Source: Lytechinus pictus
Taxonomy: Eukaryota
Reading direction: 5' to 3'
NCBI RefSeq assembly: GCF_037042905.1
Contig: NC_087251.1
Coordinates: 42,658,001 to 42,722,000, forward strand
Length of the DNA stretch: 64,000 bases
Shown: positions 1 to 64,000 of the stretch, in pieces
Layout: each line of letters opens with the position of its first letter
Position numbering within the stretch: the first letter of the stretch is position 1
Notes under the pieces: model-generated
Databases searched by the model: none
Told to the model about the DNA's origin: nothing
The model's input: the letters and a program-made list of their open reading frames with translations, nothing else
Program-made: the position numbers and the translations under genes

Positions 1-1437
1 ATGCAAATGAAATTAAAAAATGTAGAAAAATGTTTGGTATAATTTCTGTCATAATATTTAATTCATTCACCTTATAAAGTGGTTGAAAGTCCTGAAAATC
101 TGAAGGCTATTGACTTAAAAACTTACTTCTTTTGGCTGCAGTGCACTTTCATCTTCAGACACTTTGTGAAAACAAGGATAGTTTTTTTGAGTTGTGAAAT
201 GTGTGGTAATTAACTCTGATCATAATACATAAATATCTACCCAAATGAAACACAGACTTTTTTTGGTTAAAAAGTTAAATGCCCCAGCCCCCCCCCCAAA
301 AAAAAAAATAGAGAGAAGTGTGTTAACCTCATAAAAGTGAATCATTTCCCAGTAGCAGAATAGAGGATGTTATAATGAGTGTTGTATGGTCATTATGGGT
401 ATAGGAATACATCCTCTTTTAAGCAGGCCTTTGTGCTAAGAAACTATGAAAAAAGACAATTATACTTCTTCCAAATTGAAGTAAAATGATATGAGTATTG
501 CATGTTATTATTTTTCTATTTATCAGGGGTGCACCTGCCTGGTACTGTGGCCCTTGCGTGTAATGCCTATTTTTTTATTTATTCATCCATTTTTTTTGCT
601 GTTGGACATGTGAAATTACCAATGATAAAACCAGAATACAGCTTGCACTGTCACAATGATGAGTTGAACAGCACATAGTTTGCCACATTATAAGGAAGTC
701 TACATGACACCATTTGTTATTTTTCATGAGTTTCTTTCATGCCAATTTCCTATAGCTATTAGACTTCCATTTTATATTTATAAAAGGAATAGTGCGTGTC
801 CTTGAAAGGTGTATCTGTATGTTGCATTGAATTTGCAGTATCCACTATCCATTCTTCCTACCTACGATCTGATACATGTATACCACCAAATGTGGATCAC
901 CAATTCAGACTATATAATTACCCTGTATCTGCCAAATATAGAAAGAGAAGAAAAAAACATAGCTAATATCCTTGAATCATTAACATACATGATTCTTATC
1001 CAATGGACCATGTTTCACATTTACATTCTTGTCACACTGTGACCAAATTGAGGCAATTGAATTATGCATAATGATCACTCTTTTAAGATAAGCATATACT
1101 TGATCTGTAATTGCCCAAAGTGGCTGCATGGACTATAGGGATTCACTATTTATTGTCATTTTTTGCCTTTGAATCCAGTTAAGTATTCAATGTCTAGTAT
1201 CGTAACGGAAGATCGTATAGGGCCTACTCGCCCGTCAAAGTTGAGTGTTCAGTGGTCAATTATACAAACAATCAAGCTTATTCACCAATGTTGTAAGAAA
1301 AATACAAGAGAAATGGACCAATTGCTAACCGTATTGAACTTCATCAAGTAAACAGAATTCACTTCATCTTATTCTTAAGAAAAGGTTTTTCTCTGTCTAT
1401 GGTTTATCTTTTTTTTCCTTTTTATTTTGTATTACAG

Positions 1438-1678
1438 CTTCACCTTCGTATAAGAATCCACCTGCCTACAATGGAAGGTCTCATCACCACGGTCACCACT
1501 TCTACGAAGAAGTCAATCGGTCGTCCCTGCAGAGGCAAAATAGCAAGCCTTCGGTATACGGTTCACCCAACAGTCTTCCGACTTCACACACAGAAGCAGA
1601 TCAAGCTATTCTCTTCCAACAATCAAGTACTACAAACTCACTAGCTCAACTCACAGAATCGATTGAAAGGAAACCACG
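1438..1678 (+). CDS. Gene A (type II membrane, collagen-like stalk protein), internal exon; predicted cytoplasmic region SPSYKNPPAYNGRSHHHGHHFYEEV...ERKPR
   Basis: Long polypyrimidine tract plus tacag acceptor, CG|gtatgt donor; open in phase 1 to phase 2 and joins the next exon in frame. Start codon not found, so it is likely upstream of the window. Confidence 0.75.
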
Positions 1679-3556
1679 GTATGTATTACCATTAGACTGA
1701 GAATCTGCTGTTTTGGAGGCGTCTTTTGACGTTTTCTGAATTTTCTCAGTTCTCCACCTACACAGACAGAAGTCTCCCATAGGACTCGTGATGATGGTGG
1801 TTTGCGCAACGCTTAATTCGAGCTTCTAGGGGGAAAAGGGTGCGCTACCTCATTCTCTTCGATTATTGCTTAAATTCCAGAAAGTGAATAAAGAGTACCT
1901 TTTGATGAATATCCCATCAGTTTCAACTTGGAATAGTTTGGAATAGTAGCAAATTAGGGGCACTTACCAGAACTAAAGACAGGCTTCATTGACAAAATTG
2001 ACACATATCTTGGAAAAAGATTAATAATAAGAGAAGGAGGATGATTTCATTTTCAATGAAATTCATACCAACTTGATGTCTGTATGAAAATTTAATCAGT
2101 ATTATGAGAGTGTAACATTGGCCAAATAGGTTAGGTTTAGTTGTTAAGACACATGATTGAAATATAAATTTTGTCAAGACTTTTCAGTCATAAGGATTGT
2201 TTGCTTTCATAAATAGAATAATTAGAATATATTGATATATTGAATTGAGTAATGCATGCATGCACTGTTACGGTATTTCCATTTACTGATGGTATATTTG
2301 GATAGTCATGCACCAGTTATTAAACAGATAGATAACTCCTCTAAGGCAAACATGCCGACTGACAGGAAGTTAGATTGATAATACAATGGAATGGCTGATA
2401 TCATATCAGCGATATGATATCATATTGTTTAGATTCTAGTGCGATTCAGATCAAACAAACATAAAAATAGGTATCTTTATATCAAAATGTCTTGATTTTT
2501 ATACATTTTATTGTTTTTAAATTTTATTTTGTATTTCTTTTTTTACTTCTTGTTTTTAATTGTATTTCAAGATAAATTGTTTGTGACATTATTTCAATAA
2601 ATAATATGAAATTAAATGATTTTAAACAGTAAAAAGTAAAAATGTTACAAATCTAGAAAAAATCATTTGCATAATTGGAATTCAACATTAAATCATGTTG
2701 TAGAGCAATTTTTGGGCTGACATGCACCTCCATAATGTTGCTTAATATTGTAACCCAGTACCCGGACGTTGCAAAGTTGGCCTCAAGTGTTGTGCGAGAC
2801 TTTGAAACCAAATAGACATGCAATGGTGTGTCGCCAACCAGGTCACATTACAGTACATATTCACCCCGAAAAATGTTGAGGGGCCATAATACCCCCCCCC
2901 CCCCATTCTAGGGATTGATAGGTTAAGAACATGTCATGGCATGTTCAGGTCTAATGAAAGAATAAACACCATTATTACAATTTACAAATGACAAAGTAAG
3001 AGAGAAAAGAGCAAATGTGGAACTGAGCATGAATTCTCTTCATACAATGGGCATAATTTATATACCAGTAAAATGTGTATACATGTACTTGATCAAAGTT
3101 CAGGATTTTGTACCATGCATTCATACTACAGTCACAACCTACATGTACCTTTGTATTGTAACGAATTACTACTGTACCCACACTAATAATGTATATTTGA
3201 TTCAAGCTTGTATGTTTTGAGTGACATGATAAGTCTGTAACCTTTTCCTTTTCATCCGGGGGCATGGCAATATCTATTTATTGCTTTGCAAGATATATAT
3301 AGAGATGATGCTTGTGTTTATTTGAAATAATGCCTGAAGTATCCAATACTACAGAGAACATATTATAGAATATATAATAATATTTTGCTTACCGTAATTA
3401 CATAATGCTTACCACATCAGAGCTATGTCTCTAATCACTTCATGTATACCTTTTCACTGTGGTTTGGCTTACCCACATTACAGTGTATGCACAATCTCCA
3501 CTCCTTGGGGAATAATGATATTGATGTATTGATAAGTCATTATTTGTTTTATGCAG

Positions 3557-3771
3557 GAAGAAAACCAACCCCTTGTATGACAGCTATAGGGATGAAGACA
3601 ATGACAGTAGAACATACCCAAGTCAGTCCGACCCTGTCAAACATAAGAGTCCTGGTAGTTGTATCGGTTCAGTGCTCCGGCATCCTTGTACAATATTCTT
3701 ATTGATAGCTGTTATTATCGCACTCATCGTCTTCTTCGTGCTGCTTTTACTTGGCACAATAACTTCAAAAG
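3557..3771 (+). CDS. Gene A exon with NPLY motif and single transmembrane helix (IFLLIAVIIALIVFFVLLLLG)
   Basis: atgcag acceptor, G|gtttgt donor, phase 2 to 1; strongly hydrophobic ~21-aa stretch. Confidence 0.85.
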
Positions 3772-4170
3772 GTTTGTATTGATGAGTTTCTCTATTATAA
3801 AGCAAATAATGTGGTGTACATGTTAACATACGCTGCATACAGTATTGGAATCTGTTTTAATCTACGTATAGGGCATAGATTTTAAGGTCGCTTTCAATCT
3901 TCAATTTTAATAGAATTCAGATACTGTAACAAATGGCCTTGGGGTGGGGGTCTTGAATATTCTATATCACAAAAATATAAACAATTTAACAATATTTTAA
4001 CAATATTATAAACAATAAGTGTTTATGAAGTTGGAATTCATGTACATAATAACTAGCTTCTTAAACTTAAAATACAATTTTATAACGTATGCTGTAATCA
4101 TCTTTTTCAAACATTTTTTTCCCAAGATAAAATCCATTTGGGTATTCACTGGAATTTTTTTTATTCACAG

Positions 4171-4280
4171 CAGGTGAGACAGCTGCTCGGACTCAGAATG
4201 AATCTAGCAGCGATATTATTGCACAACTCAGACAGCAAGTGGACGATCAGAATAATCTCATCAACAGTATGATGCAAAAG
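4171..4280 (+). CDS. Gene A exon (AGETAARTQNESSSDIIAQLRQQVDDQNNLINSMMQK), start of coiled-coil-like stalk
   Basis: cacag acceptor (tandem CAGCAG), AAG|gtaggt donor, phase 1 to 0. Confidence 0.85.
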
Positions 4281-4314
4281 GTAGGTCTGAAGGTTCGTCT
4301 GTTGGTCTGGTTAG

Positions 4315-5015
4315 GGTGTGTGTGGGTGTGTGTGTTCATCTCCCTGGCAGGGTTAATGAGGAATGTGGGTGTGTTTTTTTTTATGGATTAACAAAATGCA
4401 TGTGGATGGCCTGTTGAGATTTGGAAGTAGGATGATGTGGGTGTGGGAGTTTGTAAGAATTAAAAGATGCACCTGAAAGGCACATGTAGGGATTTGATAG
4501 TGAAGAGATGTGGGTGTGGGTTTTGATGAAAATAATGCAGATGGTATGTTGTTGACTAAGGGATGTGGGTGTGGGTTGTGTGTGAATTGATAATATGACA
4601 CTCGTGGTAGCCCTGTGTTGGGGGCCCGGCTAAGGGATGTGGGTGTGGGTTTGTGTGTGAATTGATAACATGATACAGATGATGCGTCTCTGTTGGGATT
4701 AGATAGGAGATGTGGGTGTGGGTTGTGTGTGAATTGATAACATAATACTGGGGTAGCCTTAGTGATGTGGGTGTGGGTTTGTGTGTTAATTGATAACACA
4801 ATACTGATGATAGGTCCCTATTGGGATTGGATGAGAGATTTTTTTTTGTGTGTGTGTGTGATGATAGTGGGGCTAAGGGATGTGGGTGTGGGTTGTGTGT
4901 TAATTGATAACATGATACTGGGGGTACAAGTAGGCCCTGTTGGGTTTGGCTATTAAAGGGATGTGGGTGTGGGTTTGTGTGTGGTTGTGGGTTTGTGTGT
5001 GAATTCATGAATTGA
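4315..5015. repeat. Degenerate GT-rich minisatellite (core GATGTGGGTGTGGGTTTGTGTGTGAATTGATAACATGATAC) in a gene A intron
   Basis: About 9-10 recurrences of the core with variable spacers. Confidence 0.85.
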
Positions 5016-6123
5016 TACTGATGATACGTTCTTTTAATGGTAGCTTCCCAGCCACCATTTGACATTATGCCATGTTGAGCCATCGTGTTATGCTCAAGTT
5101 TGAGCAGTCAGGATAAATCATCTCATATTATTCACAAGCATAATTTCCTGTTCCTCAAACATTAGATGATTGAAGGAAGGCAAAACTTTTTTTTTGCATG
5201 ACAAATGATGAGCGCTCCTAAATTTTACGATTGATTGAAAATAACACTAGTGCAGTTTTTACGTATGATTCCATATTTGTAGCATTGCATTTCATAATTT
5301 CATTTAAATGTTTGATCCATAGAAACATTTGCAATGATAATTAAAGATTGAAGGCCTGATCATATCTAAAGATCAAGTAGAATACATAATAATCATGACT
5401 TTTGATATTTATATTATGATATGGAATATGATTTTTTCTATATAATTGCAGATTGAGAGACTCGAAATGGCCATTATAAACCCTGGAAATGAGAATGCAT
5501 CTTTGGAAATTAGAGTGGCACAAAATACGTTTATGGTAAGTGATATTATCAGTGTAAATTGTAGCTAGAAATATAAAGATTTATGTTTACTCTGGGCTTG
5601 GCATGATACTGTTTAACAGGAGTATACAAGAAAATGCATATATCATGAAGTTGAAAAGAAAAGGGTGTATTCATCATTTTTCTCTTAATCAGGTATTACC
5701 GTAATGGAAATTATAAAGTTATTGATGATCATCAAAATAATGATATTCTGTTATTATATGGGTCATACCACATTATTTTCTACCACCTCCCTGCACTTCC
5801 AAAATACTTTGGACATTTTTACCCTGGCTTTAGCCTAGAAGCCTCCTACAGGGCACAGCAATTTATGGAATGAATTCTTTGCCAGATACCCATTTACCTT
5901 TCCAGGGTCGAGAGTGGCAAATGAGAAATGATACCTTACCAAATGACATTACCGCTACGGCATGGATTAGGACCTGGTACAATGTGGTTAAACTCTAGAC
6001 TAGAGACTTGTCAATTGCACTACCGTACCTCTTCAGTCTACGAACATTAATTGCTTATACCACACACTTTTTAAAAGAAATGTTAAAATCCATTCTTTTT
6101 TTTTCTCTACATGTATTTATCAG

Positions 6124-6249
6124 TTGATGAGGGTAAATGAATCTCTGTTGGAGTTGGATAGAGAACTTGTTGGAGTAAACACCAAAGCACAAACAGCACT
6201 TGACCAGTCATCCAGCACGATCTCAACCCAGGTTGCATTTTTAAATAGG
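6124..6249 (+). CDS. Gene A exon (LMRVNESLLELDRELVGVNTKAQTALDQSSSTISTQVAFLNR)
   Basis: tatcag acceptor, AGG|gtaagt donor, phase 0 to 0; heptad-like hydrophobic spacing. Confidence 0.85.
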
Positions 6250-6330
6250 GTAAGTGCCATTTTATCTTCATTTGGTCTACAAGTAGTTGGTCTACCTCTT
6301 AGATAGTCTATACAACATGGGCTTAACCCA

Positions 6331-6532
6331 GGCGGGTGTTTCACAAAGTTCAAGTATGATGTAGAGTTGCACCTAGATGCCTAGTTGCGTGCGTTATAAA
6401 GGCATGATGGCATTGGTCAGATCATGCCAAGAGGACGCGCACTGCTGCTTATTGATCAATAAGATTGTGTGCTACATATCATGTACTCAAGTGCGACTCT
6501 AAGCCATACTTCAATCTTTGTGAAACACCCCC
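6331..6532. mobile_element. MITE with GGGTGTTTCACAAAG termini; related copy at ~18880-19151, similar small MITEs at ~7770-7950 and ~15556-15693
   Basis: Terminal inverted repeats gggtgtttcacaaag / ctttgtgaaacaccc; shared internal sequence (aagaggacgcg..tactgc..atcaataagatt) with the 18.9-kb copy. Confidence 0.75.
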
Positions 6533-7427
6533 TGGGTTACTCTCAGTTTGGTATTAACTGCTGTTCGATCAACACTGCACTTGGTCTCCTACTCTCTCTG
6601 TCGATTTCTTATTTAGTCTAATGCCCACTTGGTTCAGTTTCCACTTCATGTACCTATTATTTTACTTTGTCGAATGAAAATGTGGTAAATAAGCAGTTGA
6701 TCTAACCCTGTAGACTAATTGGTGTTAGACCAAACGCATATTAGATGAAATTGGTATTATATAGCCTATTCTGGAAATGAGTCAAAATGGTATATGGTCT
6801 AAATGGCAATTAGACCAAATGGTTAGTAGATGAACTGGTTGTAGTAGAAGCAGGACAAGGCCATATGGGATGAGACTGAATAGAAGTAGATGAACCTGGT
6901 GCAGACAAAAATAAGCCCAGAGCAATTGTTGCAGAAGCCAGTTTTGTATCACCACTGGGATAGGTAAACATTATTCAGTGTTCAAAACAGCTGAAGTTAT
7001 TAAAACATTACCGGTAGTTACATTCAATGTGGTTGATAGTTAAAATGTTACCCCTAAATTCAATATTGATAATGATTTCAACCTTCATTTGACAACAACT
7101 ATTGTCAATTCTGTGACTTAGACTGTGGAGCCTTTGCTTTCCAATTGCCCCAATTGCCAACTCAGGGGTTAATCTTGCTTCTAAATATTACAATATTTTG
7201 GACTGGCCCACAACTTTGCACAGACAATATGGACCTTGAAATGATATTGTATCCAGCTGGGTTATACCTGCCATTGCATCAACCTGACTCAGATGCATAT
7301 ATTGGAAGACGGAGAGATGTAATGCCCCTCCCCTTTTTTGTAGGTAAGGTATATTTAGCAAGGAAAACACTCATGTGAAGGTAATTCTGAATTCTAATGC
7401 ATGTTTATTGATTTTTCTTTCTCCTAG

Positions 7428-7469
7428 ATTACAGTACTAGAGAATCAAACACATAATCTGGATGGACAG
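7428..7469 (+). CDS. Gene A exon (ITVLENQTHNLDGQ)
   Basis: Strong pyrimidine tract plus cctag acceptor, CAG|gtaaga donor, 42 nt, phase 0 to 0. Confidence 0.8.
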
Positions 7470-8622
7470 GTAAGAATGTAATGCCAGTGTCATATCAGGG
7501 AGGGGATGGGGGAAGCTTAAGAAAATACCCTTCCTGATATGACTATCACAACAACTCCATCAACAATATAAAATTAAAAAAAATGGAAATAGAGACAATA
7601 ATTCATAAAATTACCTTGAGACTTCTTTTATTACGCAAGAGCGCCCTCATGCGCTGACAAGAATCGCACATGTACATGACACCAGAAGAAATTTTTTACC
7701 AGAAAAAAAAAAAATTCTTCTGGATGTCAAATTTATCCTCTATACATGGACCTGGGTTAATTAAACCGGTGGGTGTTTCGTAGAGCTGTTCCTAGTTTAA
7801 GAGCGACTTTAAGAACGACTGGTCATTCTTTTTTGTGGTAAATGACATACACCAAAATGTTCTTTGGCGATGGTTTAGCGCTTAAGAAAGGTTCACCAGT
7901 TGTTCTTAAAGTCGCTCTTAATGTACAAACAGCTTTATGAAACGGACCCCTGATCTCAAAACAAGGGTTGGGTATATACCCCAATCCCCCCCCCCCCCCC
8001 CCGATATTAGTTCTTTTGCAATCTACAAAATTGTATAGTCGATCACTCTCAAAGGTATCAATCTCACCGTAATTTGAACTTATTTATGCTAATTCATAGA
8101 CTTTGATACTATTAATCATTCCATTATAATTGAAATATTACATTAGTTCTTATTGCTATTTGGCCTGAGCATTGACATATATATATCAGCTCGAAGCCTT
8201 ATCATGTTCTCTGTTTCAACATATTTTAAACATATCAGTAATCATTTGAAAATGATTGTTTTGACAAACATACCTGAGCTGTCTTGATAAAATAATTGTA
8301 ACTAAATTGCTCAGACTTACAGATTTTGTGAGTGGACCATACATTATTACATGGCTGTATGCAGCCGGGGGGGGGGGGGGGGGGGTGCAGGGGGTAGTTG
8401 CCCCCCTAGAAATTTTGAAATCTTACATTTTTGTCTGAAAATCCTTCAGTTTCACTTTACAAAATGCATAAGAGCCCCAATCACAAGCTCAGTCCCTTCA
8501 CTCATTTGCTTTTGAGTATTTTCTAAATACGCATCCTGCCCCCCCCCCCTGTTTGAATTTTCTGTGTATGGCCATGCATTATTAGAAAAAATAACATTGT
8601 ATTTATCAATTATTTTTTGCAG

Positions 8623-8706
8623 GTGAAATCTCTGAGAGGTAGCCTTCAAACACATAGCCTGGACATTGTCAGTATTAAAGGGGTTAATCAAGAACAAGAT
8701 GATGAG
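8623..8706 (+). CDS. Gene A exon (VKSLRGSLQTHSLDIVSIKGVNQEQDDE)
   Basis: ttttttgcag acceptor, GAG|gtcagt donor, 84 nt, phase 0 to 0. Confidence 0.8.
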
Positions 8707-9643
8707 GTCAGTTTATATAGTCATTTTCTACAAATTGCCAAGTGTACTGTTATCTTTATATGTGGTAGGCTTGAAATTAGATTTTCTTATTTGCTATATC
8801 GACTTTGGGGGAAATATGCAGCAGCAGTTATTGGAAGACTCATTCAATTTTAATTTTATTGTCACTTATGATTACTGAATATTATTGTTCAAGAGAAGGA
8901 GGAACATCCGAGGCCCAGAATGATTAATATGGTGGTAATTGCCGCAATAAATTTATTTTAATTAAGTTGACATAGATAGAGCATGATAAGGCACCCCCCC
9001 CCCCCTTATCAGGGGGACATGCCTCCCCCTCTCAATCTCTTCCTTTCATCCTTTTGAATTTGGCATTTTAGTAAAGAAAAATTTTATTTTATGTCAAAAG
9101 GCCAAATTTAGACCAATTTCTTCTATAAATCAATAATCAGGACTCTTTTAAGCATAGAATAGACTTTCCCCATGATATTTTCATGAAATTTTCCAGCTCC
9201 CTCAGTCTGCTCACTCACACATTGACCTATTCTATGACATCTCAAAACAGAGTGGGGTGGTGACCTATAGGCCCGAATTCACACAGGTGGTTTTTAAAAC
9301 TATCCGTTGAGTCCATCGTTTATGTAGATTTTCAGTATAATTAAATTATTAAAGTATATTAAAAAATATCCAATGCTGATGCGCGCTTTTGTCACAGTGC
9401 GCAATATTGACGCCTGTCGCCATGGTTATCCACGCCATTTTATTCATGAGTCCACTGTTTGAAGAGTGCACTCATTAATTCGAAACAGTGGACTCATGAA
9501 TAATATAGCGTACGTAACTATGGCAACATAAAATTGCTGCCACTGATAATCACTATTATCTTATCATCTGCCCATTTGATGGGTAAAACTAAAAATGTTT
9601 TTTTTAGTCCTTAATGTTGATATTGTTCGATTTCCGTTGGCAG

Positions 9644-9892
9644 ATCACAATATTGAACAGCGATATCAGTGTCGTACAGCAGTCATTTATGACACAGTTC
9701 ATGGAGTACAATGAGAGTATCTACCAAGAGTTAGAGACGATAAGTAAAATGCAAGGTCCCCGGGGCTTCAATGGCAGTGACGGGGCATCTGGCATGTCGG
9801 ATCTTGCACAATGTTCTTATGGAACATTGAATAAAGGATCTCCAATAACACAAACAACAACAACCACTAATGCAGTCTCCTCAGATGGAGTG
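9644..9892 (+). CDS. Gene A exon with end of stalk, short collagen motif GPRGFNGSDGASG and start of Cys domain
   Basis: ggcag acceptor, GTG|gtaagc donor, 83 codons, phase 0 to 0. Confidence 0.85.
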
Positions 9893-10306
9893 GTAAGCCA
9901 TATGTTTTGTTTATGTTTTCTTCTCATTTGTTTGAAAATGTCTGTCTTTCGGTCGTTTATTTTCTGTATTTGTAAAATTTGAATTTAATTTAATTAAAGT
10001 TAATTTATGCTGTAGGGAATTAAAGGACTGCAGTATATCAGTTACTACTGGAGCAACCTTAATAACAAGACTTGAATATTGAAATAGATTGGAAAATACA
10101 TGAAAAAATTACCAAGTGAGTAAGTCACGTCAGTGTATATATCGCTGAGGTGATGTCAAAATAAAAACAAATGCAATTCCTTGCAGCTTTGGTCATGTAA
10201 TGGTGTTTTCACCAATCACCAATTAAAATCTGCACAACCTATTTCATATGAACTAACATTTTGTCTCCTAACGTACTGAAATATATATCATTTCATTTGT
10301 TTGCAG

Positions 10307-10480
10307 ACGGAGATCTTAACAGGCATTTCGTGTTCAACGTTGAATGGAGCCAGAGCACTATTGAGAACAACAGGCTCTAACCCGATATCTTTTAGCTGTG
10401 AATGCAGTGGGAATGATGGAACAGGACAAACTAGTAGATACTGTTATATCCATTACTGGAAGTGTCCTGTAATGAGTTGA
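10307..10480 (+). CDS. Gene A last coding exon (TEILTGISCSTLNGARALLRTTGSNPISFSCECSGNDGTGQTSRYCYIHYWKCPVMS*)
   Basis: tttgcag acceptor, open 58 codons ending in TGA at 10478-10480; AATAAA signals follow at ~10549-10567. Confidence 0.85.
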   Translation, partial: TEILTGISCSTLNGARALLRTTGSNPISFSCECSGNDGTGQTSRYCYIHYWKCPVMS

Positions 10481-11351
10481 TCCTGCGCATACCATATATA
10501 TTATCCCTCTCATTCATGCCTAAATTCTAATAATATTACTATAATAGTAATAAAAAATAATAATAAAAGTTGATTCATGAAACACATGTTGCCATTGGGA
10601 TGTTACGCCTTGTATCTCAAAGTGTAAATATTATGTGGACAGCTGGGACTAAGGCTTAATTTCAGAATTATGACATAATTAGTAGCAACCTTCTTTTGCC
10701 ACGAAAGGGTTCTTTTCAGTAATTGTGAGATTGTTTTCAGATGATGAGGTGAACACCATCGCCATATTCATTTCTAAAATGCAACCTGTTCTGAGCTGAC
10801 CCCAATATTATTCAACATGAAATTTTAACATCCTGCAATGATATATTTACATTTATTTTTTCTTGATAAGGTTGCTCAAAGAGTTAAGTTGAACAGTAAG
10901 ACGTATGGACTTTCAATATATTTCATTGATACCAATTTAGCAGTCATAGAAAATGATTACGGATGATTGAAATTGTGGATTCCATCATTCACTTCCTATT
11001 CTATCCTTGTAAAATTTGGACTTTAGAGTCAAGTTTGAATTATATGTTTTTTCTCTTGTGTATGTACATGAGACATGTGAGAGGATCAAATTCTTCAACG
11101 ATTAATATCCGATTACAATTGCGAATTTATGCTTCTCTCAAACTCTGTGAATTAAGTCATGCCCATGGAAAGTTTTGGTAAAGGGTCACTGAGGCACCTT
11201 GTGAAAAGTCTGAGTTGCATGTTTTCTGCAGGAATCCTGCAAGTGTCTTTTCATTACCAACTTTCACATTTTATTTCGCCGTAGACAAAGTAATGGGGAA
11301 TGCAGAAAAGCTGAATGAAAAGATGCATAGCGCCCTCAAAGATAAATACCA

Positions 11352-11606
11352 GGTCCCCGTCTTACAAAGAGTTACCAATCGTAACTCTATGGAAATCCAT
11401 CAGTGTCATAATTTCTTTACAGGAATTGTCAAAATGTCCTTTGTAAACAAAGGAAACACACCAAATTGTCAAGAAATCAATGAATTTATGGATATACATT
11501 CATATCTATAATTTTTTGTAACAAACATGCATTTCATGTTGACTTTGCTGGCTTTCCATAGTTGCGATTGATTGGATCAATCGCAACTCTTTGTAAAATG
11601 GGGCCC
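11352..11606. mobile_element. MITE family with GGCCCC.TCTTACAAAGAGTT termini, copy 1
   Basis: TIRs ccccgtcttacaaagagtt / aactctttgtaaaatgggg; other copies at 20407-20678, 20680-20932 and ~41630-41864. Confidence 0.85.
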
Positions 11607-14600
11607 TGTTGTGGTAACTATCTCAAAATGAGTTCGAACAGAATCCAATGAAATTACCACCAAATTATTTGCATGTATAAATAAAAAATATGTGCCAAAT
11701 AGCTCTGGTAGAAAATGTGTAATTGCTAAGAAATTAGCAAAATAAGCACAGACAAAATTCTGTCAAATGTCGGGTATTTTTCGAAGCAATATGAATACAC
11801 TGTCCCACATATGCTTTTCTGTGTTAGTGAACATCAGAAATATCGATTTTGAGCCGAGTTTTCATGATTTTACAAAAGATAAGTTTTACATCAATGTACC
11901 AGATCTAGATGTATGATAATATGTTGACAATTAACCTTGATTTAAAAGACTTTCTCATGAAATAATTGTTTGCTGTAACTATGGTACTGTCTTTTACCGT
12001 ACCTTTAAAGCAGCATTCATGTTTAAAGATGTAGCCCAGACTTTTGACAAGTTGCCTGATTCAAATTTTACCTGAGAATCACCTTACATTCCAATCTTAC
12101 AAAAGTATGGGGACGGTTGAATCTTTTAAGCCATTGCTTCTTTGTGAAAATATTAATTTTCATTTTTTATACCGAGCACACACTCTCTCAGTACTGTCAT
12201 AGTTTTCTATAAAATAGTTCCTATAAAGGCTTTTCTTACAAATTTAGTGATTGTCTTATATAAGTAAGCTTTATACAATATTGTATAAAGCAATTTTCAG
12301 CCAATTCTATATTTGAGAATTGGTATTGTATATTTAAATAAACACACAAATATTGTATTTTCATCAGGCATCTGCTCAAAATAAATGTTCCTTTAAAATG
12401 TGAAAATATATCCACTAAAGTTTTGGGACATCTATTTGTATAAATGTAGTAATGAATTTGAATGGTGACATGTAATTTAGGGGCTTCACCAAAACTTAAA
12501 AGAGGCTTGAAGGTAAAGAGATCTTAGTGATTTTACCTTCTACATGATCTACATTTATTTAATGTTGCTGTCTGGACCCTGAAACATGAAGCTTGGTGAT
12601 TGATTGTAAAGCTGATTTCTATGATTGGTTGCATTGATTATTGTGTTTGATCAATCACAAATCAGCCCTCAAATCAATCCTCAAGTTTTATGTAACAGGG
12701 CCCCAAGAAAGGTCAAAATGTATTATTTTATGTAAAGGTGTTGGATGAATCACTTTTTGAAACTGCCAAAATTCAAAGTTTTTATCAGTGAATTAGCACT
12801 ATCTTTATTTGTATATAATTATAAATATATTCATTTTATTATACTGTATTTAGTGAAATGAAATGTTCAAGAATTCCAAATATGTGTACTTGCCATGTGA
12901 TATATATCAATTATATTTCAGTTTGCTTAACACATGAAATATAGCAAAAGTAATAATTTCTACCATATTCTTGATTCATATATATATTGAGTACTTCCAC
13001 TATGTGGTCTTTGTAGTTATATCTTGGTAAATTTTTCCTGAAAAGTGAATTTGTGAGTCATTAAGTGATTGTTCTAGACTGTATTTTGTCATTGGATTTG
13101 TGTGTGGAATATATAGCGGAGCTGTTGTTGCCGGAGCAAATGTCATCTTTTGCTTGGCAGACAGTTGCAAACTTTTTATGCAAGCAGCGCATTGTGGAGT
13201 TTTCCTTTGAAAGAGAACGTGTGTAGTAATAAATCTCATGAATAGTCGGTTATAAATAGATAATAATTGAATAATTAGTGAAATATGGAACCTTGAATGA
13301 TCTCCTAAACACTTTAAATTCCACCTATTAAGAATGTTTTATCTGTTTGCCATTAATAATTGTAATGATAATAATAATAATAATTAGCATTTAGTATGCT
13401 CTTTATAGTTAACTATATCACAGTGTTTACAAATGATAGATATCAAAATACATAATAATTACAATACAAATAAAAAAGAGGAAATGACTGATCGAAAAAG
13501 ATTTCTCTTGAAAATTTAATACATAAATTGCATTAATTTAAATATAATTTACATAACATTCTTTGAAATATGTCTCCTTAGAATACATGCAAATAATTTT
13601 AAAAAGTCATTCATTTTTTTTGCCTTTTGAAAATAAGCTGCACAAGTAACATGACTAATGATGGAATGATATGGATTTGACATGAAAAAAAAATAGAGTA
13701 TGTAGTATATATTCCAATGTTGAACTTGTTATCGGGCATCAGAAAAGCGGTTAATGACATGTTGCATCTAGTTTTATGACCTCTGGTAGATATTTAGCCA
13801 GGATTGTTTATTAAATGTATCTAAAATGCCAGAATGTTAACCGTCTGAAATTCTTTTAACTTAAAGGGTTTTCTGTCGAGACCAATATAGTACTACCTGT
13901 CGTGTACTTTATATACTACATGTATATTACTTCTCATTATATAGAAAAGCTTGCATGTATCGTGAATTTGGAGTCGGCTTCAAGCAATGATCACTGCCAC
14001 CATTCACCGAACTATCTTAAAAGGATTGAGGAACTATGATATATGATTAGGCAAAGTTATCAGTAGTATTTATATGTTATAAATCTATGATATATCTGAA
14101 AGCACTTATAGATGTTCTGATGATCAAGTGCTATTTTTGGAATGTTACCATTATTTCTCTTTGTACTTCAATGCTGTCTAAACCATTTTAATCCATTTGT
14201 GTAATTATTGCTATACAAGCAAGTAAAACCCAATTGTGTAAGGATTTCTATGTATACATGTACAAGCTACAATACCTAATGACCACTAAATCATATAAAC
14301 CAGTCCAAATTCAATACTTATTAATTACTAAATGTGCACTATTAACCCGTTTATTCCCAATCTCTATTGATTGGTAAATGTAGTTTTGTATTACGCAGGC
14401 GTCAATTAATGTTCTACATTCGTTAGTGTCCCCAACTGCTCTTTTATTATCGATGTTTGATTTTTAAATGAATCCACGCAGTACTGTAAGTGGAAAAAAA
14501 AAAAAGAGTACAGCAACATGAGTGTTATCAGGGCATTCTTCTTTTATACCTTAGAAAACATTGTGACTATATTGACATTTTTGACTGCATTTGAACTTTA

Positions 14601-16074
14601 TTTTTTGTGGTATTTTTGTTTTATAACAGACTCACCTTTTTATCACCACTTTCATTCAAAGAAAGATTTTTGTATTAATAGACATTTTTATATCAATAGG
14701 ATAAATTTTCTAAAAAGGACAAAAATCATGCTGCCTCTCTGAAAACATAGGAACAAAAGGGAGAATATTTATCGCCTTCCCATTTGACTGTGTGTGACTA
14801 TTATATAATTATGTTTGTTCATAGTACTATGTACTAATAGTATGTAGTATTAAAATGTACAAAAATTTGTTATTTACCAAGACAATCAGGTTAGAAAATT
14901 TGCTACAAAAAGGTAGATTCTTCTAATGGAGATACAGAAACTTGTTGAATCTGTTTCTGTAGGTTTTGTTTTAGTAAAGACCATCATTATTCCATGTTTT
15001 GAAATTATCATGGAGAAGGCAGTTTCCCTTCATAACATGAATACAAAAGTGGTGTTCATGCCAGAAAATAAGAGCATTTTGATTGGAAAATTTGATAACT
15101 GATTTTTATTATCATTATTATTAGATGGCAATTGAGAGAGAATAGAATAGGATATAAATACCCACAAATCAAACCTCATTAATCATGTTTTGCTAACCTT
15201 TGTTACCAGGCGAGTAAATTAATTGCAATCTTCCATTAATGTAAACACCAATGATTGCTACTGGGGCATGCATTTGTAAAGTTATTGATTGCATGCTTCC
15301 TTGAAACATTCTTAGCAATGAAATTATTATGTACATGTACTAGCTAGAGGTATCTTGGATGTTTTGTATAATAGAAAAAAAATGTAAATACTTTATAGGC
15401 TTGATACAAAGTGGTGTACTTATGCAAAAGTATAGATGTAAATTTCCTTTGATTGATATGATGTACTCTAATAAATTGCAATATATGCCTTTGATTTTTT
15501 TATTCGATCATTTCTGTTTCCTGTCAAAGTCCAGACTTGTGTATTAGAGCGCAGTGGCCCAATTCACAAAGACTAAGATCTATGGCTACTACCATGGCAA
15601 CAGGGCTCAGCCGCCAATCAGAATCAAGGTTACCATGGTAGAATACCGCAATAGCAAAGTTACCATAGCTGTAACTCTTTATGAAACGGGCCCCAGGACC
15701 CTTGTATTATTGCTAATATGCAAAGTAATGACCTCAATAACATGTATACCGTTTGTTCTTTTCAAAGTTTATCCCAGCTAACTGGATGTTCTTGTCATGT
15801 CCAGATATCAAAAAGAAATACCAATCAAACTAGAAAAAATATCCAGACTCCCATTAATCTTTACCCATATACATGAAATATGTACATTTATCCTGTCATT
15901 TTGAAAAAAAAAAATAAAAAAAATCCAGTCAAATCAATTTCAGAGAGAGAGAGAGAGGGTGGGGGGGGGAGACACCAAAAAGAAAGATTGAAACTGAGAA
16001 ATTAAGAAACGTGAAGAAAAGGGGAGGAATGAAAAGGATTGTTCTTCTGAATGGCCCTCCTGTCATATTACATC

Positions 16075-16905
16075 TTACAGACACACCTCATAATCCATGT
16101 AACACTACAATATGACATCTTCCATTAAAAAAACTTACAACATTGACACACCTCATGGTACATGACACACTACAATATGACATCTTCCATTCAAAAACTA
16201 AAAACATTGACACACCTCATGGTCCATGTCACACTACAAATATGACATCTTCCATTCAAAAACTTACAACATTGGCACACCTCATGGTCCATGTCACACT
16301 TCAAATATGACATCTTCCATTCAAAAACTAAAAACATTGACACACCTCATGGTCCATGTCACACTACAAATATGACATCTTCCATTCAAAAACTTACAAC
16401 ATTGGCACACCTCATGGTCCATGTCACACTTCAAATATGACATCTTCCATTCAAAAACTAAAAACATTGACACACCTCATGGTCCATGTCACACTACAAA
16501 TATGACATCTTCCATTCAAAAACTTACAACATTGGCACACCTCATGGTCATGTCACACTACAAATATTACATTTTCCATTCAAACACTTTACAACATAGA
16601 CAAACCTCACAGTCCATGTCACACTACAAATATTACATCCTCCATTCAAACCTACAATACAGACACACCTCGGTCCATGTCACACTACAATAATTACATT
16701 TTTCATTCAAATACAACATAGACACACCTCATAGTTATGTCACACTACAAATATGACACCTTCCATTCAAAATTTTACAACATTGACACAAGTCATAGTC
16801 CACGTCACACTACAAATAGGACATTTTTCATTCAAATACTTATAACACTGACAAACCTCATAGTCATGTCACACTACAAATATTACACCTTCCATACAAA
16901 AACTC
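16075..16905. repeat. 60-bp minisatellite with 120-bp dimeric higher-order repeat
   Basis: Unit GACACACCTCATGGTCCATGTCACACTACAAATATGACATCTTCCATTCAAAAACTTACAACATT; two variants alternate across 16201-16560. Confidence 0.92.
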
Positions 16906-17764
16906 ACAAAATAGGCAAACCTCGACTCCTCACTCCACACAAACTTGCTTCTAATTATGTATTTATTATATAACATCAGAAATGGGAGAGCCATTAAACT
17001 TGCATTATATAAAGTTACAAAGACAGGTTACACAATGGACATAAATATAATTTCTCCTAACAATCTAATTGTCATACAACTGATGAACAAACGCGATAGC
17101 CGAGGGGAAAATCTGATTTCTATTAATCAATACATGATGAAAATAAATATAATTTCACCCAACAATGAAATTATTTAACTGATGAACAAATGTGATATCC
17201 TGGGGAAAAGGTGATGTCTATGAATCGATACATATCCATATTAAAGTTTCCACACATTGAGGAGAATCGGCTTCTGATTTACAATGGCAATAAAACGGTG
17301 CCCGCTGGAAGAACAGTTTTCAGAACTAAAGTGGCTACCCTGGGTAAATATTCTGTTATTATTATCATTATTATCAATGGGCCATAAAGATGTTGAGAAA
17401 AGGAGCCCTGATGAGCGTATGAAATAATGTGCTTATCTATCCATGTCTACGGGGGGTGTTGCAAGAAAATATTTGCAATCAATAGCAAATTTCAGATGTA
17501 AATTTACAAAAAAATAGATAAATTGCAACGAAAACAATCACACTCTATTTTTGTTGATACAAGGAGCAGGCCATCAATCAGTTGCAAATTTGCAATGAAA
17601 TGTATGAATTTAAATCGATTTTAGGACCTAAAATAGACTCACAATCATTTACAAGTTTATTGCAACACCTCTTAAGACAATTTAAATACAGGAGACTTTG
17701 CCTATGTCAAATCTCTTGGACATCTGTGTGACTAAGTTGAAATGTGACTATCAAATGATGGCAT

Positions 17765-18578
17765 TTCTTTGAATGCAGAAGAAGCTAGATTGGTCATAGT
17801 AAGGGGTGTTTTTTTTTTTTTTTTACATGCATCACATGTTGATCATAAAAGAAGCTAAATTGACTTGTTTGGGGGTGCTGCTTTGAATGCATTGCTTATT
17901 GTATGTAAAAGAAGTTAGATTAATTGGCATCAGTTAGGGGTGTTTCTTAGAATGCATCACATATTTATTGCAAAAGAAGTTTGATTGGCATTAGTTATGG
18001 GTGTTTCTTTGAACGCATCACTTATTGATTGCAAAAGAAGCTAAATTGACATCAGTTAGAGTGTGTTTCTCTGAATGCATTGCTCATTGATTGCAAAAGA
18101 AACTAGATAGACATCAGTTAGGGGTGTTTCCTTGAATGCATCACTAATTGAATGCAAAAGAAACTAGATTGGCATCAGTTAGGGGTGTTTCTTTGAATGC
18201 ATCACTTATTGATTGCAAAAGAAACTAGATAGACATCAGTTAGGGGTGTTTCGTTGAATGCATCACTTATTGATTGCAAAAGAAGCTAGATTGGCATCAG
18301 TTCGGGTTTTATTTGAATGCATCGCTTATTGATTGCAAAAGAAGCTAAATTGACATAAGTTAGAGTGTATTTCTTTGAATGCATCACTTACTGACTGCAA
18401 AAGAAGCTATAATGACATCAGGGGTGTTTCTTTAAATGCATCGCTTACTGATCGCAAAAGAAGCTAGATTGGCATCAGTTTGGGGGTGTTTCTTTGAATG
18501 CATCTGCTATTGATTGCATTGCTTATTGGATGCAAAAAAGCTAGATTGGCATCAGTTGAGTATATTTTGTTGAACGCA
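17765..18578 (-). repeat. 61-bp tandem array immediately after the WDHD1 stop codon, derived from the terminal coding sequence
   Basis: About 13 units; each - strand unit reads like act gat gcc aat cta gct tct ttt gca atc aat aag tga tgc att caa. Confidence 0.9.
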
Positions 18579-18797
18579 TCATTTACTGAATGCAAAAGCA
18601 GCCAGCTTCGCATTGGTAGCTCCAGTCAGTTTCTTCAAATCTTTCTCAGGTCTCCCAGGCTTGATTCTCTTCTCTTCTCCTTTCTCTGCTTCGTCACCGG
18701 TCCGCTTTCTCTTCTTTTCCGACTGCTTCTTCTCAGGTTGCATGTCTGCATGGTCATTTTGTTTTGTGACCGATTCTGCTGCCTTTTCTTCCATTTC
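18579..18797 (-). CDS. WDHD1: WDHD1 last coding exon (EMEEKAAES...TNAKLAAFAFSK*)
   Basis: tttag acceptor and TGA stop; resembles the human C-terminus TNQKLSAFAFKQE. Summed CDS is 3237 nt, 1078 aa. Confidence 0.93.
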   Translation of the reverse strand, partial: EMEEKAAESVTKQNDHADMQPEKKQSEKKRKRTGDEAEKGEEKRIKPGRPEKDLKKLTGATNAKLAAFAFSK

Positions 18798-19700
18798 CTA
18801 AATGAAAAAAAAAGATTATGAACACAGATTTGGAGATTATCATTTGGGTTTGGAGTGTAGCCTTGTACATAAGAAATGGGGGGGGGGGTGCTTCACAAAG
18901 ATTTTAAGTGTGACTTAGAGTCTCACTTAAATTCATAGTTTTGTGTGGTATAAAATACATCACAACGGTCAAATCATGCTAAGAGGACGCGTCTACTGCA
19001 TATTAATCAATAAGATTACATATCATGTGATTTCCAATAGTTCCCTTTTTCATTTCTGACTTACTTTGTCAATTTCCTCAAAATGAAGAAAGCTAAATTC
19101 AATCAATCAATGTGCACGTTGGCCTTTAAGCATGACTATTTGTGAAAGACCCACTGGACAATACATATTGGTATATTACAGCTCAAATGAAAAAGTATAT
19201 TAAAGGCACAATTGTCAAATTTCCCAGAAAAATGAGAGGGGGACCAAGGCCAATTAACAGGGCATCCACAGTCATTGCCTGTCAGCAATTTGGCTATAAT
19301 TTAGAAGAAATTGAAGAAATAATCATAATCTATAAAGTTTAAATGACTAATGTATCAATTTCAAGGAGAGTGAATAAACAAAGATATCTAAAGGAATCCC
19401 TCACAGTAATAATTGGTACCCTTATTTGTCAAACTGTCAAAAAGTGAGTCTTATACACACAAAATCAGGATGACATTAAAAAGCTTTACATGAGGTTTCA
19501 ACATTGATGCTACCATTTGTGTAAATTAAAGCAGCAAACCCACTGTTCGGAAGGTAGGGCCAAACAATATCATTTCACCCCCCCCCCCCCCTTCTTTGAA
19601 TAGCATGACATCATGTGTCCACACCCAGAGAAGCCACCATTGGCAAACCTATGCCCATGTCTCGCTTCTGCTACGAAGGTGAGATATCAAAAATTATCAC

Positions 19701-19836
19701 CTTCTTTTCATCACTTGACATGTCTTTCCATTTCTGCATTGCCAATTTGATGATCTCGCTCGCACTCAGTTCAGGATTTTCCTCTTCTAACAAGTCACGA
19801 TTTTTGGACAGCCAGAAATTGAAAGCTGATGGCTTC
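19701..19836 (-). CDS. WDHD1: WDHD1 coding exon 22, HMG box (KPSAFNFWLSKNRDLLEEENPELSASEIIKLAMQKWKDMSSDEKK)
   Basis: tccag acceptor and gtgata donor, phase 2 to 0; HMG-box pattern. Confidence 0.94.
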
Positions 19837-20406
19837 CTGGACATAGGATAAAGGACAAAATTTAAAAAAAAATAGAAAATAATATAAGTTTTCAAAGATA
19901 ATATGTTGGGTTTTATGTGATACATTTGATTTATCTATTTCCACATTCCAATAACAAAAGTATATACAAGTGTAATCATTTTTTTTTCTCAGCATACATA
20001 CTATGAAGCAAATGACATAATGAATAACATATGCATAGTTGCATACATACATGTACATTCTAACAATCTACTTGAAATATATCTATACCTGATAAATTTC
20101 TCAATTTTTTTAAAATCATTAAAACAAATAGCAGAAAAAAAATATATATACATATGTCGATATAATACATTTTGGAATAATGGAGACCTCCATCTTATGC
20201 TTAGAGCTTGAAATTGATAAAGGCCTCGAAAGGAAATGGGAAGGAAAACCAGACAAACAGTGCAATACATTGATGGAATTTGGTCTAAGATATATATTGC
20301 AACATAGGCCCTTTTTTCATCAAATGTATATCATGACTTCTGTCTCTATTAAAAAATTTATGTTTATATATGTTTCTTATAAAAATTCACCACGGTTTGT
20401 AGATCT

Positions 20407-20932
20407 GGGCCCCATCTCACAAAAATTCACGATTTATCCGATCAACAACAACTATGGAAAGCCAGCAACGTCAAAATCTAGAATGCATGTTTGTTCAAAA
20501 TATTTTCTAGACATGGCGTAAGTCATACATTCATCGTTTTCTTGAAAATTCAGTGTGATACTCTTTGCTTACAAAGGACACTGTGTACATTTCCTGGAGA
20601 AAGAAATTATGACATTGTTGGATTTCCATAGAGTTGAGGTTGATTGGATCGATCATAACTCTTTGTGAGATGGGGCCCTGGGCCATTTCTTACAAAGAGT
20701 TACGATTGATCCTATCAACCTCAACTATATGGAAATGATGATTCTTCGACAGGAAATTTGCACAATGTACTTATCGCACAAAGAGAAGCAATCAAGAATA
20801 TCAAATCTTTAAAGAAAAAGATAAATGTATGAATATACATCATATCAAACATGCATTTTAGATGTTGGTGTTGCTGGCTTTCCATAGTTGTGGTTGATCG
20901 GATCTATCGCATCTCTTTGTAAGACAGGGACC
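20407..20932. mobile_element. Two adjacent, oppositely oriented copies of the GGCCCC-terminus MITE
   Basis: 20407-20678 and 20680-20932 each carry TIRs; the marker gccagcaac is near the left end of copy 1 and reverse-complemented near the right end of copy 2. Confidence 0.85.
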
Positions 20933-21475
20933 TGAAGCACATACTTACAGAATACCATATATAGAAAGACATGAGTAATACTTTTCATCAGGTTAATCGT
21001 AACAAAAATAAATACAATTCAACCTTGCAAACAGGTGGTGATGGTAGGTAAAGTAATCTCAGCAATAACCTGTAAAGACTACTCAACTCCAAACAAATTA
21101 TGAAATCTATCACATATTTTTAGTAGGATAGAGTATGAAAATAAGGATTATTATGGGTAAAAATAAGAGAATTAACATTTTCACAACAAAGTAGGTAAAA
21201 GTAGGACCAGTTGAACGCCTGCTGTAAGAATTTTTGTTGTTGAAAGTTCCATCTCCAAAGAACATTAATGCTGTATCACAATGCACAGTTAACATGGTTC
21301 ACAGTTTGAAGATCTGTCCTTATCATCACTACTACTTGAACTCCAATAATCGAACAAGAATGTAGAAAGAAAACATTTATCCAATCGCAGTTTATATGAA
21401 CTTCTATCATACCATGCCATAAAACAGTGTTGCAATTAAAATCTTGAATCCTAAACAGAATGTCAATCTACCTAC

Positions 21476-21602
21476 TTTTTGTTTTTAGATGCAGTGCCTG
21501 CTGTATCTGATGGTTGTTTTGCCTTGGAAGTAAACAACGTTGCCTGAGTTCTTGCTTTCGTTGAATCCCCATTGCTTGCTGCGACCTTCTGTGACATCTT
21601 TC
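21476..21602 (-). CDS. WDHD1: WDHD1 coding exon 21 (GKMSQKVAASNGDSTKARTQATLF...)
   Basis: ttgcag acceptor and gtaggt donor, phase 1 to 2. Confidence 0.82.
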
Positions 21603-21765
21603 CTGCAATTTGAGATACGAAATAGAATAGGCATGAAAGTAGGTACTTCCTTGATGTGGTGAGACCAATGTGTAGTGTGAAGCTGATGGACTGGAAGAAG
21701 ACCAAGGTTTCTATGCAGATGTTGACAGTGGATCAGATGGAAAAGGCGAACAGAGTATGTCGGTA

Positions 21766-22200
21766 TAGACCAGTTCGTAGTTACTTCATGGACAATTTTG
21801 GTCAAATGACCTTTCATTTCTTTCATTAAGATAGGCAGATTTCAAAGCAAGATATTACGTATGCATGCCTTACATAGCGGGATGAAGAAATCGAATAGAC
21901 CAGGTGACTAGAATAGCACATCAATGAACAATCTATGAAGGTATTTGTTGCATTTCTACTTTGAATGCATATTATAGCATGTTGTACGATGTACTTGGCA
22001 AACTCTGAAATACCAGTCGTTCGTGGACGCATTGTTGTATTTTTTAAGAGATGTAAATGAAAACACAATTAAAAAGAATGAAGTTGGTGCTTATCTCATT
22101 AAATTTTAAACCACCATGTCACTTTAGTACAAATGACCTTCCTCTGATCATGCGCAACATCATCTGATCATGCGCAGAGTGGAACTATGAAACTGGCTTA
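21766..22200. mobile_element. ~430-bp MITE (TAGACCAGTTCGTAGTT termini); second copy at 30356-30787
   Basis: Two copies align along their length; ends are imperfect inverted repeats. Confidence 0.85.
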
Positions 22201-22261
22201 TTGACATGTGTTGAGGAGGGTTGATCCATGTTGATCATGTTCAGAGAAGGGTGCTTGAGTT

Positions 22262-23530
22262 CAAGATGGCTGGTCAGAGGGGAAGGGGGCGACCGAAGCA
22301 GACATGGAAGTAGCAAGCAGTGGAGGAGAGTAGGAGGGTTGGGTTGAAGGAAGAGGATGGTCAAAGGGGAAGGGGGCGACCGAAGCAGACATGGAAGTAG
22401 CAAGCGGTGAAGTAAAGTAGGAGGGTTGGGTTGAAGGAGGATGGTCAGAGGGGAAGGGGGCGACCGAAGCAGACATGGAAGTAGCAAGCGGTGGAGTAAA
22501 GTAGGAGGGTTGAGTTGGAGGAGAAGGATGGTTAAAGGGGATGGGGGCGACCGAAGCAGACATGGAAGTAGCAAGCAGTGGAGGAGAGTAGGAGGGTTGG
22601 GATGAAGGAAGAGGATGGTCAAAGGGGAAGGGGGCGACCGAAGCAGACATGGAAGTAGCAAGCAGTCGAGAGTAGGGGGTTGGGATGAAGGAGGATGGTA
22701 AGAGGGGAAGGGGGTGACCAAAGAAGACATGGAAGTAGCAAGCGGTGGAGTAAAGTAGGAGGGTTGGGTTGAAGGAGGATGGTCAGAGGGGAAGGGGGCG
22801 ACCGAAGCAGACATGGAAGTAGCAAGCGGTGGAGTAAAGTAGGAGGGTTGAGTTGGAGGAGAAGGATGGTTAAAGGGGATGGGGGCGACCGAAGCAGACA
22901 TGGAAGTAGCAAGCAGTGGAGGAGAGTAGGAGGGTTGGGATGAAGGAAGAGGATGGTCAAAGGGGAAGGGGGCGACCGAAGCAGACATGGAAGTAGCAAG
23001 CAGTCGAGAGTAGGGGGTCGGGATGAAGGAGGATGGTAAGAGGGGAAGGGGGTGACCAAAGAAGACATGGAAGTAGCAAGCGGTGGAGTAAAGTAGGAGG
23101 GTTGGGTTGAAGGAGGATGGTCAGAGGATAAGGGGGCGACCGAAGCAGACATGGAAGTAGCAAGCGGTGGAGTAAAGTAGGAGGGTTGAGTTGGAGGAGA
23201 AGGATGGTTAAAGGGGATGGGGGCGACCGAAGCAGACATGGAAGTAGCAAGCAGTGGAGGAGAGTAGGAGGGTTGGGATGAAGGAAGAGGATGGTCAAAG
23301 GGGAAGGGGGCGACCGAAGCAGACATGGAAGTAGCAAGCAGTCGAGAGTAGGGGGTTGGGATGAAGGAGGATGGTAAGAGGGGAAGGGGGCGACCGAAGC
23401 AGACATGGAAGTAGCAAATGGTGGATGAGACTAGGGTTGGGTTGAAGGAGGATGGTCAGAGGGGAAGGGGGTGACCAAAGAAGACATGGAAAAGGCAAAT
23501 GGTGGATGAGTTGAGGGAGGAGGATGGATG
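22262..23530. repeat. G-rich minisatellite, 80-87-bp units with 338-bp higher-order repeat
   Basis: GACATGGAAGTAGCAAGC recurs about 15 times at spacings 87,84,87,87,80,84,87,87,80... Confidence 0.95.
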
Positions 23531-23808
23531 CACCAAATAGAGTAGAGTGGGTGGTCAATCTAATGTTGACCAATCTGCCAGGATTAACGGGGGAGAAGTG
23601 ACGTCTCAATAAGCGCACAACTTGCAGACGAGTATCATGAAACAAACACATAGTATCAAATTGTATGCTTGGGAACTCCTTGCAAATGACATCTAAGAGA
23701 TCATAAACATATACCATCTTGAACCAAGTGACCCCCCATGTGTACACTCCTCTAATATATTGCTATATTTACTAATCATATATCATTACACCATTGATGT
23801 TATATAAC

Positions 23809-23958
23809 CTGGCTTAAATTGACTCTTCGTGTCGGGTGACTTCTTCTTCATTTCATCAAAGACGTTGGTCCCTCTAGGATTAGATCCTGATCTGTCCTGG
23901 TTCTTCTTGAAAGGATTCCTCCTTCCTTGACTTGAAGGCAGCAGAGATGGAATTTTAT
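23809..23958 (-). CDS. WDHD1: WDHD1 coding exon 20 (DKIPSLLPSSQGRRNPFKK...)
   Basis: tttcatag acceptor; weak cag|gttata donor chosen for phase 1 to 1; GR.NPFK motif. Confidence 0.82.
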
Positions 23959-24609
23959 CTATGAAAGAATGAAAGAAAGATACCATCCCCCCAAGAGGAA
24001 GAAAAAAACTAAAGAATGAATGAAAAATTAAAAATCAAAATCAAATCAAATAAATCATGAAAGCTATCTCTGTTGGTTGAAAAGAAATTATAAAACTTTT
24101 GCTCTCGACATGAAAAGTTTCAAAGAGTTGCCTTGAAATTTCCGGCTACTGACTCAGTGAAGTGACCCAATTTGACCCTAGTGACGTAATGGTGGATAAT
24201 CTGGACATGGACATCCGGAAGCTTGTATCGCCCTCTGAAATTTTTTCTTATGTTGAGGGCAAAAGTTTAATAATTTGTGAATGAAAAAAACAATCAAGTT
24301 TGACTGAGGTTACAGTTGTACCACAAAGAAACTCTGATAAATTATTAGTAATGAAGTAAATCTACAGAAAAAACAGTCATAATTTATCTTTCCCCAGTGA
24401 CCTACTTATATTGGAATCACTATAATCAGTTACATTCCATTCTTGGTAAAAAATAAATATCAAAAGTTATATAAAATTATTAAATTGTTAACACAATCTC
24501 TTAATGATAAGAATGAATAATTGAAGTCGATATCACTATATAGTAATATACAAACAAATCAAACAGCCAAGCGTAAAATGTATATAAAAAAAATATATAT
24601 ATCACTCAC

Positions 24610-24746
24610 CATGTTTGGAATTAAGATTCAATGTGGGGACATTTTCCATTTCTTCCTCGTCTTCTCTGATCTCTGTTTCTTCATCACTCCCATCACCATT
24701 CATCTCATTAGACTGGTGACCAGATCTCACCTGATTTCTTGGATGA
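24610..24746 (-). CDS. WDHD1: WDHD1 coding exon 19 (low-complexity acidic linker)
   Basis: atgcag acceptor and gtgagt donor; phase 2 to 1 fits both neighbours. Confidence 0.85.
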
Positions 24747-25201
24747 CTGCATAGTGCAAAGGATATCAAACACATTCACCATCTACAAATGATATCAATC
24801 TTTAAAGATGATTTAGTATTAAATGTTATTGTTGAATCGGCAGAAAGTTACTTTGCTTATGTACACAGTTTTATATATTGTTTTAATCAGAAAATCTATT
24901 TATTACCTGTTTCATTAAGAGCATCATGCTTCATATTGTTTTGAAGTCTTTAAACACTTTCAATTAATGATGTCAATGATTTGATAATTCAAAGTTTTCA
25001 CTAGTCTCTAGATTTTATTTTGTCTTTGTAACATAAAAAGAAATTTGCTTCAGACTGCTATAATAGCAAGACATGAATGAAAACAAACAAAACAAATAAA
25101 ATACAAGAAATCGAGTAGACATGAAAGGTGCATTTACAAAAGTTGTCTTTATAGTCATGTAAAATGCTCCCAAGTTTACCCCATTTTTTTGTTTTGCTTA
25201 C

Positions 25202-25413
25202 ACTCTGGTATGTTGAATGAATTCTTCTTCCTCTTCCTCTTCCTCTTCTTCTTCCTCATCCATCAATCGGCTGGCCATCTCGCTGAGTTTTTGTGCTAAA
25301 GCCATACGGCGTGATCTACTGGCATACTTGATAGCCAAGCTGACACTTTGATGTGACGTCATCAAGCCACAAACTTCATAAGCGCGAAACTCTCTCTCGG
25401 AACGGCATGCAAG
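25202..25413 (-). CDS. WDHD1: WDHD1 coding exon 18 (LACRSEREFRAYEVC...LAIKYASRSRRMALAQKLSEMA...poly-E)
   Basis: catag acceptor and gtaagc donor, phase 0 to 2; conserved helical region. Confidence 0.95.
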
Positions 25414-26026
25414 CTATGTACAAAGAAAAGTGGGATGGCAAATTCATAGCTCCAATCTAGATCTGGTATTTACAAGGCTAATAACAATTTGCAATGTTAA
25501 GATTTCAATTGACCTTTGACCTCTGTAGACATTTTTAAATACTACTACTACTGATGGTGATGATGATGGTAATGATGATGACGATGATGATGAAGATAAT
25601 TATGATGATGATGATGATAAGAATAATGATAAGTTACATAAATATAGCGGTTATTTTATTCTGTTTCTAAGCGCTTAACATTGCAATTATTATTAATTTT
25701 CTGGCAGGCATTCTCCTGTTGGACAAAGAATTGCTTTTGAATACAAGTAAAAAAATCAATGGTAAATTTAACAAACATATACTCCTAATTGGTTGAAAAT
25801 CAAGATGAATTTGAATTCCGTAGCTGCATTTGATTGTCAAGTACTAAGTTTTGTGTTAACCGGATTTGTCGTTCATGGACCATATTTGGAAGAATACAAA
25901 CTCTTCCCAAAATATTCACCTTTCCACTTCATACAATACAAAAATATGGTATTAATCTGTCTATGGTCCATAGAGACATATATTGGTCTGAAATCCAACT
26001 GATGGAGCAGAAAATGGCAAACTTAC

Positions 26027-26131
26027 AGCGAATAACTTCATGATATTATCTTGTTGTTCTCTCTCCATCTTAGCTTTGATCCTTTCATCGTCAAGATCCT
26101 GGCTCAACAAATTCAGTCTCCAGTAAGCTTC
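26027..26131 (-). CDS. WDHD1: WDHD1 coding exon 17 (EAYWRLNLL...QQDNIMKLFA)
   Basis: tttcag acceptor and gtaagt donor, phase 0 to 0. Confidence 0.92.
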
Positions 26132-26914
26132 CTGAAAGAAAAAGAGAAATTATTGTCATGGGGAAAGTCCATGAATATTTTCCAAAATTAGTATTTAGAA
26201 ATGCACAGTACAATAGTAAAAGATATTAGATCTGAAGATAGATGTTAGTGGAGGAAAGGGGGAGCATATGTTCAAGTTAATTTCATTTAACCAACATCGA
26301 AGTGAATATACAGAGTATAAAACAAAATATGTGTTAAGAATGCACAGGTCAAATTGAAGAAGCATCTTGTTAAATTTGTTCCTTTTGCATATTAAAAAGA
26401 CAATATTTCAAGTTACTGGGCAAACTAATGAAAAAATATCAATAAAAATATACTGCATGTCGACAAGTAGAAAAATGCAACTTGGATTAAAGAGGGTAAT
26501 AGGCTAGGAGGAACAGAATGGACAAAATGAGGAAAGAGGTGGAGGTTTTAACACTACAAGAAGATAACATGTAAAAAAAAAGTTTTTATAAGCACTTATG
26601 GTCATTTTATATTTGCATTATGGAACCGTAATCTTTCACTTCGTAATAATCATTAGCTAAGTACATGCAGATGCACCACATAATGATTTCATGAGGAAAT
26701 CTTCAAATAAAGGTCTAGGTCACCATATCATCACAGATCTAGATCATGTCCAGTTACATAAACTTAACTCTGTGAAATCATGAAATCTAAGCTGAAAACT
26801 GATAACACTGAGAATCACCAACACCAATGAACACACGTGGGACTGCATTGCTACTGCTTGAAAAATGACCCCACATGCGGCTGGCATGTCATGCTTATTA
26901 TGTCCATTTCTAAG

Positions 26915-27160
26915 CAGGCTATGGCACAGTGGAAAACACTCCGTCCCTTGGATTGGACGTTAAATGGAGGCCACGTGTAGAGGAGAGTCACCACCTTTGC
27001 ACGTTAAGAACCCACTGCACTATTCGTATAAGAGTAGGGGAACCCCGATGTAGTGGTCCACCAGCACTCCCCAATCAGACTTGCAGTCATAGTGATTCAG
27101 TTCGCTTTTTGCCTCCCAGGCACAGGTGACGCCAAAAAAAAAAAAACAATGATAATAATA
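26915..27160 (+). mobile_element. 5'-truncated SINE carrying a Deu/Nin-domain-like core
   Basis: ggacgttaaatggagg...cacgttaagaaccc..gcactattcgtataagagtagggg..ccccg resembles the DeuSINE conserved domain as I recall it; followed by an A-rich tail. Confidence 0.7.
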
Positions 27161-27327
27161 ATTACAGAGTTTCTACCTCAATCATTTGGCAAATATTTTC
27201 CATTTACACATACAATGCACTTGGGTGGTCATTTTATTGGATTCTGTTCACACTCACTGTTATTTTAATTGATCGTTTCTACAACTGGCATTTAAATTCA
27301 ATTAGGTGAGGAAGAATATGAACTGAC

Positions 27328-27504
27328 CTCCATTTGACCTTTCTCTGTATTCAGCTCACAGAGTGGAAGCTGAAGCGGGAGGATAGACACCGTTGGACGA
27401 GGTAGAGTTGGAGGAAACGGAGTTCCTTTACATGAAATACATCGGATCTGCTGCTGTTTCTCATGAACTCCCACAATCCAATAGCTGTCAGAATGACCCT
27501 TCGT
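27328..27504 (-). CDS. WDHD1: WDHD1 coding exon 16 (TKGHSDSYWIVG...RCISCKGTPFPPTLPRP...TEKGQME)
   Basis: ggcag acceptor and gtcagt donor, phase 0 to 0; highly conserved AND-1 motif. Confidence 0.96.
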
Positions 27505-28243
27505 CTGCCAAATCAATGACAAGAAAACAAGAAAGTTATTGATACATTGCATCATGCATGCAGTACATTAAATGCAACTTTGTTGACTTTGAAAATCATA
27601 ATGGTCATTGCTAGAAATTCCTTTTGTTAAATTTGATGAATTCTCAAGTGTTAAGACAGAGTTGCCTTAATCCTGAATCTTGTGTTTTTTGTGTGAGTTA
27701 ATAACACACCCTTAGAGAAATATCTGGATGCTCATGCAGCTCTCCAAAGTTTTGAAATGCGAAATCCATCTAGATTAATTTAAACAAAAACCTTAGGTTT
27801 TACTTACCGAAAACTGTGGTCAAATTCCGTTGAAAAACAAGAGGTAATCTAAGAATCATGGAGGAGCATGGCAAGAAATGCTCAAATATGCTTTTTTATG
27901 GAATAAAACATATCTTTGAAAAGTGACTATTTTAAAACCTAATATGAGCTCCTTAATGATTGACTTGATAGATCAATTTGACTAAAAACTTAGTCAATAA
28001 GTGTAGGAATATTTCTATCATATTATCTTGCTTCAAACTGTAAAAATCTCCTGTTGATTTATGAGAACTTACGGTACTTTTGTGTTATATCTATCTAGGG
28101 ATATTCAGAGTAAAAGAGGCATAAAAATTCTTCATCTTTCAGATGGGTCAATATAACCTGACATTTGTTAGGTTTAAGAACAACACTAACACTTTGAAAG
28201 AATAAACATCTAATCTGATTAAGGAATGTATCAGGAAGCTTAC

Positions 28244-28349
28244 ATGATTTTTGGTGTGTGCTACCGGGGTCCACGAGATCAGCTTACGATTAAAGAGTTG
28301 AACAACCCCTCCTGAATCAGCCGTGGCTGCAGTCCCTTCAGCGGTGAAA
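28244..28349 (-). CDS. WDHD1: WDHD1 coding exon 15 (FTAEGTAATADSGGVVQLFNRKLISWTPVAHTKNH)
   Basis: cctag acceptor and gtaagc donor, phase 2 to 0. Confidence 0.93.
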
Positions 28350-29235
28350 CTAGGAATCGAAGCATATAAATTCATCAACCTAATCAATATCGCAGTTTAT
28401 TCTACAATGCCTTAAACCTTGAGAAACAAAAAGCCCAAATTATATTGAATGAATCCTAAGATTACATTTTCATTGCACAAAAAAAAACGAACAGTCAACT
28501 TGTCATATCTAAATTTCAGTTTATTTATAATTCAGTACAGTATCAAAAGACGGTAAAAAAAAAGCCTGCCAATAATTATATGGCTTGAATTGAAACCTTT
28601 CATGAGAAACGGAAGGAATACAGACAGATTCTGGTAAATGTCTCATGAAAAGCAGTCACGGAATTATTAGAAATCCATGCACATTTTATGGTCATTGCTA
28701 GAACAAGCCAGTTTCTTGCATATGATGACCTCGGTGACCTTTGACCTGGTGTCACAAAAATCTAACCACATCATCATTCCCATATATGCATTTAATGCAG
28801 TAATCTGTTTTTATTTTGTACGTATACAACTACCAAACACATAATACACTAACACATACGCAATAAATAGTCACACAAAACATTTTTTTTCGGGGAAAGT
28901 GAATCAGCGGGTTAGGTGAATCACTGGGGGTAAGTGAATCAGTTGAGTGTGTCATGTGTGTTGGTTATGTGCACGCGTGGGCCTAGATAGATGCAAAAGG
29001 GTTTGCCCAATCAATAAAAATCGTCCTGGACGTGGATTATATTCTGTACAGCTCTTCAGTTATTGAAAGAACAGGTCATTATTGTGTATGCAATGACCCT
29101 GCACGCTAAGTAATGACCTAACTGACCTTTGACCTTATTAGCCTCAAATCTAATCAGTCATTTTATTGCGACTCTCACATGCATACAAGAGCCAAGTTTG
29201 AAGGAAAAACAAAAACAGTGTAGACATTTGACCCA

Positions 29236-29544
29236 GGCCCGTATTCTGAAGTCGGGTTTAACTTAAACTTAGGTTTAAAGTTGTGGTTGAAGTATGGATA
29301 GCCAATTGTTACATAAGTCACTAACAGTAGAGATATAATATTTCAGCTTGTTTGGCTCTTAAATCATTCATAATTGTGTAGGAAGTATAAATAAATGATT
29401 GTCTTCACCATCAATGAATCAGGAAAGAGCACAGTAAACATAAGAAACATACTACTTAATAAAAATTTTGACACCTTTGGCTTTCCATAATTTTAGCAGA
29501 GTTAGACAGTGGTCTAAGTTAAACCTGACTTCAGAATACGGGCC
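29236..29544. mobile_element. MITE with ~30-bp TIRs (GGCCCGTATTCTGAAGTC)
   Basis: ggcccgtattctgaagtcgggtttaactta / taagttaaacctgacttcagaatacgggcc. Confidence 0.9.
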
Positions 29545-29580
29545 AATGGGTGGTGTTCTGATAAATAAACCTAGGTTTAA

Positions 29581-30333
29581 CCCTAAATAGACTGGGCTAT
29601 TTTGATGCCTAAGAAGACTGGGGGGGGGCTGATTCAGCCCCCCCCTATGATCTCGACCGTCGACTGCGCGATCGCGACGAAAATTGGCACGTGCATTACC
29701 CATGGCACAATCTCCAAGACTGTAGGATCAAATTTTCCGAAAAATCTCGTAATTCATTAATTATGCTAATTCATGCGTAAAATCAAAGATTTGCTCTAAT
29801 TAACTAAATAAGGCCTCTAAACTGCTAATTTTTCATTCACAGACTCTTTGAAGGATTCTGATCACATGTACTTAAAAAAAAATTCAATATCACAATTCTT
29901 TTCTTATGTATTTTATTGTTTTTAAAATTTCTTATGTATTTCTTTGTTTTTCGACTTTTTGTTTTTTATTGTTTTTTCATTGGAAAGTGTCCGCTACTTT
30001 ATTCTGACCATAAACAAGATGAAATTAATTGAGTTTGATTAGTAAAATTGAAAATAATGATACATTTATGAATTTTGGCTAAAAACACAATTTGCATTGG
30101 ATTTGTACACAAATTCATGTTTTTGAGCAATTTCAGGTCGACATGCACTTACAAAATGTTGCGTAATTTCCGAACCACGTACCCGGGCGTCGCAAATTTG
30201 GTCTCAAAAGTTGCGCAAGACTTGAAAGAAAAAAGTCATGGAACGGCGCGGTGCCAGCTTTTTGCGTTACAGATTTATCGCGAAAAATGTCGAGGGGGGG
30301 GGCTGAATCAGCCCCCCCCCAGTCTTTTTAGGG
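29581..30333. mobile_element. Non-autonomous piggyBac-like element, copy 1
   Basis: TTAA target-site duplication, CCCT...AGGG termini, TIR ccctaaatagactggg / cccagtctttttaggg, no transposase ORF. Confidence 0.88.
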
Positions 30334-31104
30334 TTAACCCTAGTTTAAACTAGAATAGACCAGTTCGGAGTTACTTCATGGACAATTTTGGTCAAACGAC
30401 CTTTCATTTCTTTCATTGTGATAGGCAGCTTTCATAGCAAGATATAACATAAGCATGCTTTACATCGCAGGATGAACAAATTGAATAGACCAGGTGACTA
30501 GAATAGCAAATCAATGAACACTCTATGTAGGTAATTGTTGCATTTCTACTTTGAATGCACATTAGAGAAGTCGTACCATGTACTTGGCAAACTGTGAAAT
30601 ATCAGTCCTTTGTGGACGCATTGTTGTTTTTTGTGGATGTAAATGAAAAACACGATTCAAAAGAATATATGAATAATCAAGACATCAATGTTGGTGCTTA
30701 TCTCATTAAATGTTAAAACCACCATGTCACTTTAGTACCAAGAACCTTTCTCTGATCATGCGCCGAGTGGAACTACGAACAGGCTTTTTTTAAACTACTC
30801 TCCCCTTGAATGCCGGGCTTCCTGATATGTCTTCCATATTCGTGGCACTTATAATGTATCCAGTTAATGACTAAAATTCATAATAATGTTTGTATTTTCC
30901 TCTTCTTCCCATTTCACGACTCAATTAATTCTTTGACATTTTTTTGCAGTAGGATAAGAATGATTTTAAATTGATGAATAAGTTGACAACTAGCATTCCG
31001 TGAAAGTGTGGTTTAAGTTAACCCAGGTTTAGCTAAACTATGGCTTTAGGAATACCAGCAATGCCTCTGGTAGACACCTCCAGCAGGGGCAGACACAATG
31101 TAAA

Positions 31105-31495
31105 GGGTAAATTGCCAATTCGTCTACTGCCAACTCGTCCACTCACCACTTGGTCTACTTTCATTTAGTCTGATGCCATTCCGTCCATCAACATTTCGTC
31201 TAACAACCATTTGGTCTAATCATCACTTCGTCTAATCACCATTTCATCTCATAACCAGTTGGTCTAATATCCATTTTATTTTCATTCATTTTGCACAATT
31301 AACACTTCAGTTCTATTAGACCAAATGGTATATGGACTAAATGGCTATTTGGCCAACTGGTTATTAGACAAAATGGTGAGTGGACGAATTGGCGATTAGA
31401 CCATGTGGATAGTGGACGAACTGATGGTAGACCAAATGATAGTAGACGAGTTGGCAATTGGACGAATTCGCATTAGACGAATTGGAAATAAACCA
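31105..31495. mobile_element. Foldback-type element with inverted arrays of short repeats (TTGGTCTAA / TTAGACCAA); related remnants at ~6560-6900 and ~47280-47545
   Basis: Left half repeats tcgtcta/tggtcta, right half repeats tagacga/tagacca. Confidence 0.75.
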
Positions 31496-31511
31496 ATGTA
31501 CAGTTCCTTAC

Positions 31512-31629
31512 CCAATCCATGATAAAATAGTCTTGGGACTCATCGGTAACCGCCCATCAAACTCTAGATCAGGAGTCTTTTTAAACACAGTCAACAGCTT
31601 TACTCCGATGCACTGATCACCAGGAACAC
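31512..31629 (-). CDS. WDHD1: WDHD1 coding exon 14 (GVPGDQCIGVKLL...LPMSPKTILSWIG)
   Basis: aag acceptor after a T tract, gtaagg donor, phase 1 to 2. Confidence 0.92.
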
Positions 31630-31844
31630 CTTGATATCAAGAAAAAAAAAAGAAGCATATTACAGAAACGTCAAAAACACATTAGCAGAAGATTACCATG
31701 AAGTACACCCTGGACGTCACACAAACAAAATCAAAGTTTTTGCCCTCCCCGGACCTGAGTAAGTTGCCAAGTTTGAGGTAGATGGGTGAAAAGATCTTTT
31801 GTGATCTTGAGAAAAACAGTGTTCTTATTTAACTAACCCTGTGG

Positions 31845-34195
31845 GTTGTAAGATGATATTGAAAGTCATCAGTGGGTTACATAATATTCCATGTCTTTCT
31901 TTGTTGGTTATTACATGATATTCCATATCTACTCTTGTGGGTTATAATAAGATATTCCATGTCCTCTCTTTCTGGTTATAATAAGATATTCCATATTTTC
32001 CTTTGTTGGTTATAACCACGTCTTCCATTTTGGATTATAATATGTTTCATATCTTCTCTTGTGGGTTATAATATTAGATATTCCATGTCTTCTCTTTCTG
32101 GTTATAATAAGATCATCCATATTTTCTTTTGTTGGTTATAATATGATATTCCACATCTTCCATTTTGGATTATAATATGTTTCATATCTTCTCTTGTGGG
32201 TCATAATATTAGATATTCCATGTCTTCTCTTTCAGGTTATAATAAGATATTCCATATTTTCCTTTGTTGGTTATAACCACGTCTTCCATTTTGGATTATA
32301 ATATGTTTCATATCTTCTCTTGTGGGTTATAATAAGATATTCCATGTCCTCTCTTTCTGGTTAAAGTAAGATATTCCATATTTTCCTTTGTTGGTTATAG
32401 CATGATATTCCACGTCTTCCATTTTGGATTATAATATGTTCCATATCTTCTCTTGTGGGTCATAATATTAGATATTCCATGTCTTCTCTTTCTGGTTATA
32501 ATAAGATAATCCATATTTTCTTTTGTTGGTTATAACATGATACTCCATGTCTTCCATTTTGGATTATCATATGATGTTCCATATCTTCTCTTGTGGGTAA
32601 TAATATTAGATATTCCATGTCTTCTCTTTCTAGTTATAATAAGATAATCCCTTTTTTTCCATTGTTGGTTATAACATGATATTCCATGTCTTCCATTTTG
32701 GATCATAATATGATGTTCCATATCTTCTCTTGTGGGTAATAATATTAGATATTCCATGTCTTCTCTTTCTAGTTATAATAAGATAATCCATATTTTCTTT
32801 TGTTGGTTATAACATGATATTCCATGTCTTCTCTTTCTGGTTATAAGATAATCCATATTTTCATTAGTTGGTTATAACATGATATTCCACATCTTCTCTT
32901 TCTGGTTGCAACATGACATTCCATATTTTCCTGTTAGTTATAACATGATACTCCATGTCTTCCATTTTGGATTATCATATGATGTTCCATATCTTCTCTT
33001 GTGGGTAATAATATTAGATATTCCATGTCTTCTCTTTCTAGTTATAATAAGATAATCCCTTTTTTTCCATTGTTGGTTATAACATGATATTCCATGTCTT
33101 CCATTTTGGATCATAATATGATGTTCCATATCTTCTCTTGTGGGTAATAATATTAGATATTCCATGTCTTCTCTTTCTAGTTATAATAAGATAATCCATA
33201 TTTTCTTTTGTTGGTTATAACATGATATTCCATGTCTTCTCTTTCTGGTTATAAGATAATCCATATTTTCATTAGTTGGTTATAACATGATATTCCACAT
33301 CTTCTCTTTCTGGTTGCAACATGACATTCCATATTTTCCTGTTAGTTATAACATGATACTCCATGTCTTCCATTTTGGATTATCATATGATGTTTCATAT
33401 CTTCTCTTGTGGGTCATAATATTAGATATTCCATGTCTTCTCTTTCTGGTTATAAGATAATCCATATTTTCCTTTGTTAGTTATAACATGATATTCCATG
33501 TCTTCCATTTTGGATTATCATATGATGTTCCATATCTTCTCTTGTGGGTCATAATATTAGATATTCCATGTCTTCTCTTTCTGGTTATAAGATAATCCGT
33601 ATTTTCTTTTGTTGGTTATAACATGATATTCCACGTCTTCCATTTTGGATTATAATATGTTCCATATCTTCTCTTGTGGGTCATAATATTAGATATTCCA
33701 TGTCTTCTCTTTCTGGTTATAAGATAATCCATATTTTCCTTTGTTAGTTATAACATGATACTCCATGTCTTCCATTTTGGAGTATCATATGATGTTCCAT
33801 ATCTTCTCTTGTGGGTAATACTCTTAGATATTCCATGTCCTCTCTTTCTAGTTATAAGATAATCCATATTTTCCTTTGTTAGTTATAACATGATATTCCA
33901 CGTCTTCCATTTTGGATTATAATATGTTTCATATCTTCTCTTGTGGGTAATAATATTAGATATTCCATGTCCTCTCTTTCTAGTTATAATAAGATAATCC
34001 ATATTTTCCATTGTTGGTTATAACATGATATTCCATGTCTTCCATTTTGGATTATAACATGATATTCCATATCTTCTCTTGTGGATAATAACATGATATT
34101 CCACGTCTTCTCTTTCTGGTTATAACATAACATTCCATATTTTCCTATGTTAGTTACACCATGATATTTCATGTTTTCTCCTGTGTGATGTAAGA
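31845..34195. repeat. ~34-bp AT-rich satellite with higher-order repeats (including a 408-bp exact duplication)
   Basis: Unit like TTCCATGTCTTCTCTTTCTGGTTATAATAAGATA; identical spurious ORFs at 32530 and 32938. Confidence 0.95.
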
Positions 34196-34214
34196 TAGTA
34201 TTTTATTCACTTAC

Positions 34215-34380
34215 CGACTCCTGCATGATAAGCAACCAATAACTTCTTTCCATATCCAGCCATAGAGATAATAGGTCCCGGTACAGAGAAGACGCCATGT
34301 TGATTACCACTGGTACTATACAACCTCACCAGACGCTTATCGGTTCCGACACCCACCCATCCTTCTCCAAGTCCTAAAAC
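34215..34380 (-). CDS. WDHD1: WDHD1 coding exon 13 (VLGLGEGWVGVGTDKRLVRLYS...FSVPGPIISMAG...)
   Basis: attag acceptor and gtaagt donor, phase 0 to 1. Confidence 0.94.
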
Positions 34381-34721
34381 CTAATAACAACAAAAATACA
34401 AGTTATATCAAGCAAGAAGATGAAAAATATTGGAACTTTGTTTATAATTCATATATAGGCCTATATATTTTTTATATGTATTTACATATAGGCCTAGCTG
34501 TGTGCACCTGAATCGGTAGCCTAGCTTAGCCGGGGTAATAATAATAGCAGGGCCCGCTGGGAGAACAGCTTTCGGAACTGAAGTGGCTACCCTGGGTTAT
34601 ACATTTATAATCATTATTATTAGTAGTAGTATTATAATTAATTATGAATTAATTAATTATAATTAATTATGAATAAAGCACAAAAGTCTAACCATCATCG
34701 TATATCTTCATAGAAATCAGC

Positions 34722-34950
34722 GGGTGAGCAATTGTCGTAAGAGCAAAGGCGTAAGGGCAAATGTCGTAAGATCAAAGGCGTAAGGGCAAATGTCTTAAGA
34801 GCAAAGGCATAAGGGCAATTGTCGTAAGAGCAAATGTCGTAAGAGCATTCATCATGAAAGCGATTGTCGTAAGAGCAATGGTCATAAGAGCAAATGCCGT
34901 ATGAGCAATTGTCATAAGAGCAATTGCCGTAAGAGCAAATGCCGTGGTAG
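34722..34950. repeat. ~15-bp tandem repeat (GAGCAAATGTCGTAA)
   Basis: About 15 degenerate units. Confidence 0.85.
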
Positions 34951-35001
34951 CCTCTTATATCAACCCATTACAATGTCAGCTCAAAGAAATGATACACCCA
35001 C

Positions 35002-35083
35002 CTTGACATTTTCTCCTTTTGGCAATGATGTTGACCATTCTTTCTGGTTATCCCATGAAACAAAGTGGTGACACATCAACAGA
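35002..35083 (-). CDS. WDHD1: WDHD1 coding exon 12 (LLMCHHFVSWDNQKEWSTSLPKGENVK)
   Basis: ttcag acceptor and gtgggt donor, phase 2 to 0; SWD..KEW motif. Confidence 0.93.
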
Positions 35084-35589
35084 CTGAATCATGATAATTG
35101 AAAAATACAAATCAATCAAGAACTTTAATATTGAAAACATTTTCTAAATACTTAATCAAAGCCTATGTTAATGTGACGAGATGCATTATATATAATTTTC
35201 AGTAAAAAAAAATAATTACAACAGTGCATATTAGTCTGTATATAAAGGGCATGTCCCTCAAACTCTCAGGGGGGGAGGCAAGCAGGAGAGGGAGTGTGAG
35301 GGGTGTTTTGATTGACATTTTTTAATGGAATTTTGTGTACTATGATCCCTTTCCGAAGGGGCTGCGGAACGGTTTTGAAAGTGTGGTGGGGGGCTGACCA
35401 TGCAAAAAAATCACAATCAGATGGTCATTTTGGGGTTTTTGTACGCATTTTTTGCCCCCCCCCCCCTCCTCGGCCCGTTTCATACATGAAAAATGTATTT
35501 TATATGGTCAAAAATATGACGAATAAGTCTAAATTCAGACTTAAATCTGAAAAGTGACATTCCTGGCATAGGCATAAAGGAAAGGCTAC

Positions 35590-35774
35590 CTTGGATTTTC
35601 TAAATTGCTCTCAGAAGCAAGCAGGACAGCTTCAGTGGAAAGATCAGCCATGGTGTAGTTATTTTGGTTGTCGAAGTGGAGAGAGTGATGGACAGCCGTA
35701 TCATGGAACTCTACGTCAATAGAGCTTTCATCATCGGTGTCATAGCAACGGACGATTCCAACAGAATTCCATTT
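35590..35774 (-). CDS. WDHD1: WDHD1 coding exon 11 (KWNSVGIVRCYDTDDESSIDVEFHDTAVHH...YTMADLS)
   Basis: ttacag acceptor and gtagcc donor, phase 0 to 2; WNSVG and IDVEFHD conserved motifs. Confidence 0.95.
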
Positions 35775-36165
35775 CTGTAAGTTTGAACAACAATAAATTT
35801 AAAGTTCTATAAGAAATCATCCATTTTTGTTAGTTTGAACAAAAAAATAAAAATAAGCAATTCCATTTCTGTGAGTTCGCACAACAACAAAATCATTCCA
35901 ACAGAATTAAATTCTGTAAGTTTAAACAAAAAATGAATAAACAATGCCAACAGATTAAATTCTGTAATTTGAACCATGACAAAAATATAATTGTGAAAAT
36001 TTTCAATTTCTATAAGTTTAGAAAAAAGTCCTTAAGAATTCTATCTCTGTAATTTTGAAAAATAAAAAAATCCAACAGAATTCCATTTCTATAAGTGTGA
36101 ACAACACAAAATAATAATTCAACAAAAATTTTATTTCTGTAAGTTTGAACAACAACAAAATAAAT
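35775..36165 (-). repeat. Degenerate tandem copies of the WDHD1 exon-11 acceptor region
   Basis: Repeated (+ strand) ccaacagaattccatttctgtaagtttgaacaac-like units, about 8-9 copies. Confidence 0.8.
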
Positions 36166-36343
36166 AAAATTTGCATCCCTTCAATTTTCAAGAAAACAAA
36201 CAAGTAGCAGGGTCCCATTAGACAAAGCTTAGCGATTGATAGTTGTGCCGGTGTTTAAGATTGATCATATACACAATAATCAATGCAGTAAATCATAGAA
36301 ATCAGCATCCAAATCAATCGCTTCGACTGGTTGAAAATCTCAC

Positions 36344-36501
36344 CATGAATCGACTTGAAAGGTGGACAGGTGTGGATGCTGGAATGAATGGTTTCTGCAT
36401 CGGAGTGATTTGAGCAGGGACGGGGGCGCTGAGAACTGGTGGTGGTGCTATGTCAGTCATACCCGAGACACTCTCTGCATCTCCGACCGTCGAAGCACCA
36501 T
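36344..36501 (-). CDS. WDHD1: WDHD1 coding exon 10 (DGASTVG...TPMQKPFIPASTPVHLSSRFM)
   Basis: gacag acceptor and gtgaga donor, phase 1 to 0; QKPF..STP.HL..RFM opens the SepB-like domain. Confidence 0.93.
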
Positions 36502-37130
36502 CTGTCAATGACAATGTCAAGGAGAGATTAACAACATCACTCAACTCTTTTCTGATCACAAATTCTCTCTTTCCTCTTCCTCTTCATCATCTTGTTCTTC
36601 TTGTCTTCCTTCTTCTTCTCAACCTGTTCATGGATACCACTGATTTTTTTATATAACGCATTACGTATGGGGGTATCATTTCGATCTCTTTTCTGTCCAG
36701 AATTGCTGTGGATTAACATAAAGTCGCAAACAATACAAACAGAACAAAATGGATGCGCCCATGCAACTGGGATGATATAAAGTTCCTGGCCTATAAATTC
36801 AAGCAATATATTTGAGAAATCCTGCTCAGTACTATTATCTTCATAGCTCTACTCAATGTTGATATAAGGTTTGAAAATGTAGTATCAAGTGTAGTATCAT
36901 GTGAAAGTTTTGATATATACATCTAGGTAAGGAAATAAAGGCCTTAAACTGGTTGATATTCTCAGTCTTTGGTGACAATGAATTTCTTCTGCTTTACTTT
37001 ATTTTACAGTCCAGCTAAAAGAAATTGCACAGGTGACCGAAGGCCTCGGGCGGGCACGGGTGGACCGCCCATTTCGACTTGGGCCTATCAAATCCAAATT
37101 GAATGAATAAAAAATTGAATTTAAACTTAC

Positions 37131-37350
37131 CTAAAGATGGTGCATCACCCGTGAGCATAGCCAACCTTTGCTTTGCTCGTCTAATCTCTTCATGGACCTT
37201 ATCATCCTCATCATCCTCGTCAACCAAGGCATCTAGTTCATCTTTAGAAATGTCGCCATTGGCTGCTTGTGCCTGGTCGACAGCCTCCAACAGATCTTCA
37301 TCAGCCGCATCATCAAAGAGATCAGCTACTAAGTCATCCATCTCTGATTC
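37131..37350 (-). CDS. WDHD1: WDHD1 coding exon 9, acidic linker (ESEMDDLVADLFDDAADED...)
   Basis: ttacag acceptor and gtaagt donor, phase 0 to 1. Confidence 0.9.
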
Positions 37351-38071
37351 CTGTAATAATATAACATCATTCTCTCTCACCAATAGTAATATTATAGCTC
37401 ACAATTTGCACATTTCACAGTCCTTGTGTGTGAGTTGCACCTCTATCGTGACATGAAATGAACATACTCTGAAATTCTGATGAAATATTCAACATCTAAA
37501 AACACTTGTCTAAAAGATTCTGTTTTATTGCATTTGGTGAATTCCATAATTTTATATTTAAAAAATCATGTACATGAATACATTTACCGGTAGTTTACCT
37601 TTCAGATTAAATTTTCCATTTCTAAAATCAAATCACAGGTTTCAACTTGCTTTTTTAGCCATCAGTATTTTGCCGCATGCCCCTTTTCCGCCTCTTTATT
37701 CTCTCTTTGATGTTATAAATCACTAGTAAGCCAGTCCATCTGCGCACTTTGAAACACCAGTATAGAGCACCTTAAAAATGGTATGATTATTATCAATATC
37801 AACTTAGCTAATGTGGATCGCAAGGTTGAGCAAAATAGGGAACTCATTACAATGAGGGATGAAAGGAATGTATCTTGTTTAACTGAAAGTGAATTGAAGG
37901 AACTGATTGGCTTTTTTTGTTGTTGATTGAATGTTTTAAAGTTATATTTTTATATATTGAATATGTTTGTTTTGTAAATTGGAAAATATATTTTTTAATA
38001 TTTGTATGTGCATTTTTATGCGAATAAAGAAGACTTTGAATTGAATTGAATATTACCATTAAAAGCATTAC

Positions 38072-38213
38072 CTTATTGCTTGGTCTGCCTTGTGAAAAGT
38101 TTATGTCTTCAAAGACTCCAACCATTCCCATAACATCAGTGAAAGCCAATTCATATTTGACCTTTGGGTTCCAAGCCAGACCGCATACTGCAAGCCCCTT
38201 CTTGTGTCTTGAC
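38072..38213 (-). CDS. WDHD1: WDHD1 coding exon 8 (SRHKKGLAVCGLAWNPK...)
   Basis: atag acceptor and gtaatg donor, phase 2 to 0. Confidence 0.93.
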
Positions 38214-39271
38214 CTATCACACACAACAAAAAAACAACAACCGAGATTTCAATTTCGATCATAATAAGATGAGACTATTGCAGTTTTCAGCAAAAATGTC
38301 GTGAAATTAACATAGATTGCATTTTCAAAAAGAAAAAAATCATAAATACATATTACGTACACACATTTTAGCATTTATATAGGACTTTCCATATTAATAT
38401 GCCCAATGCGTTTCACAATATAAAATAACAAAGAATAGTTCTGCTTTCAAAGTGCTTACATTACATGGAGAGGATGCTCAAAAGAAAACAAATTAGGCTG
38501 TGAGACGAACCTCTTTTTCTTGCAATTGTGTTAAAAAAGCAGTGAAGATACAAAATAAAGATATTAAAATTATCTTTAAAACTGCATCAAACTGGGGTAA
38601 ATTTGTTTAAATTTTAGGATGAGTAAACTATGAATAAAGCAGGTAATTTGTATTCTGTTGACAGGTGGACTTGCACCTTTTCGCCAAACTCAGAACAGAT
38701 CCGTGAGCTAAATACGCATTCAGCGACAAACATTCTGTTGCCAATTCAATAGCAAAGTACTGTTCGGAAGTGCTTGAATTAAATTTCAATTGAGTTATTC
38801 CTGGCAGGTATGCTACTCAGAAATGTCCCCAAAATATAATGTAGTTTCTATTTAATAAAAGAATGAATAAACAATGTTTAAAATAAATGCAAAGTGATAA
38901 TAATGAAAGTTAGGATGTAACGTCTAAAGGTTTCCATGGCGAAGAAAAAAAGTGTAGTAGGTTTCACAGTGCACCATGCATCTTTCTTGGGCAAGAGTTG
39001 GTCCTGAAAAGGACCTCCCAAACTTGACGTTTCAACAAGTGTGTTCTTGTCATCTTTCAGGAGAATGAGCAAAGTTTGTAAAAGCAGGCCTTATATATAT
39101 ACTCTGTCGAATTGCTGTATGCACAGTACCTTGCAGGGTACATGTCTCTGATTGGCTGGATAAGTCACATGACATCCACATGACATCCCGCCAAGATTGG
39201 CATGAATGACGAAATTTAGGATATCGTTTCTTTTTCATTACTTTAGGAGGCAGTTTTGTGTTTTGATAGGG

Positions 39272-39920
39272 AGCTCGGCTGTCAGATGATAAAACGGTCT
39301 AACTCGAAAATTTGACCTTTTTGAGGTAAATTCACTTTCCTTGTAATGTGAGGGCGCTCTTTCCAATGGTGCTATCGAGATGGTAAAATGGTCTATCTCT
39401 GAGTTAGCCCATTGTCGGTAATATCGTTTGGAGGTAAAACGAGCTACCTTTTACATAAACCTTTTAACTTTCTTAATTGAGATTTTTGAATCATCGCTGT
39501 CAGATGGTAAAATGGTCTATCTTCGAGTTAGACCAATTTACCGCCACGTCAGACGGCCATCAGATGGCAAAACGGTCTATCTCGAATATCGCTGAAGTAT
39601 GTTGTGCATTGGGGTAAGATGGTAAAATGGTCTATATAGAAGATAGACCATTCTACTATCTTATGATGTGTAGTATGAGTGTATACATGTGTTGTGGTTA
39701 ACTGTCTATCTACACAAAAATCTCATTTATTTCATAATTAAAACCCCAAATAAGCTTAAAATTCTTCAGTTATTAGTGTTTATTGTGCTTCTTCTTTTCC
39801 CATTGCTAAAAATGCATTATATCTGCCTCATAAAAAAGCTCAAACCTCTAAACTTTAAAGTCATTTCTCTCAGAACAGCGATTTTCGAGATAGACCTTTT
39901 TACCATCTGACGGCCGAGCT
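39272..39920. mobile_element. ~650-bp non-autonomous DNA transposon with subterminal AGATGGTAAAATGGTCTAT repeats
   Basis: TIRs agctcggctgtcagatgataaaacggtct / agacctttttaccatctgacggccgagct. Confidence 0.85.
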
Positions 39921-40078
39921 GTGTTGATACACAATATCTCAAGTGGACCATCCCACTACTTCCCCCGTCATATACTTAAGATAGCTTGGCCTAATCAGGT
40001 CTAAGTAATTGAATAATGATCACTTGAAAGATGCTTCATATCGTGAATTTGCAAACAACTTATGTATATATCACTCAC

Positions 40079-40278
40079 CTTTCAACACATTTCTTTGTCT
40101 TGATGTCCCAGAAACACATCGTACCATCAGTGTTAGCTGAGGCAAGGTACTGTCCACAGGTGGACCATGACACAACCGACACATATCCACCTGCATCTTC
40201 AGGTTCCAAAGTAAATGCGACATCCCATGAAGACCTTTCATAAACCTCAATCTTCTTCTCCAAAGGGACAGCTAAATA
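40079..40278 (-). CDS. WDHD1: WDHD1 coding exon 7 (YLAVPLEKKIEVYERSSWD...SWSTCGQYLAS...WDIKTKKCVER)
   Basis: tttgcag acceptor and gtgagt donor, phase 0 to 2, WD40 repeat. Confidence 0.95.
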
Positions 40279-41302
40279 CTGCAAAAAGAAAAAAAAAGAA
40301 GACAATTATCTCTTTTGGACAGAGTTTCTGCAACAATGGACCGATTGATTGAGGTTTAATGACACTAAGAACACAATGTTTCAAGTGTCTCAATATATTA
40401 ATCTGTAAAGTTATGCTAAATGGTATGATCTGATTACTTAATTTTATTTACATGAAAATGATGACGAGTGGAAAATCTATACAACAAGCCAAACATAAAA
40501 CATATCCTAACCCTAATCCTCGTAAAATTCTGAAACAAAAACTCTATCACAACCTTAAAACTAAATCTATACTTTCAGAGAAATGGGCAGAATGTCACAG
40601 GACAAATTCTTGCATCATCAAAGTAAAGTTAAAAATATAACTGCAAATAAAAATAATTGAAACTGAATGTGACATTAGAAAGTTATGACATTTTCAAGTT
40701 TTTAATAAAACTGCTGCATGCAAACATTGAGAGCACAGGTAGTTTGCAAATGAAGGAGCTGATGATTCAGTAGTTTTATTGTAATTTATTAAAAAATATA
40801 TAAAGAAAAAATGTAATTTTCTCTCCAGGCTTGACTGCTCCTTGAGAAATCGCCATTATTCTAACTTATGTTTCAGTCACCAGTGAGTGTAGTATGGTGT
40901 CATTGACTTTTGTGTTGTGTACAAGTTATTTTTTTCTGCAATTACATCAACTTTCAAATGTAATAACTTTCCAACTTGTTTGATTTTCTGTAATCATTCA
41001 ATTTAACTTGCTGCTTGGTTGGACTTTGCCATAAATGCACTTCCAAACAAATACTTCTTCAATTAAGCTTTCCTCTTTTTTGCTCTAAATATGGGTATTA
41101 CATGACATCATAGCATGCAAGATCATATTATGATCATTCCACACAAAATTCAAATTTACAATGTTAAGAATGTGAGTGCTGGAGGGGGGAAATACAATTA
41201 AAGTAAGGGAATCTGAAATAAAGAATATAATCTCTTGCATATACCTTCAATTTTGATAACATTTCAGATGTCACATGATAATCGATAAACAATCAAACAT
41301 AC

Positions 41303-41351
41303 CTTTCCACTAGTAGGCTCCCAATCCATACGACAAAGTGTTTTGGACAAA
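41303..41351 (-). CDS. WDHD1: WDHD1 coding exon 6 (LSKTLCRMDWEPTSGK)
   Basis: tttcag acceptor and gtatgt donor, phase 2 to 0. Confidence 0.92.
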
Positions 41352-42389
41352 CTGAAAAGAAATTTGGAATCACAAATATCAATGAAATACATGTAGAATG
41401 AAAACAATAGAAATATATTGCAAACCCCAAAATGCTTTTATATGCTTTAATTAGAAATCACAAACTTGGTTTCTGTCACCAGCGAAACTCATGAGTACTG
41501 TAACTGAGATATCAGCGATGATGAAAACTATGACATGGCACAACAACAAGGTAACATTTTAATTTCTAACATTGGAACAACGAGCATACGGAGCAGATTT
41601 AATTCGTCTGTATGACAATGACTGTGCAGGAGGAATTGATCCTATCAACCAGATTTATGAAAAGCCAGCAACGTCAACATCTGTTCCAACTATTTTCTAG
41701 ATAGGTGTATTCAGAAATTCAGTTTTCTTCAGAATTCTGTGTGCCTCTCTTTGTTTGCAAAGGACATTTTGCAAATTTCCTGCAGAAAAAAGTTATGGTA
41801 TGGATGGATTTCCATAAAGTTGAGATTGATCGGATCAATCGTAACTCTTTGTAAGACAGGACCCTGGCTTCAATGAGTATTAAAAGAAAGCAAGATGACA
41901 GGTAACAGTTCCACAGCTGGTAAGCCACATCATACCACAAAATATGACAGAGATTCATTTCAGTTTGATCCATTAATAATCAGGATGCTTTAATGTTTTT
42001 AGCAGGGAATAATTTTGCTTTACAAATTAGAATAGCATTTTTGGTCATAAGAGAAAAGCTCTCAACCAAGTAATGTACAGTCCTCTGTAAAAAAATGCTA
42101 TACAAAAGACTTAATGCACACAGCAGTCTTTCAAAAATGTGGAGCAAATTGTGATGCAATACCAGGAAAATTATTCCGTTTAGAGTTCCGTTCTTGATAA
42201 CGATAGAGCATTTCACCCACAGTGGAATTGCTTGAAACCCAGAGATGCCAACCTCCAAAAAGCAAAAACAGTATTCTGAGAGGAAAAAAACAGTATTTTG
42301 ATTTTTAAAAAAAGTATTTTGTAAAATATAACGAAGCGAAACGACCGAACCGTGGCACAAAAAAAAAAGGGAATCACTGAAAATAATTA

Positions 42390-43460
42390 TAAAAGAAGAA
42401 AGAAAGAAAAAATTAATTAAAGAAAATGAAGGAAAAAAGAAAGAAAGTTAGAATAAAAGAAGGATGAAAGAAATAATAAAGGAAAGAAGAAAGGTTTCCT
42501 TCATTCTTTGAAATAAATAAAACAGAAAAAAGGAAAGAAAAAGAAAGGAAGGGATGATGAATGAATGTTTGAACGAAAAAAAGGAAAAGAAAAAACATGA
42601 AGGATGAATGAAGGAATGAAGGAAATAATTTTTTTCATTCCTTGAGAAAAGGAAAGAAGAAAACAGGAAGGGAGGGAGAAAGGAAGGAAGGGAATAGCAA
42701 AAAGAATGAAATAAAGGATGAAAGAGAGGAAGGAAAGAATAAAAAAGAAAGAGAATAATAGGAGAGAAAGAAAGAAAAGGAAAAGGGAGAGGAAGGGAAA
42801 AGGATGCAAAGACAATTTTAAGAAATGAAAGAATGAAAGAAAAAATAAAAAAATAAAAAAAAGAAGGAAAGTAAGAGAAAGAAAGAAAGAAAAAAAAAAA
42901 ACAATGAGGGACATGTAAAGAAGGAAAGAATTAAGAAAATAAATGAACACAGAAAAAAGGAAGGAAAGCTAGGAAATAATAAGAAATAAATATAGAAGGA
43001 ATGGAAAAGGGAATTTAGAAAAGATAGGATGGAGAAAGAAGGAATGGAAAAAGAAAAAATCAGGAAGGAAGATACGAAAGAATAAGGGAAAGGAAAAGAA
43101 AAGGAAGGAAAGAATGAAGCGAAAGACAGTGAAAGCAAGAAAAGAATGAAAGAAAAGAAGAAAGAGGGAATGACAGAAAGAATGAAAAGAGAAGGGGAGA
43201 GGAAGTGAACAAAAAAAATAAGGAAAGAAAGAAGAAAGGAAATAAAAGGAAAGTAAGAAAAGGAAAGAAGGGAAGAACAAAAAATGAACAGAAAGGATCA
43301 GGAAAGAAAGCTAGGAAAGATTTGAAATAAGATAGAACAAAAAAAGCAAGCAGGAAGGATAGAAGAAAGGATGAAGAAAAAAAGGTAGAAAAGAAAGAAA
43401 ATGAACGAAAGAAAGCAATAAAGAAATGAAGAAAGAATTAAAGAGGAAAAAAATTCAAGC
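42390..43460. repeat. ~1.1-kb purine-rich (GAAA/GGAA) low-complexity tract
   Basis: Almost entirely A/G on the + strand. Confidence 0.95.
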
Positions 43461-43873
43461 TTCAAGCAAACAAAACAAATGTAATCATCTAACAAAAATC
43501 TTACTGATATTTGTCTTTTTTATAATATATTTAAAAATTGTTAGAAAACTAAAATGTTTTAGAAACGAATAAAATTTAAAAGTGAAACATTGTCAAACTT
43601 TAATAAAATGAACATCACGGCATCACACCATCTCTCTTCCCATTGTCTTGTCTTCTTGTTATCGGTGCGAACACGAGAAGACTCATTTTCACTCAAAACA
43701 AAAGCTGAAACAACTAGACCGATCTAGTAATGAAAACTCAATAACTTGCACTAACAGGGAACATTTACAAGGGCACAAATATATACAAGGCCAATATAAG
43801 GGGCATTGAGGTCAGTTAATAGGCTTTAGTGACCAAGGATTAATTTAAGCCCTTCTTGGGATATACAACATAC

Positions 43874-43920
43874 CTGACATCACTGCACTTTGGAATGAGA
43901 ACGGAGGACTTCTCCCAACT
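43874..43920 (-). CDS. WDHD1: WDHD1 coding exon 5 (SWEKSSVLIPKCSDVS)
   Basis: gtag acceptor and gtatgt donor, phase 0 to 2. Confidence 0.88.
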
Positions 43921-44403
43921 CTACAGGTTAAGAAATAACAAAATAAAATATTGAATATTCAAATTTTTAAGAGGATCATGAAGAATTCAGGAGATAGGGG
44001 AGGTACTAATCTTAATAATTTTTTTGTACTTTTTGTTCAAACAAATTTGACTGGCTAAACAACATTTTTCATTTCCAAAAACTTGGCAAAAAACATGGTT
44101 TTCCAACAAGTTAGCAGCAATAAAGGAAGAGGCGGATGATGGGTCATTTTATCTTCAAATAATGATTTCCCTAAATAGCCTTAAAGGACATATAAATAAG
44201 GAATTTCAATTAACATTTCAAAATAGTTATTATCTATCTTTATTTCTCCATCTAGACTTATCTATCCACATGAAAAATTCACTTTGCTCAGTGCACATTC
44301 ACAAGTTTTCATATTAAATATTGTAGCTTAAAATACATTTAGCTAGCCCTATAAAGTTTGAGGAGAGGAATAATTTTCTAACGCAAATAAATATTTTGCT
44401 TAA

Positions 44404-45129
44404 CCCTAAATAGACTGGGCTATTTCGACGCCTAAGAAGACTGATCTCGGCCGTCGACCGCGCGATCGCAACGAAAATTGGCACGCGCCTTACCCATGGC
44501 ATTATCTACAAAACAACAATATCAAATTCTGCAAAAAATCTCATTGCTCATTAATTATGCTAATTTATGCGTAAAATCATAAGTTTGCTCTAATTAATAA
44601 AATAATGCCCCTAAAATGCTAATTTTTGTTTCACATACTCTAGATAGGCATCTGATCAAATTTATTTAAAAAAAATTTCAACATCACATTTATTTTCTTA
44701 TGTATTCTATTGTTTTCTAAATTTCTTATGTATTTCTTTGTTTTTCAACTTTTTGTTTTTTATTGTTTTTTCAATGGAAATTGTCGGGGACTTTATTTTG
44801 ACCATTAAAAAGATAAAATTGATTGATTTTAAGCAGTAAAAGGAAATATAATGATACATTTATGAATTTTGGCTAAAAACACTATTTGCATTGGATTTGT
44901 ACACAAATTCACGTTTTTGAGTAATTTTGGGTCTGCATGCACTTACGAAATGTTGCGTAATTTCGGAACCGCGTACTCGGGGGTCACAATTTTGTTCTCA
45001 GAAGTTGCGCGAGACTTGAAAGTAAAAAGTCAGCGAGTGACGCGGTCAAAAAATTTCAAGCGGCGGATTTATCACGAAACATGTCGAGGGGGGGGCTGAA
45101 TCAGCCCCCCCCCCCCAGTCTTTTTAGGG
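44404..45129. mobile_element. Non-autonomous piggyBac-like element, copy 2
   Basis: Same termini and TTAA flanks; colinear with copy 1. An older diverged fragment lies at ~2480-2926. Confidence 0.88.
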
Positions 45130-45144
45130 TTAAGAGAATCTTAC

Positions 45145-45195
45145 CTGTGATTCTATATTCCATATTTTCAAAGTTCCATCACAACTTGATGAGGC
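45145..45195 (-). CDS. WDHD1: WDHD1 coding exon 4 (ASSSCDGTLKIWNIESQ)
   Basis: ttacag acceptor and gtaaga donor, phase 0 to 0, WD40 end. Confidence 0.93.
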
Positions 45196-46191
45196 CTGTA
45201 ACAAAGAAAAAAAAAATTGTTATATGACAATGAGTGGCATAAAAGTAATTATTTCACAAGCTTTATGTAAAAAGTGGACAATAAAAAGCAAGTCTATATA
45301 TCAAGAAATTCAACAACAAAAAACTGCCATCTGATTGGCAGTGGAGGCACTGCCATTATAACATGAGCACGGCTGAGCAATATACAAGTTTGAAGTGAAA
45401 TGGCTATCAAAACTGCCAAAATCAGGGAAAAAAGTGCATAGTTATCACCCTATAATGAAACTGAAATATTTGCAATGCAATAATTCAATATATAATGAAT
45501 GGGGAAGTTCCAGGGCTCCTTTTTTTAGTTTCCATGCAGGGCTGTTTTGAAAATTTTTGTGCCGAAACTGCCCCCCAGCCCCTGTGCAATACTTTCCGAT
45601 GTGCACAAACAAAGCTGCGAGTGGTTCTTGACCCTTAGTTTACTGCAAGGGGGGTGGGTGGTCAAATGAATTTGCCATCAAAACAGCTAATTTTAGGGAA
45701 ATAATATAAAAAGAAATACATTTATCTCACTTGCATTTAATTCAAATAAAACAAACTACATAGCTGCACCATTTACAGATGACTTGACGACAGTGCAAAG
45801 TTTTGCAGCGATCAGGTATTTCACAGCTGAGATCTTCAACTCCCCCCCCCCCCTCCCCCCTCTAGTGAAACCTTGGTTTGAAAAGGCCTGGACTAAAATA
45901 GGTTTAGTTCAGTTCAGTACAATTTATTTTTTATCTCAGCATTAAAATGATATGTTATATGCAACATATATTATATATTGAATATATCATATTTCATACA
46001 TATAGCAAATTTTAAAGATATGCAATATGTACAGGAATAACAAATAATATACATTAAAGAAAAAAAAAACAGAAAAGTTTATAAACATTTTGTGAATAGT
46101 TGTAGTTCCCAATTGAATTTAAATGAAATATATAGTCAATAATTAATTGAACAATGTAGGGTCAATATCCAACTATCAAATGATAACTTAC

Positions 46192-46300
46192 CACATATTG
46201 ATGTTGTGGATCAGCAGCGACACTTAGTATAGGAGCTGTATGTCCCTCTAATACCTTCTGACTTGAATCTCCGAGATCAACCACCTTGATATTGAAATCA
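46192..46300 (-). CDS. WDHD1: WDHD1 coding exon 3 (DFNIKVVDLGDSSQKVLEGHTAPILSVAADPQHQYV)
   Basis: AG/GT boundaries, phase 2 to 0, WD40 GH motif. Confidence 0.95.
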
Positions 46301-47803
46301 CTACAACAACAAAATAGAAAATATTCTAAAGATTAAAAAAAAATGTAGTTGCAGCAAACATTTATTCCATGAGAAAATCTTTAAAATCAAGCTTAATTGT
46401 CACCATATTATCATAGATTTAGATTTGCATATTAACATTAATTTAACTTTGTGAAATCACATGCATCTTAATGTCTGAAAACCAAAAACTCTTCAGATGC
46501 CCAACCCAGAATAGCATGTGTGGGGCAGTGTACTAAGACCCAACATTTGATGGAATTCCATGCTTATTCGGCTCATTATTTCTCAGCAATTTCACATTTC
46601 CAAAACCATTTCCAGATAATTTTTATCTATACATGTTCAGGATTCTATTGTGTTTTTTGCTTTCTAACAATTTTTTTTTTGCATTGCTTTGCTTTCTCAC
46701 AATGTTGACATTCAAAGACAAACATTACAATGAAAAAAAATTTGGAAGTGAGATTGGTATTTCTGCATTTCTCTTTTCAAGATTAGTAGGCCTCAGTGCC
46801 AATGAGCAGTGGCTACCATTAGTTGACGCACGCTTTTTCGACACAGCGAGAGTTTGTGATGCGACTTACAACGTTGAGGGCAAAGCGCCTTCCGTGGGGA
46901 CAAATAGTAAGATGGCAGCTCTCTTTTCGAGAGACACCGTCGACATCAGCGATTTTTAACAGGAGGGTGAGGTCTTGATTTTGGGTCAGAAATAAATCTT
47001 TTCATTATTTAAATATCAGGAACATGAAAATCCACAAATGCTCACTTTTTTTTTAATTGCATTCAAATGTCCATCATCCATGATCCATCTATCACAATAC
47101 CGCCTTCGTTCCTGCAAGACGCCATTGGAAGCCAGACATGACTCAGCACTATTATTTGGTTCTGTAGTCCTTTTCTTAACGTGGAATCCATGTGACTCTC
47201 AAAATGTTCACAGTTTGGGTAAATTGCTGACTGATCTAAAACCACTTTGTCTGCCTTCCGTTTCGTATCATCCATCATAATCTAATCCTATGTCTACTAA
47301 CCATTTACATGTAGTCTAATTTCCACTCGGACTTAATGCATTACATCCACTCGGTCTAACACCCGTTAGTCCACATGGATACATGAACTGTTCATGAATC
47401 ATATATTCATATGACAAAATGCAAAATAATTAGTAGACAAATTGGAAACTTACACCAACTGGGCATTAGACCAAATGAAAATCAGCCTAAATGGGTACTA
47501 CACAGAAGGTAGTGTAGACCAAATGGTAATTAGACCAAATTGATAATAATAATGGTATATTTTCCCAGGGTATCCACTTCAGTTCCGAAAACTTTTCCCC
47601 CAGCTGGCCCTGCTATTATTTATTACCCCGGCTTTAGCTCGGCTACCTGGATGCTCAAGCATTTGAGGAATTTCTTCCTACCGGGTACCTATTTACATTA
47701 CCTGGGTTGAGTGCAGCACAATGTGGGATATTTTCATGCTGAAGGAAAACAATAATAGACCAAATGGGTTAAGCCCTGTTTGTATTCTGTAATTTCTTTG
47801 TCT

Positions 47804-48397
47804 TTAAAGGAGAATGAAACTCTTGGAGCAAGTTAGCTTTTGTGAAAGCAGAAAAATCAAAGAATAAGATCAACAAAAGTTTGAGTAAAATAGGACTAGC
47901 AATAGAAGAGTTATGAGCATTTGAATGTCGAGATCACTAATGCTATGGAGATCCTCCCATTGGCAGTGCGACCAAGATCTATGATGTCACAGATGAACAA
48001 CTCTCCCCTTTTGGACACTGAAAATATACCCCAAAACATCTCTTTTTGCTCATTCTAATCATATGACAAACGATTCATCAATGATATAATGTTGTGAAAC
48101 CTCTGTACTTGTCCTCTCATATAAAGAGAACACCTCACCTTGTGATAGACTCTATAAAAGTGAGAATATAAGTGAAATAAGTACTAAAGTAATGAGGGAG
48201 TTGTACGTGTGTGACATCACAGATCTTGGTCGCATTGCCAATAGGAAGATCTACAGGGCATTAGTGATCTCAATATTCAAATGCTCATAACTTTCTTATT
48301 ATTCATTCAATCTTCCTCAAACTTTCAATAATATGTTTCTTTTATTTTTCTCTTTGATATGGATTCAGCTGGTTTCAAGGGTTTCATTCTCCTTTAA
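47804..48397. mobile_element. MITE with TTAA flanks and AGG termini (Kolobok-like), long internal inverted repeat
   Basis: ttaaaggagaatgaaac / gtttcattctcctttaa; ~80-bp internal inverted arms at ~47910-47990 and ~48210-48290. Confidence 0.85.
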
Positions 48398-48431
48398 CAC
48401 ATGAGCAGTAAACAATCAAAAGATTACTCAC

Positions 48432-48583
48432 CAAGCACCAGCAACAAGGAAGCGTCCATCTTGAGAAAGGGAGATGTGAGAGACTGGAGCCGTAAACCGT
48501 GCAATAATACCGTCTGATTGCCCCTCTGGAAAGGTGTAGGCTTGAACTGTGTTTGAATCAGATGCACTGTAAAGTACTCCTTT
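48432..48583 (-). CDS. WDHD1: WDHD1 coding exon 2 (KGVLYSASDSNTVQAYTFPEGQSDGIIARFTAPV...)
   Basis: tag acceptor and gtgagt donor, phase 0 to 2; TFPEG..DGI..RFT motif of AND-1. Confidence 0.95.
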
Positions 48584-48980
48584 CTAGTAAATACAAAACA
48601 AAAACAACAAAATACTTTCAAATTCGTCTCTGACATGCCTCCATTACAGGGGAAAAAATAACAATTTAATTTTGAGGGCTACTAAATCTGAAACATTGGA
48701 TAGGCTTTAACATGTGCAATGAATGGGGATTTTCCTAGGTTTTTTTTTTTTTTTTTTTTTCCCAGAGCTCTTAAACATTTTGGGGTCAAAATTGCCCCGA
48801 GTCCCTGTGTAGTCTTTCCCTGGTTCTATGACTTGTAGATATTTACCCTTTTTTCATATAAATTATAGCTCACATCCATTGCCTACAGTAATAGTAATAT
48901 TGATCTGAAAATGATTATTAAATCAAGGGCTTAAATTAGTCAGTCCATCAACAAGTATGGCCTTGGATGCCCTATTGACT

Positions 48981-49855
48981 GGACTTGATGTCCCTCACAT
49001 TGACCTAGGAGACTTGATGTCCCTCACATTGACCTAGGAGACTTGATGTCCCTCACATTGACCTAGGAGACTTGATGTCCCTCACAATGACCCAGGAGAC
49101 TTGATGTCCCTCATATTGACCTAGGAGACTTGATGTCCCTCACATTGACCTAGGAGATTTGATGTCCCTCACATTGACCTAGGAGATTTGATGTCCCTCA
49201 CATTGACCTAGGAGACTTGATGTCCCTCACATTGACCTACAGGAGACCTGATGTCCCTCACATTGACCCAGGAGACTTGATGTCCCTCACATTGGCCTAG
49301 GAGACTTGATGTCCCTCACATTGACCTAGGAGACTTGTTGTCCCTCACATTGATCTAGGAGACTTGTTGTCCCTCACATTGACCTAGGAGACTTGATGTC
49401 CCTCACATTGACCTACAGGAGACTTGAAGTCCCTCACATTGACCTAGGAGACTTGATGTCCCTCACATTGACCTAGGAGACTTGATGTCCCTCACATTGA
49501 CCTAGGAGACTTGTTGTCCCTCACATTGATCTAGGAGACTTGTTGTCCCTCACATTGACCTAGGAGACTTGATGTCCCTCACATTGACCTACTGGAGACT
49601 TGAAGTCCCTCACATTGACCCAGGAGACTTGATGTCCCTCACATTGACCTAGGAGACCTGTTGTCCCTCACATTGACCCAGGAGACTTGATGTCCCTTAC
49701 ATTGGCCTAGGAGACTTGATGTCCCTGACATTGACCTAGGAGACTTGCTGTCCCTCACATTGACCTAGGAGACTTGTTGTCCCTCACATTGACCTAGGAG
49801 ACTTGATGTCCCTCACATTGACCTAGGAGACTTGATGTCCCTCACATTGACCGAG
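48981..49855. repeat. 29-bp minisatellite (GACTTGATGTCCCTCACATTGACCTAGGA), about 30 copies
   Basis: Head-to-tail near-identical units without spacers. Confidence 0.97.
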
Positions 49856-50112
49856 GAAAGTTATTGTGCCCTGTTTCCAATTGTGCTGTATTATGTGCCC
49901 TTTGGTAAGTGACCTTGCTATCAAACATCAAAATCTGAGGCCTGATAATCATTCAACATCAATGTGCAATACCATTTCATATTCCAATTGTACATTTTTA
50001 AGTGGCGCATCCCTCTGCATTCTTTAAATTATGTGTTCCCACATACTGTGAGTAGTTCAAATACAAGATCGTGAACACTATGACCAGCTAAAAATACACA
50101 TCATACACTTAC

Positions 50113-50301
50113 ATTAAGGGCCAAAGTAGAAGCAGATTCTCCGACATCGATGCTCTGTGGATCGTCGTCATCTAATCCCTTCCAGACACGGACATCTCCG
50201 TCACTCCCACACGTTAGGATATTCTTGCCTGTATCGTCATAGCACACGTCAGTTTGCCCTTCACTGTGGCCGAAACGCATTACTGGAGCTGACAATACCA
50301 T
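50113..50301 (-). CDS. WDHD1: WD repeat and HMG-box DNA-binding protein 1 (AND-1/Ctf4), coding exon 1 of 23
   Basis: MVLSAPVMRFGHSEGQTDVCYDDTGKNILTCGSDGDVRVW matches the AND-1 N-terminal WD40 (human MRYGHTEGHTEVCFDDSG...TCGSDGDVRIW); gtaagt donor. An acceptor at 50314 implies upstream non-coding exon(s). Confidence 0.96.
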
Positions 50302-51604
50302 CTTGATCTAGATCTGTAAATTCTACATACAATGGAGGAGGAAAGGAAACAAAAATAGATTTGTTGTGGATATAAATGGTGAAGTAAGATCTTTGAATAT
50401 TAAATTTCAGAAATTCTATGAGAAAATGCCTTACAAGTTACATGACAATGGTTAGGTCAATACAGTCCGGCTTCTCTTATCCGGCCTCCCCTTTTCAGGA
50501 TCTCTCTATTATACGGACGCACACTTGCCGAGATTTTTTTTTTTTTTTTCATCTCGCATATGGGGAAATGAGATTTCATTCCCTACGCGAACTCACTTTG
50601 ATTACATACATATTCCAATATAGTCTACCTACAATCACATTATTTTTTATGAAATATCTCACCCAAATCACAGAAAGAACTTAGACAAGATAATTTTCCA
50701 GTAAATCGGGGCACAGCGCAACCTTTTTATCACATTCTTTTTTTTTCCCGGGAAAAACAACACGTCTCACTAGCTAGCGCTATAGGCCTCGATACAGACA
50801 GCGCCATCTATCATATTTAAGCCTACAGTCATTACAATGGCTGACTTTGCGAAGCTGCGATGATCCAATTTAAAAACTTATTTTCGAGTCATTTTCTTTC
50901 TTTTGAGGTATGCTCAATGTATTCCTCAATCATTTCAGCTGGTATAATTTGCACTGACACTGCAATTAATATTGTCCGTGTACGCCCACTGCAATAGATA
51001 ATGTGTAGCTACCATAAGGGAGGCAGCTGCGTGTATTTAATAATTAATAAATAATTCGCTGCCGATTTCAAAACATCGCATGCGGATGCGTTATGCGCGA
51101 GGTACATGGGTGTGAGTGGTCACAAATAAAAAGATCTGAAAAACGCTGAAGAGTGTTGAAAAAGTCTGAAATAGAAAGAGCTCCCAGGCCATACTTTTTG
51201 TACAGAGGAAGGCCAAAAATAAGCTGAAATTAAGCTGGAAAAAAAAAAAAAAATGAAATCAGATAAAATTCTGAACTCTCACACCCCTGGGCCTGGAGGT
51301 ACCGGGTCCGGTCCGAGCTCGGCAGCGAATTATTCATACGTGTGAGGAACTTCATGTTTGTTGGCTCTAAATCACCAATTTTGAGACTGAGACTGAGTGA
51401 TAGAAGCATGGAAAAGTGAAACTTGCCACTAAAGAATATTATTAGTTTTAGGAAAATAATTGTTTTTAAAGATCGTGATGTTGCATGAATTTTATATTTT
51501 CCCCCCATAAAATCCCACCTTTTGTCACTCGGAATATCAGATATATATGTGTAAACTTGTTTTTTTTTTTTTTAACTAGTTGTTTATTGTCTTGGTGAAC
51601 TTAC

Positions 51605-52180
51605 TGCTGAAATAGTCAATTCTGCTGCTCCAGTGCCGGTGCCTCCAGATCAGCTACTCGACCACTTGCACTGCTTTCTCCGGCAGCCAGAAGCCCACAC
51701 GAAAGTCGTGGCGGCGTACTCGGGGGCACTACTCCACTCGGACTGCCGTCCCGATTCACGTGCCGCAGCTGCAGATAATGAGATATCTGTATTAAATTAA
51801 TGCAGTCGACCCGTAGGCCCACTAAACAGTTCAAAATGAGCTAGGCTCTTCGTCCCATATTGGTGTGGAAGCAGGACGGAGAATGTTATTAATTTGTCCA
51901 CAGAATACCTCACAAAAGATTGTCATTAAATACCATTCATCAACACTTCGTCCGATCGATCAGCGTACGAACGTACAGGGCCGATGTAGCTAGCGCTCTA
52001 GCAGCCACCGCGCCGCCTGCCGACCTGGCGCACAAGGCGATGTGTTGCTCGTGTGACGTGCTATGCTGCTGCAGCCGTCGCGATGACTGCATACATTATT
52101 TTGCTACACAGATATGAGCGCGCCAAATTTTGATTCTAGCGCGCCTGAATAACCCCCAAGACGACAGGTGGCGCTGTTTT
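51605..52180 (-). promoter_or_regulatory. Candidate WDHD1 promoter and 5' non-coding exons (CpG-rich island)
   Basis: Locally GC/CpG-rich. E2F-type site TTTGGCGC on - strand at 52120-52127. Candidate non-coding exons: ~52090-51909 (donor gtattc) and 51768-51605 (ctgcag acceptor, gtaagt donor). Confidence 0.55.
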
Positions 52181-52219
52181 CAAAAACAAATTTTTACAAA
52201 AACTTATTGATCATAATTA

Positions 52220-53324
52220 TGAAGAGTTTGGTTGCAAAAGGGGTTACTTTGGACCATTCCGAGAAAAATCATGTTCTTTTTTATTCTCCCATATTGCAAT
52301 ATTCTTATGAGAAACTAGATTGTCATGATGCACTACTCTGCCATATAAACATAAAATTGCCAATTCTACCTGATTTACCTGTCTTCAATTTTTTCTATAT
52401 ATATTTTTTTAAAATAATTGTGGACCTAATCCTTTTGCAAGGCAAACTGAAATGAATCCAATCTCTTTTGATTAAAAATGTGATTTTCTTTGCCACTTTT
52501 ATTCACGTGTTAATGTAAATTTCAAATTTTATTTGGTATCATCAGATCGCGACTACAAAGCTGTAGGTTTTTAGACAGAAAACAATAAAATTTAGGAAAA
52601 ATGGACCTAACCCCTTTTGACAAATGATAATAATAATAATAATAGCTGGATTTATAAAGCGCTTTTTGCCAGAGGATACAAAGCGCTGCTATTATTACCC
52701 CGGCTTTAGCTCGAGCTACCATCACCGGCCCTCAGTGCATGCAAGGAATTAATCCTGCCGGGTATACCTCACCTGGGTCGAGTGCAGCACAGTGTGGATA
52801 AATTTCTTGCTGAAGGAAAACACGCCATGGCTATAGGATTCGAACCCACGACCCTCTGTTTGAAAGGCGAGAGTCAGAACCACTAGACCACGACGCTCTT
52901 CAGAAGAGTTTTGTTGCATAAGGGATTAGGTCCACTCCAAAAAAATCATTCTTTTTTATTCTCCCATATTGCAATATTCTCATGCGAAACTAAATTTTCA
53001 TGATACACATAGCTATCATGTGAACATAAAATTGGGTATAAAAGAAATTTACCTGTCTTCATATTTCTTTAAATATTCTTTTCCAAAAACAATTCTTTGT
53101 GGACCTAACCCCTTTTGCAACCAAACTGAAATGGACCTAATAACCCCTTTTGAAAAAAATGTAATTTTTCTTTGCCATTTTTGTTCACTTTTAATGCCGG
53201 GGAATTTCAACTTTTCTTTGGTATCATCTTATAAAGCTATACTAAAAATCTATACATTGAAACAAAAACAAAAATCAAATTTGATGAAAAAAGGACCTAA
53301 CCCCTTTTGCAACTGAGCTCTTCA
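52220..53324. mobile_element. DNA element (GAAGAG..TTGCAAAAGGGGTTA termini) interrupted by a SINE
   Basis: Inverted termini; a reverse-complement copy lacking the SINE lies at 58855-59573. Confidence 0.85.
52629..52895 (-). mobile_element. tRNA-derived SINE, full length; fragments at ~47545-47755, ~34510-34620, ~17300-17375 and ~5820-5990
   Basis: Head cgtcgTGGTCTAGTGGttctgactctcgcctttcaaacagagggtcgtgGGTTCGAATCC with Pol III A and B boxes; (ATT)n tail. Confidence 0.88.
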
Positions 53325-54126
53325 TATACAAAACTCTTACAACTATACCAAACTACATTTCATATTGCAATAATCAAGAATTAAGGTGTCATCAACAACC
53401 AAGTTTCTCGATGCAAAAGAAAGCATTTGGCATGGCGTTGGGTCTGGCTGCAGATAGATACACCCCGGAGATACACACAATTTTCGTGTTTATATAAAAC
53501 AGAAATATACTTGCCAGGTAGCTAATAAAAATTATTATTTGGCAAAATGTCACATTATTAATGCAAGCACATACATGCCTGACTCGATCATATTCCATGT
53601 ATGGGGGCCCAATGCTCTCTTGAAGAAGATAGTGGGGTCATTTTTTGTTTGTTTTAAAATAAGGTCCATGACGGCATGGCAATGGGAAGCGGGGTGCACC
53701 CCCAAAATTTTCCCAGGGGGTGCTGCGTGTCATATTTTCCATAGGCAGGACCCCCTGGGATAAAGGTAATTTGGAGAAATGTATAGAAAATAACCAACAA
53801 GCCTTTTTTTTTTTGTTGATATGAAATTTCTTGGGACTAAAACGGCCTTTAATTTGAAGTCAAAACCTTCTTTTTTTGCTCGTCAAATTTTAGCACCCCC
53901 ATGCACCCCAAAAATATTCCCAGGGCCCTGCATGACAGTTCGATGGAAGTTGGCCTCATTGCCACCCCCCCCCCCCCACCCGGCGGGGTACTCACAATCA
54001 GTAATGGGGCCGCGGAATCGTTTCAAGGGGGGGGGGGGGCTGACCGTGCAAAAATCTTAATGAGATTATATAATTTTTACATTCATGTAAACGGTTTTTT
54101 AATGGGGGGGGGGTCATTACCCCTGC

Positions 54127-54663
54127 TTAAAGGGGTATACTCCAGGCTGAAAATAATAAGATTTAAAAAGATAAAGAAAAATCAAACAAACACTGAAAAT
54201 TTGATCAAAACCGGACAAGGAATAGCAAATTTATGACATTTTGAATATTTGCATAATTTACAAATAGTTATGTATGCTGGTCTTTATGAATATTCATTGA
54301 GCAAATTTATGATGCAATATTATTCTGACCCCAGGATTTCAATAACAAAAAAAGATTGGATTGTTGGATATTTTAATGATTGCTGCAACTTCTCTATTAT
54401 TAGGGAGACATAACCATACATAACAACGAAAAACATGAATTAATTATGAATTCATGTAATAACATAAGAAAAGGGTAAGCGGGGACAAGACATCATCGGC
54501 CCACCTAATGAAAATTCATGAAAACGTGCATTGTTTTTACAAAATTTTTGGTAAGCATTACAATTCAATAAATTCGTTATTTGATATCAGATTTTGATGA
54601 AATTTAACTCTATTTATTTGAACATGCTAAATATAATCATTTTTAGCACGTAGTATCCCTTTA
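54127..54663. mobile_element. Diverged Kolobok-like MITE
   Basis: ttaaaggggtatactcc ... gtagtatccctttac imperfect TIRs. Confidence 0.6.
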
Positions 54664-54850
54664 CCGCCCCCTTTTCACGCCTTCTCAGCAGTAACCAAGA
54701 ATAAAAATTTCACCCCTTTTATTGACAATCCCGTTCTACCCCGTTCCTAAGCTCCTCAGACAACTTTTTAGTTCCGAACACCCTCATTTGCAGTGGGCCA
54801 TCTAGTATACTTATAGCCCCTCAATAGGAACTTAAGTTAATTCTTAGGGG

Positions 54851-55090
54851 TACACTGCAAAACGCCGGTGTTAATTTAACACCAGTATCTATATCGGTCC
54901 ACACCAAAGAGGTGTTGAAACAACACCGGTTTGGCGTTAGGCTAACACCAAGTTGGCATTTCAGCAACACCAGATAGTGTTAAACCAATATCGGTTAGAT
55001 TCTTAACTGGTGTTGTTTTAACACCTTTCTGGTGTGAACGATATAGATAACAGACTGGTGTTAAATCAGCACCGGTGTTTTTGCAGTGTA
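54851..55090. mobile_element. Palindromic MITE with TA flanks and CACTG termini (EnSpm/CACTA-like), copy 1
   Basis: tacactgcaaaacgccggtg ... caccggtgtttttgcagtgta. Confidence 0.85.
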
Positions 55091-55259
55091 TGGTTTCAGA
55101 TTGGGGGCCGACCTCCCCCCCCCCCGGATATAAGCCACAGATAGCTCTCCTCTGAATAAAAATCTCATGTCATGCTGGTCCAATCTGCCAAGCATCTCAT
55201 CATTCTTGTATACACTCGTGCATTTAGTCCGTTAAAATAATTAAGTAGGCATTTATTCC

Positions 55260-55491
55260 TACACTGCAAAAACTCCGGTGTTGATTTAACACCAGCCCGG
55301 AATCTATATATGTCCACACCAGAGAAGTATTGAAACAACACCAGTTTGGAATTTTAATACTAATTGGTGTTGTATAAACACTTATCTGGTGTTAGACCAA
55401 AACGAAACTGGTGTTGTTTAACACTTCTCTGGTGTGGACATGTATAGATTCCGGGCTGGTGTTAAATTAACACCAGAGTTTTTGCAGTGTA
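55260..55491. mobile_element. Palindromic CACTG-terminus MITE, copy 2
   Basis: Near-perfect ~85-bp inverted arms; tacactgcaaaaactc ... gagtttttgcagtgta. Confidence 0.9.
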
Positions 55492-55708
55492 CCAATATTA
55501 TATGTCCGGCCAATGTTTTTTGCAACGATAACTTGGATAACTTCAACTGCAAGTTATCAAAGTTCTTGCTAAAAAAAACCCAACAACAACGGCGCACCCA
55601 TATACGGTTTAAAGTAAAATGTAATATTGAAGCATATTATTTTTTTTCTTTTATTTTCAATATCAATGGGGAATCAATCATCTTGTTATACATTCGTCGG
55701 TATTCCAT

Positions 55709-55739
<31 letters not shown>

Positions 55740-56039
55740 TTGTATATTTGTATTTTAACGATAATATTATGAGCCATATAGACGGACTGCCATAAGTGTT
55801 TAGACAAACATTATAAATGTCACCTGTACGAAACGTGTCCATTCTAATATGCACATGCACTCATGCTATTGCCCAAACGGATAACAATGAGATATAAAAA
55901 TTCATAAATCAAAACAAAATTGGTGCATCGGTGGCGAGTTCCTCGGACGGTTGTTATAAAAATCGTTAATTTTTCTTATGTGTTTGTATTAATGTTACTG
56001 ACTTCTCCAAATCATCGTTTGAGAGGACTTGATCTGAAG

Positions 56040-56121
56040 ATGAAATTAAGTTTGTTCCTCCTGCTCACCGGAGTGGTTTTCTTTTCGCTTCTGCACATTC
56101 GTTCCGGTGGAGCTTCCCGGG
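56040..56121 (+). CDS. Gene C exon 1: signal peptide MKLSLFLLLTGVVFFSLLHIRSGGASR of a small secreted TIL-like protein
   Basis: aagATG start, hydrophobic leader, G|gtaatg donor, phase 1. TATA-like tataaaaa at ~55893. Confidence 0.8.
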
Positions 56122-56499
56122 GTAATGAATAACATTCTGGTATTTTTCGATAGAGGCCAAAGTGATACGGGTTGATGGTATCTATGACAATGGATTTTTT
56201 TTATTCCATTTAATTCAAAATACTAGCGTGTTTGCTGTCTTTGTGTAACAACAAATCGTACTTTCTTAATGTCCTTTATTTCAATTATCAAAATCATACT
56301 TTCTCCGGTTATATGATTCATCACTTTAAACTTGTTTATGTATTTCAGTGTAAATATTATGTTTTATGAATATTACGTTTTATCTGAATGGTTAAGTGAA
56401 TAATTGGATGACTGTGTGGTGGATAGTTTAGCAGTTGTAGTAGAGGTGTAACGATGGCATGTGCTCCTGATGTGTATAGAACCCGACAATGGTGATTAA

Positions 56500-56559
56500 A
56501 GATGGAAATGGTGATGATAGAGGTGATAATGATGATGATGATGGTGATGATGATGATGG

Positions 56560-56595
<36 letters not shown>

Positions 56596-56596
56596 C

Positions 56597-56628
<32 letters not shown>

Positions 56629-57535
56629 CGATGATGAGACGAGATCCTGGAACAATTCCTGAGGATGAGGTGACAAGTCCCTGAACCCATTCCTGAAAAA
56701 GAGATGACGAGTCCCTGAACTTGTTCCTGAAGATTAGATGACGAGTCCCTGAACTCATTCCTGAAGATGAGATGACGTGTCCCTGAACCCATTCTGAAGA
56801 TGAGGTGATGAGTCCCTGAACTCATTCCCGAAGATGAGATGACGAGTCCCCGAAATCATTCCTGAAGAAGAGTTGACGAGTCCCTGAACTGATTCCTGAA
56901 GATGAGATGACGAGTCCCAGAACTTATTCTTGAAGATGAGATGACGAGTTCCTGAAATCATTCCCAAAGATGAGATGACGAGTCCCTGAACTCATTCTTG
57001 AAGATGAGATGACGAGTCCCTGAACTCATTCTTGAAGATGAGATGACGAGTCCCTAAACTCATTACTGCAGATGAGGTGACGAGTCCCTGAACTGATTTC
57101 TGAAGATGAGATGACGAGTCCCAGAACACATTCCTGAAGATGAGATGACGAGTCCCTGAACCCTATCCTAATAATGAGATGACGAGTCCCTGATCTCATT
57201 CTTGCAAATGAGATGACGAGTCCCCGAACACATTCCTGCAGATGAGATGACGAGTCCCTGAACTCATTCCTGCAGATGAGATGACGAGTTTCTGAACTAA
57301 TTCCTGCAGATGAGATGACGAGTCCCTGAACTGATTCCTGACGATGAGGTGACGAGTCCCCGAACACATTCCTGAAGAATGAGATGACGAGTCCCTGACT
57401 CATTCCTGAAGATGAGGTGACGAGTCCCTGAATTCATTCCTGAAGATGAGATAACGAGTCCCAGAGCCCAATCCTGCAGATGAGATGACGAGTCCCTCAA
57501 CTCATTCCTGACATGCCTGATGATGAGATCTCCCT
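56500..57535. repeat. (GAT)n microsatellite followed by 34-bp minisatellite (CCTGAAGATGAGATGACGAGTCCCTGAACTCATT) in gene C intron 1
   Basis: GAT run 56500-56636, then about 26 units of 34 bp. Confidence 0.95.
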
Positions 57536-57941
57536 GAAATGTCTCGTGTATCGGAGACATAGATATCGGCGACATAATGTGGAAAGTGATTTTGACGAGA
57601 GTATATCTCTCCCATTTACTTCTATCTGTCATTGTTAAGACATGCCTCCGTCTCTGGACACACGTGTCTCTGTCTTGGTCTCTTACCGGTCTGAGACTGC
57701 ACCCATCACTGTCTATTATACGAAGTACGCATCGATCTTGTCCCTGTCTTCTAACGCTCATCACAAAAAAGTAGTGTGTGTAGCGCTTTGTAACCGAAAA
57801 GAAAAGGCGCCATATCAATAATATGGGTTGGATCGGCCGGGTCACCAAGGGGCTGCGCCATTTCATGTCTCAAGCCTAAACCGTAGAATACTGTTGTTTT
57901 ATCATCGTTGGTCATTATGTTTTGTTGTTTCACTATTATAG

Positions 57942-58088
57942 ATCGTGATGGGAGGTCCGAAGCTTTAATTTGCCCCGGTAACTTGGAATATTTAGATGAC
58001 GGCCCAGGATGTGGTTCTCCATCATGTTTCATTCCACACGAGATGTCGTGCAACCGAGCCTCCAGTTCAGGTTGTTTCTGCCCAAAAG
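57942..58088 (+). CDS. Gene C exon 2: TIL-like Cys-rich domain (CPGNLEYLDDGPGCGSPSC...CNRASSSGCFCPK)
   Basis: ttatag acceptor and G|gtcaac donor, phase 1 to 1; CP.N..Y and GCFCP.G motifs of trypsin-inhibitor-like domains. Confidence 0.85.
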
Positions 58089-58680
58089 GTCAACATTCTA
58101 TCATCAGTAGTATTATCATTATTTTAAATCACTTGAAGTAAAGCTTCGCCAAAATCATAAAGATATCAAATCTTGTATTTTTAGGTTTGTATTTTGGAAT
58201 ATCACATGGCAGGTACCTGTTAAAAGGTTTTTAATGAATACGAGGGCTTGACATTAGAGGTTGTATGATTATACTAAAAAAAATAACACTGCAATTCTAT
58301 TATTTCTTAATTCTCTATATACAAATTATTCAAGCCAGTACAGCTCATTATAGCGAGATTTCAATTATAGTTACAATGCATGACATTTTATAGGCCGGGA
58401 ACTAATGATGAAGTAAACTTGCCCATAATTTTTTTTGTTTTAGCTGATGGATACTTTTGTTATCATATTAAAATTACTGGCGTAACCATGGTTTTTAATA
58501 GTAGGCAAGGAGTAAAACAGATGTCGGGGCGCTGAGGGTGGAAGAGGGTAATCACCTACCACGGAAGCGAGATTCTAAGAACATTTGCGCATGAAAACGG
58601 AATTTCCTGACCTCATAAGTCATTCTTTATTATATCTATGAATTATTTCTCTATTCTCTTTCTAATTCCCTATAACGCAG

Positions 58681-58811
58681 GAATGGTCATGTGTGGAATG
58701 AAGAATTACGCCATCTGCGTCGAAGCATCAGCATGTGGGTCGTCTGCTTGTCCTGTGTGTGAGAATGGCCTGAAGTGGTCGGATGAGCAAAGTGGATGCA
58801 TTCTCGAATAA
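58681..58811 (+). CDS. Gene C exon 3 (GMVMCGMKNYAICVEASACGSSACPVCENGLKWSDEQSGCILE*)
   Basis: Pyrimidine tract plus acgcag acceptor, in phase, TAA stop; total 360 nt, 119 aa. Confidence 0.82.
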
Positions 58812-58854
58812 ATTAAAAAAAAAACTGTTACTATGGAGATTAGATATTCATTTA

Positions 58855-59573
58855 AAGAGCTCAATTGCAAAAGGGGTTAGATCCATTTCAGCTTGTTTGT
58901 AAAAGGGGTCAGATCCACAAAGGGAAATTTTTTTTTTTTTTTTGGGGGGGGGGGGAATATTAAAAAAAATATGAAGATAGATTTTTTAAAATATGAAGGT
59001 AGATTTCTTTTATACCCAATTCTATGTTCACGTTGTAGGTTATCATGAAAATTTAGTTTCGCATAAGAATATTGCAATATGGGAGAATGAAAAAAAAAGA
59101 TTTTCTTGTAGTGGATCTAACTCATTTTGCAAATAAACTCTTCTGAAGAGATCGTTTGTCAAAAGGGGTTAGATCAATTTTTCATAACATTTTATTGTTT
59201 TTTTGTTGTTTCAAAACCTATTTTTTGTCGCTCTGATGATACCAAAGAATATTTGAAATTCCCATTAAAACGTGAATAAAAGTGGCCAAGAAAATCACTT
59301 TCTTAATCAAAAGGGATTGGATCCATTTCAGTTTGCTTGCAAAAGGGGTTAGATCCACAATGGTAAGTTTTTGAAAAAAAATATTCAAAAAATTGAAGAC
59401 AGGTAGATTTCATTTATACTCAATTTTATGTTCACACGGCAGGGTAGTGCATCATGACAATCTAGTTTCTCATAAGAACGTTGCAATATGAGAGAATTAA
59501 AAAACAAACATGATTTTTCTCGGAATGGTCCAATAAAGGTGGTTTTAACTACTTTTGCAACCAAACTCTTCAT
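58855..59573. mobile_element. Uninterrupted, reverse-oriented copy of the 52220-53324 element
   Basis: Reverse-complement alignment; aagagctcaattgcaaaaggggttag ... ttttgcaaccaaactcttc. Confidence 0.85.
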
Positions 59574-60034
59574 TTGATGAATAACAGATGATTGTAGGAA
59601 ACTTGTTCAAATTAATTATAAATAAATCAAATGGAGATCGAGAGGATCTGATCGAACATTCTCTGTGACTTTAAAGTGAAAAATGTCCTGGAATGAAATT
59701 TAGTCCGCTTTAGAGCGTATTTTGAAGCAACATTTTTTCATTATACAAATAATGAATGTTTATGAGTGCAATGGACAGAATACTTTATGAGGTGAAAGAT
59801 GAAAAGATCCATTTAACCCCAGCGAGGCGTATAGCCGAGTTGAATGGATCATTCATTTCATCTTTCACCGAATGAAGTATTCTGTCCATTGCACGAATGA
59901 AGGAACATTCATTATTTGGTTTATATGACATTTAAAACTAGATTATTTTTTCATAGGAAATTTATCAATTTCGATGCCTATTATGATCATGCAGTGCGAG
60001 CTCGGTCTGTTGATTGTCGCATATAATTAATAAT

Positions 60035-60198
60035 CTTTTTTTTTTTATCAAATGCATATAGCATTTCCATTTATTTGAAAGCAGGATAAAAGAGCATTGT
60101 AGATTAAATGCCTTGCTCACGGGCATAGGTGCCGCGACCTGGGATCGAACCCCGACTTTCAATGTATAGCCAGGCGCCTTAGACCACTCGGCCACCGC
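60035..60198 (-). mobile_element. Short tRNA-derived SINE (second family)
   Basis: gcggTGGCCGAGTGGtctaaggcgcctggc...ggGGTTCGATCCCagg with A and B boxes, body gcccgtgagcaaggcattt, A-rich tail. Confidence 0.8.
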
Positions 60199-60757
60199 CA
60201 CGGCCATGGTCCAAATGAATTGATCGATATCAAATAACCAATCAAATGCCAAGGATCTATCTAGGTGTCATATAATGGAATATAATAGTGATAGCGGGAT
60301 CATAATAATTTCCATTGAACGATGAACGGGTGTAGTCCTAAAAGCATCGTTGGATTAAAGCGAAGTAAAGTAAATTAATAACATAATGATTTATCGATAA
60401 ATAAAGTGATTCAACACCCCAAATCTAATGTCTTTTTGGTAATCATTTTGACACATTTTTTTCAACAAGAGAGAGAGAGAGAGATGGGGGAGGAGAATGA
60501 AGGATAGATTCAAATTTGATTGTTTTTATTCAATATTATTGACAGTCTATTGCGTGCTTGTAGGTATATACTTTATTTCAATTAAACTTGTACTTTTAAG
60601 CACAATAGGTCACATGAAGCAAAATAATTGGAAAAAAATAAACTTTGCAAAACTATCTCCACTTTAATCCACTCAACTGAAGAGGCGAACTTATCATTCT
60701 TGGAAATGCCTCTTTCGCAGAAGTGCCGCGAGGACATGGATGAGATTGGAATCATGC

Positions 60758-60912
60758 TGCAGTCACATTTCCCCTAATACGGCGGCCGTACGGAGAGTCG
60801 AGAGCAGCCCGTTTAACATTTTTTTGTACCAGCTATAGGTGGTTTGAATAAAAACGAATAAAACGGCTGTTTTCGACTCGCTGCACGGCCACCGTGAGGG
60901 AAATGTGACTGC
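60758..60912. mobile_element. Small hairpin MITE
   Basis: gcagtcacatttccc ... gggaaatgtgactgc with further internal complementarity. Confidence 0.75.
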
Positions 60913-63020
60913 GCCATTATAGATGCATGTAACCATGGTAGACATGGTGTGGAACCACAATAATAATAAATGTGACGTGAGTAGGTATAGAGGACTATTC
61001 ATGGCGCAGATGAAACTCCCTTGAGTCATTGAGTGAATGGTATCATTGTTATACCATGCGTAGGTGAAATGATTATCGTTATGCATATAGTTTTACAAAC
61101 GGAGCATTATTAGAAGGGACGGGATCATGCGGTAACCTGTAAGATACGATAGCCTTTATAATAATAAAAATTATTATTAAAAAACAAAAAACAAAAACAA
61201 ACAAAGAAAGGAGAGGAACGATTATAAAGGACACGTCAAAGAAAAGAAAGAAAATAATAGTTGACCAAACGAGTTGGCGGTAATAGTCAAATATGACTGG
61301 TCGCCATTAATTTCCAACAAACAACAACATTGAACCAGGCGATAGTTATCATGATTATGAGTAGAATATTAAATATTCAGTCATTTTCGCTATACAGTGT
61401 AACTTCTTAAAGGGCCGGTCGAGTATATAGTATAACCAATGAGTAATCCTTGATTTAGATCATTTATAAGTATAAGTTTGATGCTGTCAATATCATTTTA
61501 TCCATCTCCCCGTCTTCTGGTCGACTATCATGAATAGAATAATAATAATGATAATTCAATATTCTATAAAGCGCCTAAATTTCTCTAAGCGCTTTCCATT
61601 CCAAAATCTAACTACTTAGCTTATTAACTAACCTCAATTATTTACCAGGGGCCGCGGGGTGCAGGGGGGGGGGGGGCTTCAGCCGCCATTTTTTTCCAAA
61701 ACCGTTTACAAAACGTAAAAATGACATTATGATTGTGATTTTTTGCATGGTCAACCCCCCCCCCCCCCCCACTTTGAAAACCGTTCCGCTGCCCCTGCTA
61801 ACCATTACAATTACTAATTATAAAACAAAATAACCTTTTTTTGTTAAAGGTAAAAGTTATGATAATATCAAAGTGGTCATCATGATGTAAAAATTAATAA
61901 TTATTATTTTTTGGTCAATGTAGATTGACCAAACCTGTATAGCTGCATCATCGAACATCACATCATCGAAATTTGAAGTGTTATTTTCAGAGTAGTAAGC
62001 AGGGACATGACGTATGTAGGATGAAACAAAACAATTTAGAGAGCTCTTGTATTGTATCACAAAACTCCCCTCTCTTTATATCTCGCCCACACACACACAC
62101 ACTCTCTCTCTCTGTCTCTATAATTATTATGTGACCATTTGGTTATTTTCGTTGAAAGAAAATTTATGAACGTGAGGTTGGTCTATTGCATAAAGTCCTA
62201 AACAAGGTATTCGTAATGCTACCGTTCATACTATTAATACATTTACTTTTGTCTGTTCTTCTCACCTAAGTACAAATGCTTTATACGACAGGGTTTACTA
62301 TGTGGACTGATCAAGTATTGTTTAAAACTTAAAAAACTTTAAAAAAAACTTTAAAAAACGACAACATTATGTTATATCATGTATATTAAATAACTTAGCG
62401 TATAGATAGGGAACTTGGGGCCACTCCAAATTTCCACTGCTAAGAAAGTAAACGAAAAAAAAAAAAACGGGAAAGAGAAAGAAAATGAAAGGAAAAGGAA
62501 GAAATATGACACTAAGTTATGCACGTTATGTCGAAATCTATCACAAACCTTCCATTTCAAGAAGGTAAAACATTTTCGCTCGCTCGCTCGCAACTTTTGG
62601 GGAATTTTGTCGCATATGCCGTGTTCCTTCAAATCAGTTGCTTATTTCCGAAATTATTGGTCCTCAGAGTAAAAAAAAAAAATAATAACCAGGCTATAGA
62701 TCCTATTTATCATTTAATCTAAATTCTTGTCAGCTAATTTGCCACTGTTTGGAAAAGAGGGAAGAGAACGAATAAAGAGAGAACATAGAAAGAAGATCGG
62801 AAAAGAAGATGAATGAAAGTATAGGCAAAGGAGAAAGAGAAAGGAGATAAGAAGAAAGTGTACATAAAATCCATTTCCCCATCACCTCTCCTCTCCTTTT
62901 CTTTTTTTTCTCTTTCTTTATCCGTCCTATTTTTTCCCTCTTCTTCAACCCGACGGTGATTGTGATTTGTCTACATTCTTTTTTAGTAAGGTAGCCCCCT
63001 CCGTCCTTACCTTCCTCGCA

Positions 63021-63550
63021 TACATTCGTAATTCCGAAGCTTCGTTATTCCGAAGGTTGGGATATTCCGATGGTTCGTATTTCCGAAGGTTCGTATTTCC
63101 GAAGGTTCGTTATTCCGAAGGTTCGTTAGTCCGAAAACGAAATGAGGTTCGTAATTCCGAAGGTTCGTTAGTCCGAAAACGAAGTGAGGTTCGTAATTCC
63201 GAAGGTTCGTTAATCCGAAAAAGAAATGAGGTTCGTAATTCCGAAGGTTCGTTAGTCCGAAAACTAAATGATTAACTAACCTTATTTCGTTTTCGGACTA
63301 ACGAACCTTCGGAACAACGAACCTTATTTCGTTTTCGGATTAACGAACCTTCGGAACAACAAACCTTATTTCGTTTTCGGATTAACGAACCTTCGGAAAA
63401 ACGAACCTTCGGAATAACGCCACAAATGTTCGGATTAACGAACCCTTTTACGTTTTCGGATTAACGAACATCGAGGTATCGGCAATTTACGTGTTTCGGA
63501 ATTACGAACCTTCGGAATAGAGAACCTTCGGAATTACGAAGTGTAACCGT
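63021..63550. mobile_element. Foldback element made of inverted arrays of TTCCGAAGGTTCG
   Basis: Left arm repeats ttccgaaggttcgtt and right arm repeats aacgaaccttcggaa; orientation flips at ~63275; termini cattcgtaattccgaag / cttcggaattacgaagtg. Confidence 0.88.
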
Positions 63551-64000
63551 TTTTCTTGAGACATTATAGGAGAAACAATTCTCTGCCAATTTTTTACTTT
63601 TCTATTTTCGACATTCATATCCTTTGAAAATCGTTTTCATATACCCCGTGAAAACTAAACTTATTTCATTATTATTTTGACATGATGTCCCCTTCTGCAT
63701 TCATGAAAGATGAGCAACAAAAACGAAATTGTTAAAAGGTTATTCTATAATAAAATATTGTAGACTGGTCATCTTTCGATTAGACATATTATATAATAGC
63801 CTATTAAAGAAAATAGAATTTTGAGCTAATTTCTACCACACAAAATGATAATACATGTAATCGCCATAATATGTCGTAATATATTATCTGCTCAGTATCT
63901 TTTTCATTATTTTATAAAATTTGCCTGTAATATTATCGAAATGTAGTTAGTTAACGTCAACCCCCCCCCCCCCAAAAAAAAGGGGGTGATATCTAATATG

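Follow-up and report, generated by a model that had tools for sequence, protein, structure and literature searches.

The 3′ UTR of a sea urchin gene that protein comparison identifies as WDHD1/AND-1 carries, after the stop codon, a tandem array of decayed copies of the gene's own coding end. With high probability this is an old minisatellite specific to the locus (dispersal being checked within the window, i.e. the whole stretch of 64,000 nucleotides that was analysed, and in RNA reads), which is decaying neutrally and in which nothing is selected. It would have begun as one tandem duplication of about 61 bp across the WDHD1 stop codon. As is evident from the anatomy, the first copy keeps both the frame and the stop, so the protein is untouched and the new copy lands in the 3′ UTR. 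Amplification to 13 units would have followed, presumably by slippage or unequal exchange among the copies; the central units were then partly homogenised, with the seed unit and the distal units drifting apart. The copies, to judge from the RNA and codon counts below, are transcribed and decay without codon constraint. The array is older than the split from a related species, organism B, and would retain a serine codon where the gene now has alanine.

The coding end and its copies

The features needed for the argument, all on the minus strand of the window, are the following.

18579..50301, minus strand: WDHD1/AND-1 coding span; about 23 exons, ATG at 50301, stop TGA at 18581-18579
19701..19838, minus strand: penultimate exon, HMG-box-like, spliced to the last exon over a 903-nt intron
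18579..18797, minus strand: coding part of the last exon; 72 aa, ending in TNAKLAAFAFSK and the stop
18558..18618, minus strand: seed unit U0; last 12 codons, TGA and about 21 nt of UTR
18481..18557, minus strand: U1; 77 nt, with an internal duplication of 15-16 nt
17932..18480, minus strand: U2-U10, core copies; 57-65 nt
17756..17931, minus strand: U11-U13, degenerate distal copies; 72-75% identical to the majority sequence
16930..17755, minus strand: rest of the 3′ UTR, transcribed on the gene strand; AATAAA at 17661 and 16967, dispersed repeat at about 17230-17630

The exon map comes from tblastn of the L. pictus and S. purpuratus proteins against the window, one row at E 0.33 being left out, and its edges are approximate. 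Over 20 trimmed exon pieces the window is identical to L. pictus WDHD1 at 934 of 944 amino acids, to that of L. variegatus at 916 of 945 and to that of S. purpuratus at 774 of 914. On these figures the animal is a Lytechinus, nearest to L. pictus though distinct from that record. The SepB-region exon at 25413-25261 matches chains of the human AND-1 structure (E 2e-11) and drew 445 protein matches from a large collection, the best of them Lytechinus pictus WDHD1; the last exon has no match among solved structures. The HMG-box label derives from Pfam PF00505 on the homologues, and its placing on the penultimate exon is a reading of the sequence. At the start of the last exon, at 18798-18796, the window and both Lytechinus protein records have EMEEK, and S. 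purpuratus has EWEEK.

The extreme C-terminus of the protein is conserved. Among the 120 homologues listed of the 445 found, [KR]LxxFxF plus 2-3 residues forms the end of 96, the remaining 24 looking like fragments or forms with other ends, and those with the motif include sea urchins, starfish, fish, birds and mammals. The preliminary description had named a KLxAFAF tail as conserved in AND-1, and an ending of the form [KR]LxxFxF holds from starfish to mammals; the human-type ending that it quoted is the same string that ends several mammalian matches. The tail reads ASFAFNK in L. variegatus, ASFAFKN in S. purpuratus, ASFAFGKD in Diadema and AAFAFSK in both the window and L. pictus, whose tails are identical. 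Because the motif is common to starfish through mammals, the tail is far older than the array and is the array's seed.

In AND-1 homologues the motif (18617-18582 in the window, minus strand) sits behind a poorly conserved linker, and it looks like a candidate short binding motif. Binding of the Pol alpha B-subunit has been assigned to the HMG box of AND-1, and the passages on binding in that paper say nothing on the function of the last AND-1 residues (PMC5717350). A literature search on the tail motif returned unrelated papers only among the best 10 of 24 matches.

Tandem Repeats Finder gives the array a 61-bp period, 11.3 copies and the bounds 17827-18518. Cut on the common core, it consists of the 61-nt U0 followed by 13 copies, U1-U13, to about 17756, with lengths of 57-77 nt except for U13, which is partial at 46 nt; the coordinates and the count of some 13 units of about 61 bp directly after the gene end, as first described, are borne out. 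With head-to-tail units in the range of about 10-100 bp, lying in spliced mRNA after the stop, the array is a 3′ UTR minisatellite by the usual usage. The identity matrix has U5-U9 82-93% identical among themselves and 64-72% identical to U0. U0 itself is 69% identical to the majority sequence of the array, from which it departs at 19 of 61 columns, three of these being fixed in all 13 copies. By identity to the majority sequence the central units are homogenised, and the edge units U0 and U11-U13 are set apart. About 25 nt in the middle of the unit hardly vary from copy to copy, most columns agreeing in 11-13 of 13. U12 carries a long A run. To the eye U13 is probably better explained by the loss of 16 nt from inside the unit, a gap that was not chosen by the global aligner, and its second phenylalanine is hence not counted as kept. 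None of the 11 inner branches of a unit tree was supported, in a bootstrap that had not settled.

Within U0 there is an 8-nt near-repeat 16 nt apart (7/8 identical), at 18594-18571. The duplication inside U1 and the probable deletion of the 16-nt near-repeat interval in U13 form a small record of slippage within the unit.

The likeness between tail and copies that had been reported from the bare sequence is real. U5 (18301-18254, minus strand) reads TDANLASFAINK followed by a stop, and is identical, ungapped, to the gene tail at 38 of 48 nt. Dinucleotide shuffles of the tail against the array gave a mean of 22.5 and a maximum of 30 (n=5,000), and the best ungapped 48-mer match elsewhere in the window reaches 28/48 over 125,864 positions on both strands, so that the observed identity stands above all shuffles and above the rest of the window. 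When only the 36 coding nt are compared, 27 are identical as against a shuffle maximum of 25. The gapped local score of 43 (shuffle mean 12.6, maximum 37, n=10,000) is less clean than the ungapped result; that with U5 is 53, against a shuffle maximum of 30 (n=20,000). In U2-U10 unit nucleotides 1-13 match the gene at only 5-9 of 13 and the next 36 nt at 25-30 of 36; because of the weak match over the first 13 nt, the alignment is least secure over the first four codons.

Four of the nine codon-region differences of U5 are synonymous, as had been counted, and the silent excess is not significant (P for at least four of nine silent = 0.13-0.26). Two of the five amino-acid differences between U5 and the tail are explained by change in the gene, not in the copy, and a silent change in the gene itself would add to the count of four of nine. 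The birth of a minisatellite from the last 12 codons, the stop and about 21 nt of UTR (about 22 nt in the preliminary description, which proposed it) is supported by a tail motif that predates the array and by the place of the array in the 3′ UTR of a spliced mRNA.

Transcription and age of the array

Four of 23 listed RNA runs (X21, X1, X9 and X13) were mapped on 16930-19900 at 80% likeness. X21 gives stranded raw reads, about 6% of the run being used, and the other three give contigs. The mapping filters remove some reads, the calling of a splice joint needs 3 reads, and the differences and pieces reported are part of the total. The joint 18796-19700 is present in all four runs (4 reads in X21, one contig each in X1, X9 and X13); it is ambiguous by 3 nt in the RNA data, and the acceptor at 18798-18796 is known to within that. 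The last splice is thus the normal one in 4/4 runs, and the protein end is unaffected.

Gene-strand depth in X21 is 13-16x over the coding tail, 1.4-4.8x in the array bins and 7-11x further on; opposite-strand depth in the array bins is zero. Coverage extends to about 17030 (bin 17030-17129), and the intron bins 19030-19629 are empty. A spliced X1 contig, 18327-18796 plus 19700-19836, leads from the penultimate exon past the stop and matches the window throughout; other X1 contigs cover 18255-18354, 17574-18050 and 16930-17481, the last without differences. From the stranded depth and the spliced contig, the array is part of a 3′ UTR of at least 1.5 kb, of which it makes up about 0.8 kb, and it is transcribed; with gene-strand reads in every array bin, its presence in the mRNA, which the preliminary description left to RNA data, is shown. 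The dip in X21 depth over the array is unexplained and is counted against the neutral reading. Depth spikes in contigs inside the array, in X9 (363 in bin 18130-18229) and in X1 (344 at 18345), are likewise without explanation. On copy number, which in a VNTR varies among individuals, no joint skipping a unit was seen in the two runs of organism A; joints in organism B may be misregistered units, and no contig spans the array.

Dispersed short repeats in the 3′ UTR (17230-17630) and in the last intron (18830-19029) collect reads and contigs from many other loci. Depth there is on both strands, 104-212x at 17230-17529 and 18-30x at 18830-19029. Five X21 reads link 17452 with 18994, strand to opposite strand, a sign that related copies of the repeat may lie in inverted orientation.

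Organism B differs from the window at 13 of 240 letters in the last exon. Its contigs on the array cover 17835-17960 (12 differences, 7 gaps) and 18173-18401 (24 differences, 4 gaps), and it carries the U1 internal duplication in a slightly shorter form (letters between the joints 18204-18534 and 18204-18456, in X9 and X13, as against 18495-18545 of the window). The array pieces of organism B and their U1 duplication show that the array predates the split of the two species. Differences in the array amount to 24/229 and 12/126, and in other UTR pieces to 7/185, 16/228, 11/163 and 12-13/142. The array is no more conserved between the species than the rest of the UTR, on pieces from organism B that may align to non-orthologous units and so inflate the divergence.

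All 13 copies have the T of a serine codon at the site where the proteins of L. variegatus, S. purpuratus and three Diadema have serine, and those of the window and L. pictus have alanine. With serine T in 13 of 13 copies and serine in the outgroups, the copies would keep the older state, the gene having changed later. Divergence (p) between U0 and U1-U10 is 0.32, among the copies themselves 0.16, and for non-repeat UTR between the species 4-9%. Sister species in Lytechinus have been placed about 3 million years apart (PMC9279360). The age of the array may, as a rough estimate, be on the order of 10 million years. An echinoderm tail alignment against metagenome contigs gave 595 pattern matches, none confirmed, and an exact 28-nt unit gave 0 matches, a collection that is uninformative for sea urchin DNA.

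Do the copies have a function?

The idea that the copies are a store of alternative C-termini finds no support. The lysine of the motif is kept in 0 of 13 copies, and among the full copies both phenylalanines are kept in U7 only. The copied stop is intact in 7 of 12 full copies and lost in 5, where CGA or CAA is present; the series TGA to CGA to CAA would fit CpG deamination. By codon position, 25/156, 24/156 and 13/156 bases at positions 1, 2 and 3 differ from the majority, the reverse of coding constraint. No constraint is visible at the codon level, the silent excess is not significant and no splice into the array is listed. An alternative terminal exon would call for a used acceptor and an intact coding end in each copy; at the low depth available no such joint is listed, and the lysine is absent throughout. 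Readthrough extension into the array was also considered and rejected, as the frame after the TGA ends after 8 codons.

That both species have retained the array, and within the mRNA of an essential gene, would fit a mild function, and the array may have a regulatory side effect. It is unlikely, though, that the array is a multimerised 3′ UTR control element tuning WDHD1 mRNA in eggs or embryos through sites for RNA-binding proteins or microRNAs or through alternative polyadenylation. Its place in the mature mRNA of two species and the near-invariance of the 25-nt core speak for such an element. TGCAAT, which we take to be a 6-mer site of the miR-92 family, occurs in 7 units, and AATAAA arose in U4 (18313) and U10 (17969). 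However, a tandem unit repeats whatever motif it holds, and by estimate a chance 6-mer match to some microRNA is to be expected in 61 nt. RNA continues past both internal AATAAA (at low depth), and no pile-up of RNA ends is among those listed in the four runs, also at low depth. The array RNA folds no better than chance (z = +0.63, with 15 of 20 shuffles folding as well), an Rfam search of the array found 0 matches at E up to 1, and divergence from organism B is no lower than that of other UTR. The proposal of a multimerised regulatory element, made from the sequence at the outset, accordingly finds no support in folding, Rfam or divergence.

A weaker form of the earlier idea on C-termini is that short gene-conversion tracts between the array and the coding tail feed substitutions into variable positions of the motif, and it is decidedly improbable. 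What speaks for it is the second-last codon, which is AGT (Ser) in the gene of the window and in U2 and U3, and AAT (Asn) in 11 of 13 copies, with Asn also in L. variegatus; U7 reads S-F-A-F-N at these codons, like L. variegatus. With either polarity a derived base is common to the gene and some copies, and either polarity therefore needs a parallel change or a short gene-array conversion. But the evidence is one transition, and the transition partner is found in at least one copy at 19 of 36 coding columns and in at least two copies at 10 of 36, so that parallel change is common. The serine to alanine change of the gene is found in 0 of 13 copies, U0, with its departures at 19 of 61 columns, has stayed outside the homogenisation of the array, a swap of a whole unit would cost the lysine, and the unit tree has no supported branch to offer. 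A bolder view is that non-coding copies steer the evolution of the C-terminal motif by short gene conversion, the Ser/Asn codon being such an event, and, more widely, that arrays at gene ends or exon ends in the genome are local archives of older coding states; this we regard as very unlikely.

Cryptic splice sites in the copies, giving alternative last exons or a UTR intron, have next to no probability. Several units do contain acceptor-like pyrimidine-AG sites, such as that at 18394 in U3, whose 9 pyrimidines of 12 lie within the 6-12 range of the approximate true sites, and there is a donor-like site at 18391 in U3. However, the only splice-ended joint in the four runs is 18796-19700, none being listed into or within the array at its low depth, and the predicted products are without the conserved motif; with an X21 array depth of 1.4-4.8 and a minimum of 3 reads for a joint, rare spliced forms would be missed. 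Equally close to negligible is the chance that the 61-bp unit is a family of dispersed repeats, inserted at this locus, which either looks like the gene tail or was its source. The two unexplained depth spikes at 80% likeness could be cited in its favour, but against it stand a tail motif common to starfish and vertebrates, a best match of 28/48 elsewhere in the 64-kb window, and the reads on both strands at true dispersed repeats nearby where the array has zero opposite-strand depth.

The stop-spanning array and known repeat systems

Set beside these alternatives, the reading of a neutrally decaying minisatellite also agrees with the local base rate. Arrays of 10 or more copies with a period of at least 29 number six; together they make up 10.8% of the window, and four lie within the WDHD1 transcription unit. 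With six large minisatellites in the window, it is unsurprising that one spans a stop. This density, one array in 10.7 kb, means that for about 0.6% of genes, or about a hundred per such genome, the stop would fall within a 60-bp seed, one 64-kb window being the base of this estimate.

Echoes were found at 1 of 46 WDHD1 exon edges. Among intron positions they number 243 of 1,030, and 66 of 846 once the three big intronic arrays are set aside. Since the rate at exon edges is below that in introns, there is no sign of boundary targeting in WDHD1, and enrichment of echoes at exon edges was rejected, on edges that are approximate, from tblastn. The urchin unit lies 180 nt inside the last exon, and 0 of 45 other exon edges are copied within 1.5 kb.

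Other elements in the window are of some interest. A second, younger minisatellite, of 13 copies of 65 bp, lies at 16080-16923, and some of its runs are 94-100% alike; it starts at the point where WDHD1 3′ UTR coverage stops, and one X1 contig goes 15 nt past 16930 towards it. Its unit does not resemble that of 61 bp (local scores 11 and 15). Three further large minisatellites, in introns of WDHD1, are at 22263-23491 (period 87), 31879-34178 (34/135) and 48982-49857 (29); the 34/135-bp array starts 35 nt past an exon end and is not a copy of that junction. At 56508-57511 a 43-copy ATG/CAT microsatellite abuts a 34-bp minisatellite whose unit has CATCTCATC-like pieces, as if one repeat grew from the other. 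On the plus strand, open frames at 1338-1700, 3525-3782, 4131-4391, 6004-6306 and 9608-9982 have the look of exons; they would belong to another gene, whose product would have a membrane segment and stretches resembling coiled coil.

If it is neutral, the array is a clean example of a safe site for duplication. A duplication across a stop is harmless by geometry: the repeat spares the protein and lengthens the 3′ UTR. It is also a small molecular fossil, its copies holding the older serine where the gene now has alanine. It should be useful to annotators and for counts of mirage-type repeats in echinoderms, and would be no surprise to a specialist. Its weight would grow with a demonstration of gene conversion from copy to coding tail or of a role in the control of maternal mRNA. 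A search of titles and the starts of abstracts, with few subscription journals covered, turned up no report of this locus or of any animal minisatellite that spans a stop.

The 40-bp repeat of human SLC6A3 is a 3′ UTR VNTR, and is like the urchin array in being a minisatellite in the untranslated tail of an mRNA. We know of no derivation of the SLC6A3 repeat from the gene's own coding end.

Closer in kind, on the passages of the report used here, is the 37-bp VNTR in intron 7 of human F7, with similar arrays in 6-16, CBS, LMNB2 and PDGF (PMC1557585). In these, as in the urchin array, the first monomer holds a real gene signal that is repeated downstream, and the first signal is the one normally used. 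The arrays of the F7 type repeat a splice donor, with copies that are identical there and polymorphic in number (PMC1557585), whereas the urchin array repeats a stop codon and its copies are old (p = 0.32 from the seed), 5 of 12 being without the stop.

The nearest parallel is with the mirage minisatellites of amphioxus, described in Adh3, the globins BflGb6 and BflGb9, troponin C and PGBD5 (PMC3087553, PMC3902484). According to the relevant passages of the same two reports these are tandem copies of exon-intron boundaries, present without disturbance of splicing, variable in length, and homogenised in the middle but not at the edges (PMC3087553, PMC3902484). The urchin array is like them in that its first unit is a working part of the gene, its copies are local and in tandem and the mRNA is normal, mirage units being 10-160 bp; in the urchin, too, the central units are homogenised and the edge units left out. 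It is unlike them in where the unit falls, for mirage copies are intronic and come from an exon-intron boundary, whereas those in the urchin lie in the mature 3′ UTR. Because what its unit spans is a stop codon rather than a splice junction, the array is not a mirage by definition, and it is best read, by analogy, as the stop-codon counterpart of the amphioxus mirage repeats.
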